A stretch of 64,000 nt of DNA from Lytechinus pictus. Lineage: Eukaryota. The first letter of the stretch is position 1; every line of letters begins with the position of its first letter. The stretch spans positions 9,674,001 through 9,738,000 of the forward strand of contig NC_087251.1 in assembly GCF_037042905.1 (NCBI RefSeq), written 5' to 3'. Of this stretch, positions 1 through 64,000 are shown in pieces. Made by a program: the position numbers and the translations under genes. The notes under the pieces were generated by a model that ran no database searches, was not told where the DNA came from, and was given only the letters and a program-made list of their open reading frames with translations.

Positions 1-625
1 CAAATCTGATCTTTCCAAGGGAAGTATTCAATATAACTTAGAAAATAACCTTAATTCGGGACCATTTTCTTTGCAATAAAAAATTATAAAACGCTTTAGC
101 TTCCGCACTTCGCGCGGGGTTCATTATTATTTAAATTTCCTCCATTTTATCCCTTTTTTGTTTGTTTTACAATCACTTTTGAAAACAAGGTTCAAAATCA
201 CAATATAGTCAAATGAATTGGAGCTGATATAGGTACTAGAGACAAGGGATGCGGCTCCTTTTTATTTTAATTTATGAAACACCGAAAGCTTCGGCACGGG
301 AGGGGGAAACTCCCCCTCCCTGCACCCACCCCCTAGGGAGCGCGCATCGCGCGCTCTGTAAGTGTTGGTATGCTTCGCGTGCATTTACCGCCCCCTCCAA
401 AATGAAATCCTGGCTACGCGGTTGGACTTTAACGTTAGACTTTAATAAAGTGAGTCGATCTCTATTCTAACTAACTGTCTGTAGCAATAGCATTGCTGTT
501 AAAAGTAAAAAAAGTCTTACTCTCAACTACACACTCTCGGTCTCAACTACGTCTCATATTTCATAATCATATCCATCATGAGTGACCATGGTCCATGCAT
601 CTCTCTAACGTTAATAAAACCTCAC

Positions 626-781
626 CTCTGTTTTCCTGTAGAGAACTGCTTCACCAAAAGCTCCCTTTCCAAGCACTCTTACAGGTGTGTACATTTCCTC
701 CTGTATCGTATCACTGCTGTTTGCACCGGCAAGGAAATTTGTTGAGCTCGAGGAGGAAAATCCCCCATCTTCTGTAGACAT
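626..781 (-). CDS. NEK9: NEK9-like serine/threonine kinase, first coding exon (gene continues beyond the left edge)
   Basis: ATG at 781 reads MSTEDGGFSSSSSTNFLAGANSSDTIQEEMYTPVRVLGKGAFGEAVLYRKTE and ends at a GTGAG donor (625-621). It has the kinase Gly-rich loop GKGAFG. EEMYTPVRVLGKGAFGEAVLYRKTE closely matches the recalled NEK9 N-terminus ([26 protein letters not shown]). Not in the ORF track. Confidence 0.88.
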
Positions 782-929
782 TATTGAACGTCTCTCTGAT
801 TTTGGAGCAATAAAATGAAACAGAGGGGACCTCAGGCTCAGGAGTATTAACTCATCAGCTGGCTTGAGTCTTGAGAAGGACTGTCACATTCAGTGTCATA
901 CAATTTTTTTACAATACAACTTAAGTAAG

Positions 930-1120
930 TAAGCTCGGGGGGACAGTTTGGCTACGCCGCGGTACGAATGATCGGTCGTTCGATGTGCCTCGGCCGTCGG
1001 TAGGGCGGAACTCGGAGGCAGGCTCCCGCTGTCGATTTAAGCAGAGCTAGCTAGCTAGCTCGCTGCGAAAGATCCGAAACGAAGCTCAGCTAGCGGTACG
1101 GTATACAAATACCGGTATAC
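930..1120 (-). promoter_or_regulatory. CpG-rich putative promoter of the NEK9-like gene
   Basis: Locally GC/CpG-rich island 150-340 bp upstream of the ATG in an AT-rich background, with an (AGCT)n run at ~1046-1060 and CGGTAC motifs. Confidence 0.45.
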
Positions 1121-1631
1121 ACACCATAGAGTTATAAACCTAAGTTAACTCTATGATACACACACAGATCAGTACGTAGTTAGTATACATCTCTATGGGT
1201 ACAATAAGTCGTCTAAGTGCCTGTAGATCGTGCACAAATTCGATTCGGCCAGCATCAAAGATATGTCGATCCGAATTCTGATGAACACGATCTGCAGGAT
1301 GGAGCTGTCGAGAGTGTCGGATATCAGTTAGCCATACATGCAGCATCCGAGGGGTTTCGTTCAAGTTTTGCCATAGAGACTCTTGCAAATAAATAACAAC
1401 AACAAAACAAACTGACAAACCAAATTATTTCATTTACATTAACACATTGAAAAACTATGGCAAAAAATTAAAAGCCAGAGTTTTTTTTTTATGCAACAGG
1501 CCCCACCAGAGACCATATAATAATAATGATAAGAATGCACCTTCTATCTAGTTTCATATTCAGAGACGCAGAGAGAATAAAAACAAAGAAGGTGAGTGTT
1601 ATTTGAAATATGATGAGAATAGATATGTCTT

Positions 1632-2359
1632 TACGATGTATTGAAGAATGGGGGGCCATGATGCCCCCCCCCCCGCCCCCTTCTGATCTCGGCCACCGAT
1701 CGCGCTGGCGCCGAAATTTGGCACGCAAAGTCTTTACCACAAAAACTACAAGCCTGTATGAAACAAGAATGAAAATAATTATTTTTCATTTATTTTTAAT
1801 AAAATATGACAATTTATTCATGAAAAATATATGCATATTTAACACCCAAATTCACTTCAAATAAGTTCTTCTCTTTTTTCCAGATGTCATCTTTTGTAAT
1901 CTAATGAAAAAGTTTCCATAAAATTGCGAAAGGCAATTTTTTTCCTTATGTATTGCTTTGTTTTTAGAATTTCTTATGACTTTATTTGTTTTTTATCTTT
2001 TGTTTTTCATTTATTTCCAATGGAAATTATTACAGACCATTTAACAGCTAAATTGAATCCTATTTCAATTAAGCAGGCCAATTATAACGAAAATGATCAC
2101 GCTTTTATGAATTTCATCTCCTACTGACTTTGTACACAAAGTATAAAAATGAGCCATTTTTGGCATGACATATCTTGTCTCGTAAAAAAACATGTGACGT
2201 CGCGATGCTATACCCGTATGTCGCGAATTTGGTCTCACAAGTTGCGCGAGACTTTTAAAATTAAAGTCACAAAAGTTTGCGGCGCTATCTTTTTGCGTTT
2301 CGAAAATATCGCGTGAAGCGTTGAGGGGGCCATCATGCCCCCCCCCCGTCCTCTTAGGG
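1632..2359. mobile_element. piggyBac-like MITE, 5'-truncated copy
   Basis: Colinear with 3686-4395 and ends ...CTCTTAGGG|TTAA. Confidence 0.7.
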
Positions 2360-3273
2360 TTAAGGTTGCCTATGAATAACTCCATAGACTTGGCATTGGC
2401 ATTGTTAATGAAGAGAGTACATTCTACAAAATGGGAGTGCTCATACTGAGCAAAAGCCTTTTCACCAAATGAGCATTTGACTATATAGCAGTTTTCAACA
2501 ACCCGGTCATAGCGTATGGAAACCGATTTCGAATTAATAATATTCTCCCCAAAATGCACTTAATTATTTTCCCCCATTTTGGAGCCATGGTTCTCAAGCC
2601 CCCCCCTTCTATATATATAAAAAAATCGTAATAGTTGAAGGCAGTTTGAAATATACTTGGTGAAAATTCGTGCATCCTATCATTTTGAACACTGTTTTGA
2701 GTCCACTTTAATTTATTAAGCCTTTACATCTACTCAAGTTCGGTGTAATCTATTAGCAATTTATGTGCTCATTATGCTGTACTCCATATCATACTCTAGT
2801 TCTATTTGCTCTATAATTCCAAATAAGCTCTCTATATAGGTCCTACTCAAGTTCAATGAGCTTATACTGCTCAATAGTCGATTTGATGTGCGCTGTTCCC
2901 AGGTTCATATATAACACCTTAACAATTCTAAATGAAAAATAAGTTGACAATAGTGAGTATAATAATCAAAGGAAAGATATGGATAAATGTTTTTTTCGTT
3001 TTTCCAAGTAAAAAACAATCAATGGTTTATTAATTGTGATTGTACTTTAGTAAGGAGGAACTTTCAACATTTCAATCACTCTTCCTTGCACTTGTTTCCA
3101 AATCGGTGCACCTGTCAATGCCTGATACGTGTTAAGGACAAGTTAGCTTTCTCTTTTCCTAATTATAATTGAACTGATAAAAGTCTCCGATAGCACGCAG
3201 ATTAAGGTGATGGGCAACAGGCCTCGGGAATGTACTTTCAGAACCAAGTAGGGCGAAGGTTGCCACCTTATGG

Positions 3274-3281
3274 TATATAAA
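3274..3281 (+). promoter_or_regulatory. TATA box of the secreted-protein gene
   Basis: TATATAAA ~95 bp upstream of ATG 3369. Confidence 0.55.
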
Positions 3282-3368
3282 TAAGAGAGAAACGATAGAT
3301 TCTATTGAATAAGCACGCAAGCAGACCCATCAAAGCTTTTCACTAAAGTCTGTGAGATCGGAACGAAA

Positions 3369-6300
3369 ATGGATGCTTCTCTCAAGTTTTTGGCGGGAGT
3401 TGCCTTGGTGATGTTTGTGTGCATCAACGGGATGATAGGACAGCAGCCGCAGACGATGGATTTGGTAGAATCCGCCAAATCCCTTCAGGATCTTGCTCAC
3501 ATTGCTGTAGTAGATGCACTATCTTCACTCCAGACAGCACTCTCTTTACTTGATTCTCAGGTATTGCCATTATATCGTTTTGAATAGTTGGTTTAATTTC
3601 TTCTTTTATTAATTTCAGTAATAATGTATCCAAATCTGCCGTGATTATCACAGATTCATTTCTGGATTTATATTTGAATTCTTAACCCTAAAAGGAATTG
3701 GCTATTTGAGATGTATTGAGGATGGGGGTGTATGATGGCCCCCCCCCTTCTGATCTCGGCCGCCGTTCGCGCGATCGCGCCGAAATTTGGCACGCACATT
3801 CCTTACCACTACAATTAAGCCAGTATAAAAAAATATTCTGAAAATAATAATTTTTTATTTATTCTAAATAAGTAATGCAAATCATCTTGAAAACATTATT
3901 TGCAAATTTAACACCCAATTTCATTTCAAATTTTCTTCTTTTTTTCCAGATGTCATTTTTGTAATCTAATGTAAATTTTCCCACAAAGAAAAATCGCGAA
4001 ATCTAATGTTTTTCTTATCTATTTCTTTGTTTTTAGAATCTCTTATGTATTTCTTGTTTTTTCATCTTTTGTTTTTCATTGTTTGTTTTTTCAATGGAAA
4101 TTATTACAGACAATTTAACAACTAAAATAAACCATATATTAATTTAGCAGACCAATTAGAACAAAAATAATCACCCTTTTACGAATTTGATCTCCCATAG
4201 ACTTTGTACACAAAGTATAAAAAGGAGCCATTTTCGGCATGACATTGTCTCGAAAAATTCACGTGGCGTCGTGACGCTGTAAATACCCGTATGTCGCGAA
4301 TTTGGTCTCAAAAGCTGCGCGAGACTTCAAGAAAAAAGTCACAATAATATCGCGGGAAGGGTCGAGGGGGCATCAGGGTCCCCAGTCCTCTCGGGTTAAG
4401 TCATTTGTAATTTGAAAATAACTCTTCATATAGATTTACAGAGTATCTAGAGATTGATTGGTCATTTAAGACAATTGTAAGGGATAAACTTTGTGCAATT
4501 TCATGTTATATTGACATCACATCTCTCAAATGGGCCTATTAAGTCAAAGATAATGCACGTTTGTGATTATTATGGGTATTCACCTATGTTGAACCTTTGT
4601 TTCCGATATTTTTTTTTCAACACAAATAGTTTTATTTTGTCTTTTTCAAAGATTTTATATTTTGACAGTGATGAGTCAAAACATCCGCGAAAATACAAAG
4701 CAAATCAGTTTTCTCAAAACAATCAAACTCGTGATGGGTCTAATTCACCTTGTTGCGATTCCTCTGTGAAATTATATTGAATGAATTACATTTCTTTTAA
4801 TCTAACATCATAGTTAATTTATGAGAATATTTATGAATAACAAATACGTCTTTAAATGAAATACCGATAAAATTCAAGAATATAGAAATAAGCAAAATTA
4901 TCTTGTTTGATCTTTATTTCATTTCCATTTAACCCATCTTTTAATACTCGTATTTCTTTCTTATTTTCTTCTCCCCTTTAAAAAAAGGCTTATAAACAGC
5001 TGCTCTATTGAGACACGGATGTTTTTAATATTTTTCATATCCTTTAATACTATGAAACAGGCTGGGTTATCAATGAACATCATTTGTAATATAATTGAGA
5101 ATAAGTACCAAGTGCCTAAAACTAAAGTGATTCTTTTAGTTTGTCTTTATTCTTTTTAGATGAGAATTAATGACTATCATTCTTATTGCATTATAGTTGA
5201 CATAATTTTTATTCAAAGACCAACTTTTATTTTCCCTTCCTCATTAGTGGTCAAAACTTGAGGCTACTGCGAAACAGAAGAATCTAAACATCGCATTCAT
5301 TACTGTACCTGCAGGTAATTCAGCAAAAAAATAATATTCGACTTGAAAGGATGCCATTATTTTGTTTAATGACATTATTATTCTGGAGAAAAAGTGATAC
5401 CTAATAAATTTAAAAAAAAAGGAAGGGCATATCATGGGATCACTGGTATAAAGAGGGGGAGGTGGAAGTGGTCGAGAAATTGAGCAAGGAAATGATAAAT
5501 ATTATAGGTGACGAGATCGAGACAAACGAACAAAAAGAGATCAGGAGGTAGAAGTCGACGAAGCAAGTGTAGACCCTCGGAAATTTAACTGTGGCAGAGA
5601 TAGTGAAGATCATTTTAAACTAGTGAATAAACAGAAAAGACAACAGGTGTTTACATCCACAGTTTCTTCGTCATTACTGAAAGTACATTGAGAATGAATG
5701 ATAAAGAAAGATAGAGAGTTGGAAAAGAGTTCAGTATCAGACGAAGAGATATAGGAAAGAAGAGTAAACCGCTTAGAAATCGATGGTGGGAATCCGTATA
5801 ATTCTACACGATATAAGTCGAAAAGAACCGAAAAAAAGTTGAAGTACGCAGAAAGGGTGGGCAGAAATTATTGTCCCATCCCCTCCTGTAACATGCCCAA
5901 CATCAGGCAAATCATATCTCCACATTTTTATTGATTTTTTTTTCAAAATCCATCGAAAATTTGCATTATTTTATTTATTTCAAGCTTAAAACGCACAAAT
6001 CCCTCTCGTGATCAGATGTCACTACCTTACCCCTCGCTTACGAGCGCGGATCTTGAACGAGGGACAGATGCCCCTTCCCCATTTGAAGACATTTTTGTTG
6101 GAATCCCCCCCCCCCTTAGTATATCCTTGATCTACACTACGACTTACAATTCTCGAGTTTTGTAGTCAAATTCAATGAGCTCTAAAACACAAACTATAAT
6201 ACGTATTACGTTTAATGTTAATTATTTGCTTCGTTCCGTTTAAGTCAATGGCTTAACCGGATCAAAATGAAAAATTACTTCAAAATCAATCGGGAAATAC

Positions 6301-9300
6301 TCTCAATCGTGCTTCATTTTTAACCAAACATGATCACCCACTCTTTATTGTGTTGTAGTCGATACACAGAACGTGTTAGCATGTCGAGCTCGATCTGTTC
6401 CCAAATACACCAATCTTCTGAAACATCTAGTGGACAAGGAGAACGAAATCGGCAACCAAGTGGAGAACGCCACCCTCATTGCCAATGCTCTTCAATTCGT
6501 TTCTCAACTTGTCGCTAATGACCAAATCCAACAAGGTAAATAATAGTGAAAACTTGAACAAAATATTTATACTTATTCCCTGTATGTATATTACAATGCA
6601 TATCATTGTACTTGCTGTACTCAGATCAGCAAATAAAGCTGGATAATAGTGGCTACCATGGGCAGCGAACTTGGAGGGGGGGGGGCGTGCGCATCCCCCT
6701 TCCTCAAATTTCGTATTTTGTACTGCAGCACTGATATGGGAAAGGTCTTCTAAGCCCCCCCCCCCCTCCCCACTCCCGGACCAAAGAACTCGCTACACAT
6801 GGTGGCTACGGTTTATTTCCGATTCGTCTAATGCCAATTCGTCCAATTGCCAACTCGTCTACTATCATTTGGTCTACCATCAGTTCGTCCACTCACCACA
6901 TGGTCTACTTTCATTTAGTCTTATGCCATTCCGTCTAATTACCAGTTGGTCCAATGGCCATTTAGTCCATTTATCATTTGGTCTAATTGGACTAAGCGTT
7001 AAATTGTGCAAAATGGATTAAAATGAAAAGGATTAAACCATCTGATTATGAGACGAAATTGTGATTAGACGTATAATTGGACCAAATGGTTGTTAGACGA
7101 AATGTTGGTGGACGGAATGGCATTACACTAAATGAAAGAAGACCATGTGGTGCGTGGACGAGTTGGCAGTAGACGAATTGGCAATTTATCGTGGTTACAT
7201 TATGAAAGTTATTATAGCACTATACTTTATAACTATGTCTCTAAGGGGGTGTTGCAAGAAAACATTTGCAATCAATCGCAAATATTCTGTTGCAATTTTA
7301 CAATTGATTGATCACTTTTAACTATAGCAAATCATATTACACTCCTTGTTTCATGGAGCACATTAGCAATCAATCGCAAATTTGCAATTGATTGCACGGC
7401 ATATGCTTGATTTCGGGAACGAAAATAGACTTGCAAATGATCGCAAGTTTCTTGCAATGCCCCATAAGTCTTTATATTTAGTTCACGTTAGGTTCGTGGT
7501 ATATTACGCCCTTTTTATTTTCAAATGTCCGAAAATGTCCAACCCCTTTGTAAATAGAAAGGTTATAGTAAAGACATTTTGTGACAGAAGAAATTTTTTT
7601 TCACCATAAAGGTACTCTCCAAGCTGTAACCACCAAGTTGAATGCCTTTATGACTGATTACAATATGTTGCTGTCAGGTTTTGAATCGTCTGTTTGCATC
7701 AGTGATAACAATGATAATATTCAGATGCTGAGGATGCTAGCTACTGGGTAAGGATTGATTTTGAAATGTGGCCCTGCCATATCTTGTGTATAAAGTCATC
7801 TTATTATTATTAATCAATTAAAAAATGAATTATCTTCGTCATGATCATCTTCATCAATTTTACTAAAAGTGGCATGTATATTTTGTTTTAATTGTGGATT
7901 TCGTTAAATTAATAATTTGAAATCTAAAAAAGGGGAACAATTTGCTAAACTTCCCTTTTCTCCTTCCCTACCCCCTCTCTCTTCTCCCCCCCCCCACACA
8001 CCCTCACACACACACACACTCTTCCTTCCCCTCTCCTATGCATTGCTCATATGCTTGTAGGTATCGTATATACATTCCGTTTTTCTCTTGTATCTCCCGT
8101 CACTCGCTCGCCCCTTTAATCATCTAACACTTCACCGTTGTCTTCCCTCATTATTAGTATTACCATGTTACTTTTCAAACCCACGATTTTCTTCATACCA
8201 ATAATTATTTCCTCCATTTTTGAGCTGCGGAGATAATTTTTCATGTTTGCACTCATGCCATTATGATTTCATTTTTGATAAAAAATAAATCCCTGATATT
8301 TATAACATATATAATTTCTAAGAAAATAAATTAATTGTTTTGTTTTGTTTCTTCATCTCAAATGCAGGCAATGTCCAAATGTGAGTATGAGAAAGCGCAG
8401 ATGGAAAGACTAATTATTGCTGATTCCAATCACAATGTATTAAATCTTTATCAACTATTCATTTTATACAGACACCTTTAAATGTATCATGATCAATCCG
8501 TATTTTTTAGAGAGAGTCTAGCATGTCTAAACGCAAAATAAGCCTCTATATTCTTTTTATCAAATAACAAGTTCAAGACATATTTTAGATAATTTATATG
8601 TCTTCTTGATAATCGTTTGTCTAGTATAGTGCTGTGTATTTGCATCATTTTCTAAATTAATTTTCATGACATTATTGTCTAAAATTCATTTATGATATTT
8701 ATATCAATCTTAATTTGCTTGAATTTTTTTAAAGTATTTAGTCACGCAATGTATAAAATAATATGGCCTATAGTGTATTAGCTGTTCTTTTCTTAATTAT
8801 TTTTCCCCCTTCTCATTACAGGGTGACTGCAGAATGAAGAAAGGGTGAATATTTTATTTCTTACTTTCTTGTCATTTGTATAATGTACGCAATCTTTCTA
8901 TCCCAATTGCAGTTCTGATTAACATATCAAACTAAAAAAAGGGTAATGATACAAGAAACTTTGGTGATACTTGTATTTGGACGTTTGCGAGTATGGGAAT
9001 AATGATGTGCATTTTTAAATATCGCGATTGTTCCTTATCCTTAATTTGATTTTATCTGAATTGAAAAGCTTATTGTTTCCTTTTTGTTTTTTGTTTTCTT
9101 TAATTCTAATTTGCAGCTTCTGTCTTGAAGTAAGTATTGCTTTCATTTCATCAGAAACGACTTGTTCGAATATTATCATTATGGCCAGTAGCACATTCCC
9201 CATCCTTCTATAAAGACCCCACATGCAATTATTTTTCTTGATCCAATAAATCGTATTGAAGATCCGGGGGCCGTTTCCATAAAGCTGTTCGTAAGTTAAG

Positions 9301-10033
9301 ATCGACTTTAAGAACGACTGGTGAACCTTTCTTACGCGCTAAACCATCGCCAATGGTGTATAGCATTTACCAAAAGAAAGGATCACCAGTCGTTATTAAA
9401 GTCGCTCTTATCTTACGAACAGCTTTATGAAACACACACCAGGTTTTGTCAATCATAGAAACAAGTACAGACCAATCTCCTTTATTTTTAAAGTAGTTTC
9501 ATAGTCACATCCGATCTTTTTTTTTTACCCCAGTCAACAATTCCAGCATCGTCTGCATAACCATGATAATGAGACGATGATCACCCAACTAAAGCTATTT
9601 TGTATTGGGGGGTATCATACTGGCATATGAGCTTGGGGAGGCACTTGACCCCCCACAGTAAACGATTAAGAAACACCAAGAAAAAGATTAAAAGGAGAAT
9701 GAAAGAAAATGAAGAGAAAGGGTGAACATTTTTGTTCTCTCACGATTTTGAGAAATTTGGGCCAATTCGCCAAGTTGTGCCCCTCAAATATTTTTACTTA
9801 ATTATCACAACACTGAATTGATAGCTAGCATTGAAGCGATATGAAACTGCATCTGTAATAAAAAGAGAGACAGTAATTATCCTACATTGTTGTATAAGGA
9901 GGGCAAATGCATCGACGCTGATTATGTTCCTAATGTGAATAGCAACCTCTACAGTTTGACTTATTGCCTTATTTATCTCCCTGATTTTCGTGGGTGATAA
10001 AGTTCACAAATGTCTGTTCCATTTAGAAGTACA

Positions 10034-10080
<47 letters not shown>

Positions 10081-10221
10081 AAAGTTATACATGTACAACA
10101 GCATTGGCAACTCTTTTTATTTAATTATTGTAAAGAAATGGATGAAGAGAACAATGGTAGGCGTAGCTTAAATCAAGGTTCCCCAGAGCTATCTACCCTT
10201 TGGAAAAATTGGTGATGATTG

Positions 10222-10263
<42 letters not shown>

Positions 10264-11591
10264 AAACATTATAATAATTATTAATGGCACACAGTAGTTG
10301 GAATAACGAATTACTTTTTAAAAAAGTCTTGAGCACAATAATTGCTTTGAATCCTGCATGGAAGGCCAGAACATGAGATAATATTCAGGGCCCACAGCCG
10401 TGAATGAACGATTAGCTAATACGATTTGAACTGCTTGCTATATTGCATGGGGGAACAATGTATTCTATGTTCTAATAACACATTAAACCCTTTCATTTTT
10501 CTATCACGTTCCAGGGCAGTTGTGTCAAGGTAAGTTTCATATTTTTATATTATACTAGTTCATCATGTTTATAATAACTTTTATTCAAACTTTTCTTTTA
10601 TTATAGATTAACCTAACATGTTAACTATGTGATCTAGCCGATATGGGGTAGAGACGAAGTATTCATTTCAGTAACTTATTTGAGAGTTAAACTTCCTCGA
10701 TTCTTTTTTATGCCAATATGTTGCATTGGTAAAACTTTACGGGTTTGATTGTAATATTATGTCTTTGAATATTGTTTGAGTTTTTGATGCGTATATGACA
10801 GAGAGGCGTATCATCAACATTATAACAACTTTCTTTGTTTTATGATAACTAAATAACTTGTCAGAGCTGACTGATTTAAAGAAACAATTCCCCAATATTC
10901 GAACCTCGGGTCTATGCAGGACTTTCTTTATTTTTGTAAATTATGATCTTCTATTCTAAATACGATTTGTCAGTGCCATTCTTCTTTTGTTTAGCTTATT
11001 ATATGCAGCTGGTCGTATTCTTTTATCATTTCTGATTTTTGAGGTATCCTCTTAACCTTTTCAGGACCTTGATGTAAAACTGTTTTTATACTGATCTTGT
11101 ATATTTCAATATTCCTTATATATCAGGTGGGTGTTTCATAAAGCTGTTCGTAAAGTTACGCACAACTTTGCGCACGACTGGAACATGTTTTAGGTCCTAA
11201 CTCAATTACATAGGGATATATCACTTGGCATGAGAAAGGGTTACCAGTCGTGCGTAAAGTCACTCGTATCTTAATACAGCTTTAAGACACACTCACCTGA
11301 TTTATAGCCTGCAAATCTTGCTTTAATTGCTTTGATGAAGAGTTCCCCCCCCCCCCCCGAATTGTTAAGAATTTTCATGAAAATTTAAAAAATCATTGTT
11401 AGCAACTGTGTGTTCTTAAGAAGGGATTAATTAATTACTGTATGGAATGTTTAAAACAATAAATTAACAATGATTTTATGAATGAAAAGATGCATTCATA
11501 GTGGATTCTTTTCGATAACATTGCTTTTGTTTGTATTACAGAACGATCTATCACCTGCATTGTAGATATCTGTGACAATGAAGAACTTTGA
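3369..11591 (+). CDS. Unrecognised secreted protein, ~166 aa, 5 coding exons (3369-3560, 5248-5314, 6359-6535, 10515-10529, 11542-11591)
   Basis: All exons have AG/GT boundaries and compatible phases (0,1,1,1), totalling 501 nt. Translation: MDASLKFLAGVALVMFVCINGMIGQQPQTMDLVESAKSLQDLAHIAVVDALSSLQTALSLLDSQ/WSKLEATAKQKNLNIAFITVPA/VDTQNVLACRARSVPKYTNLLKHLVDKENEIGNQVENATLIANALQFVSQLVANDQIQQ/GQLCQ/ERSITCIVDICDNEEL*. Hydrophobic signal peptide and 4 Cys in the mature part. Exons 1-3 are well supported; the 3' exons are less certain. Confidence 0.72.
3686..4395. mobile_element. piggyBac-like MITE in intron 1 of the secreted-protein gene
   Basis: TTAA|CCC...GGG|TTAA termini; a second copy lies at 1632-2359. 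Confidence 0.8.
6810..7190. mobile_element. MITE with inverted arms built from short TCGTC(T/C)A subrepeats
   Basis: Left arm TGCCAATTCGTCCAATTGCCAACTCGTC versus right arm GACGAGTTGGCAGTAGACGAATTGGCA. Confidence 0.6.
7245..7463. mobile_element. Short MITE (Harbinger-like ends)
   Basis: GGGGTGTTGCAAGAAA...TTTCTTGCAATGCCCC terminal inverted repeats. Confidence 0.6.
9266..9440. mobile_element. Palindromic MITE (related to 11124-11299 and 53082-53226)
   Basis: CATAAAGCTGTTCGTAAG...CTTACGAACAGCTTTATG long inverted arms. Confidence 0.75.
10040..10259. mobile_element. Dispersed element flanked by (TA)n on both sides
   Basis: 10130-10217 is the near-exact reverse complement of ~45679-45766; both copies sit between TA microsatellites. 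Confidence 0.7.
11124..11299. mobile_element. Palindromic MITE
   Basis: CAGGTGGGTGTTTCATAAAGCTGT...ACAGCTTTAAGACACACTCACCTG. Confidence 0.7.
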
Positions 11592-12137
11592 TAAGTAGAG
11601 CGTGTATATCAAACATGATGGGAAAATGTAAAATGAAAACATGTATACATATATTCTATGTAAAGGTAGTCATGTTTGTGACGTAGTTCCATCTATGCTT
11701 TAAGCATGTTATTTATTTCTGAGACATTTTCAATATATCTTGACTGAGCCGATAATGATTTGGTAACAAATTTATCAATGATCTCGTTCACTGCTGCTAT
11801 AAACTTACATTGACCATTGAAATAATGTATCTTTTTTGTGAAGATTAAACAATGAATCTGGTTAAAAAAAAACACCATAAATGGAGCACAAGATGATCTA
11901 CATCCGTGATATTTTGTGTCTGCCTAATTACTAATAAACATGAAGCATGCATCTTTTGGATGTCTATCTATGTAAAAAAAGGGAAGTCAGTATGTTTTCT
12001 TTTCTTTATTTTGTATGATAAGGTACCGAGTCATCGCTGTATTATACAGGGGGGGGGGGGTGACAGGGTGGAGAAAGGTCACCTAAATGATTTTATTCCT
12101 TTCCGAAGAAAAAATAGGGGTGTTATGTAGTGACATA

Positions 12138-13056
12138 CAGAGTGAGTCAGAAAAAATGTCCCACTTTTGTAAAGTTGAATTATTTAAGATATGAATATTT
12201 AATCATTAGTTTCATGATATGTCTTGATAGAGGTATCCTCCCAGTACATTCAGGTACCTTTTTCATTTGATCCCCTGCACGCATGACTGAACAGCGGACA
12301 ATCTTTAGAAGACTGTCAGATCTCACTTGCGCCAAGTTACAGGGTGGGGAATAAAACACTCTTTTGAACCTTGCATACTCGGTGACCATAAATGACCTAT
12401 GTTGTGGTGTGAATGATTCGTGTACTTTTGCTACTGTAAAAAGAGGCTCAAGTGACTGCTGCCAAATCAGGCAAGCCCTTTTATAGGCAAGTGCAACAAA
12501 AGCACAGACATCCATTGTAAATTTTCATTGTTAACCAACAAAAGACATAACCAGCATATTGGATTTATGTGCACTTGATGATGATGATCAAGATGATGAC
12601 AATGAGGATGATGATGATGATATGATGGTGGTAATGAATGTGTTTTAAGGGGAAAGATTGTCGGGAATTGCCACTTAAACATTCAGCGATCTTGCTAAAA
12701 ATCAATGCTTAATCAGAAAAGAGAAAATTATGAACCAGTTATTACCATGTGTGTTGTGTGTGTTTGTGTGAGCGTGTGTGTGTGTGCGTGTGTGAGCATG
12801 CCAGACTGTCTGTCGACTGTCTTTGTCTAAAGCACTGTTTTATTCATCACCCAGTAACTTGGCGCAAGTGAGATCTGACAGTCTTCTAAAGATTGTCCGA
12901 TGTTCAGTCATGCGTGCACGGGATCAAATGAAAATGGTACCTGAATGTACTTGGAGGATACCTCTATCAAGACATATCATGAAACTAATGATTAAATATT
13001 CATATTTTAAACAATTCAACTTTACAAAAGTGGGACATTTTTTCTGACTCACTCTG
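12138..13056. mobile_element. Tc1/mariner-type non-autonomous element with ~210-bp TIRs
   Basis: TA|CAGAGTGAGTCAGAAAAAATGTCCCAC...GTGGGACATTTTTTCTGACTCACTCTG|TA. Near-identical arms explain the mirrored ORFs 12180-12515 and 12823-13047. Internal (GAT)n and (TG)n tracts. Confidence 0.88.
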
Positions 13057-13676
13057 TATAGCATACTCATTTCAATATTCATATAACATCTTCTTTATTT
13101 CTTGATAATTTGGAAAAATTGTGGGAGATGGCCATCCTTTAACACTCCTGCAGCACCACAATTGCTTTTTTAAATATACCGATGAGAAGTGATTCAGTTC
13201 ATTCATATTTGGAAAATGTTAAAGCTATGAAATAAAAAAAAATTAAAGTGAGGAGGTTTCTTTTAAACCAAAATGAGTATATCAATCACAGTAAACTATT
13301 AGCCTTGTCAACCTTGGGTGGAATTAAAGTGTTGAATCGCATTTGATGTCTAGCATGAATATCGCTATTGAAATAAATTAGTCTTGCAAATGTGATCTTA
13401 TAATTTATCATTCATTTTTTCATCGAGTTCGTATCTGTGGTCATTCCTTACATATCAATTTCATGCAGGTCAACTTCAGGAATTCAGAGAACAAAACAAA
13501 AAGGCAATGCCCCCTTTTCAAGTAGAAAATAACATTGTTTAAGGAAAGAAGTTTGAAGGAAATAATTGTGCAGGTGTGTTCCTAGTTCATTGACTAATTT
13601 TTTTATGTGTGTAAATGTGACATCAGATATAAAATTTGTCAAAATAGTTTATCACAGAACCCAAAATAACCCTTAT

Positions 13677-14133
13677 GGGCAATTCCATAGGTTGGTGGAC
13701 ATGAGCTCAATGTGTCTTTGTACATATAGCCCATCTGAACAGTAACGTGAGTAACCACTTTATCTGCACCCCTAGTAAAAACCATGTGTTCTTTATTTTT
13801 TTAATTACATACAAATTTGTCTCCCTAATATACTTCTTTGAAATGGATATAATCAACTTTCATAAAAGCCTTGTATGAGGACACTTTTCACTTATGTCCA
13901 CTTTTCATTTTATGCATGTCCAAATCATGTAACATGAGTAACCGACACATTTCAAAGATTTGCCAGTAGCATAATGAAATTTCCCAAGTTTTGTTTATAT
14001 AGAAAGGATAGTCAGACTACGTACTATGTTGTGATAAAGAGATGTTTAGTTCCTATCAATAATAATGGAGTTACAGCTCCAAGTATGAGTCAAGGTGTCT
14101 CCAAATGTAACGTGGGTAACCGTGGAATAGCCC
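13677..14133. mobile_element. MITE with GGG...CCC ends and 4-bp TSD TTAT
   Basis: TTAT|GGGCAATTCCATAGGTT...AACCGTGGAATAGCCC|TTAT; termini resemble those of 37054-38526. Confidence 0.7.
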
Positions 14134-17100
14134 TTATGACATCTGAAAAAGAAATTTCGCCTATTTTCAAACTCATCCAAATTGATGTGTAACTTGATGC
14201 ATACAGAAGTTGGTTGATTATAGTGTAGGAACAGTCCTACTCCAAACCATTCAAGAGCTAGCTTTTTATTCCATTTGATTAATTAATTCCTTTCACTGTT
14301 AGTCATTCATTCATTCATTTTTTAATGGGGAGGGGTATTATTTTTGTCTAATTCTTAAAGTATTTCTATCATCTGTTTATCATTTAGCACTTGAGGGCAG
14401 TTTCATCATTGATATAATTCCAGAGGTAGACCTTAGTTTTATATTACAATTTCCTGTTAAACCTTTGACTCGTCATAGATACATGGTGTATTTTGATGAC
14501 AAAATAAAACACAAATAAAAATAAGGGTTCATTTTCATCCATATCTATGAACTATAAATGCTTAATCAAATTGCAGAATATCATTCTTATAACTTGCCAC
14601 TGATCAATAGGGTTATGAAATGAGGCCGAAATGTTTGTTTCCACATCATCTCTACCAGAAATCTCTCTACATCACTTTCTCTTAATCACTGCTAATATAA
14701 CAATAAGAATTCACACTTGATCGTAATCATTTCTTACTAAACCAGATTTTATGACTTCAGAAGATCACTTTATATGAACAACTTTCTACACAAAAATAGA
14801 ATTGTTTAACAACAGAACATTTGTACAGATTTGAAAAATAATTTCATTATAAGTTTTTTTAGCAATACAATAGAACATTGAAATAGTGACACAGTTGATA
14901 TTAAGCATGAAATTATTATTGTTATTTGATATAAAATAAACATGTGTATAACTCAGCAATTTAACAATATATGTGCTTATTCTTTTTGATGTGCTTTAAG
15001 TTTAACATGATTTATTGCTCAATAGCATACACTGAGCATATTGTCTGATATCTTTGAAGAAATAAGATGAATGCAGTAAAAGCTCACTAAAATTTGTCAA
15101 ATTAAAATGGAATATCAAGAATCCATTGATCTTCAAACTAGAGCTAAGTTTGCAAAATCAGTATTTGAATCACCTGTCAAGGCCATAATTAAATTATAAC
15201 GAGCTATATCTCATTCACTGCTGCTGGCAGATAATATACATTCACTTGAACATAATTATTGGCCTGAATTCACATAAGTATTTTTGAAAATACGGTTTAT
15301 GCATATTTCAAGCATCAAATACACTTCATTTTGCACATAGAATGAAAAAGGTTCAAGCAACAAGAGTAATATAGAGTGCAAAGTTGATACATATTAAATC
15401 AGTTGAGTTTATTCAGATGAACCCACAATTAATGATTATTTAATGAGCCCACAGATTTAGTATATCAAATTCAAATACATGTAAGCCTTGGTCTCAAATC
15501 ATAACAGCAAGCATAAATTTAGCATCTTTGAAAAAAAAGGCATGTATAAACATTTTGAGGTTTCTCAGTGAAAGTGTGAAAATGCACTTCATGCCTGTAT
15601 TTGAAATATATACTTAACCATGGTTTCAAATCTATAGTTTTTAAAACTTTGTGAATTTAGACCATTCTTATCACTATATTACAATACGATAAATCGTTAG
15701 AATCATCTTCCATATTAGCAAGGCATGAACAAGCTATATCTTTATTTGAAAAAATACTTATAGGTACATTTCATAATTTAAACTATGTGAAATTGTGCTA
15801 AGTAGAGGTAAATGGAAGCAAAAAGAATACCTACTCCACGACAACTACATGGACAAATGCTTCAAACAATAATAGACATGATTGGAATCGAATTATGGAT
15901 GGAATACAACATTCATATACAGATAGAATCAAATCAAATTGCAAACTGAATCCAATGATATATAAAACATAGATACATTTCTTTAAAATAGAGGCTATGT
16001 ACTAGCCCTGAAATAACCCTTAACAGAAGAGAGAAAATATAAAATAACATTGGCACAATGTTCAGGGGATATGTTGAATCTTTTTTCTTTCTTCAAAGCA
16101 TGAACACATACCTGGGAATTATTACTTTCTAGTACACATAATTAATTGAGTAACCATTGTAAATACCGGTAAATGTATTCAAATCTTGTATAATTCTTTT
16201 TTCTTGATCTTAGATATAAGGTTTGCTCTATAATACAATACTTAAATGGTTGTTAAGAGAAGAAACATACATAAACTTGAATATATCACCAATACTACTA
16301 TATTTCAATGAATGTCTTATTCAGCCAATAACTAAATAATTTATTCAAAAGGTAAACTGAACATATTACTTGCACCTTTCTCTCAGTCAAGGTTAAACCA
16401 AAAACTGGTCCCATTATAGACCAAAATGATAATAAAGTATGACAGAACATACTATACAGCATTCTTATTCATGAAGGTCCAAACTTGTAGGCAGAGAAAC
16501 CACATCATTTCATGATTTGTATTCCCCATGAATTATCCATGCAAGTGCATCCATCCATTAGGTCTCCACCCTTCAAAGAAATACTACAAAAACTGTATTA
16601 TATAATGAAGACAATACAGAATTCATAAAACATAACTAGACAATATGGTAAAATTCAGTCTGTATGGTCTGGGTGGAAAAAAGAGAGTTTTGGCAAATAC
16701 AACAGGCATGGATTCTGCAACGTGGTTAATCTATTGAAAATACGCGTCAAATTACAATGGACAGCTGAGAGGTTTTTGTCGAAAGTTGGTGGACTGGGAC
16801 AGCAGATTGTCCTATAAGATTCTGACCGGACGAAAAATTGCAAATATGTCCTTTGTCCAGAGTCCAGGAGACACCGCTGTTTTGATTCACCAATTATTGA
16901 CAAAGACTGCTTTGTCATGAAGGGCTTTTGACAATAGATTCCAGAAGGCGTCTGCATAGTGGTTGTGAAAACTCCCTACTATGGAACTAAAAGGGAGGGC
17001 ATAATAATCTATCCAGACCCTTTCAAGATCTTTTAATAAATAAAGAGTAAAACTGTAGACTATATATTGACTTCACTATAAGCAATGCATGAATTAAATA

Positions 17101-17844
17101 AATTAGAACACATAATAATTTTACTGCCCCATTAATTGATCTTGTGCAGATACATAAACCAATTATCTAAGTGTCAAAATTAAAAATATACTTTTTGTGC
17201 AAGATTTTGTACGATGTAATACAGCAGGAAATGGTTAATACATGTAGATGGAATCAGTAAATGGTATAATTATTCAATTTTTGGAACAGCTATAACTCTC
17301 CAAGGCAATGTGCTCAATTATTTTCTATTGACCAGAACAGATCTAATTATCATCTAACCCTCATATTAGCGATTCTTCTATCAAGACAGCTATTTCTTTC
17401 CATGACATTGTGTTGTTTGCATGAGGAGTTGTTTTATCACATGACACTAAAATGACCAATCAACCGAGTTGATCCTTTTCCAGGCAGAAATAATACACTT
17501 TTTTTAAATATATAATTGAGTGATTTACTGATATTCATGATCAACATAAAACTAACAACATATAAAAGTAATTACTAAAAACTACAATTCTTGTGCTCCA
17601 ATGATTATGATTTACCATATTCCAGCACTTACATGTAGTACTTATATTACATTATGCTTTGGTGCAGTGAATCTTTAAAATCAATGTTTTACACTTTTGA
17701 ATAAGCTGCTGTAACATACTACTCCCAATATCGTTTAAAAATAAATATTTAAAAACATATTCTTTTATAGAATGACAAATTATTAAAAATAATATAGCAG
17801 TTATGAGGCGCCGATTATCTAGTTGCCTATTCAATGGCACACAA

Positions 17845-18052
17845 TATATTACCCTGGTTTTAGCTCCAGCTGCTAAAGGCGCTTGGTGCATTCAAGGAAT
17901 AATCCTGCCGGGTACCCATTCACCTCACCTGGGTTGAGTGCAGCACAATGTGGATAAATTTCTTGCTGAAGGAAAAACGCCATGGCTTGGATTTGAACCC
18001 ACCACCTCTGGTTGAAAGACGTGAGTCGTAAACACTAGACCACGGCGCCCCC
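17845..18052 (-). mobile_element. tRNA-derived SINE
   Basis: The minus strand begins GGGGCGCCGTGGTCTAGTG (A box)...GGTTCAAATCC (B box), then a body shared with 31680-31975. Confidence 0.8.
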
Positions 18053-19547
18053 AAGAAAAACATAAAAATTCATGACATTTTAGATACTTCCAATTACAAA
18101 ATATATAAGAATATTAATCACATACATAATTATATATCATGATAAGTAATACCATACATGTTCAATGAAGCAGTACAATAAAATATAATGTGAGCAATAT
18201 TTTTAAAAGAATGTCAATCTACATTTTAGTACTATATTATTTGCTTTTAATAAGGTTTTATATTTCAAATAACATGAACATGAATAAATGTTATATAAAT
18301 TGTAAGAAAATATCAAGATAATATTTATCCATTCTCATTAATACAGTGTGGCCTTTATACTAAATATAACCAAATTACATTCTACAATGAGATTCTACAA
18401 ACAAGCGAGTGCTAGCTAGCCCCAAGTTTATATTCTTACAATTAAATACTGCATAATGACTTTAAAGGGGGAGCAAACTGACCTACAGTGCCTTCCATTG
18501 ACTGTGAGTTATCAATAACTGGTCTTAAAATATGCCTTTTGAGATAACTACAGAGAGAAACTTCACTGATAATTTTTTTTCTCAGACAAACTTAAGTGTT
18601 TTTTAGACTTTTAGAGGAAAACTACCTGTTTTGCTACTTGGTAAGATGCACAATTAGTGTAGTGAGTAGTGAATTAGTGTGTTATCATTCAAGTGTGCCT
18701 ATGTTACAAGACTATAAGAACTGCTTAGACTGTTGCATTATGGGTAATTAACCAAGCAACATGTGAGAAGTAGTTAGGAACTTGAGTTGGGGCTATTAGC
18801 CCTGCTGGTTTGTGGTCCCTTTAAAATAAATGTAACCAGTCTAATGATATAATCAAGTAAATTCAAGACTAACCTTTCACCTACACTTTGATCTTTAAGC
18901 TCATGAACTTAGTATTATCAGCCCATCAAATGAACAAAAACCAATACATTGCACATAATAATTCATGCTGAAAATGAGAATTAAATGCAGGCTGGTTAAA
19001 TACAAAAGCTATTTTCAAATACATGGGAAGGTAAATTTGGACTCATTAACATTTTTTGCAGTGTGTAATGATGATGTTTATAATTATTTACCAGCACCAC
19101 ATTATAATATTTAGTTAAAAGGCATTCATCCTTTCAGACAGGAAGAAAATAGAAAAGTGATCTAGTACTCATATATTGCGAAACAAATGATTGAAAATAT
19201 CTTGCCAAATCAACGAAAGTGAATATTGAAAAGAATGAATAATACTTAAATATCTGAATACTCTTAAGTCTGGAGTTATATTTCAGTCTACTACAGTATT
19301 TCTAGAAGTACACTAAAAGAATATTAATGTAAATGCTATCATATACATTTCCAATGTTGGAAAATGAAACTAAAGAATATTAATAAACCTCCATTAGCAA
19401 TATTACAAATCAAAGCTGAAATGCTACCTTGTTAATGCCTACCTTAGTCATAATAATGGTGGCTAAACATTTGCACTTTGTGATAAAAACAAAGTTGACA
19501 GCCTTCGTTTCAACAAGTCCAAATACTTTCTTACTTTCCCTTTTCTT

Positions 19548-19786
19548 TCATCTTTGTACGTTCCTCTCTCTTCTCTGTCTCTCTGCTTCATCCGATTTCT
19601 GTGAAACAAATCGCTCATTATCATCCCAAGGTATGGAGATCTCATAGCCAACAGGTACATTGCCCTCTTTACGTTTGCCCAGAGCGGCTAAGATGACATC
19701 CACACCAGCGTTGATAGTTGATTCCTGTTGGGATGGGGATCCTAACTGTGGATTCACTTCAACCAAGTCCATTGAGCTCAGCATAT
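19548..19786 (-). CDS. ARG: Arginase last coding exon
   Basis: DMLSSMDLVEVNPQLG...AALGKRKEGN...RNVQR*; AG acceptor at 19788-19787. Confidence 0.93.
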
Positions 19787-22700
19787 CTGAGATAATGGGA
19801 ACACATTGTCACATTATATCCAATTATTCAAGTATGTTGAAATGATAAAGCATCCAACAGATAATTCCACAGATAACTAGTGGGCAAGAGGAATGTTCAT
19901 GGGGGTGCAAAAAAAAGGGCAACAAAAACCTGAGAAGACTATTAATGTGAACAACCCAAAACATGCGAGGTAATTGGAGTCAGATGTTGGATCTTAATGC
20001 TTACCTGAGAACTCTTCAACCTTGATCCTCCTAACTGTAATTGTGCAACATTTTTTCCAACAAAGAAACATAAGGATAAGACATTTTTGGCTCTCTTACT
20101 TCTTTTGTATATCATTGGGACATTTCAATTTGATAGATTGACGTGGATACTAGAAAATAGTTACTTATCATTTTGTCAAGGATATTTATGATTTCATAAA
20201 ATTTCCTCCCCAGATATATAACAACACCATACTAATAGATTTCAGAAAAAACTTGATATCATTTGGAATGAAACGTGCTGCATTTGTATGTTTCAGTGAG
20301 TTTCATAACTGAAGTTGATAGTGGTTTCATGAGGATTCTATGGAGTAGATTCATTACCTGTCTGGGCTATTTCCTCTGCAATATATATGCCTTCTCTGTA
20401 AGTGAGTCCTCCAAGAACTAGAAAAAAAAAGAACAAGAATAATCTTGCCATTCATTGTAGTGATAACAACAGTAAAATAATAATAGTTAACACTGGTATA
20501 CAATGAACGTTTGATTTAATTTTAATGTAAAATATGTGGTTTAGTTATGGGTAGTGAAATGTAAAACAGTGGATGGGATGGGTTTAATGTATGTTGATGT
20601 TTAGTAGTTTCATGTCAGGAACTCATGTTCATACAACTATCTACTTATGTAATTCAAAATTCAAAGAATATAAATTCCAAAAAATTAAGACAATTTTGTT
20701 TTTTTAACACATTTATAATTAAAGGATATTTCCCTGAGCATCTTATAGAAAATGCTGATGTAAAATTATGACAAAAAATAGGCATAATAGGCTGAATTGT
20801 TACAGGCAGTAAAATTAACAGCGAAGACAAACAATAAGAATTGCTAAACTAAATGTGTAATGATTCCATTTTATTTTACAATACATTATCACAGGAATAT
20901 ATACATATGTGTTTAATTTGTTTGCAATTTGACAGTTCTATCTAGTTTTGTCAACACGCACTTCAACAGTATAAATACACTTGCTACAATAAACTGTGAA
21001 TAAAACCCATTAATGGGAAGATAACACCTATACCAAATACATTTCAGTACAATAGAATAAGTTTTACAGATATCCGATTGTTGGTCTAGCTAAGAAAATA
21101 TTTACTGACTTAAATAAAATCCAATGAAGAAGATATGTACATCCTCTTCATGTAGATGAAATTTTCTTAAAACAATATGCATAAAAAAATATGAATGCAG
21201 AGCTACATGTACAACTACAAAAAAATACCAGGTCAAGATTATAATGGTACATGTGAAAAGGAAAAAAAAAACTATGTCAACATACATATACAGTAGTTCC
21301 TTAGGCAATATATTTTTTCTTTTCTCTCTCTCTAGTAAGTAGGATAATATCAATAGTAACAAATAAGAATCAAGTTGAATGACAGAGAGTAATGGCATGC
21401 ATGTTGAATAGCATTCAAGGATCCTGATTCCAAATCTGAATGATGCCACTCATGCAACCTTGAGTATTTTCTGCAAATTGGCAAAATCCAATATGGCCAC
21501 CAAAATATGCAAATTCCCCATGGAAATCACAAAACTGCCCAAACATTGACTATAATATGCCTGTAATTGTGACCCAGGAGTGAAATATCTGAAAACATGA
21601 TTACAAAAAGAATAGTTATTTCCTTGATATTCAAAATGGCTGCCATAGACCCCTGTGTACTCTATGATGTACAATATGAAAGAGAAAAAATAATTTTCAC
21701 AAGAGTGAGCACTATTGCATGCAATTGTGATCTACAAGTGAGGTACTGTCTGAAAACATGATTGCTAATGAAATATATCATTACTAATGTCATGTATGTG
21801 ATAAATAATATATTTTGATATTCCAAATGGCTGGCATACATCCCTAACGATATCAACATTTTGAGTGGGAACAAATAATTTTGACAAATTTGGATTTGCT
21901 TGATACAAAATGCCTATAATTGTGATGTGAGAGTGAAATATACTGTCTGGCAAAACATGATTTCTAAGCCATTTAGGTGATAAATGCCATATTTTGACAT
22001 TCAAAATGGCTGCCGTAGGCCCTAAAAGTATCATGTACAATACAAGTGGGGAAACCACACTTTATCACAAGAGTGGGCACCATAAAATGGATGTCATTTA
22101 TCACCTACATGACACAAGAAATTACATATTTCATTAGCAATCATCATCATGTTTTAAGAAAATATTTTACTCATAGATCACAATTACATGCATTTAGTGC
22201 TCACTTTAATGAAAACTATTTTCCCCAATCATATTGTACTTATTAAAGTATACAGGGGTCTATATCAACCATTTTGAATATCAAGAAAAGATATATTTTG
22301 TCAAAAATCATGGTTTTCAGACATTATTTTACTCCCGCTTCACAATTACAGGCATATAAAGTGTTTGCAACTGTATGATTTTCATGGGTAATTTGCATAT
22401 TTTGGCGGCCATATTGGATTTTGCCAATTTGCAGAAAATGCTCAAGATGGCATCATTCAGATTTGGAATCAGCACCCTCAAATTGATAAGGAACCACAAA
22501 TAACATTGTATTCATCAGAAAACAAGGTTTGGTCCATTCTCTATGGGGCCTAGCCTGGACTAATAAGATAGATTTTGTATTCTTATACAATCATATTTTG
22601 AAATGAAGTTGTCGTAATATTTACACCTATATGGACACATAGATATCACATTGAAGAGGAAATTAAAGAATAAATTAGAAATAAACAGACAAATAAGTAG

Positions 22701-25700
22701 ATAAACAAAGGAAAGAACAAAAAAATTAAAAGCCTTAACACTGCAGTGAGCAGCAAAGAAATTTATTTCTTGTCTAATACAGAAATTTCTTGCTTCTATT
22801 CCCAGTTTGTGCAGGGAGGAGGGGGAGGGTTTAATATATATATATTTTTTTTCAAGAATTGTTAATAATGAACTATTTACCTGGTGTGCCGGTACTAGCT
22901 GATACACCCGGATCCAGAGAATCAATGTCAAAGCTCAAGTGAACTGGACGTGTTCCTCTGTAGAGAAAGAAGGTCACTGACACTTACAACAGAAACATTC
23001 CTTGGAATACCCCCTCAAACAGGATTATCAAACAATAAACTCAAACCATGTGTACATAGTCAATAATAATGTCATAAAAGGATGTGTTATCTTCGTCATT
23101 TAAGCCTTTGAATTGACCACTGACAGTCATCTATTTAACAATTTAGAATTGATTAGCTTTGATAAAAGAAAGGTAAAAACAAAACAAAGGGGTTTAAAGA
23201 AAGGGGAATAATGAAGTTGCCTCCTATACAGCCCCTCCCCCTAAAAAAATATTTTAATAAAATGCAAATCACTGCACTAATTTAAAGATAATAAGTAATT
23301 CATATGATGAATGATAGCAAAATCACATGGATATTCTATTGCATTTCAAATGTCACAAAGATTGCATCAAAATATGAATTATGTAAATGTAATTATGTAA
23401 ATGTATCTAGTTGCACTTATCCTTTTATTTTATTCATTTTCAATCATATATTAAATCTGTGCTGTTTAAATTTTGTTGCAATAAGATGATTCTATAGGAC
23501 AAGGGGCCTTTTACATAGATGATACAATAAGTTGTTCAATTAAAAATAACTGTTAAGTCTATAGATGACAAGTCATGTCCTAAAAGTTACAATTTTAAAT
23601 ATCAAGCATATCAAGCACATTATCTCCTGCCTGCTAACTTACAAAATAAAGATTTGTAAAAAAAAAAATCTTATAATACACTATTTATACATCCCTATTT
23701 TCTTACCTTGGATTTATCATATCCATAGCTCTTGCAAAGACCTCAGCCACGCCATACTTCTGAACATCATGAATAGAAAATATCTGGATTCCATGCTTCT
23801 CTAAAATATGTCTAGATTCAAGAATTAAAGAGAGAATATATTTGTAAATGATAAACCCCTCTAAAATTTGCATTGACTTCAGGAGTAATAAATGAAGTCT
23901 AATATGAAAGATTATGAAAAATTATTTCAGATTTTAATTCAATCAAACATAAAAATTTAGTAGATTCATTGCATAGACTTAATGATGCAGGTATTGTATG
24001 CTTGGAAAGTCAAAAGTCAGTCAGATCTTTCTCAAAAAGCCCCTCTCCCCTTCATGAAACAGCCCTTGTCACTCACCTCTCTCCTACATCCACATCCCGG
24101 AGTCCAATATAGGCGATATCTTTACATGAGATACAAGAATCTAACCAATCAAAGTTTGGAAGTTTAGGCAAGTAATGACGCAGTTCATGACAAACAAATG
24201 AAAGCACCATGCCGTGGAGGTGGCCGGACGGAGAGGTCTGAGGTACGTTGATGTCGGCATGTGCGTCGACCCACAGGACGCACAGGTCCGGTCTTGATCG
24301 GGTGTGTCCGTGGAGGGAACCGATGGTGATGCCGTGGTCTCCACCGAGAGTTACACAAAGCTGGTCCTGTTTCGTAATGTCTTCTACTCCTTTTGATATC
24401 TGCAATGTATGGAGACGTCGATATAATTGGTTCGTTCAGCATTTTTTACAACTATTAGAATGCTCTGTTTCAGGAATCTGTGGCTCCTACATGTACATTA
24501 TATTCCCTACCTCTCAAAAATATTACATTATTGTAATATAAATTCTGCCAAGTACTACCATAATGAAATTTATATTACAGTACTAGCAAATATGAATACA
24601 GCATGATAATAGAAAAGATTGTGGGGATCAGTCTAATATATAGAAAGTATGTAAGTATTTCTTTATGTCTCATACAGAAGAGGAGTGAAAAAACAAGTGT
24701 AAACAAGGTAAAAAGATATCTAAAAATGGTAGAGAGGTAATCTTGGGTTGTACCTTTTTAAGTGCTTTACCAAGGAATGGTGCATTTTTGACATGATTGA
24801 CAGTAGCCGTCTCCTCATCCTGAGCGGGGAAGACAAGATCTCCATGATCAATTACTCTATGACCTGAATAATGTAAAAGATTGATTTAATTCAATAGTTT
24901 GACCAGTCTCCTGCCTCTAAATATTGATATCTATGATTGACCTACTGCATAGAGTACCAAAATAGGTAAATAAAGTTGCAGATAATCTACATACAAGATC
25001 AACATATTCAAAAGTGTAATATTTTAACCAGGTTTTGACAGCATTAAATTTTCAATGTTTTGCTGTTAAGCAACAAATTATGTAGACAACCATATGGTAA
25101 TGGAGTATCCTTTTTGCAGGACCAATGGGGTATGAATAAAAAAGGCAGAAAATTCATATCAACAAGTAAAGAGCCTCTGGCAGTCTTGCCTGCATTACGC
25201 AATTCACTATAGCAGCCGTACTGACTTTGAAAATGACAATAGAATAATTATTCACAAATAACACCAATCATATGATAATAAATTACTATGTTCATTGACC
25301 CTAAATGACACTTGACCTTGATCATATGACCTAAGACTTGTGCAAGACTTGTGCAAGATGATAAGTGATACTTGATTACCCCTATGTCCACATTTCATGA
25401 AGTGTATCCATAGACTTTTAAAGTTATGATGGCAATTAAAAAAATACCCCAATTTAGCCAAAGTTCACTGACCTCAAATGACCTTTGACCTTGGTTATGT
25501 GACCTGAAACTCAGGCATGATCTTAGTAATACTTTATTACCCTTATGTCCAAGTTTCATGAACTAGGTCCATATACTTTTTAAGTTATGATGACATTTCA
25601 AAAACTTAACCCTTCGGTTAAGATTTCAATGTTGACGCAGCTGTCGCCGCCGTCCGAAAAGTATCTCTGCTTTGAAGGCGAGACAAAAATAGAAGAGTGA

Positions 25701-28700
25701 TAGTTGGGAGGTGTGTCTAGATCTCCTTTGCATCGTACATGAATAGGTCAAGAAATGCTTGCTCTACTTTAGGAACAGTACTTTAGGGACCTAAGTTCTA
25801 CTTTCTAGAGCTACTGTAAAAGGTCTGTGAGAATATTTTATTTCCTTATATCAAACGAACAAGCAAAGAGAAATGAATCAACTATGAATTGTATGCTTAG
25901 CAAACTGACAGTTCATATTTTTGTATTATACACGTATCTTATTCAGAACTTATAGGTAATATTCAAAATTAAGTAATATTTACATGTCACAATATGACAG
26001 TTGCCAATGTTTGCATTGGTCTTGGCTTTGTTTAAACAACTTATTTTTTTTCAAGTAAAATATTACAATGAACTTTGGTCCAATATCTTTGAGGAATGGA
26101 TGCTTTGATGAAATATCACATGGTCCTAGTCTCATATCACATGGTCTTCCATACACAGAAGCTCAACAAACAATTTATATGTATCAATTATAAAAATTGC
26201 CTTCGATAAAATCCAATGAAACAATATATCCCAGGCCATTTTCCCTTGAGTTTGTATCTTACCTCTATTTTACACTTTTACATGTAGGTACATGTACAGT
26301 GTCAATCACAAAGAAAAATACACAAACATTTTATTTCGAGAAAAAAAAAGTATGACCCAGCTTTTAAGGTAACCTGGCAACCCTAGACAAAAAGCCATAT
26401 TCTCCAGTAATCTTCTTCTTCATGAGAATATAAAGAAATCCCTACCCAATTTATGGATAAACATTCATTCCATCTGTGAACAACCTAAAAATGAGTTTGA
26501 ATGGGATCCAATGAAACCATCCCAAAATGAGGAATTGGCAGAATGAGCACAGAAATACTGGAGAGTGACAGGTTTTTTTACTCTTTATCCAAGTAAGAAG
26601 AACAAACATTCTCTGATGTGCTTATCTGTGTTGACAATGTCTTGCTTGCATTAGCTTTTCAGCTTTAGATTTCATTATTTCACATTGTTACATGTAGTTT
26701 TTCGTAAACTTATGAGACCTCAATCTACGACTTCCAATATTAGAATTTAAATATCTTACCAAGCTCTTCAATGGATGATATCAGTCCAGCATCTCTTAAA
26801 ACTGTTGGCCCATATACCACACCATCTTTGTCCTAGATTACAAAGAAATAATTAAGAAAACAAAGAGTCTGTATGAATTATTATCTTTATACTCCAATAA
26901 CAGTGGGTACATACAGTATATGAAGTGCCATAGGGGGAGTCAAAACTTCTCCAATTTTTTTAAGGTTTTGGTATTTCATTATTTTATTTCTGTTAACATA
27001 GTAGAACCCAACATTCTGAATATGCATATTAAAAAAAGACTGCTTATCAACTCATCATATTCACATCTCAACTTCAGCTAAATAGACCGGGGGCTGGGAG
27101 AGTTTATTCAGCTGATCAGGTACATATGGTTTTATGGTCCCATCGTGTTGGCATGATATCAGTGGTCAAGAAAATGTGTTGCTGCCGGGTCATATCCTGT
27201 ACGGAAGGCCCAGAGGACCCCATTTTTGTTGGCCATCTTGGATTTTTCATGAAAATCAATTATTTTCATATTTTTGCACAGATGATTGGAAAATGTTAAA
27301 TAAATACGCATTTCACAATGATTTAGATAGTAGAAATCGATTGCAATTGTTTTCTGGACAGTCCAGTTAATATTTTTGGAAAATATATGAGAATTTAAGC
27401 CAAAATTTCCATGTTTTGGGTCAAAAATGTGCATGTGCATTGATATTTTTCTGTTTTGTCATTAATATCAACAAGTAATGCAAAATATCAGTATTCAACA
27501 CGAAAGAGGATATACAAGAACATTGATATGCTCCATGACAGTATTAATGTCTTAACTTGCTTAGATAAAGGGAAAATACCTCCAGATGTATTCCCCGATA
27601 TTGCGATAAAATGACACCAAAAGTAACCTCCATCACCTATTCACACTAGTGATACCGACTACAATGCGCTCGCTGGCATGCCTTTCAAAAGAGCACAATA
27701 GACTCAGTCGGTCTTGCTTCGCCTTTGTTGATGTGACTAGCACGCATGAATGCATGTAATGAGCGTAGTACGGTAATAGAAAATTGTATATTTCATAATA
27801 TGTGTAATAGGGCAAAAGGCGTTTTCTACATATTAAAGCAACTTTTATGTTAATGAAACCTCTTGGAAAAGTTATGGGAGGCATTGCTCTGCATGTCGCA
27901 AGCAATTACGTTAGGGCACCTTAAAGCATAGTCCCACAAGAGCCTGTCGAAGGTACCCCACCTTTATCCGTAGCTTGACTATCAAAATATCTTTCTTTTG
28001 AAGCCCTCAATGTGGCAAAATGATGTTTCGGCTAGGTAGAAAAACAACTTTAAAAACAACTTGAAATCGCTTGGAGACGAAAGAGTGGGTTTTTCTCTAT
28101 ATAAGCTTAATATAAGGAAGTTAGGGCACAGCAAACCCTACCCACTAAGGGGGCTGCCCCAAGTCACCAAGCCCCTTTTGAAGAGGGTAGGCGTCAAAGT
28201 GCCAGCACTTCTTTATTATAAAGAGCCTACTCTTTCATCCCCAGGCCCAGGGGAGTTCATTAAATAAAAGTGGTTTTACTTCATAGCAGAAATATCTTTT
28301 TGCATCAATGGGGACTAAACACTGCAAATTTTCCAATAAAGAGGAAAATAGGCAAAAAGGTGGGGCGACTTCAGCAGCCCCTGAATTGAGTAGCGTCGAT
28401 GTGCCAGCACTTTTTTGCATATAGCTGATAAAAGAAAGCATTTTCTTTCATCTTTTAGTGGTTTCAAAAAATGAAATTGGCTTCACTATATAGCAGGAAT
28501 GCTCTTATGCCTGAACGAGGGGGTCAAAAACTGTGAAATATTCAATAAAGTGGGGAAATAGGCAAAAGGGTGGGGAGAATTTGGCAGCCTCTGACGGGGG
28601 TAGGCTTCGGCGGGCGAGCACGTATTCAAATGAAGCTGATAGAGAAAATCCTACCTTTTTGTCTCCCAGGAGTTATAAAACAATAAAAGTGACTTTTCTG

Positions 28701-31357
28701 CAAAGCAGAAACACTGTTTGTCTCAATGGGGCTCCAAAATGGGCAAAATACAAAACAGAGGTTGGGTGACTTCAGCAGCTCCTTGAGGGAGAAGGCTTTG
28801 ATGTGCCAGCACTTTGTTATATGTATCCAAGTGGTTTTAAGACAATGAAAGTAGTTTGGTATATATAGGAGAAACATCTTTTTGCCTCAATGTGGGCTCC
28901 AAATTTACAGATTTTCTAATAAAAAGGTAAAATATGGAAAAAGGGGTGGGTGATTTCGGCAGACCCTTGAGGGGGTAGGCTTTGCTGTACCAGCACTTCT
29001 TTATTTGTAACTGATAGAATAAATGCTACTCTTTCATCTCCAAGTGGATTAAGGCAATGAAATGGGATTGCTATATGGCAGAAACACTTTTTGCCTCAAT
29101 GGGGGCTCCAAATTGGCAGATTTTCTTATTAATTGGCAAAATACGAAATAGGGGTTGGGTGACTTTGGCAATCCCCTGAGAGGGGTAGGCTTTAGTATTT
29201 CATTATATGTTTATCTGATAAAGGAAAGGTTACTCTTTCGTCTCCATGTGGTTTTTTGACAATCAAAGTGGATTGCTATTAAGCAGAAAGACATTTGCTT
29301 CAGTGGGGGCTCCAAATTTACAGATATTTCCATAAATTTGCAAAATACAGAAAAAGGGGTGGGTGTCTTCAGCAACCCACTGACAGGGGTGGCTTTGATG
29401 TGTCAGCAATTCTGTAGCAGATAGAAGAAAGTCTACTCTTTTGTCTCCAAGTGGTTTAAAACAAAAGTGGTTTCACTACATAGTCGAAAGTCTTTTTCCA
29501 CATTGTGGCTCCAAAATGGCAAATTTTCCAAGAAATAGGCAAAATACGAAAAAGGGGCTGTGTGACTTGGGGCAGCCCCCTGAGAGGGTAGGCTTTGCTG
29601 TGCCCTAAATTTTTTCAATGTAGCTGATAGAGATAAGCCTACTCTTTCGTCTCCAAGTGATTTCAAGAAAATAAAAGTTGTTTTTCTACATAACGAAGCA
29701 TCATTTTGCTACATTGAGGGCTCCAAAATGCAAGATATTTTAATAGTCAAGCTACGGATAAGGGTGGGGTACCTTCGACAGGCTCTTGTGGGACTATGCT
29801 TTAAGGTGCCCGAACATAATTGCTCGCGACATGCAGAGCATTGCCTCTTCTAACTTTTCCAAGAGGTTTCATTAACATAAAAGTTGCTTTAATATGTAGA
29901 AAACAACTTTTGTCCTATTACCCATATTATGAAATATACAATTTTCTATTACCGGACTATGCTCATTACATGCATTCATGCGTGCTAGTCACATCAACAA
30001 AGGCGAGGCAAGACCGACTGAGTCTATTGTACTCTTTTGAAAGGAATGCAAGCGAGTGCATTGTAGTCGGTATCACTAGTGTGACTAGGTGACGGAGGTT
30101 GCTTTTTGGTGTCATTTAATCGCAACATCAGAGAATACATCTGGAGACATTTTCCCTTTATCTAAGCAAGTTGTGCCATTAATACTGTCATGAAGCATAT
30201 CAATGTTCTCGTTAATACGGTATATCCTCTTTCGTGTTGAATGCTGATATTTTGCATTACTTGATGACAAAACTGAAAGATATCAATGCACATTCAAATT
30301 GTTGACCAAAAATATGGAAATTTTTGCATAAATTCTCATATTTTACCCAAAATATTACCCGGACTGTCCAGAAAACGATTGCAATTGATTTCTGCTATCT
30401 GAATCATTCTGAAATGTGTATTTATTTAATATTTTCTCATTGCAAAAATATGAAAATAATTGATTTTCATAAAAAATCCAAAAGAGCCGACGAAAATACA
30501 GGATATGACCTGGCAGCAACAAATTTCCTTGACCACTGATTTCAAGCCAACATGATAGGACCATCAAACCTAATGTACCCGATCAGCTCAATTATTAAAC
30601 TCTCCCAGCCCCTGGTCTCAAAAGCACTAAAAGTGGTTGAGAAACTAAATTTGGCTTGTTATTGTATTCCAGCGGCCATCCATCACTTCACGTCTTTTGA
30701 AGAATCCAAAAGCATAATAACCATGCTTAGCAGAATTGTAGCATTTGAAGAATAACGTGGAGTCCTTGGGGGTAAAAAATAGAAAACTACTATAAACAGT
30801 ATTTCTAAAAGGTATGCAGGCTGCAGATTTCAAAGACAATTTTTGGCATTACAATGATTACATGTAAATGTATGTATTATTACATTCAGCGAAGGTATAA
30901 ACATATATCTCATGGCTCACCTTGTCTGTATACATCTACAGTATGTATAGATGTAAGTGCTTAGTATAGACAGCCAGACATTCTTTATCCACTGAGCATT
31001 TAAAACATGTTGGCACTTTTAACATGCTTTTATCTATGAGCATCCTCCACAACTTCAGTATGATTTTTCAACCCCCCCCCTTCACCTTCTTGAATAACTA
31101 TTTTTCTCTCTTCGTCCTTTGTCCGCCGACATTCAAATGTCTTCTTCAAAATGTTCATGTTATTTTAAATCAATTGTGAATTCAGTACCAGTATTTGATT
31201 AGTTTACCTGGCCTTTATTGATGGGTACTCCTAAAACCCCAATACTCTGTAGTCGTGATGCCATACTTGTTTGACGGACTGATCTATGATATCCAGGAGA
31301 TGTCCTCAACCAACTGGGTATTGCTCTGGAGCAACATCGCGTTATATTCAAAGCCAT
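19548..31357 (-). CDS. ARG: Arginase, 378 aa, with N-terminal mitochondrial-type presequence; coding exons 31357-31208, 26832-26760, 24863-24754, 24399-24077, 23811-23707, 22957-22881, 20417-20358, 19786-19548
   Basis: All introns are GT-AG and phase-compatible (1137 nt). Arginase motifs: GVPINKGQ, GPTVLRDAGL, LGGDH, WVDAHADIN, TSPSGHLHGM, YIGLRDVD, HLSFDIDSLDP, STGTPVLGGLTYREG, DLVEVNP. The Mn ligands and catalytic His/Glu are retained. Confidence 0.96.
21420..22562. mobile_element. Foldback-type non-autonomous DNA transposon in an arginase intron
   Basis: 21424-21525 is the reverse complement of 22383-22470. The right end CCTGGACTA resembles the ends of the 49022 element. Repeated CAAAATGGC motifs. 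Confidence 0.7.
24077..24399 (-). CDS. ARG: Arginase central exon (metal-binding motifs)
   Basis: ISKGV...LGGDHG...WVDAHADIN...YIGLRDVDVGER, between a CAG acceptor and a GTGAG donor. Confidence 0.96.
25161..25689. mobile_element. HINE/Helentron-like element, shorter copy
   Basis: Same AACAAG...GCCTCTGGC.GTCT..CCTGCAT start, TGACCTTTGACCTT core and GGCGAGACAAAAA end as 34313-35261. Confidence 0.65.
27084..30618. mobile_element. 3.5-kb foldback element with ~1.1-kb inverted arms and an internal ~200-bp tandem array
   Basis: AGACCGGGGGCTGGGAGAGTTTA...TAAACTCTCCCAGCCCCTGGTCT. Mirrored ORFs 27633-27905/29820-30092. Unit GAGGGGGTAGGCTTTG recurs at ~28184, 28388, 28597, 28786, 28971, 29181, 29386, 29584. 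Confidence 0.88.
31208..31357 (-). CDS. ARG: Arginase first coding exon (acceptor at 31390)
   Basis: MALNITRCCSRAIPSWLRTSPGYHRSVRQTSMASRLQSIGVLGVPINKGQ|GT. Confidence 0.9.
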
Positions 31358-31679
31358 TTCGCATTTCCTTCAAAACATCCAAGTATATATCTAGAAGAAA
31401 TGAAATGACATAATAATCAGGTTTCAGCAAGTAACTTTAATAATTAGACAATTCATATTGATGATGAATTCATACTTCAATCACAATGCATTGATGGATT
31501 AAAGTATAACAAAATGAAGATCTCATCAGCTGGAGTGATCAAACCAAGTTGTAATTTATCCAAAAACATCATTTGGGAAATAAAGAGAAAGAACTGGTCA
31601 TGATCATGGCATGCATATTAATGTCAGTTAACTTTGAAACACTGAAACTTATTCTGGATTATTTTGACATTAATTGAAA

Positions 31680-31975
31680 TAATAATAATCATAATAGTCA
31701 GTTCTTGTATAGCGCATAACACATTATGAATAACGTCTCTATGCGCTTCCAAAGGACTTGGATATTATTACCCTGGCTGTAGCTCAAGCAGCTTTTATGC
31801 GCTTGGCATTTCAAGGAATAAATTCCTGCCAGGTACCCATTCACCTCACCTGGGTTGAGTGCAGCACAATGTGGATTAATTTCTTGCTGAAGGAAACTAC
31901 GCCATGGCTGGGATTTGAACCCACAACCCTCTGTTTCAAAGTCCGGAGACTAATCCACTGGGCCACAACGTTCCA
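31680..31975 (-). mobile_element. tRNA-derived SINE with (ATT)n-like tail
   Basis: Colinear with 17845-18052; B box GGTTCAAATCC on the minus strand. Confidence 0.8.
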
Positions 31976-32949
31976 CAGAATGTGTGAAAGAATGGTTGCA
32001 TGAAGTATAATCACTCAATAACATTCCCCTGAGGTGCATCTACATTGTATATTTAATGCTACCCTTTTCTGAGTGGTATTCAAATTTACTTCCACTCCAA
32101 TGCATGTGATTGTTGTAATTTGTCTATTATTTCAATGATCCACCATATCTCGGTCTTAGTCACCCATGGAAACATTACATGCGCCGCGTACAGAAAATCA
32201 CAGGCACAATGCATGCAACACTTCCATGGGATTGTATGACATTCCGATGGCTAATGTAATTTTGTTAAAAGATTCAAACTATTGTATTAAACTTACTGAA
32301 CGATTAAAGTCACTTTCCCGCTTTTTTTATCCTTCTCTTGATTTTTCCACATTATTTTTCTTGGATGTTTACCAGGGCCATATATCAGAAGCGATATAGA
32401 AATTTTTCGCCTTATGAGGATGCGCGATTAGTTTATCGTTAAGTTTTGTTTAACTGCACCAAATTTCATGTGTTTTTGTGATTGCGGCCACAGTCAAGTA
32501 CAACTATACTCTATAAAGAGGACTGTACTCAACGGAAGAAGAAGATTTATAATATTCATAACAAAGACAGTACCTGGGAAAGACTAGGCACTCAAATTAT
32601 TTTACACACAAATCAATGCAAAGTGTTACACAAGTTGGTTGTTCTGTCTTTTCATTCTATAGCTAGCATGATCATGTGTCAATCCTGGTATTACAGATAC
32701 AGAGTCAGTCTTGAGAGGGTCTTTACAACTACAAGTCAAAGTGGCCATGTTTATTGCTCCTTTTTATTGATCCCATCACATCGAATAATCACACAATTAA
32801 TCATCGGCGATTTAGCCCCTGTGCAATTCACATTTCTCTATCATAGAATCGTGATATCCACATAGGACATATAAGCGTAAGAATCGCAGGCAGCGGTAAT
32901 GAAAATGCCAACGGTCGGCCTCCTGTGTGCATGTCGTACGATAAGATGA

Positions 32950-33230
32950 GGCAGCGTAGCTCAGTCGGTTAGAGCGCATGTTTCGGATAAGAAACGTGAA
33001 GGGTTCGAGTCCCAAAAAAGTATGATGCTATACTATAGCGTTGTGTGTTAGCGTGCCTCACCACTGTATTCAGTGCAGGTGTGAATGCAATTGGAAAACA
33101 ATCCGTCCATCGGAAAGGACGCAAATGTTGGTCCCGTGTATAGGAGAGTCGAAACATGCACGTTAAAACCAATATTCGTCAAAGAGTAGGGTGTTCACCC
33201 AGTGTACTGCACCTGCCGGTCCAGGCAAAA
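32950..33230 (+). mobile_element. tRNA-derived SINE (second family)
   Basis: GGCAGCGTAGCTCAGTCGGTTAGAGCG...GGTTCGAGTCCC has A and B boxes but no 3' acceptor stem/CCA; a non-tRNA body follows. Confidence 0.65.
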
Positions 33231-33499
33231 TTCAGGTAAAGTACCTGATGCACCTATGCCCAGGAGGGCCCGGCCCTGCATCTTATACATCCAGATCCAG
33301 AAGACAAAATCAACAAATCCCACCAGTTGTTGTGTGTCCGGACGATCAATTTTAGAAAGTCATTTGGAAACAAGGCAAAAGCGATTTGTGTCTCGCCCAC
33401 TTATGAAAATAACCAGAAATATCGTGATTTGCTAGGGCACGCAACAAAATTGTATCGAAACTTCATTGTGAAATGACTGGGATGGAACAACACTTGTCA

Positions 33500-33726
33500 T
33501 AAGAGCCTTGCACGTGAACTTTAATGTTGACCTGAAAATTACCTTTGACCTTACCATGTGACCTCCAACTGCAGCATAACATGCAGGTCCCCCAAGTCTA
33601 TCTACCATCCAAGTTTGGTTGAAAAGTGACTTACGGTTGTGGAGTTATCTGCCATAAGGTTTGTGATGGACGGACGACATTTGGACCCCTAAGTCTCGCC
33701 TTCACCTCTGGTGGGCGAGACAAAAA
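33500..33726. mobile_element. HINE-like fragment
   Basis: ACCTTTGACCTT core and terminal hairpin GTCTCGCC...GGCGAGAC followed by AAAAA. Confidence 0.5.
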
Positions 33727-34059
33727 TTACAAGCAAAGTTTCATCAATTTTTAGTACAAAACGTTAGGAAATATTATAGAGAACAAAATAGAAGACGATT
33801 ATAACTATTGAATTCATACTTTTAGTGTAATCCAAAGACAAAAAAGAAGGCTTCAAAAATATAAAGTGTCGGGCCACCCGACCCCACATCCTACGGTTTA
33901 GCAGAAGTCATCATCATCGTCATCAGTGTACGGAAGAAGAAGGCAAGCCTGTCGAGATTTCCGGTCGTTCCTTCTGATAGTGCTTGTTCCAACTTGACTA
34001 TTTTAAATGACTTGTAAATTACATGCATGCATGTTGCATGGATGGATATTTTTTGGGGA

Positions 34060-35453
34060 GAATTTGATGATGGCAAGACAAATGTTTGTCCAGCCTGTGT
34101 TTGAAGGAATCAATAGAGGGTGCCGACACAACAGATGGAGGAAGATTATTCCATCGGTCTACAACCCTCTGACTAAAGCTGTTCCTCCTTAAAGCAGTAT
34201 TAGACTTCTGTTCAAACAATTTTAGATGATGTCCTCTTGTGTCTTGAATGGCAGGGATGAAATATACAGATCAGTCAGATGAGTCAACATTAACAAGTCT
34301 ATTCAAAATCTTAACAAGTGGAATGCCTCTGGCCGTCTCACCTGCATCACGCGATTCAATATAGCAGCAGTGCTGATTTTGAAAACTACTATAACTCGCA
34401 CAAGATGTTCAGTGATACTTGGTTACTCTTATTTCCACGTTTTATGAACTAGACCAATACACTTATAGAGATATGATGGCAATTCAACAAATACCCCCAA
34501 CGTGGCCAAAGTTCTTTGACCTTACATGACCTTTGACCTTGATCATGTGACCTGAAACTCGCACAGGATGTTCAGTGATACTTGATTACTATTATGTCCA
34601 AGTTTTATGAACTAGACCAACACACTTTCAAATTTATGGCTGTAATTCAACAAATACCCCAATTTGGCCAAAGTTCATTGACCCTAAATGACCTTTGACC
34701 TTGATCATATGACCTGAAACTTGCACAGGATGTTCAGTAATACTTGATTACTATTATGTCCAAGTTTCATGAATCAGATCCATAAACTTTCAAAGTTATG
34801 ATGGTAATTCAACAGATACCCCCAATTCGGCCAAAGTTCATTGACCCTAAATGACCTTTGACCTTGGTCATGTGATGTGAAACTCATGCAGGATGTTCAG
34901 TGATACTTGATTAACCTTATGTATAAGTTTCATGAACTAGGTCCATATATTTTCTAAGTTATGATGACATTTCAAAAACTTAACCTTAGGTTAAGATTTT
35001 GATTCCCCCAACATGGTCTAAGTTCATTGACCCTAAATGACCTTTGACCTTGGTCATGTGACATGAAACTCAGGCAGGATGTTCAGTAATACTTGATTAA
35101 CCTTATGGCCAAGTTTCATGAACTAGGTCCATATACTTTCTAAGTTATGCTGTCATTTCAAAAACTTAACCTCAGGTTAAGATTTGGTGTTGACGCCACC
35201 GCCGCCGTCGCCGTCGGAAAAGCGGCGCCTATAGTCTCACTCTGCTATGCAGGTGAGACAATAACCTCGATCATGTCTCCTATTTGTCTTCTGTAGTGTA
35301 GCAAGTACATTCCAAGGCTTACAAGTCTATCCTGGTATGGCAAATGCCGCAATTCTGGGATTAGCTTTGTAGCTCTTCTCTGTACCTTTTCGATTTTAGT
35401 GCCACACTACATTTCCATATTCCAAAATACCGTACTAATGTCTTGAACAAGGT
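34060..35453 (-). mobile_element. CR1-type LINE 3' fragment, interrupted by the element at 34313-35261
   Basis: Minus-strand translation gives TLFKTLVR..EYGNVVW, KVQRRATKLIPELRHLPYQDRL, GDMIEV|KILN, TRGHHLKL, RRNSFSQRVVDRWNNLP...SFKHRLDKHL, the classic CR1 ORF2 C-terminus. Confidence 0.85.
34313..35261. mobile_element. HINE/Helentron-like element with ~158-bp internal tandem repeats
   Basis: Subterminal inverted repeat GTCTCACCTGCAT / ATGCAGGTGAGAC and terminal hairpin GTCTCAC...GTGAGAC. Repeat unit ...ATGACCTTTGACCTTG(A/G)TCAT at ~34527, 34689, 34851, 35037. No TSD. Confidence 0.75.
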
Positions 35454-36293
35454 CACTCACACGTATTGCGAGGTTAGTATGCTATACTAACCTCGCACTA
35501 AGAACGTGTTTACACAACAGATTTTAGAGTTGTCGGTTAACATCGCTTCATAACGCGTATAATAATAGCCGAAACTCATTCCGCTACTCACCAGGGCTTT
35601 TTCTGGTGAAAAGCGTTCCATTTTAAATTTTACAAATATTTTTTATGTAAAAAGCATATAAAAAAGAGCAAAATCGCTTACCTCGGCCTGGAAAATTGCT
35701 TCGCATGTCTCTTCCACAGAAATCAAAAGGAAGGTTGTTGGTGGCGCTAATACAATTCACAACCTTAATTCAGCTTGTCTGTATTTTTTTTCATTAGATT
35801 CTTGATTCATTGTATGCGCAATTCCCATGATTGTTTGATAAAATATAGACACCTGAATAAATGCAATAACCTAAAAAAACATACTTTTTATATTATTGTT
35901 GCTGACGATAATACTTTTGGAAAATAATCAAAGCGATGACAAATTAAACAAAAAATATAGAAAATTCTACATACCTTGAACGAAGCCCCACAAGTGCTAC
36001 CGTTCGTTTGTCAATTAAAGTTCCACCAAAGTCTTTACAGTATTGAACACTTTGCAGACTTCGCATAACGCTTTGCTTTGATTTACATGTAAAATAGTTT
36101 GTGCCTAGTCTTTCCCTTGTAGTGTCTTTGATATGAAGATAAATCGCACGCCTCTTTAGCTCATTAGACAAAAAATTTGGGAAATTGCAAGCTCGCTCCG
36201 TATTTTGTCAACGAGAAGAAAAATCAACGCTTAAATGACGCTATTTGAGGGATATTCATCATATTAGGGGGAATTGACTTCACATCGTTCGGC

Positions 36294-36392
36294 AGACCAA
36301 AAAAAGCTTCGGTCTCTGTTATGTTGGTTGTTCCGCTGAACTCCGTTGGCTCCACTCACCAAATACAGAGACCGAAGTTGTAGCTCGATCTG
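36294..36392. repeat. Short inverted repeat / tiny MITE
   Basis: CTTCGGTCTCTGT...ACAGAGACCGAAG. Confidence 0.55.
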
Positions 36393-36649
36393 TACAGGGA
36401 CTCAATGATGTATTTAAGTTTGGATAAAACAGGGAAGTGAAGTTGCGCGACAGCCGAAGTAAGTCACTGTTTTTCCCCCTTTTACCGGTAAGTTTATTTT
36501 TCCCCGTTTTGGTGCATTTCAGACCAAAATGGAATAATAATCTTTATTTTGGTACAGTTCTTTTTATATATTTTTATGAAATAAAGACAAAAATCGATGA
36601 GCCCCGTCGAGGGATCTGGATTTTGCATTATTAACCCCCTAATGGACTG

Positions 36650-39152
36650 GGGCCCGTTTCTCAACACCGGGACAAGTTAGTCATATCTTTATCCACCAAC
36701 CACGGAGTTAGTTCCAATCTTACTAAACCCGTTTCACGAAAGCCTTCCTAACTAAAATCCATTGATATCGATATATTGGCAGAAAGAGTAGACGAGACGT
36801 GGCCTTAGTCACAAACTAGAATAATTTTCAAAAAGCAAAAATATGATAAAACTGCAATTATTGTGATGAATTTGGAAATACATCATCAAAATAATAGCAG
36901 AGGCAAAATATTTACCATGCATACTTAAACCATGAAGACTGGAGCATATGTAATTGCTGAGAAAATGAAATTATGAATAATTCATTTCATGACTTGAAAA
37001 AACATGTGGACGTTGAGATGGGTACCCCCGGGATAGTAAATTGTAATAGTTTAGGGTCATTCCATCTGGATTCACCCAGTGGTTGCACCCGACCGTCTCA
37101 GAATTTGTTGTAATTTGGTACATATAAAATTCACCATGGCCCACGTACAAAACAAAAAAATAAGTCCAATTGGTTCGTCGGTTCTCGCGCTACGGCCCGC
37201 CCTTTTCTCCTTGTTTTGACAAAAATGGGCGTGACCTTCAACTTTCAATGGCCACTGCGTCGTAATGTGTCGACCAATTTTCATGAAACAGGTACCATTT
37301 ATTAGGAAATTCAGAGAGGAATCCAAAACATGCATCAAATAATGTATTGGAGCGATTTATAAGGTCATGACCTTTGACCTTTACTTTGACCTTGAGTTTG
37401 ACCCCCGGACAAATAATTTTTTAACTTGATTTTCGTGTATGTTAATAATTTGTATGATATTGACAAAATATGTTAAAACCAATGATGATATTTTATGTCT
37501 TCACCTTTTAAAACTCTTCCAAAGATACCATGAAATTTCACTCTAGTCCCACATACTAATATTCATGTTAGTAAAAGTGTTTACCAGTTACATGATTTCT
37601 TCCAATCTTAACTTACAGTATGCATGCACATGAAAAGAAATTAAGCTCATCAGTTCACAAATGAAACATTAAACATTTATGCTCATGAATAGGTATCTGT
37701 TTAGGCATTTTGATGTTCAGCAATATATATCATATATATATATATATTCTTGTTAGTAAAGTGTTTACTTTTATCATCAAATTGTTGAGTATATGCCTAT
37801 TTACTAACAAGAATATATATATATATATGTACATATATGACATATATTGCTGAACATCAAATTGCCTAAACAGATACCTATTCATGAGCATAAATGTTTA
37901 ATGTTTCATTTGTGAACTGATGAGCTTAATTTCTTTTCATGTGCATGCATACTGTAACTTAAGATTGGAAGAAATCATGTAAATGGTTAACACTTTACTA
38001 ACATGAATATCAGTATGTAGGACTAGAGTGAAATTTCATGGTATCTTTGGAAGAGTTTTAAAAGGTGAAGAAATAAAATATCATCATTGATTTTAACATA
38101 TTTTGTCAATATCATACTAATAATTAACATACATGAAAATCAAGTTAAAAAATTATTTGTCCGGGGGTCAAACTCAAGGTCAAAGTAAAGGTCAAAGGTC
38201 ATGACCTTATAAATTGCTCCAATACATTATTTGATGCATGTTTTGGATTCCTCTCTGAATTTCCTAATAAATGGTACCTGTTTCATGAAAATTGGTCAAC
38301 ACGTTACGACGCAGTGGCCATTGAAAGTTGAGGGTCACGCCCATTTTTGTCAAAACAAGGAGAAAAGGGCGGGCCGTAGCGCGAGAACCGACGGACCAAT
38401 TGGACTATTTTTTTTTGTTTTGTGCGTGGGCCATGGTGAATTTTATGTGTACCAATTTACAACGAATTCCGAGAGGGTCGGGTGCAAAATTGCACATTCA
38501 TTGGGTGAATTGGCATGGAATGACCCTTTACGGAAGTAAACCACAATGATTTTCGTTGTAAAATAATGATAATTATATGTTTATTTATGGTTCCAAACAT
38601 CATCAAAAAATAGTTAAACATAAATTTTAAAAATTTATAGATACCGAATCACACGATTTTATAAATTCTTTTCATAAATTAGAGATAGAAGTTATCAAAA
38701 TGTTGATAAGGGTCTGAAAACAACGAATACGAGTCCATTTATGGATGACCTGAAGTGGTAGAATCTGTATCGATTCAATTTTTTTACTATTTCAAAATGA
38801 ATGGTTTTGTTGCGTTTTACCAACAGTTTTTATAGTTTCTGTGTATTACAATTATTATTGAATGATCTATTACACCTGTTTTGCAATGTAATTTCAACTT
38901 CTATGATTGATTACGTAAGATTATAAGTTTTAAATTTCGAGGCACTTTGGCATGTCATAGTATACCCACGTGATGCCACTACATCATTAAGAAAGAAGCT
39001 ATGACAGGTTCGGAGGTGTCATAAATATTTAGTCAGGTTGTTGTTCCCGATCTTGGCAAAGAGGGCTTCGTGAAACGGTTAGCGGACAAGTAGCTCACTA
39101 TCTCAGATTTAGTCAAGTAGTTAGACTTATGACGGTGTTGAGAAACGGGCCC
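36650..39152. mobile_element. PIF/Harbinger-type non-autonomous element
   Basis: CTG|GGGCCCGTTTCTCAACACCG...CGGTGTTGAGAAACGGGCCC|CTG (3-bp TSD), with subterminal CCGTTTCACGAA / TTCGTGAAACGG. Confidence 0.85.
37054..38526. mobile_element. Near-perfect 1.47-kb palindromic element with 4-bp TSD TTTA
   Basis: TTTA|GGGTCATTCCAT...ATGGAATGACCC|TTTA. Arms of ~710 bp meet at a ~40-bp spacer (~37762-37800). Mirrored ORFs 37072-37338/38231-38539. Confidence 0.92.
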
Positions 39153-39559
39153 CTGGCTAGCCAGGCGGCTTCTAGAGAGTAAAAATCATTTACTAACGTA
39201 AGGTTACTCTCATACGAAGCCAGGCCTTCTATCTCATAGACCCACACAAAGGAAGCCAAAACCTGAAACTTTCACCCCCGAGATTTCTACTTTCCTTCTA
39301 AAAGATCTAGCTCTAAATCATGTACATGGGATAAAACTTCATTTCCGACATTTCTACGCTCTCGTTGTTATTTTAAAAACAAGAATTCATCAAAAAAATG
39401 AAAAGATATTGTGAAAAGACGGAAGAGACTTGCCCGATGTTTACGCCGCCATCTTGTTTCTTATTGTACTTCCCCAACGTTACGGACGCTCGTTATCTTG
39501 TCATTTTTTTGATGAATTCGTGTGTAGGAAGCAAGATTTTCGTGTTAATGTTTGCACAA

Positions 39560-39822
39560 AAAAGGAGAGGGAAAGGGAAAGGAAAAGGGGAGAGGGAAAG
39601 GTAGAGGAGAGAGAGGGAAAAGGAGACCATAAAATAGAAAGAAAACAAAGGAAAGGAAGAGGGGAAAGAAGAGGGAAAGGGAGGGGAAAAGAAAAATGGA
39701 AAGAGCGAGAAAACAGTAGGGGAGGGAGAAAGGAAAGAAAAGAAGGGAAAGGAAAAGCGAGAAAGGGAATGGAGGGGGCGGGAAAGGGAGAGAGAGAGAG
39801 AATGATGAAGGGGATAGAAAAA
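39560..39822 (+). repeat. Purine-rich (GA) low-complexity tract
   Basis: Almost entirely G/A; the source of spurious ORFs 39430-39834 and 39493-39924. Confidence 0.8.
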
Positions 39823-40671
39823 TGTCAAGTTTGAAGATCTGAATATTAACACTAAAACAAAATTAGACTTCCATGTTTTATTTATAAAAATACCATCTTT
39901 TTCATGATTATAAAGGTTCAACATCCCTGTTCTAGGTCTAACTTCAACATAAATCTACTGGCGCTTTGCGCTTGAATTCTGGATGTCATCCCTTTTTTAA
40001 AAGAATAGGTAATCTGTCAGACTTTTCAAATCCCAAATTTAAATCTTAAGCGCAAATGCCCTCGCATTATTTTTCATTTAGATACAGTCCTGTCATCAAT
40101 ATCAAAAATTATAAGTGCGAGCTTCGCCCTGGCATCATTTTTGTAAGTGACAGTTATGATGTTGTTCATATTTTAAAAATGCTTAGAATGTCCATTTGTT
40201 GAGGTTTAAATGTCCAAAAGTTCAGCACTCGCATAATTTGTAAGGTAAATAGGCCTACCCTTTAAATTGTTATACAAAGGTGCTTATACAACGTCCAGAA
40301 TGCAGTTCGGAATATTGAAAATAACTGTTGGTCCCGCTATTTCTGCCCGTGCGACAAGCATTTATCATTTTGAATCATGAGATTCACCTTTAAAATATGA
40401 TGAAAAAGTATCGTTAAGACTGAATTAAGAAAAAAAGAAGCTCACGTTTCACGCTCGCATTTTGATTCGTTAGCTTATGATAATAATGGTGCATGACTTC
40501 GTTAATATATTTTATCGGACATGTCCACCTTTTGGTGCTTCAAGAAAAATAGACACAACACACAAATGATAATAGAAAACGAACAAGAATAGAATAGATA
40601 GTTACCTATCCCACTCATGAATTCTTATTTAACAGTCCCCAAAACGTCTTTTTTTCGTGTTAGCTTATTTC

Positions 40672-40708
<37 letters not shown>

Positions 40709-41013
40709 TCTCCTCATCATGGTTATAAAAAGGGCTCAGAATGTTTTATTTTCAAGTCCTTGTATCAGAATTTTCAGCTCGGGCAGCTCTATCGCATTTT
40801 GATTACTATCCTGTTGATTTATTTATTTGAACAAAATATTTAAAATGTCCAGCTTTTAGAACAGATATCAAAAAAAGGTATTCACCTTTGATCATAGATG
40901 AGGAAGAAGAAAAAGAGCAAAAAAATAGGAAACAAACTAACGAATTAATGTGACACAATTTTTCTTCATTTCAAGGCGACTCTTTACATATCATCATTGC
41001 TGATGGCGTTACA

Positions 41014-41456
41014 ATAAGCCAGTTCGTAGTTCCTTTCTGCGCATGATCAAAAGATTCTACGCATGATCAGAGGAAGGTCATTTGTACCAAAGTGACATGG
41101 TGGTTTAAAATCTAATGAGATAAGCACCAACTTTGATTTCTTGATTATTCATATATTCTTTTGAATTGTGGTTTTCATTTACATCCACAATGCGTCCACG
41201 AACGACTGGTTTTCACAGTTTGCCAAGTACATTGTGCAACATGCTATGATATGCATTCAAAGTAGGAATGCAACAAATACCTTCATAAAGTGTTCATTTG
41301 TGTGCTATTCTAGTCACCTGGTCTTTTCAATTTCTTCATCCTGCTATGTAAGGCAAGCTTACGTAATATTTTGCTTTGAAATCTGCCTATCATAATGAAA
41401 GAAATGAAAGGTCATTTGACCGAAAATTGTCCATGAGTAACTACGAACTGGTCTAT
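41014..41456. mobile_element. MITE
   Basis: ATAAGCCAGTTCGTAGTT...AACTACGAACTGGTCTAT. Confidence 0.65.
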
Positions 41457-42231
41457 AGAAAATACCGCTTGACAGCAAAAAAAAAAAAAAAAAAACAGAA
41501 AGAGGAAAATAATGCTAAGCGTCTAAAATGCAGCTAGCAGTACAAGCTGCAGAACCGTAAACAAACGTCTTGTGAATAATATCGCGCGCCCTCTTTAGGC
41601 AAAAGTTGATATACACGATGATCCGGCGGCATCTACGTGAAGATCACGAGAAAATGCTTTTTTTTTCTTAAAAAAAACAGCAAAGAGAAGTCAACAAACG
41701 ATCCATATGGTTCGGTAAGTGTCATAGCACAATTAGAAACTTTAGGTAAACTGTAATGGCATAGTTATTTTAGTAAAAAGGGTGTGAAAGATTCGCGTGC
41801 ACCATGTGCATATGAATCCTTCGCACCCGAGATGCATTGAACCCATGAGTGTACTAATACTAACCTCGCAATACGTGTGAGTGGTGTACGAGGAGAAATG
41901 AAAAAAAAAAATTAATGTTTAAAAAGTCCTCGAAACAGACAGCTGCCAGTTGTCTAATCGTTCTGTAAGTTTCGTAGGAGGACTTGATTCTGTAAATACT
42001 CTTATGAAATTTGCGTGAGTTTGTTGCAATTTTGCATGCGCCGTGCCTTCAATTTTCCTTTACACGGCGGCAGTAATAATACGGTACCGTACCGGTACGT
42101 ATGCACCCAGGCCATGGGTGTCGGGTGGAACAAGGTTGCCTCAATAGAGAAAATTAGAGTCAATGCCTGGTTGGCAAGTCAATTCAAACTGTGAAATAAC
42201 AAAATCAACATAACGTTGGTTTGGTACTTAC

Positions 42232-42520
42232 TCAAGTTACTGTTATCTCAACAAGATGATGTGATGAACAACTCACAATTGATGTTAGATGATAGATCTT
42301 CTCTGACAATTTCGTAAAATTCGAGCTCAACTCTCACAACGCAACGTACGGTACGTCGATGGAATTGCAAAACAATGGCGCGATTACGGTACCTGAAATT
42401 TCGCACAGAGCTAGCTAGCTAGCTAGAGCGACGCGGCGCGCGGCGGCCCGAGATCTAGGAGGGCTGGCCTTTTGGTCAAGAGAGATTGATCGTCATTGGC
42501 CAATGACTAGCATGCCCCCG
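42232..42520 (-). promoter_or_regulatory. Candidate promoter and non-coding first exon of arginase
   Basis: Perfect GTAAGT donor on the minus strand (42231-42226). It is preceded by an ATG-free stretch and a CpG-rich island with (AGCT)n, CGGTAC and CCAAT/ATTGG motifs. The arginase ATG exon has an acceptor at 31390, so it needs an upstream exon. Confidence 0.5.
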
Positions 42521-43227
42521 ACACACCCCCATCTTTTTCTCTGCATCAAAATAGCCAATCGGGAATAAAATTATTGGAAATGGTTTTTCAACTGATTTGA
42601 ATAGGTATGGGTGTCAATATTTTACCAAAAGAAAGTTAGGAGGAATACGGGTTGGGGAAAGTGTTTTTTTCAAGGTCAAAGGTCAATGACCTTTTCATAT
42701 ATACTGTATAATGGTATCTCTGAGATGGGAAGGTGCAGGTTGGTGATAATGGTGTCAAAATGCACAAATTCTTACCAGAATATAAAATAAAATAAAATTA
42801 AGTACCTAGAATGCACATTCACCGATAAAAGTCAAGGTCAAAGCCTTTCAAAGGTCAATGACATTTTTTAAAACATTATATACCATACTGTATAATGGTA
42901 TCTTTAAGATTGAAAGGCACAGGTTGGTGATCATGGTGTCGAGATGCACAGATTCTTACAAGAAGATCAAAGAAAATAACCTAGAATGGACATTCACCAA
43001 TAAAATTCAAGGTCAAAGCTTTTCAAAGGTCAATGACCTTTTTTACATTATATACCATACTGTATAATGGAATCTCTAAGATTGAAAGGCACAGGTTGGT
43101 GATCATGGTGTCAAAATGCACAAATTCTTACCAGAAGATCAACAACAACAAAATAAGTACCTAGAATGCACATTCACCCATAAAATTTAAGGCCAAAGGT
43201 CAATGACCTTTTATACAATATATTATA

Positions 43228-45346
43228 CAGTGCGTATCAATAAAAAGTTTACACTTTGAAAAAGCCATGGGAAATAAAAAATATACAACATGTGGGTGAT
43301 TTTTTCACATACAATCTTTTTTTTTTTTTTTTTTTTCTTTCAATCTTTATTGATCAAAAAATAGGTATATACTTGTCAAGACAGATTCATAAAACAAATT
43401 AGATATCAAATCTCCACTTTTTAAAATGTACAGGTAATTTACCATTTTTCTTCGCCAAAACATATTCAATATCCTTAATACCTTTGATACGAGCTTTAAA
43501 TTCCACAATATTGGGGTTTTTGTTATTAAATTTACAAAAGTGAACATAGTATTTGAAAGCAAGGAAAATGAATGTTAGAAAATTATCACCTTGAATACCA
43601 AAGACCTTTACAAAGGGGGAAAGGATAATATTCGAATGTTGTTTTTGGTTTATTATAGATAAAAGATCATCCCATACAATGTTAACCACCGGACAATCAC
43701 AAAATATATGTATATTGTTTCAGGGTCTCTTTTACAGAATGAACAGTTTGGGGAATCTTTTCTCTTGATTTTAAATAAACATGCATTAAGGGCAATTGTC
43801 TTATGAAACACCTTGAAATAAAATGATCTGAGGCGGCTATCAATAGTACTCTTAAAATTCAGCATATGTATTTTCTCCCAGTCTACTTTGTCGTTAGAAG
43901 GGCACGACTCTTCCCAAAAGGAAATACAATTATCTGGGAGACATTGATCGAAAAATATCGAGTATGCATAACTGCTAACTTTCCTTTTCTCTAATAATTT
44001 ATCTACAACTTCGGAATGGATATCTAAATCTGGATTATTATGCCAATCTAACCATGGACCAGGAATATTTTGTAATAGAAAATTATATTTTCTTCTATCT
44101 TTTGCTGAAATTTCAAAGTCGAGAACTAACTCTTCAAATAACTTGTAACCTGGATGGGGTGGATTAAAGAGATCACTTATAAAAAACTATGCCCTTATTA
44201 AACCAATTTTCATAAAAGAAAAATTGTTTAGATTTGGATCTGACATTTCTATTAAACCAAATACAATGTGAATAACCCAAATACAAATAATCATAACCAA
44301 ACTCTTTTCTGGAAGCTTTATCTCTAAACAAGTACCAGGTCCGGATTGAGTCTGCAAGTAGGGAACAATTTAAATTATTCAAAATTTGTTCAGGTGCATG
44401 GGCCTTCCACAAAATGTCCCTCATTGCATTAAATTTTTTCACATACAATCTTTGGTTTGGGTCTCATCTATCCAATGAAATTAAAAGTTTTGACAGAATG
44501 TTACACTTGAGTGAGCACTGTCCATTTTTGTAAAGCTCGCAGAAATCTGTTTGCGCAGAAATGCTCGTTTTCACGCTGTGTCAAGGGGAAAGGGCGAAAT
44601 CAAACTTACCCTGCGAAACATTTCTCATACATTTCCCTTGCACTTTTAGTCAATTGAAATAAAACAGATACATTCAAGCATTTTGTGACAATTTTGCCAC
44701 CCAAATTGATATTTCAACTCATAGTAAGCACAACCTTTACCCTTTTTGTGCCAGCTGGATCTGAGGACATAACTTAATCTGAACAAAAGTTTATATCAGA
44801 CATCTCCAGCATTTTTTCACTAAGTTTTTATTATTTAAAGTGGGTTTACATTTTATTTTTCATTTAATACTTGTTTCTCCACACTTTTTCCAAGCTTGAC
44901 AATGATTAACAAAATGAAAATCAAGCCTAAGCCATTTCATGTAAATCACAGCTCATTGTAAAGCAAATATCGTCACGATGGCCTCGGTGTGTGGGGAGTG
45001 GGGTGGGGCGCAATGTACTCTTCGAAGTGTTTTGGACAAGGAAACAAGTTAAAAAGGGTAAAAGATATCTTCAAATCAATTTTACTAGCTAAATTCAACG
45101 TGTTCTTCATGATTAAGGTCTACTTTTCTTCGCATAACTATTTCAAAGTTCTGCGCAAATCATTTTTCACTAACTTTTCAAAAGTAAGTGGTGCTCACTC
45201 AAGCGGAAATGATTTTCGACAGTTATATCGTCATTTGCTTAAATCGATCTGTACCAATGTAAAAATGTGGAAAAATCTTCAGGATATTACAAATGTATAA
45301 TTTTACAGAATTTTTGATAAGTGTAAACTTTTTTTGATACGCACTG
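43228..45346. mobile_element. Tc1/mariner-type non-autonomous element nested in the foldback
   Basis: TA|CAGTGCGTATCAA.AAAAAGTTTACACTT...AAGTGTAAACTTTTTTTGATACGCACTG|TA. Confidence 0.88.
43320..44433 (-). mobile_element. 5'-truncated L1/Tx1-type LINE with poly(A) tail and 20-bp TSD
   Basis: TSD TTTTTTCACATACAATCTTT at 43300-43319 and 44434-44453, and poly(T) on the + strand at ~43317-43340. Degenerate ORF2 C-terminus: IWFNRNV, LRSFYFKVFH, SPNCSFCKRDPET..HIFCDC zinc knuckle. Confidence 0.9.
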
Positions 45347-45641
45347 TATAATGGTATCTCTTAGATAAAACGGCGCAGGTTGGTGTTCTTGGTGTCAAAA
45401 TACACAGATTCTTACAGGAAGATTAAATAAAATAAAATTAAGCTTCGATAATGCACATTCACCCATAAAATTCAAGGACAAAGGTCAATGTCCTTTTTAA
45501 CAGATAATAATAATGGTATCTCTGAGTAAAAACGTCGCAGGTTGGTGATCTTGGTGCCAAAATTCAAAGATTTGTACAAGAAGATTAAACAAAACCAAAA
45601 CAAGAATAATGAATAAACTTTCACCCTTGAAATCCAAGATC

Positions 45642-45822
45642 ATATATATATATATATATGATCGGCATTTTTTTCGGCATCACCAATTTTTCCAAAAAGG
45701 GTAGATAGCTCTGGGGAACCTTGATTTAAGCTACGCCTACCATTGTTCTCTTCATCCATTTCTTTCACACAATATATATATATATATATATATAATATAT
45801 ATATATACATATATATGTATAT
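45642..45822. mobile_element. Second copy of the (TA)n-embedded element
   Basis: Reverse complement of 10130-10217, flanked by TA runs. Confidence 0.7.
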
Positions 45823-48800
45823 AATCTGTATGACATGAAAATAACAAAAAATTATCCTTTGTGTTCATATTTTATTTGTGAATAATGTAAATAAAGATGG
45901 CTAAAATTTTGTAATGAAAACATAATTTCAGTCTGAAATAATGAAGGTCATGGAGAATGTATTTATGGGTCAGAGGTCAATGAAATCTTTCCAAAATATC
46001 AGTGGAAATTAATTTTAAAAAGTTGATAACCAAATAACACTTCTTTATATATTGCGATGCGTTGCCAAAAGCAATGAAAAAAAAATTAAATCAAGTACAT
46101 AATTTGAAATGATTTTAATCTTAAGTAGCAGCATTAATGCATCATTATATCTAAATTAAGGTTGTCGTGTCCTTTTCTCTCCAGCGATAGGCCACTCACC
46201 TCAATGCTATGATAAATACTTCTGAAAATGTAAAGGATAGGTCTAACTCTCATGTCACAGCTAGCATCATCTGAGAGCATTTCCAAACAGCAGAGGGATG
46301 ATGATGAATGAAATGAGGGCCATCATTAGAGCTGCAGCTTCTGTCATAGTAAATGGCATTAAGTGTCTGACATTACGTATCTCAACTTCAACAAAGATGA
46401 ATTCCCGTATTATTATCAATTACCTCTCATTGCGAGCTGCCAGAATCTCTTGAGATGCTAATGCTGCATGACAAAACTTCATATCTGCTCTCTGCCTTAC
46501 GTCACCCATGATGCTATTTCTACTAGGTATCAGTTTGTACAAGGATCATGTATTTGGTCCAGAACAACTGATTGTTATCATGCACAAAATAATTAGGCAT
46601 ATAATAATGAAATTCAAAAGGAGATAATAGCTTACAAGTACACATCCATCGACCTAAGTAACAAAACTCCTATATGTACAGCACCTCTTCCAGTTCTTGA
46701 GAATCAAGCTGTGCAACGTATCAGTAATAATAGATCCTGGGCTGATATCCCTTGACAGAACGTTAGGCTTTCATGAATGGGACAGATATCAAAGTCCTGA
46801 AAATATCAGAAGGTTTTCAAGAGTTTAATTACTCTTTGCTGAAGTTGAGACAATTAACTTCATTTACTATGACAAAAGCTGCAGCTCTAATGATTGCCTT
46901 ATTTTAATTCCTCATCTTTGTCACTGGCTGTATGAAAATGTTCTCGGATGATGCTTGCCATGAGAGATAGGCCTATCCTTTCCATTTACCAGTTTACAGA
47001 TTAAGTTATAGTTTATAGTATTGATTGTATAGCATTTGAGGTTCGTGACCTATTGCTACAGAGAAATTAGTACCTTGATTTAGATTTATAAAATGCATAT
47101 GTAAATGCTGCTACTTCAAACAGCTTCACCATTTCAAATTATATCATTTATTACATTTTTTTTTATACACTTTTGGCAATGCATTACAATATAATATATC
47201 AAGAAGTGCTATTTGATCTCAATTTCACCTCGAACTTGTATTTTGACATCATCATTGGTCAAGGATTCAACTTTTAAATTTGGGTTCATTTTCCACGCAG
47301 GCAAGTCTTTATCCCATCAGAATCACAATGCCTTCATGCCACAATCAAATTATCGACCTATATATTTTCTTAAATTCCCTGACGTTATTGACATAGTTGA
47401 TTGACCTCTATAGCCCCTAAATATATTTATCATGGCCATTATTTATCCTTATTTCAGAGTGAAATTATTAAACATCAAAGTTGTCATTACAAATATCCAT
47501 CTTTCTTTTTATCATTCACAAATGAAATGTGAATATAATGGATTAATTTCTTTTTGGGGGAAATCATGCATGGATGTATAAATATTTATTAACTTTTGAC
47601 CCTTGACTTTGGATATCAAAGGTGAAGGATTATTCTTTTTTTATGATTATTTTGTGCCTTTTTTATTTTCTTGCAAAAATTGCTTTTTGACACCCAAATC
47701 ACCAAACATGCAGCGTTTTATCTCAGAGATACCATTGTACGATATATAGCCTATGTAAAAAGGTCATTGATCTTTGACCTTGAACTTTATGGATTAATAT
47801 GCATTCTAGGTGATTAAATTTATCTTATTTGACCTCCATGTAAGAATATGTGCATTTTGACACATCGATCACCAACCTGTGCCGTTTCATCTCAGAGATA
47901 CTATTATTATATACAGTATTATATACAGTATGATAAAAAGGTCATTGAACTTTGAAAGGCTTTGACTTTGAATGTTATTGTTTAATGTGCATTCTGGGTA
48001 CTTAATTTTATTTTATTTTATCTTCCTGTAAGAACCTCTGCATTTTGACAACAAGATCACCATTCTGCGCCTTTTCATCTCAGAGATATCATTATACCGT
48101 ATATGGTATATAATGTAAAAAAAGGTCATTGACCTTTGAAAGGCTTTGACCTTGAATTTCATGGGTGAATTAGCATTGTAGGTACTTGATTTGATTTTAT
48201 TTGATCTTCTTGTAAGAATCTGTGCATTTTGACACCATGATCACCAACCTGTAATATTTTATCTGGGAGATACCATGATACAGTATATTTAAAAAGGTCA
48301 TTGACCTTTGACTTTGATTTTTAAAAACACTTTCCCCAACCCGTATTCCTCCTAACTTTGGTAAATGTTGACACCCATACCTACTCAAATAAGTCCAAAA
48401 ACCATTTCCAACAATTTTATTCCAGATGGTTACTAATTACGGGATAATATGTGTCGACATACATTACACCTGGGAACATACCGTAGTACTATTAATTAAT
48501 TATAGCGACCTATTATTATGGACGACAAAATTACTCTAGTCTGTGGCCTTTTTTATAAAATGGAAATAATGGCCGCGCCCGGGCAGCCCAAGCACGCATT
48601 CGAACTCACAATCATGATAGTCGAATCTCTTTTATATATATGGAACTAAAAGACCAAAACCCAAAACAAACTTGTTTTCTTTAATTTCTGAGTTTCTCTC
48701 TTGTTTTTTCTTTAATAATTTTTTTGCAAGGTACTTAGTTATGGTGATTTTACCCTATTGTAATAGGTTCATGTTGGTATACGGGCGAATCCAGTGTTTT

Positions 48801-48867
48801 TCATTTTCCCCGATTGAATGCTAAAAGCTAAAAGATAGGGGGAATTTTTGTTTTAATTGTTTGGTGG

Positions 48868-48931
48868 TCTTCTTCTTCTTCTTCTCCTCCTCCTCCGCCT
48901 TCTCCTTTTTCTTCTTCTTCTTCTTCTTCTC
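48868..48931 (+). repeat. (TTC)n/(TCC)n simple repeat
   Basis: Seen directly; the source of the poly-R and poly-F ORFs. Confidence 0.85.
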
Positions 48932-51294
48932 TTTGATGTGTAGAAAATCACATGGATCCTATCGTACTGTGCCCAGGTGCGTTCTAACGTGCTCGATACG
49001 GTGTGCCATGCACTCGAGATATAGTCCAGGAAAAATAAGGTTTGACCGCAAACAAATTGCAATAGAATTTTTTTCAACGCAATGCATTTCCATGAAGTCC
49101 CCAAAATGACATACTAAAAGTCCAGAAAAATCCATTTAGTGGAAAGATGTCTAATTTGCATAAATCCAAAATGGCGGCTACCGTAAGAATTTTTTATGAT
49201 TATTGATAGTAGTACAAACATTGTTCTGATCATAGCACTTTCAAAAATTATGATAAAAGCATGAAACTTTTACCAGTGTTATATCTTACCATAGGCTTCA
49301 TTTTAAAATCAGAATACAAGTCATATTTGACCTCTAGAGGTCAATGACCTTAAGGTCAATGACCTCTAAATATAAGAAAATTGATGCTTTGCATCATTAA
49401 TACATAATAAATATGGTTATAATGAAAACAAAATGATTCAATATTGACTTTCAAGGTATCTTGATATTTCAGAAAGAATTTGGTGGGTTTTAAGTCTTGA
49501 CCTTTGACCATGGAGAGCTGGAAAAGGTCAATGACCTTAACATCTTAGAATATTGACAAGTAGCATCTCTGATTTATGAACAAGCTTCTAGTGTAAAAAT
49601 TGCAATACAATTAATTTGAGCACGATGTATTTCCATGGAGTCACCAAAATGACATACTAAAAGTCCAGAAAAATCCATGTTAGTGGAAATAGGTCTAATT
49701 TGCATAAATCAAAAATGGCGGCTATCGTAAGAATTTTTGATGGTTATTGATAGTAGTACAAACATTGTTCTGATCATAGCACTTTCAAAAATTATGATAA
49801 AAGCATGAAACTTTTACCAATGTTATATCTTACCATAGGCTTCATTTTAAAATCAGAAGACAAGTCATATTTGACCTCCGCTGACCTCTAGAGGTCAATA
49901 AACTTAAGGTCAATGACCTCTAAATATCAGAAAATTTATGTTTTGCATCATTAGTACATAATAAATATGGTTATAATGAAAACAAAATGATTCAATATTG
50001 ACTTTCAAGGTATCTTTATATTTTAGAAAGAATTTGGTGGGTCATAAATCTTGACCTTTGACCTTGGAGAGCTGGAAAAGGTCAATGACCTTAACATCTT
50101 ATAATATTGACAAGTAGCATCTCCCATTTATGAACAGGCTTCTAGTGTAAAAATTGCAATTATTTGAGCACGATGTATTTCCATGAAGTTGCCAAAATGA
50201 CATACTAAAAGTCCAGAAAAATCCATGTAGTGGAAAGACGTCTAATTTGCATGAATCCAAAATGGCGACCATCATGAAAACTTTTCATGATTATTAGTAC
50301 AAGCACTGGTCTGATCATAGCACTTTTAAAAATTATTATTGAAGCATTGAACTTTCACCAGTGTTATATCTTACCATATGCTTCATTAAAAAAATTGGAT
50401 GCAAGTCCGATTTGACATCCGCTGATCTCTAGAGGTCAAATACCTTAAGGTCAATGACCTCAAAAAAAAAATGATGTTTCGCATCATTAGCTCATGATAA
50501 AAATAGTAATAATGAAAACAAAATTATTCAATATTGACTTCCGAGGTATTCTGGTATTTTAGAAAGAATTTGGTGGGTTATAAACTTTGACCTTTGAAAA
50601 CTGGAGAGCTAGAAAGGGTCAATGGCCTTAACATTTTGGAATATTGACGCTAAGCATATATGATAAACAGGCCTCAATGTGTAAAAATTGTAATACTATT
50701 TTTTTCAACACATTGCATCTCCATGAAGTCTCCAAAATGATATACCAAAAGTCCAGAAAAATCCAAGTGGTGGAAAAGCGTCTTATTGGCATCAAAAGTG
50801 ATCCAAAATGATTAATCGTAGTAGTACAAATACTGGTCTGATCATAACACTAAGAATATGATTAAAGCGTAAACTGTCATCACTGTTATATTTTATCATC
50901 TAGGTTTCATTTTAAAAATCGGATGCAATTTAGAATTGACCTGTGCTGAACTCTAGAGGCAATGATAATTGAAGTCGGAATATCATAAAAATTTATGTTT
51001 TGCATCAAAACAATTCGTTAACTTATAAGGCCCCTTGATAAATGAGAAAATTTGCGAGTATTAAAAGTTGTGACCTTTGACCCTGAAACTTTCAAAGGTC
51101 AATTCGTTTAGAATATTAAACTTAACTAGTTTACTATGTGGATATCTTCCATGGGACCAGTCCAGTGGAGCCTTCACCTGGATATTGAAATTGAAGGAAC
51201 AAAAAAAGGAAAAGGTAGCACGCTTCGGTGACACCACTCTGAGTAAATGAAACATTTTGATCTGCCGCCCAGATGTTCATTTAATCATCTCCGA

Positions 51295-51810
51295 TTTCTC
51301 GTCATGTCTGCATACGGAAAAAGATAAAATGGCAATATCTTAGATTTCGTCATGTCTACATCCTGTGTGAGAGATGATCAGATGGCAAGATCTTGGATCT
51401 CGTCATTTTTTTACATCCTGTGGGAGAGATGATCAGATCTAAGATATTGTCATCTTATCCTTTTCCCTAGAGTTGTAGACATGACGAGATCCCAGATCTT
51501 GTCATCGATCATCTCTCTTACAGGATGTAGACATGACGAGATCCAAGATCTTGCCAATCTGATCATATTTTCTAGAAAATGTAGACATGACGAGATCACA
51601 GATCTGGTCATCTCTTCTAAAAGATGTTGACATGATGAGATCCAAGATCTTGTCATCTGATCATCCCTCCCACAGGATGTAGACATGACAAGATCCAAGA
51701 TCTTGCCATCTGATCATCTCTCACACAGGATGTAGACATGACGAGATCCGAGATTTCGTCATCTTATCTCTTTTCCTTAAGAGATGTAGACATGACGAGA
51801 TGATTATATG
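51295..51810. repeat. ~50-bp minisatellite arranged as an internal inverted array
   Basis: GATGTAGACATGACGAGATCCAAGATCTTG units at 51470-51800, with reverse-complement units at 51295-51450. Confidence 0.8.
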
Positions 51811-51839
51811 AACATCTTAAGCTTCCATACTTCAGAATA

Positions 51840-52990
51840 GCTTGTCAGCCTGTTTAACAATGTGCTACACAGTCCTATCTCCCAGAAATTGTGAGGAATT
51901 AAGGCTGAAGTAATTCCTCAAACCTGGGAAAGATCAAAATGTGCCTAAAAGCTACAGGCCAATCACCCTTTTCTGATATCTCTACAAGCTACTTGAGCAT
52001 CTCATCCTAAAAAAAATGGTCCCATTATAGAACAACATATCATATTCCTAGCCAGGCTGGTTTTTAACTTTGGAAATAATATACAGGCTAGGTTCTCAAC
52101 CAGACTCAGTTCACTGAGGACTTCCGACTTGATACGGTAACTAACTAACGGGTGTAGAAAATTTTGTTGAATTAGCAGCTGCATCTGATACTGTGGTCTA
52201 CTCGTACAACTATACAAATCCTTGATGACATTCATCTGACCAAAGTCATCAAACTTCTACAAGAAAACAGACATCTTTTTATGGAGCTCAACAGGAAGAC
52301 CAGCAGGTAAAGAATTCAAAAGAACTGACTCTCTCAGGGTAGTGTTCTTGCTTGAGTCCAGTCTTCAAACCCAAAGACCAAGGTTAGCTTATTTCATCCC
52401 CACAATCCTCATGCTTTGAGGAAACTCAAAACAACCTATGGTTTTAATTCCATTCCAGCACTGCGACCATGCAATATATCTTGGTGTCAACCTTGATCAG
52501 TCACATTTAGAGTGAAGGTGGAAAGTGAGGATCCATAATAACCTTCTCCGGAACTGACAAACTCCTCCACCAATACTCTGCTACAGAGTGAGCATGTGCT
52601 GTCTTGGACACATCTACCTCTAGACAACACTTGTGGGACTATCACAAATTATCTAAAGCCAAAACAATGTGAAGGGTCTGTATTTCCTGTCAGGTATTGC
52701 CCATCTGATATACGCAGACCAGTAGCTATACCACAGAGCTCTCAGCGAAGATATAACGTTCATCAAATCTATGATGCCAAACTAGCTGAAAAAGCCTAAA
52801 ATCTAGGAAACATATTTTTAATTCTGTCCAACCACTGACAGAGTCACCATTATGCAAGTTATGGGAAGAGAAGTGCAGTGCCAACCAGCATCGTGGTAAG
52901 CTGCATCTCCCTTCTAATGAGCAACTACACCAGGTTACAATCTAGATGGGAAAACTTGCAAGTCTCTCGGGAAGTATACATAGATGATAA
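51840..52990 (+). pseudogene. Degenerate non-LTR retrotransposon reverse-transcriptase fragment
   Basis: Frame-broken motifs FLKPGKDQNVPKSYRPITL, LSQGSVLA and YLGVNLDQS. Confidence 0.7.
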
Positions 52991-53081
52991 GTGCAAAAAA
53001 TAATTGAGGCATTTCAGATATCATTTCAATACCTCCCAATGCTCTAACCTCGGTCAGGAATGTACTAGCCAAAAAAGACAT

Positions 53082-53226
53082 GGGACCCGTTTCATAAAGA
53101 GTTACAAATGTTGTAACGTTGCCATTATGACAACTACCATGGTAACCTTGATTTTGATTGGCTGCTGAACCCTAATGCCATGGTAGTTGCCATAATGGCA
53201 AAGTTACTCTTTATGAAATGTGCCCC
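53082..53226. mobile_element. Short palindromic MITE
   Basis: GGGACCCGTTTCATAAAGAGT...ACTCTTTATGAAATGTGCCCC. Confidence 0.7.
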
Positions 53227-53634
53227 TAGAGTTACAAACGTACAGCTATACATATGATATAGTTTTGTTATTTTAAACAGACCATTTGGGTAAAGATTGC
53301 AGATCTCAACATTTTGACTACTGAGGAAAGTGAAAAGTCAATTACCTCAAAACATTATCATATCAACCAGTGATGCCGAGTACCAATATTTTTACATTTA
53401 AGGTCAAATTTCTTTAGAGATCCTCAAATTTCAAACACAAGTTGATATAACATGATGCTAATCAAGAACTTTGGATGCAAAACATCAATATTTTTAAGTC
53501 ATTGGCCTTAAGGTCATTGTCCTCAAGAGGTCAGGAGAGGTCAAATCTGAATTGCATTGGAATTTTAAAATGAAGCCTATGGTGAAAGTTAAATGCTTTT
53601 ATTATTTTTTTTTAAGTGAGAAAGTCAAAAAGGG

Positions 53635-53673
53635 GCCTAAGCTTTCGATCCTAGCAGAATCTTCGTCGGAGGC
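53635..53673 (-). ncRNA. Minimal type I hammerhead ribozyme-like motif (Penelope-like element type)
   Basis: Minus strand GCCT-CCGACGA-A-GATTCT-GCT-AGGATC-GAAA-GCTT-AGGC. Stem I GCCT/AGGC; core CYGANGA; stem II hairpin; GAAA; short palindromic stem III (AAGCTT). The core has C in place of the canonical U (CUGANGA). Confidence 0.55.
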
Positions 53674-56229
53674 AAAATGACAAAAAAAAAATTTAAAGTG
53701 GTATGATCAGACCAGTGTTTTTACCATTATTTGTAAAAATGAAAAATTCTCACGATGGCCCCCATTTTGGATTTATGCAAAAACTAGATGTCTTTCCACA
53801 ACATGGATTTTTCTGGACTCTTAGTATGCCATTTTGGAGACTTCATGGAAATGCATCGTGCTGAAATAAATTGTATTGTATTTTTTTTCACGAGAGGCCT
53901 GTAACCACTGATGCTAAGTATCAATATTGTAATATGTTAAGGTAATTGACCTTTTCCATTGCTCCAGGGTCAAAGGTCAACATTTATAATACACAAAATT
54001 CTTTCCAGAATATCAGGTTACCTTGAAATTCAATATTGAATAATAATTGTGTGTGCATTTTTATTATATTTATCATGAGCTAATGATGCAAAACATTAAT
54101 TTTCTGATATTTTGAGGTTGTTGACCTTGAGGTCATTGACCTCTAGAGGTCACAGAGGCCAAATCTGACTTGCATCCCAATTTTAAGACAAAGCCTATGG
54201 TAAGATATAACACTGGTGAAAGGTAAATGCTTTAATCATAACTTTTCAAAGTGCTATGATCAGACAAGTGTTTGTACTACTATAAGTAAACATTACTGAA
54301 AATTCTTGCGATGGCCGCCATTTTGGATTTATGCAAATAAGACGTCTTTCCACTACATGGATTTTAAAAACACTTTTAGTATGAAATTTTGGGGACCTCA
54401 AGGAAATGCATTGCAGTACAAAAATTATTGTGCAATTTGTTTGAGGTTGACCCCCTAAATCAGTATTTTTTCCTGGACTTTAAAGCTAACAAATTTTTCA
54501 CAAATTTGGAATGAAATGTGGTTGCGTTTATTTTGATACACACTGTACAGCATGATATAGCCAGCGGGCGTGACTTTGACAGCCCCCTGAGAGGGGTAGG
54601 CATTAATGTACCAGCCTTTTTATGTAGCTGATAAAGAAAAGCCTAATCTTAACTAAGTGGTTAAAAAGCGCAGATAAATGCATACAATCTTTCACTACTG
54701 TACTGTACACGTTATACATATTAGTCTACGAAAATGCATACAAAAACGACATTTGTAAAATTTGAATATTCAACTTTGATACCTTATAAATTTGTTAAAA
54801 AGAATGACACCAATTTAGAATTGCATCCACATGATAATAGTATATCAATAAAGTTTTCTAAAACATTTCAAGGTAATTGCTTAATTTTTCTCAAATTTAT
54901 GTAAAATCATGTATTTCCAAAATTTTCAATTTTTGGGAAAAAATGACAAAAATGCAGTTTTCTACTAAAAAATCTCAGCCAAATTATCTTTTTATCCCCT
55001 ATAAATAGTACCAAATTGTAGGAAATTTATTTCTCTTTCATATGACACTAATTTTGTGGCAATTACATGTTCATGTCAAAATCTATGTACGAAAATTCAA
55101 ATTTTTTGAAAATTTGGCGGCCATTTTGGATTTATGCAAATTAGACGTCTTTCCACTACTGGGATTTTTCTGGACTTTTAGTATGTCATTTTGGGGACTT
55201 CAGGGAAATGCATTGTGGTAAAAAAAATTCTATTGCAATTTGTTTGCGGTTGACCCCCAAAATCAGTTATTTTTCCTGGACTTAAATAAGAAAGTACAGC
55301 AATAAGTGACTTGTTTATGGATTAATAGTAATAAACAAACCTCTTCACGAGAATTCAGTGTGGAAATCTTAAAGTGTAATACACTTGCCATGTTTTTCTT
55401 TCAAAAACTCCTAACATGGCAAAGGATTTATACATTACGATCACATTGATTTCATTGGCATCACGATAATTTGTGCAAATCTGGGTGTAATAAATATGGT
55501 CAAAAGCTTCTATACTATGAAAAAGGATATAATATTCGACCATTTTAAGCTTTTATTATAAAAGACACCCCTCAAAGTAACGCGGAAAGAACTTGCTACT
55601 CTATAATGTTTTGAACGTATAATCTTTAACAAGAACATGAAGAATGAAATTCATGATACATGCCGTCAAATCAGCAACCAAATATGAATACACAAGCCTT
55701 ATAAAAAGATATGAGAGGGTCTTCGGGACCTATATAGACCATGAAGAACCTGGTCATAAAAACACTATATATAACCTGTAGAGTCCCCGTGATACTGCAT
55801 CTGTTCAAATTTGACTATTATGGAGCATGGCCCTGGGAAGCGGGGTGCTTGGGGTGCTGCATACATTATACATCGTCAGCAGTACCCCCCTGGAAATCAG
55901 GTTATGGTAAAATGTAGAAATGTGACCAAAATCACCTAATTTTGAAGAGCAAGCCGTAGTTTCCCCTGTTTGCTTGTCAATTTTTGTTCTCACCAAAATC
56001 CCCCTATTTTGAAAACTCTTCTTCTTTTTTTGTGCTTGAATTGTTTTTTCAAACCATCACTAGTAGGCCTATACCTCTTCAAAAAATCGTTCCCAGGCCA
56101 AGATATAATTATGGATACTGTTTTGCAACCATAGTATTGAAAATATACGAAATACCCCATTTGAAAACCATTGATATTTTTTCATTGATAACCCCGCTAC
56201 CCTCTCATCTCCTCCCCCTCCCCTCCCCA

Positions 56230-57074
56230 CAGAGGCGTCGATCCTGGGGGGGGCAGGGGGGGGGGCGATCGCCCCACCAATGAAAATATTGGGGGGGGGG
56301 CAAACATATCATTTTGCCCCCCCAATAATTCCGGATATACAAAAAAAAAACAAGATTGTAATGTTCAGCAAGCGAGATTGAGATACACAACTCGTTCTTT
56401 ATTTAAAATCGTGCTCAAATTCAGATTGAAAAATAACATTTTTTAGCTCGCGCTTCGCGCTCGCATCATTTATGTAGTAAAAACCCATACTTTTCATGAT
56501 TGAATAGGTGAATGTAAATGTCCCATTTTCAGTTTTAAGCTTCAATAGAACTCCTGCTTCGATTTGCAATCATCTTTTCTTGGATATATATCTTGTTCTT
56601 TATCAAAAACTTCCATTAAACTGTCATTTTTTTCAGATCGAAATATCAAAATTATCAGCTCGCGCTTCGCGCTCGCATCTATTCTTCTTTTAGATACCAA
56701 TCTTAATCATTAGTACCAAAAATGCTTAGAATATCAAGCTTTCAGGTCAGAATATAAAGAAATTTCAGCTCACTTTCGGCACTCGTACTATGTGTGTAGT
56801 GAGATATGTATCCTTATGAGTTACAAACAGCCCTAACTAAACAGGCACGCTTTTCCTGTCAGTATGCTAAAAAAAAAATCAGCTCGCGCTTCGCGCCCGC
56901 ATTAATTTGTTGGTGAGATACGTGTCTGTGTCTCATGAGTCATATATATATATATATAGATATATGTGTGTGTGTGGGGGGGGGGTGTGGATGGGTGTCT
57001 TATACGATCGAGCGCCTTTGGAACGTTAATGATTTTGCCCCCCCCCCAATCTGAAAAATGGATCGACGCCCCTG
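56230..57074. mobile_element. hAT-type MITE with 8-bp TSD
   Basis: CCTCCCCA|CAGAGGCGTCGATCC...GGATCGACGCCCCTG|CCTCCCCA, with internal repeats of GCTCGCGCTTCGCGCTCGC. Confidence 0.88.
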
Positions 57075-58096
57075 CCTCCCCATCTATCTCTCGTTCGCTC
57101 TTCCCCCCCCCCCCCCCACTCTCTCTCTCTCTCTCTCTTCCCCGACTTTTCTCCGTCTCTCGATCGCTCTTGTAAGAGTGGAAATGTAAGTGTAAAGATA
57201 TTGACGTGTGAGAAGTAAATTCCATGACAATGTAGAAAACAAAAATTTATCATAGAAAGCCTTTTTTAAGAAACATAAGGGGGCGCAATCACCCCCACCA
57301 CCACCACACCACCACCAAAGTACGCCCAAGGAGGTTTCAAATGAGATGGAGTAACAGCAAATAAAATCTCTTTGAACAAGGTTAAGAACCACCAGCAGAA
57401 AGTATGTCAGGCATGCACTTTGCTCAACATCTCTTGCAAATATCTTGCTTTCTGTAATGTGTAGAACCTCGAGTGCAATATTTAATCTTACTATTATGTT
57501 CTTATTATATTTTGTTAATTCGTAGGTATATAATTTAATGTATTTTTCCTTTTTTCTATTAACTTTGTATGTGTCAGTCTTCGGACTGTTTTACAATGTC
57601 TTTCATAATAAACCGAATTGGATTGAATTGAATTGAAAATGATTCCCGCATGACTCCGCAGCTATAGGTCATAGGGAAATATGCTTTTGCGATGATAATT
57701 ACTTTTTCGCCGCATCTTGGTCTGGTTATATGTGTCGTACATAATTCGGAGGCATGCGAAAATAAACTATGCAATATGTCCTGAAATATGACTCAAATTT
57801 GCTCGACTGCATGGGCATGAGCGGGCACTCATCTGGCATATACAGTAATGAATAACAATATTCCACCGACCACATTTGAAATGTTCATTCGCCGCAAACG
57901 ATCGGAAAAGTGTTAAAATCTGGTTTCAGTAAAGGTCAAATTCTTTCTTTTTTCACTAATTAAAGGTTAATTGATATAATATGGGCAAATATCTCGTCGT
58001 AATAGTGCTTGGTTATTGATGTTTTGTCATGCATTCAAACTTCAGTTTGTTTAATAATATGAAACATGAAAAATTGATACAAATGAATATTCGTAC

Positions 58097-58313
58097 ACAG
58101 TAATAAAAATTATCCAACGCTGTTTACTATATGAACCTTACAGTAATTGTTTAAACAGTCTAAACAAGTGTTTAAATCTTAAGCAAGAAAGTTTAATTTT
58201 CAATATCTAATCTTCAATAAATTAAACATGGTTGTTTAAACGGTTAAACAAATACTGTAAGGTTCACATAGTAAACAGCGTTGTATAAAATCTTAAACCG
58301 TGTTTTTAATGTG
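58097..58313. mobile_element. Palindromic MITE
   Basis: AACGCTGTTTACTATATGAACCTTACAGTA / TACTGTAAGGTTCACATAGTAAACAGCGTT. Confidence 0.7.
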
Positions 58314-59272
58314 TAAAATTTCCACCCCTCGGATTTCTTCATTGAAACTGGCGGCTTCGAAGGCGGACATCAAAAAGGTCCTTATTGTCGTTCTTTCTTT
58401 TGTGCTTCTTTAGAAATGAACAGCTGCTTGAATAAATTTGTTGCCTGTTGGAACTCCAGTCATAGAATCTTCTTGGTACGCGATAGCACTCTCCCATAAC
58501 GACTAAAATCAATGAGATCCATGTTCACGGGCGTGGATGTAATTAGCGTAAAATGAGCCAAACGAACGAATCTTGGAATCTTAATTGATTGTTCATCATT
58601 ATCTTCTCGCTTTGACATTATGAGTCCCTTTTCGAATTCGACCTGTCTGCAAACCACAATAAAACGTTCTCTTCATTTACCATTAGATATTACTTTAGTC
58701 ATCTCCAAAGAATGGTTTGTCTGTAAATCATAGTCTTGTGATTGGTTCTTGGGTATAACGGCCAGTCAAATAAACAATCCAGCCGGAGTGATGGTGTTTC
58801 CCCATGACCATCCACGCCTTCAGGAGCATAGTTCATTTTCATTTCAATATGTACTCGATTGACTGACTAATCGTTTCATATAGCCTTCCAATTTCAAGGC
58901 CGGTGCGTATTTCTTCTTGTCTGAAGATGATTGTGAAAGTTAATGGCCATTTTGGAAGAATTCCTTCCATGTATAGGACATACAAAACTTTCGTGTGACA
59001 AAATACTTCATTGGCATCATCGCAGATAATGCTGTTGTAAAATTTCATTTTGGAATTCACATCTTTTTTTTGCTTAGGCATTGAATTTGACAAGAATATT
59101 TCTTTTAATTAATCTAAGAAGGTAATCAGTGAAGCCCAAACTTGTTCTTACCCACCTTGTGATTTCTGTAAACTTCCGATTATAAGCTTTGATATCAAAG
59201 TCTAAAAAACAACCATTGGATTTCAGTTTATGTTTTGCAAATCTATATTGAGCAATTACAGGAAATCACCAA

Positions 59273-61575
59273 ATGGCTGACTGCAAAATGGAGGTCCCGC
59301 TAGACTCCGAGGAAGAGAAGCCCACAGAAGCTTCATCACCAGAAAAATTCAAGGCAGTCCTTGAGAAACCAAAAGCACTTGTCAAGGAGATGACCAATGA
59401 TATCCTGGTGAAGTCATGGCGCACGGTTGTTCAAAGTTTCTGTAAATCTACGACGATGCATGGAGTGAGTCGGTTGATTGAATCAACCAGAGCTATCTTT
59501 CGTTTAGCGTGGTTACTCACCGTGCTTACATTCTTGTGTATTCTGATGTGGCAAGCATACTCTCTCGTCGATGATTACAGAGGAAACCCGGCCACAACCG
59601 CAATCAACATGGTCCCTAACAACAAGCTATCCTTCCCCGCTGTCACTGTCTGCAATATGAACAGGTTGCGTAGATCAAAGCTTGCAGGTACGCGGTTCGA
59701 ACCTCTCTTAGATAGGAAACTGCTTGTGAATTTATTGAATCCTGATGGCCGTGATGAGAGCGACATTGAAGGGGACGACCACGATGCTGAAACATCTCCT
59801 CCATTAACGCCGGTGACAACGACAACGATGGCGTCCACCACTGTATTCGAAGAGGCATCAAATAGCAGCGGTGTTCCTCCACCTGAAGAATTGTCTTCAA
59901 CTCCGGATGAAGGATTGGAGATGTCGACTGAAGACACTACGGTAGTCGTCAAAGTCGACGATCCCGATGTCGGTCGTCAAAAGCGAAGTGTTGACTGGCA
60001 GATTAAAAACAAACATCTATCATCTCTCCGTCGGATGGATGATCTTCATGCCCGCGCCATACCATATATAAATGCACCTGTTGAGAATGATGATTCAAAC
60101 TGGAGCTATCTACTGCAGTTATCCGAATCTGATGATTTTCAAGATTTTATAGGATCCGTGAATCCATCTAAAGAAGAGCTTCGAAAGCTTGGTCATCAAC
60201 CAGAAGAATTTATTCTACAGTGTTCATTTAATCAACACTTCTGTGACTACAGGTAAAGAAAACAATCTTTTTCAAAAGGGAAGACCTACTATTTGGTTGT
60301 TGATCATTTTCAAAAGAGTTTCTTTTTGCAATCTAATATCCTTTTTTATTAGTTCGACTTTCAACATCACATTCGCAAGGTTATAACGGGACTCGATAGA
60401 ACAAATGACTTCATCGAAAAAAAAAGACGAGGCCTTTGGCTATTTTTTTTTTTAATTACCAAAGGCTTTCTTTAGTTCTTTTTCAAAAGTGTTGCTATTT
60501 ATCATCATAATACAATATCTCTCATTTGCTCATAACATCGTAAATTATTTTGGCTTTTTTCGTACTTTTTTCATCAAACATTTTAGGAATTTCACAACGA
60601 CTTTCAATTCGCAGTATGGAAATTGTTTCACCTTCAATCGACCAGCCGAAAACAAGTCTATTTTGGAAACGGGAAAGACTGGCTCCAGATACGGTAACGT
60701 CATGTCAAAAAAATTGGTGCAGCCTTTCTCAAATCTTATTTTAATCATATATTTTTTAACATTATTTAGTGTTGTGTTTGTAAGACTGTGCTAACAGTCA
60801 ACGTCGAGGGCTCAATCCCCTTTATGTACACATGATCACAATATGATCGGACATCTTGGAATAGATTAAATCATCTCAACTTCTAAATTCATTGTATCTA
60901 GTTTTATGTCTCTGAGTTCCTAAATACTACATCTAGCATGTCAGGGGCGATGCTACAGAAAGGAGTAATATAAGGGGAACGATCGACCCCTCATGATATT
61001 TCAAATGGAGAAAAGTGAGAAAAAAGAGAAATGTGCGAAAAGGAAGATATGAGAAGAAAAAGATGACATGGTTGTGTAATTATCATTTCTTTGATACATG
61101 TATAATAGGTCCTACATGTTCTTTATCAAAAAATACTTTTTTCATATATTTTGATTGATAATTTATCTGTTGATGAAATTTTGTGTTATGAGTTGAATTC
61201 TTGCGTTTATTAGTTTTAAGTATTTGTTTTAAGTATTAATTACTACTGCTGCTGATTTTTTAAATGTTGCTGATGTTATTGATTCATTTCAATGATTGTG
61301 ACTATAATTAATCGGGGTCTTTTCAGGGGCTGCTCAATTTAAAAAAATGTCACTAAAACCAACTAAATTTTGATTAGTAATATTATGAACTCTATTATCC
61401 CCTGACGACAGGACTCCACCTTACCCTATTTACGGACCAATCAGAATACATCGGTCTTTTATCCCACCAATCGGGTGTACGAGTGGCTATCCATGAACCT
61501 AACGCACGCCCCTTTCCTGAGGATGAGGGGATCACTGCTTCTACTGGTACTCTCACATCAATTGGTCTCCGACTA
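59273..61575 (+). CDS. DEG/ENaC (ASIC/amiloride-sensitive sodium channel family) subunit; coding exons 59273-60252, 60587-60693, 61412-61575; continues beyond the window
   Basis: FCKSTTMHG (HG motif), TM1 (LAWLLTVLTFLCILMWQAYSLV), FPAVTVCNMN, GHQPEEFILQCSFN, YGNCFTFN, GSRYGLHLTLFTDQSEY, GVRVAIHEPNARPFPEDEG. GT-AG introns with phases 2, 1, 0. Confidence 0.95.
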
Positions 61576-61882
61576 GTGAGTCATTGACTTTATTTTTCAC
61601 TTTACTATTTGTTACAAATCTGATATTTTTGTTTTCATCTTTTACATGCACATTACTTCCAAAGAAATGATAAAAATCTAAACAGTACATTAAAACGTGT
61701 ATTTTAGTTTTTTTTTAAATGATGAAATAAATCTCTTCTCTAAGATGCATTGGTACTTTGAACCACCTTAAAAATGTAGTTATAAACAGTCGTGGTAATA
61801 ACTTTTTAACAAAATATATTTTTCTTTGATTATTTTATTAAGCACCCTGTCATTTTGCTGCAATTTTGTTTTAATTTTTTAA

Positions 61883-62314
61883 AGGTTGCTATTCGAGGCT
61901 GAAAATTATATGATTTGAACAGACAAAGTAGAATCAGACAAACAAAACACTGACATTTTCATCAAAATCGGACAAGAAATTACATTTTTAAGGTTTGCGT
62001 TATTTCGGTGAAACAGTTCTATGCATGTCTCCAAGAATAATGAGCAAACTGATGGTATCATATCCCTGATTATTGTTTTGTATTTTTTTACGAAATTATA
62101 TTGTTCAAACTCTGTCTTCCAAGAATGACAATAATAATTATTTAAATGAAATTATGATAGGTTGGGTCAGGACATCATCAGCCCACGTATTGCGTATTCA
62201 TGACGGCGTTATTGAGTATAATGTCATCTGCTAGTGATGAAAACTTTAGCATTCTGCTCGGTGAATTTTAATATATCTAGATTACAATACTTATTTTCAG
62301 CCTGGAGTACCCTT
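61883..62314. mobile_element. Kolobok-like MITE (TTAA TSD)
   Basis: TTAA|AGGTTGCTATTCGAGGCTGAAA...TTTCAGCCTGGAGTACCCTT|TTAA. Confidence 0.55.
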
Positions 62315-64000
62315 TTAATATATTTGGGGTGTAGATAATTAATGCTCGGTAATTAGGAGATTTTTAGGGAGGGGTGATAAATTAGAAAATGTGTCCCTAA
62401 AATATGTTCTATAAGTACTTAGCATTGGATGGAGTTATTTGGCTGCGATTGATTGATTATCTTGTCAAGGACCTGTCACACGCCGTTTGTCTGCGTCTAA
62501 CAGTTTTTACCACACGGCTGCAAATTCATTTTAAACATGTCGTTTGTTAAACTTTACAAATTCATATATTCAAGGACATATTTTTCATTACACCAAAAAC
62601 TTATCACATGTTGTTATTCATTTTTGCCTTGTTCAATGTTTGAAATCAAGAATGTGTAAAGAAATAATATTGTGCTTTTATTATATATTCCATTATTCTT
62701 CATAAGAAAATAAAATAATGATTATAATACAGAGGATAAGATTATCACAAACATTTTATTCCAATTTCTCTATAATCATTAGCATTACGAGAATGTCTGA
62801 TGATAGAATCCCCCGGTAGAATCCTTATCGCTACATCTACATCTACTCTAGATAAGAGACATGATTGTGATGAAATTGTGTAGTGGCCTACTCAATGGGA
62901 ATACTTTTAATACTCATTTCATGGCATGTTCATTTATGTAAATTCTTGAACAATGTTTAATAATATCTGTTTTTTTATCTGTACAATTTGTGCTATACTT
63001 TTTTCGGTATATATTGTTCCTTTTGACACACCATGCAAACATAAAATAGATATTTTAATTGATAAGTCTTATCCTCGTGACATAAACTGCTAACGTTGTT
63101 TTAGAAATAGTCCTTTTTCATCATTGCTTTGCAAAAATAAGTCTAGCAACCTGCCCCCCCCCCACCGCTTCACAGAAATTTGATTCCCCCCCCCCCCCAC
63201 ACACACCTTGCCAGAAAATTGTTGGCGGGAAACATAGAGGCATATTCTATTTGACCTCATTGGATATGACGGGAAATTGCTTCTATAAGTGGTAGTGACC
63301 CTTTTTTGGGGGGAGGGAGGCGCTTGTCAGAAACTTTGCCCCCTCCTGACGAGGTTTCCCAGGTATCCCAAATCTTCAGATGGGTAGTCTGTCAGTTAGA
63401 TGGCTGTATTCTCTACCAAGGTGAATATAGCATCGAATGGAAATGTACCCTCTACTGATGCCCCTCATACTCAACTTGATTGGATTTATCTGATGAAGTG
63501 CATGATTTGTAGGTAGAACCTATCTTTAAATGGATCTGGTTTTATTTCCGCTTGGAACAGGGACGTGACTCTCATCAATTAAATCACAAATGACTCCACT
63601 CCCAAACTATACCCAGACTTCTCATCAAAATTATGACTCAATTATTCGGGGGAGTCCATAAATCTAAATTATTAAAAATCACTTGACAACGAGCCATAAA
63701 CAAGTTTAGATGAGAAATCAAAATTTCATCTTTGCATCATTTTGATAGGAACTAATTTCTTTTCTCATTTACATCTTACTTCCATATCTTCGACAAGTTT
63801 GGCTATATGCACTACTTATTTTGTAACTATACGCTCCTTATCCTGAGCTTTTAAAAGGTGCCTTCATAAATTTCCTTTATGTTCTTGGTACCCACTCCTT
63901 TTTAAAGACACCCCGACGCCCCTCCTTGAGATGATTAACAAAGAAAGGTTTCACATTTTTAAATCAAATACACTTGTATTATAATTGTATTTCATCCTAA

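What the first reader, a model, noticed from the sequence alone, without database searches (positions are those of the whole stretch)
3274..11591. Orphan secreted helical protein (cytokine/hormone-sized) hidden across five small exons
Seen: a TATA box, a signal peptide and five phase-compatible exons give a 166-aa ORF that the ORF track misses. The mature part has long stretches with amphipathic-helix periodicity (DLVESAKSLQDLAHIAVVDALSSLQTALSLLDSQWSKLE; YTNLLKHLVDKENEIGNQVENATLIANALQFVSQLV), an N-glycosylation sequon (NAT) and four Cys. I recognise no family. Inference: the size and pattern fit a helical-bundle ligand. Class I helical cytokines diverge too fast to be found by sequence, and their ligands are poorly known in invertebrate deuterostomes.
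Basis: partly seen in the sequence, partly recalled or inferred. Interest (0 to 1): 0.72.

Follow-up and report, generated by a model that had tools for sequence, protein, structure and literature searches.

The report
Speract-gene relative with ring-shaped peptides
This sea urchin gene is not an orphan cytokine but a relative of the gene for the egg's sperm-attracting peptide speract, and its tail, hidden in tiny exons, may release a small ring-shaped signal peptide of unknown target.

Summary
Exons 1-3, the TATA box, the hydrophobic N-terminus and the NAT sequon check out. The better model has nine GT-AG exons: an overlooked 136-nt exon and four micro-exons of 13-23 nt. It gives 219 aa, 179 identical to a Strongylocentrotus purpuratus protein. 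The protein is not an orphan. It is a paralogue of the sperm-activating peptide (SAP, speract) precursor: E 1.7e-25 for the S. purpuratus orthologue, 34% identity over residues 22-206 for the window model. It lacks speract repeats. Its micro-exon tail encodes two six-residue cysteine rings; the second follows Lys-Lys and is 10 of 10 identical in S. purpuratus. AlphaFold models of two relatives give a three-long-helix bundle with no cytokine among the listed fold matches. Best reading: a secreted precursor that releases a disulfide-ring peptide acting on a cGMP-linked receptor, probably on sperm. Processing, tissue and activity are inferred; RNA support for the junctions is indirect. New variant of a known kind, directly testable with a synthetic peptide.

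The parts
3274..3283 (+). TATA-like box, 95 nt upstream of the start codon
   Evidence: sequence; function inferred
3369..3560 (+). coding exon 1 (residues 1-64): signal peptide and start of long helix 1 with the family's invariant H-x-A-x-V motif
5248..5314 (+). exon 2 (67 nt; residues 65-87): end of helix 1 and extended crossover
   Evidence: tblastn 91% to P0001
6359..6535 (+). exon 3 (177 nt; residues 87-146): conserved Cys95, P-K-Y motif, helix 2, NAT sequon at 123
   Evidence: 98% to P0001; contig of run X1 matches 6391-6538 without differences
   Evidence: tblastn 81% to P0002, E 6e-23; family profile E 1.7e-16
8368..8380 (+). micro-exon 5 (13 nt): first half of cysteine ring 1 (Cys193)
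   Evidence: best of 6 AG..GT candidates of this length against the P0002 tail
8822..8844 (+). micro-exon 6 (23 nt): second half of ring 1 (Cys198) and the Lys201-Lys202 candidate cleavage site
   Evidence: best of 6 candidates
9117..9129 (+). micro-exon 7 (13 nt): first half of ring 2 (Cys205)
   Evidence: best of 6 candidates
10515..10529 (+). micro-exon 8 (15 nt, phase 0): second half of ring 2 (Cys210) and Lys212
   Evidence: best of 10 candidates, 5 of 5 residues identical to P0002
11542..11565 (+). last coding exon (7 residues and stop)
   Evidence: contig of run X10 starts matching at 11540 after 22 unmatched letters
11933..11938 (+). candidate polyadenylation signal AATAAA (ATTAAA at 11844 is an alternative)
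   Evidence: sequence scan; not tested

Best explanation
A nine-exon sea urchin gene (genus Lytechinus, probably L. pictus) for a 219-aa prepro-protein of the sperm-activating peptide precursor family, paralogous to the speract gene. The signal peptide sends it into the secretory path (inferred from hydrophobicity). A three-helix pro-domain with two conserved cysteines (homology shown, fold predicted, disulfide inferred) carries a tail of two tandem units, each with a six-residue cysteine ring. Cleavage at Lys201-Lys202 and at Lys212 would free a 9-10 residue disulfide-ring peptide (residues 203-211/212). This is inferred from the speract precursor, whose repeats are separated by single lysines. 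Ring 1 has no basic residue directly before it and may stay on the pro-domain or come off as a longer piece. The free peptide most likely acts as other SAPs do, on a cGMP-linked receptor of the sperm flagellum, as a second egg-derived cue beside speract (inferred by homology only).
For: phmmer of the S. purpuratus orthologue P0002 against 1.84 billion proteins gave 10 hits at E<=0.001; all 6 that carry names are sea urchin proteins, among them the speract precursor P11761 (E 1.7e-25, 35%). The window model aligns with the speract precursor at 34% over residues 22-206 and with a Diadema SAP precursor at 32% over 5-196. In the family alignment the peptide region sits at the same place after the second conserved cysteine: Diadema precursors end in Arg plus a two-cysteine nonapeptide, the Lytechinus paralogue LOC129257573 in Arg plus one six-residue ring, speract precursors in Lys-separated repeats. 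Two rings with a basic pair between them recur in P0002 and in a 51%-identical relative P0005. Unit 2 is 10 of 10 identical in S. purpuratus; it matches the LOC129257573 unit better than 999 of 1000 shuffles. Core identity to the S. purpuratus orthologue is 86%, against 65% between the speract precursors of the same two genera, so the gene is under strong constraint. SAP function itself: PMC7093112 and PMC6669438, passages.
Against: No data on tissue, cleavage or activity. Neither raw RNA run laid (X4, X7; about 6% and 25% read, tissue not known to me) had depth in the bins of exons 1, 2 or 3. No junction was shown directly. Unit 2 shares 5 of 10 residues with a speract repeat, but 90 of 1000 shuffles did as well, and neither unit matched the Diadema nonapeptide ungapped above chance. 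Unit 1 lacks an adjacent basic site. Lytechinus and Strongylocentrotus already have separate speract orthologues, so this gene may have another job. One Diadema member (P0012) ends six residues after the pro-domain, which hints that the pro-domain may act alone, unless that model is truncated.
Confidence: 0.5

Rival explanations
1. Same precursor and same processing, but the ring peptide is a somatic paracrine or neuropeptide-like ligand for another receptor (for example another membrane guanylyl cyclase) and is not aimed at sperm.
For: Slower divergence than the speract precursor (86% against 65%) and an invariant unit 2. A low-depth contig of exon 3 in a run of unknown tissue.
Against: The family members with a known role are egg-derived sperm ligands (passages; names). 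Speract itself evolves under purifying selection in Diadema (PMC7299941, passage), so slow change does not argue against a gamete role.
Confidence: 0.22
2. The tail is not released. The whole protein is a secreted helical-bundle protein with a disulfide-stabilised tail that works as an egg-coat component, a carrier or a partner of the speract pro-protein.
For: Invariant residues cluster in the pro-domain (11 invariant columns in 12 sequences). Unit 1 has no adjacent basic site. P0012 has no tail.
Against: A basic pair between the rings is kept in the window model, P0002 and P0005. The far tail is predicted with low confidence and unpacked (pLDDT under 50), as expected for cleavable peptides.
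Confidence: 0.17
3. The pro-domain is itself a helical-cytokine-type ligand for a class I cytokine receptor, and the SAP precursors descend from such a cytokine.
For: Secreted, about 150-residue helical bundle with a long crossover after helix 1, which recalls the first half of the up-up-down-down topology (recalled). No homologue outside sea urchins was named, so its origin is open.
Against: Both models show three long helices and only an 9-10 residue fourth helix. Intron phases in the pro-domain are 0, 1, 1, unlike the mostly phase-0 pattern I recall for class I cytokines. Homology to SAP precursors explains the protein without this idea.
Confidence: 0.08

Closest known systems
Speract (SAP-I) precursor of S. 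purpuratus, P11761 / NP_999771.1, and its Lytechinus orthologues XP_041455568.1 and XP_054774497.1
   Same: Signal peptide, homologous pro-domain (34% over residues 22-206), two conserved cysteines, peptide units after basic residues at the C-terminus.
   Different: Separate clade. No linear glycine-rich repeats and no PF08250 hit in the orthologue P0002, where P0008 scores E 2.1e-9. Two cysteine rings instead.
Diadema sperm-activating peptide precursors (AJT34992-AJT35008; XP_072163138.1)
   Same: Homologous pro-domain (30-35%) and a cysteine-ring peptide at the same position after a basic residue. I recall the terminal nonapeptide as SAP-IV; no paper read confirms it.
   Different: One unit with an eight-residue ring at the very end, against two six-residue rings and a seven-residue extension here.
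Lytechinus paralogue LOC129257573 / LOC121406555 (uncharacterised)
   Same: 39-40% core identity, Arg followed by one six-residue ring that matches both window units above shuffles (3 and 1 of 1000).
   Different: One ring only, longer spacer; itself uncharacterised.
RefSeq models of this very gene in relatives: XP_054759503.1 (L. pictus, 87 aa), XP_041467760.1 (L. variegatus, 146 aa), XP_030855042.1, XP_011671754.1 and XP_003723585.2 (S. purpuratus, 192, 221 and 235 aa)
   Same: Orthologues, already labelled 'sperm-activating peptides(-like)' by the source.
   Different: 3 of the 5 models stop before the ring tail, 1 breaks off in ring 2, and only XP_011671754.1 has both rings.
SAP-IIB (alloresact) class of cyclic egg peptides
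   Same: From recall only: nine-residue peptides with a six-residue disulfide ring of the same spacing.
   Different: Recalled from non-camarodont urchins. Sequence and precursor were not found in any call, so this is a lead and not a test.

Membership tests
Sperm-activating peptide precursor family (echinoid) | Homologous N-terminal pro-domain with two conserved cysteines | tested here: met
   E 1.7e-25 to P11761 via orthologue P0002; window model 34% over 22-206; Cys95 and Cys174 align with the conserved pair
Sperm-activating peptide precursor family (echinoid) | N-terminal signal peptide | tested here: met
   hydrophobic stretch at residues 5-23, peak 2.85; hydropathy only, SignalP not available
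Sperm-activating peptide precursor family (echinoid) | C-terminal peptide unit bounded by basic residues | tested here: met
   unit 2 lies between Lys201-Lys202 and Lys212; unit 1 has no adjacent basic residue
Sperm-activating peptide precursor family (echinoid) | Ovary expression, release into egg jelly, activation of sperm | not testable with these tools
   the four runs laid were of tissue unknown to me and gave only two low-depth exon contigs among the pieces shown
Speract (SAP-I) proper | Multiple linear glycine-rich decapeptide repeats (PF08250) | tested here: not met
   no repeats in the window; no Pfam hit for P0002, hit for P0008; unit 2 similarity to a repeat not above chance
Speract (SAP-I) proper | Orthology with the speract gene | tested here: not met
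   window groups with P0001 and P0002 (97/99); speract precursors form their own clade (100/100)
Cyclic SAPs (SAP-IIB, SAP-IV types) | Short peptide closed by one disulfide ring | tested here: inconclusive
   two six-residue cysteine pairs are present; the disulfide is inferred; the SAP-IIB pattern is recalled and was not found in searches
Class I helical cytokines | Four long helices in up-up-down-down topology | tested here: inconclusive
   models of two relatives show three long helices and a short fourth; coordinates not available to check topology; best structural matches are generic bundles, Z 9.4 (rmsd 2.7, 98 aligned) and 8.8 (rmsd 2.8, 98 aligned) to a plant Rx coiled-coil domain
Class I helical cytokines | Mostly phase-0 introns between helix-coding exons (recalled, a supporting rather than strict feature) | tested here: not met
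   intron phases 0,1,1,2,0,2,0,0
Class I helical cytokines | Binding to a class I cytokine receptor and JAK-STAT signalling | not testable with these tools
   no receptor in hand

The most novel reading that the evidence does not exclude
Camarodont urchins (Lytechinus, Strongylocentrotus), known as speract users, keep a hidden second egg-to-sperm channel of disulfide-ring peptides, made by this gene and, in Lytechinus, by a third paralogue. The ring unit is the ancestral SAP of one echinoid precursor family, from which the linear speract repeats arose by loss of the cysteines and amplification. The unit was missed because it is split over 13-23 nt micro-exons.
Probability: 0.3. Interest if true: 0.72.

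Novelty: new variant of a known kind. Interest (0 to 1): 0.5.

Why it matters
Sea urchin sperm are the best-studied model of sperm chemotaxis, and in L. pictus and S. purpuratus the work centres on speract (PMC7093112, passages). A conserved paralogue with a ring peptide gives a second candidate ligand in the same laboratory species, testable with one synthetic 9-10 residue peptide. It also places linear speract and cyclic Diadema peptides on one shared pro-domain, with a candidate intermediate. If the peptide acts on somatic cells, it is a new ligand for an orphan receptor. The shared pro-domain has no Pfam family, and most RefSeq models of this gene lose the tail. The homology label already exists in RefSeq, which limits the surprise.

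Tried and rejected
Five-exon 166-aa model: rebuilt and rejected. My first nine-exon coordinates were off by one and were corrected. Pfam: 0 families for P0002, P0001, P0004. PDB by sequence: one weak hit at E 0.16; TTK kinase at E 0.02-0.5 with the profile, taken as chance. ESM Atlas: no usable hit for P0002 or P0022. Foldseek: no match at E<=0.001 for either model. No helical cytokine among the 50 rows shown in either wide search, out of 48,161 chains aligned, nor among the Foldseek rows shown; absence does not exclude the family. Homodimer prediction of the P0005 pro-domain: no answer, score 0.00, alignment not used. Run search: no RNA holder listed on record. The read lay at 90% likeness was swamped by intronic repeats. 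No second family copy in the window: the next profile hit after the four exon frames had E 0.17 among 2,903 frames. Rfam: 0 matches in 3000-13000. Exons 5/7 and 6/8 show little DNA likeness (5 of 13, 6 of 15), so a duplication origin of the two rings is not shown. Earlier scan findings: none. Paper searches for the SAP classes or this paralogue found nothing relevant. Jagadeeshan 2015 and Darszon 2008 are not held. Synteny was not tested: no genome is held, and the NEK9 label of the upstream neighbour remains untested.
Full report
Observation. The TATA-like box at 3274, the start at 3369 and exons 3369-3560, 5248-5314 and 6359-6535 are in the sequence with GT-AG ends and matching phases. A search with exon 3 returned 2 hits among 5 candidates: L. 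variegatus XP_041467760.1 (98%) and S. purpuratus XP_011671754.1 (91%, 221 aa), both named sperm-activating peptides(-like) by the source.

Corrected gene model. tblastn of the 221-aa protein (P0002) showed a further exon near 7612-7747 (81% identity, E 6e-23). Four micro-exons follow: 8368-8380, 8822-8844, 9117-9129 and 10515-10529. Each was the best match to the P0002 tail among 6, 6, 6 and 10 AG..GT stretches of the same length (scores 22, 21, 24, 28 against runners-up of 5 or less). A scan without homology for 10-25 nt stretches with a pyrimidine tract and a consensus donor found exactly these four in 7748-11541; I set its rules after seeing the sites, so it is not blind. The nine exons give 219 aa with one stop, cysteines at 18, 95, 174, 193, 198, 205 and 210, and 179 identities with P0002. 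An L. pictus model of 87 aa differs at 2 of the first 86 residues, so the window is Lytechinus, probably L. pictus (inference).

RNA. Of 24 runs listed I laid 4. Intronic repeats dominated and no exon junction was among the joints shown (295 hidden). Two contigs are informative but indirect, both from runs only guessed to be RNA. An X10 contig (depth 4.6) starts matching at 11540 after 22 unmatched letters; this fits splicing into 11542 from exon 8, but equally from exon 3. The raw runs X4 and X7 had no depth in the bins of exons 1-3. A 51%-identical relative, P0005, comes from a 2,017-base contig as one reading frame that includes both rings, which suggests a spliced transcript (inference).

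Family. phmmer of P0002 against 1.84 billion representatives gave 10 hits at E<=0.001. The 6 named ones are all from sea urchins: the speract precursor P11761 (E 1.7e-25), its L. variegatus orthologue, the L. variegatus model of this gene, L. pictus LOC129257573 and two Diadema proteins. A profile search added a cluster of 11 Diadema SAP precursors. A tree of 13 pro-domains puts the window with P0001 and P0002 (97/99), apart from the speract clade (100/100), the LOC129257573 pair (100/99) and three Diadema SAP precursors (98/96); deeper branches are unresolved and long branches meet. Lytechinus thus has at least three paralogues. Core identity between Lytechinus and Strongylocentrotus is 86% for this gene and 65% for speract. 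The alignment has invariant His, Ala, Val, Ser and Leu in helix 1, one invariant and one nearly invariant cysteine and a P-K-Y/F motif. Pfam has no model for this domain; PF08250 hits only the speract repeats.

The tail. After Cys174 the window model has two six-residue cysteine pairs (193-198, 205-210), Lys-Lys at 201-202 and Lys at 212. P0002 and P0005 have the same two rings; LOC129257573 and its L. variegatus orthologue have one after Arg; Diadema precursors have one eight-residue ring after Arg; speract precursors have linear repeats separated by Lys; P0012 has no tail. In 12 ungapped comparisons against 1000 shuffles each, unit 2 matched P0002 10 of 10 (0 shuffles), the LOC129257573 unit (1 shuffle) and an L. 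pictus speract-type repeat weakly (12 shuffles). It did not beat chance against S. purpuratus speract (5 of 10 identical, 90 shuffles), the Diadema peptide (947) or P0005 (210). Unit 1 matched P0002 and P0005 (0 shuffles) and LOC129257573 (3), not the speract or Diadema proteins. The link between ring and linear units therefore rests on position in the precursor more than on peptide similarity. I recall SAP-IV (Diadema) and SAP-IIB as disulfide-ring peptides, the latter with this ring size; no paper I could read confirms that. Resact is modelled with a C1-C8 disulfide in PMC4137060 (passage).

Structure. AlphaFold2 was run on relatives, not on the window's own protein. P0002 with 12 sequences: pLDDT 67.9, helices 30-75, 105-140 (kinked) and 146-174, a long crossover at 76-104, a 10-residue helix at 181-190 and a low-confidence tail. 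P0005 with 20 sequences: pLDDT 79.4, same layout. The best structural matches are generic bundles (Z 9.4 and 8.8, rmsd 2.7-2.8, 98 residues, plant Rx coiled-coil domain), below the level the tool calls meaningful for helical bundles.

Mechanism. Shown: gene structure by homology, family membership, tail layout, conservation. Inferred: secretion, disulfides, cleavage at Lys-Lys and Lys212, and action of the freed 9-10-mer on a cGMP-linked receptor, probably on sperm (0.5). Rivals: somatic ligand (0.22), uncleaved coat or carrier protein (0.17), cytokine-like pro-domain (0.08).

Literature. Ten searches of the held library found no paper naming six accessions of this gene or its paralogue or using phrases such as speract paralog or speract precursor. 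The library lacks most subscription journals and the older SAP literature, and supplements are not searched, so this is weak evidence of novelty. PMC13666137 had no occurrence of the terms (67). Jagadeeshan 2015 was seen only as a title in reference lists.

Verdict. A real gene with a wrong first model; not an orphan and probably not a cytokine. It is a speract-precursor paralogue with a micro-exon-encoded tail of two cysteine rings. New variant of a known kind; interest 0.5.

Noticed in passing
window 611-883, minus strand: Exon-like frame with a kinase-type glycine loop, pointing away from this gene.
   Followed up: partly
window 19548-31369, minus strand: Arginase gene pieces; PF00491 E 4.4e-25 for 24076-24435.
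   Followed up: partly
window 59252-60256, plus strand: Large exon of an amiloride-sensitive sodium channel (DEG/ENaC) gene, PF00858 E 5.6e-26.
   Followed up: partly
window 10087-10244: Intronic repeat with a copy at 45642-45782. In run X4 it draws very deep, one-sided coverage (bin depth about 9,700 against 6), probably from an abundant RNA made elsewhere. No Rfam match.
   Followed up: partly
window 3710-4344 and 1635-2272: Two 80%-identical copies of a 650-bp repeat, one in intron 1 and one upstream.
   Followed up: no
window 43653-44533, minus strand: Broken retroelement-like frames; weak zf-RVT hit below the curated cut-off.
   Followed up: no
protein P0007 / P0016 (LOC129257573, LOC121406555): A third Lytechinus paralogue, unnamed in RefSeq, ending in Arg plus one six-residue cysteine ring: an equally good candidate peptide precursor. 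Isoform P0017 has another tail.
   Followed up: partly
protein P0025 (Diadema antillarum, 415 aa): SAP precursor joined to a further 200-residue domain that I recall as farnesoic-acid-methyltransferase-like; probably a gene-model fusion.
   Followed up: no
window exon 1, residue 53: Ser where most family members and the L. pictus model have a nearly invariant Pro; P0005 also has Ser, so it is probably a tolerated variant.
   Followed up: no
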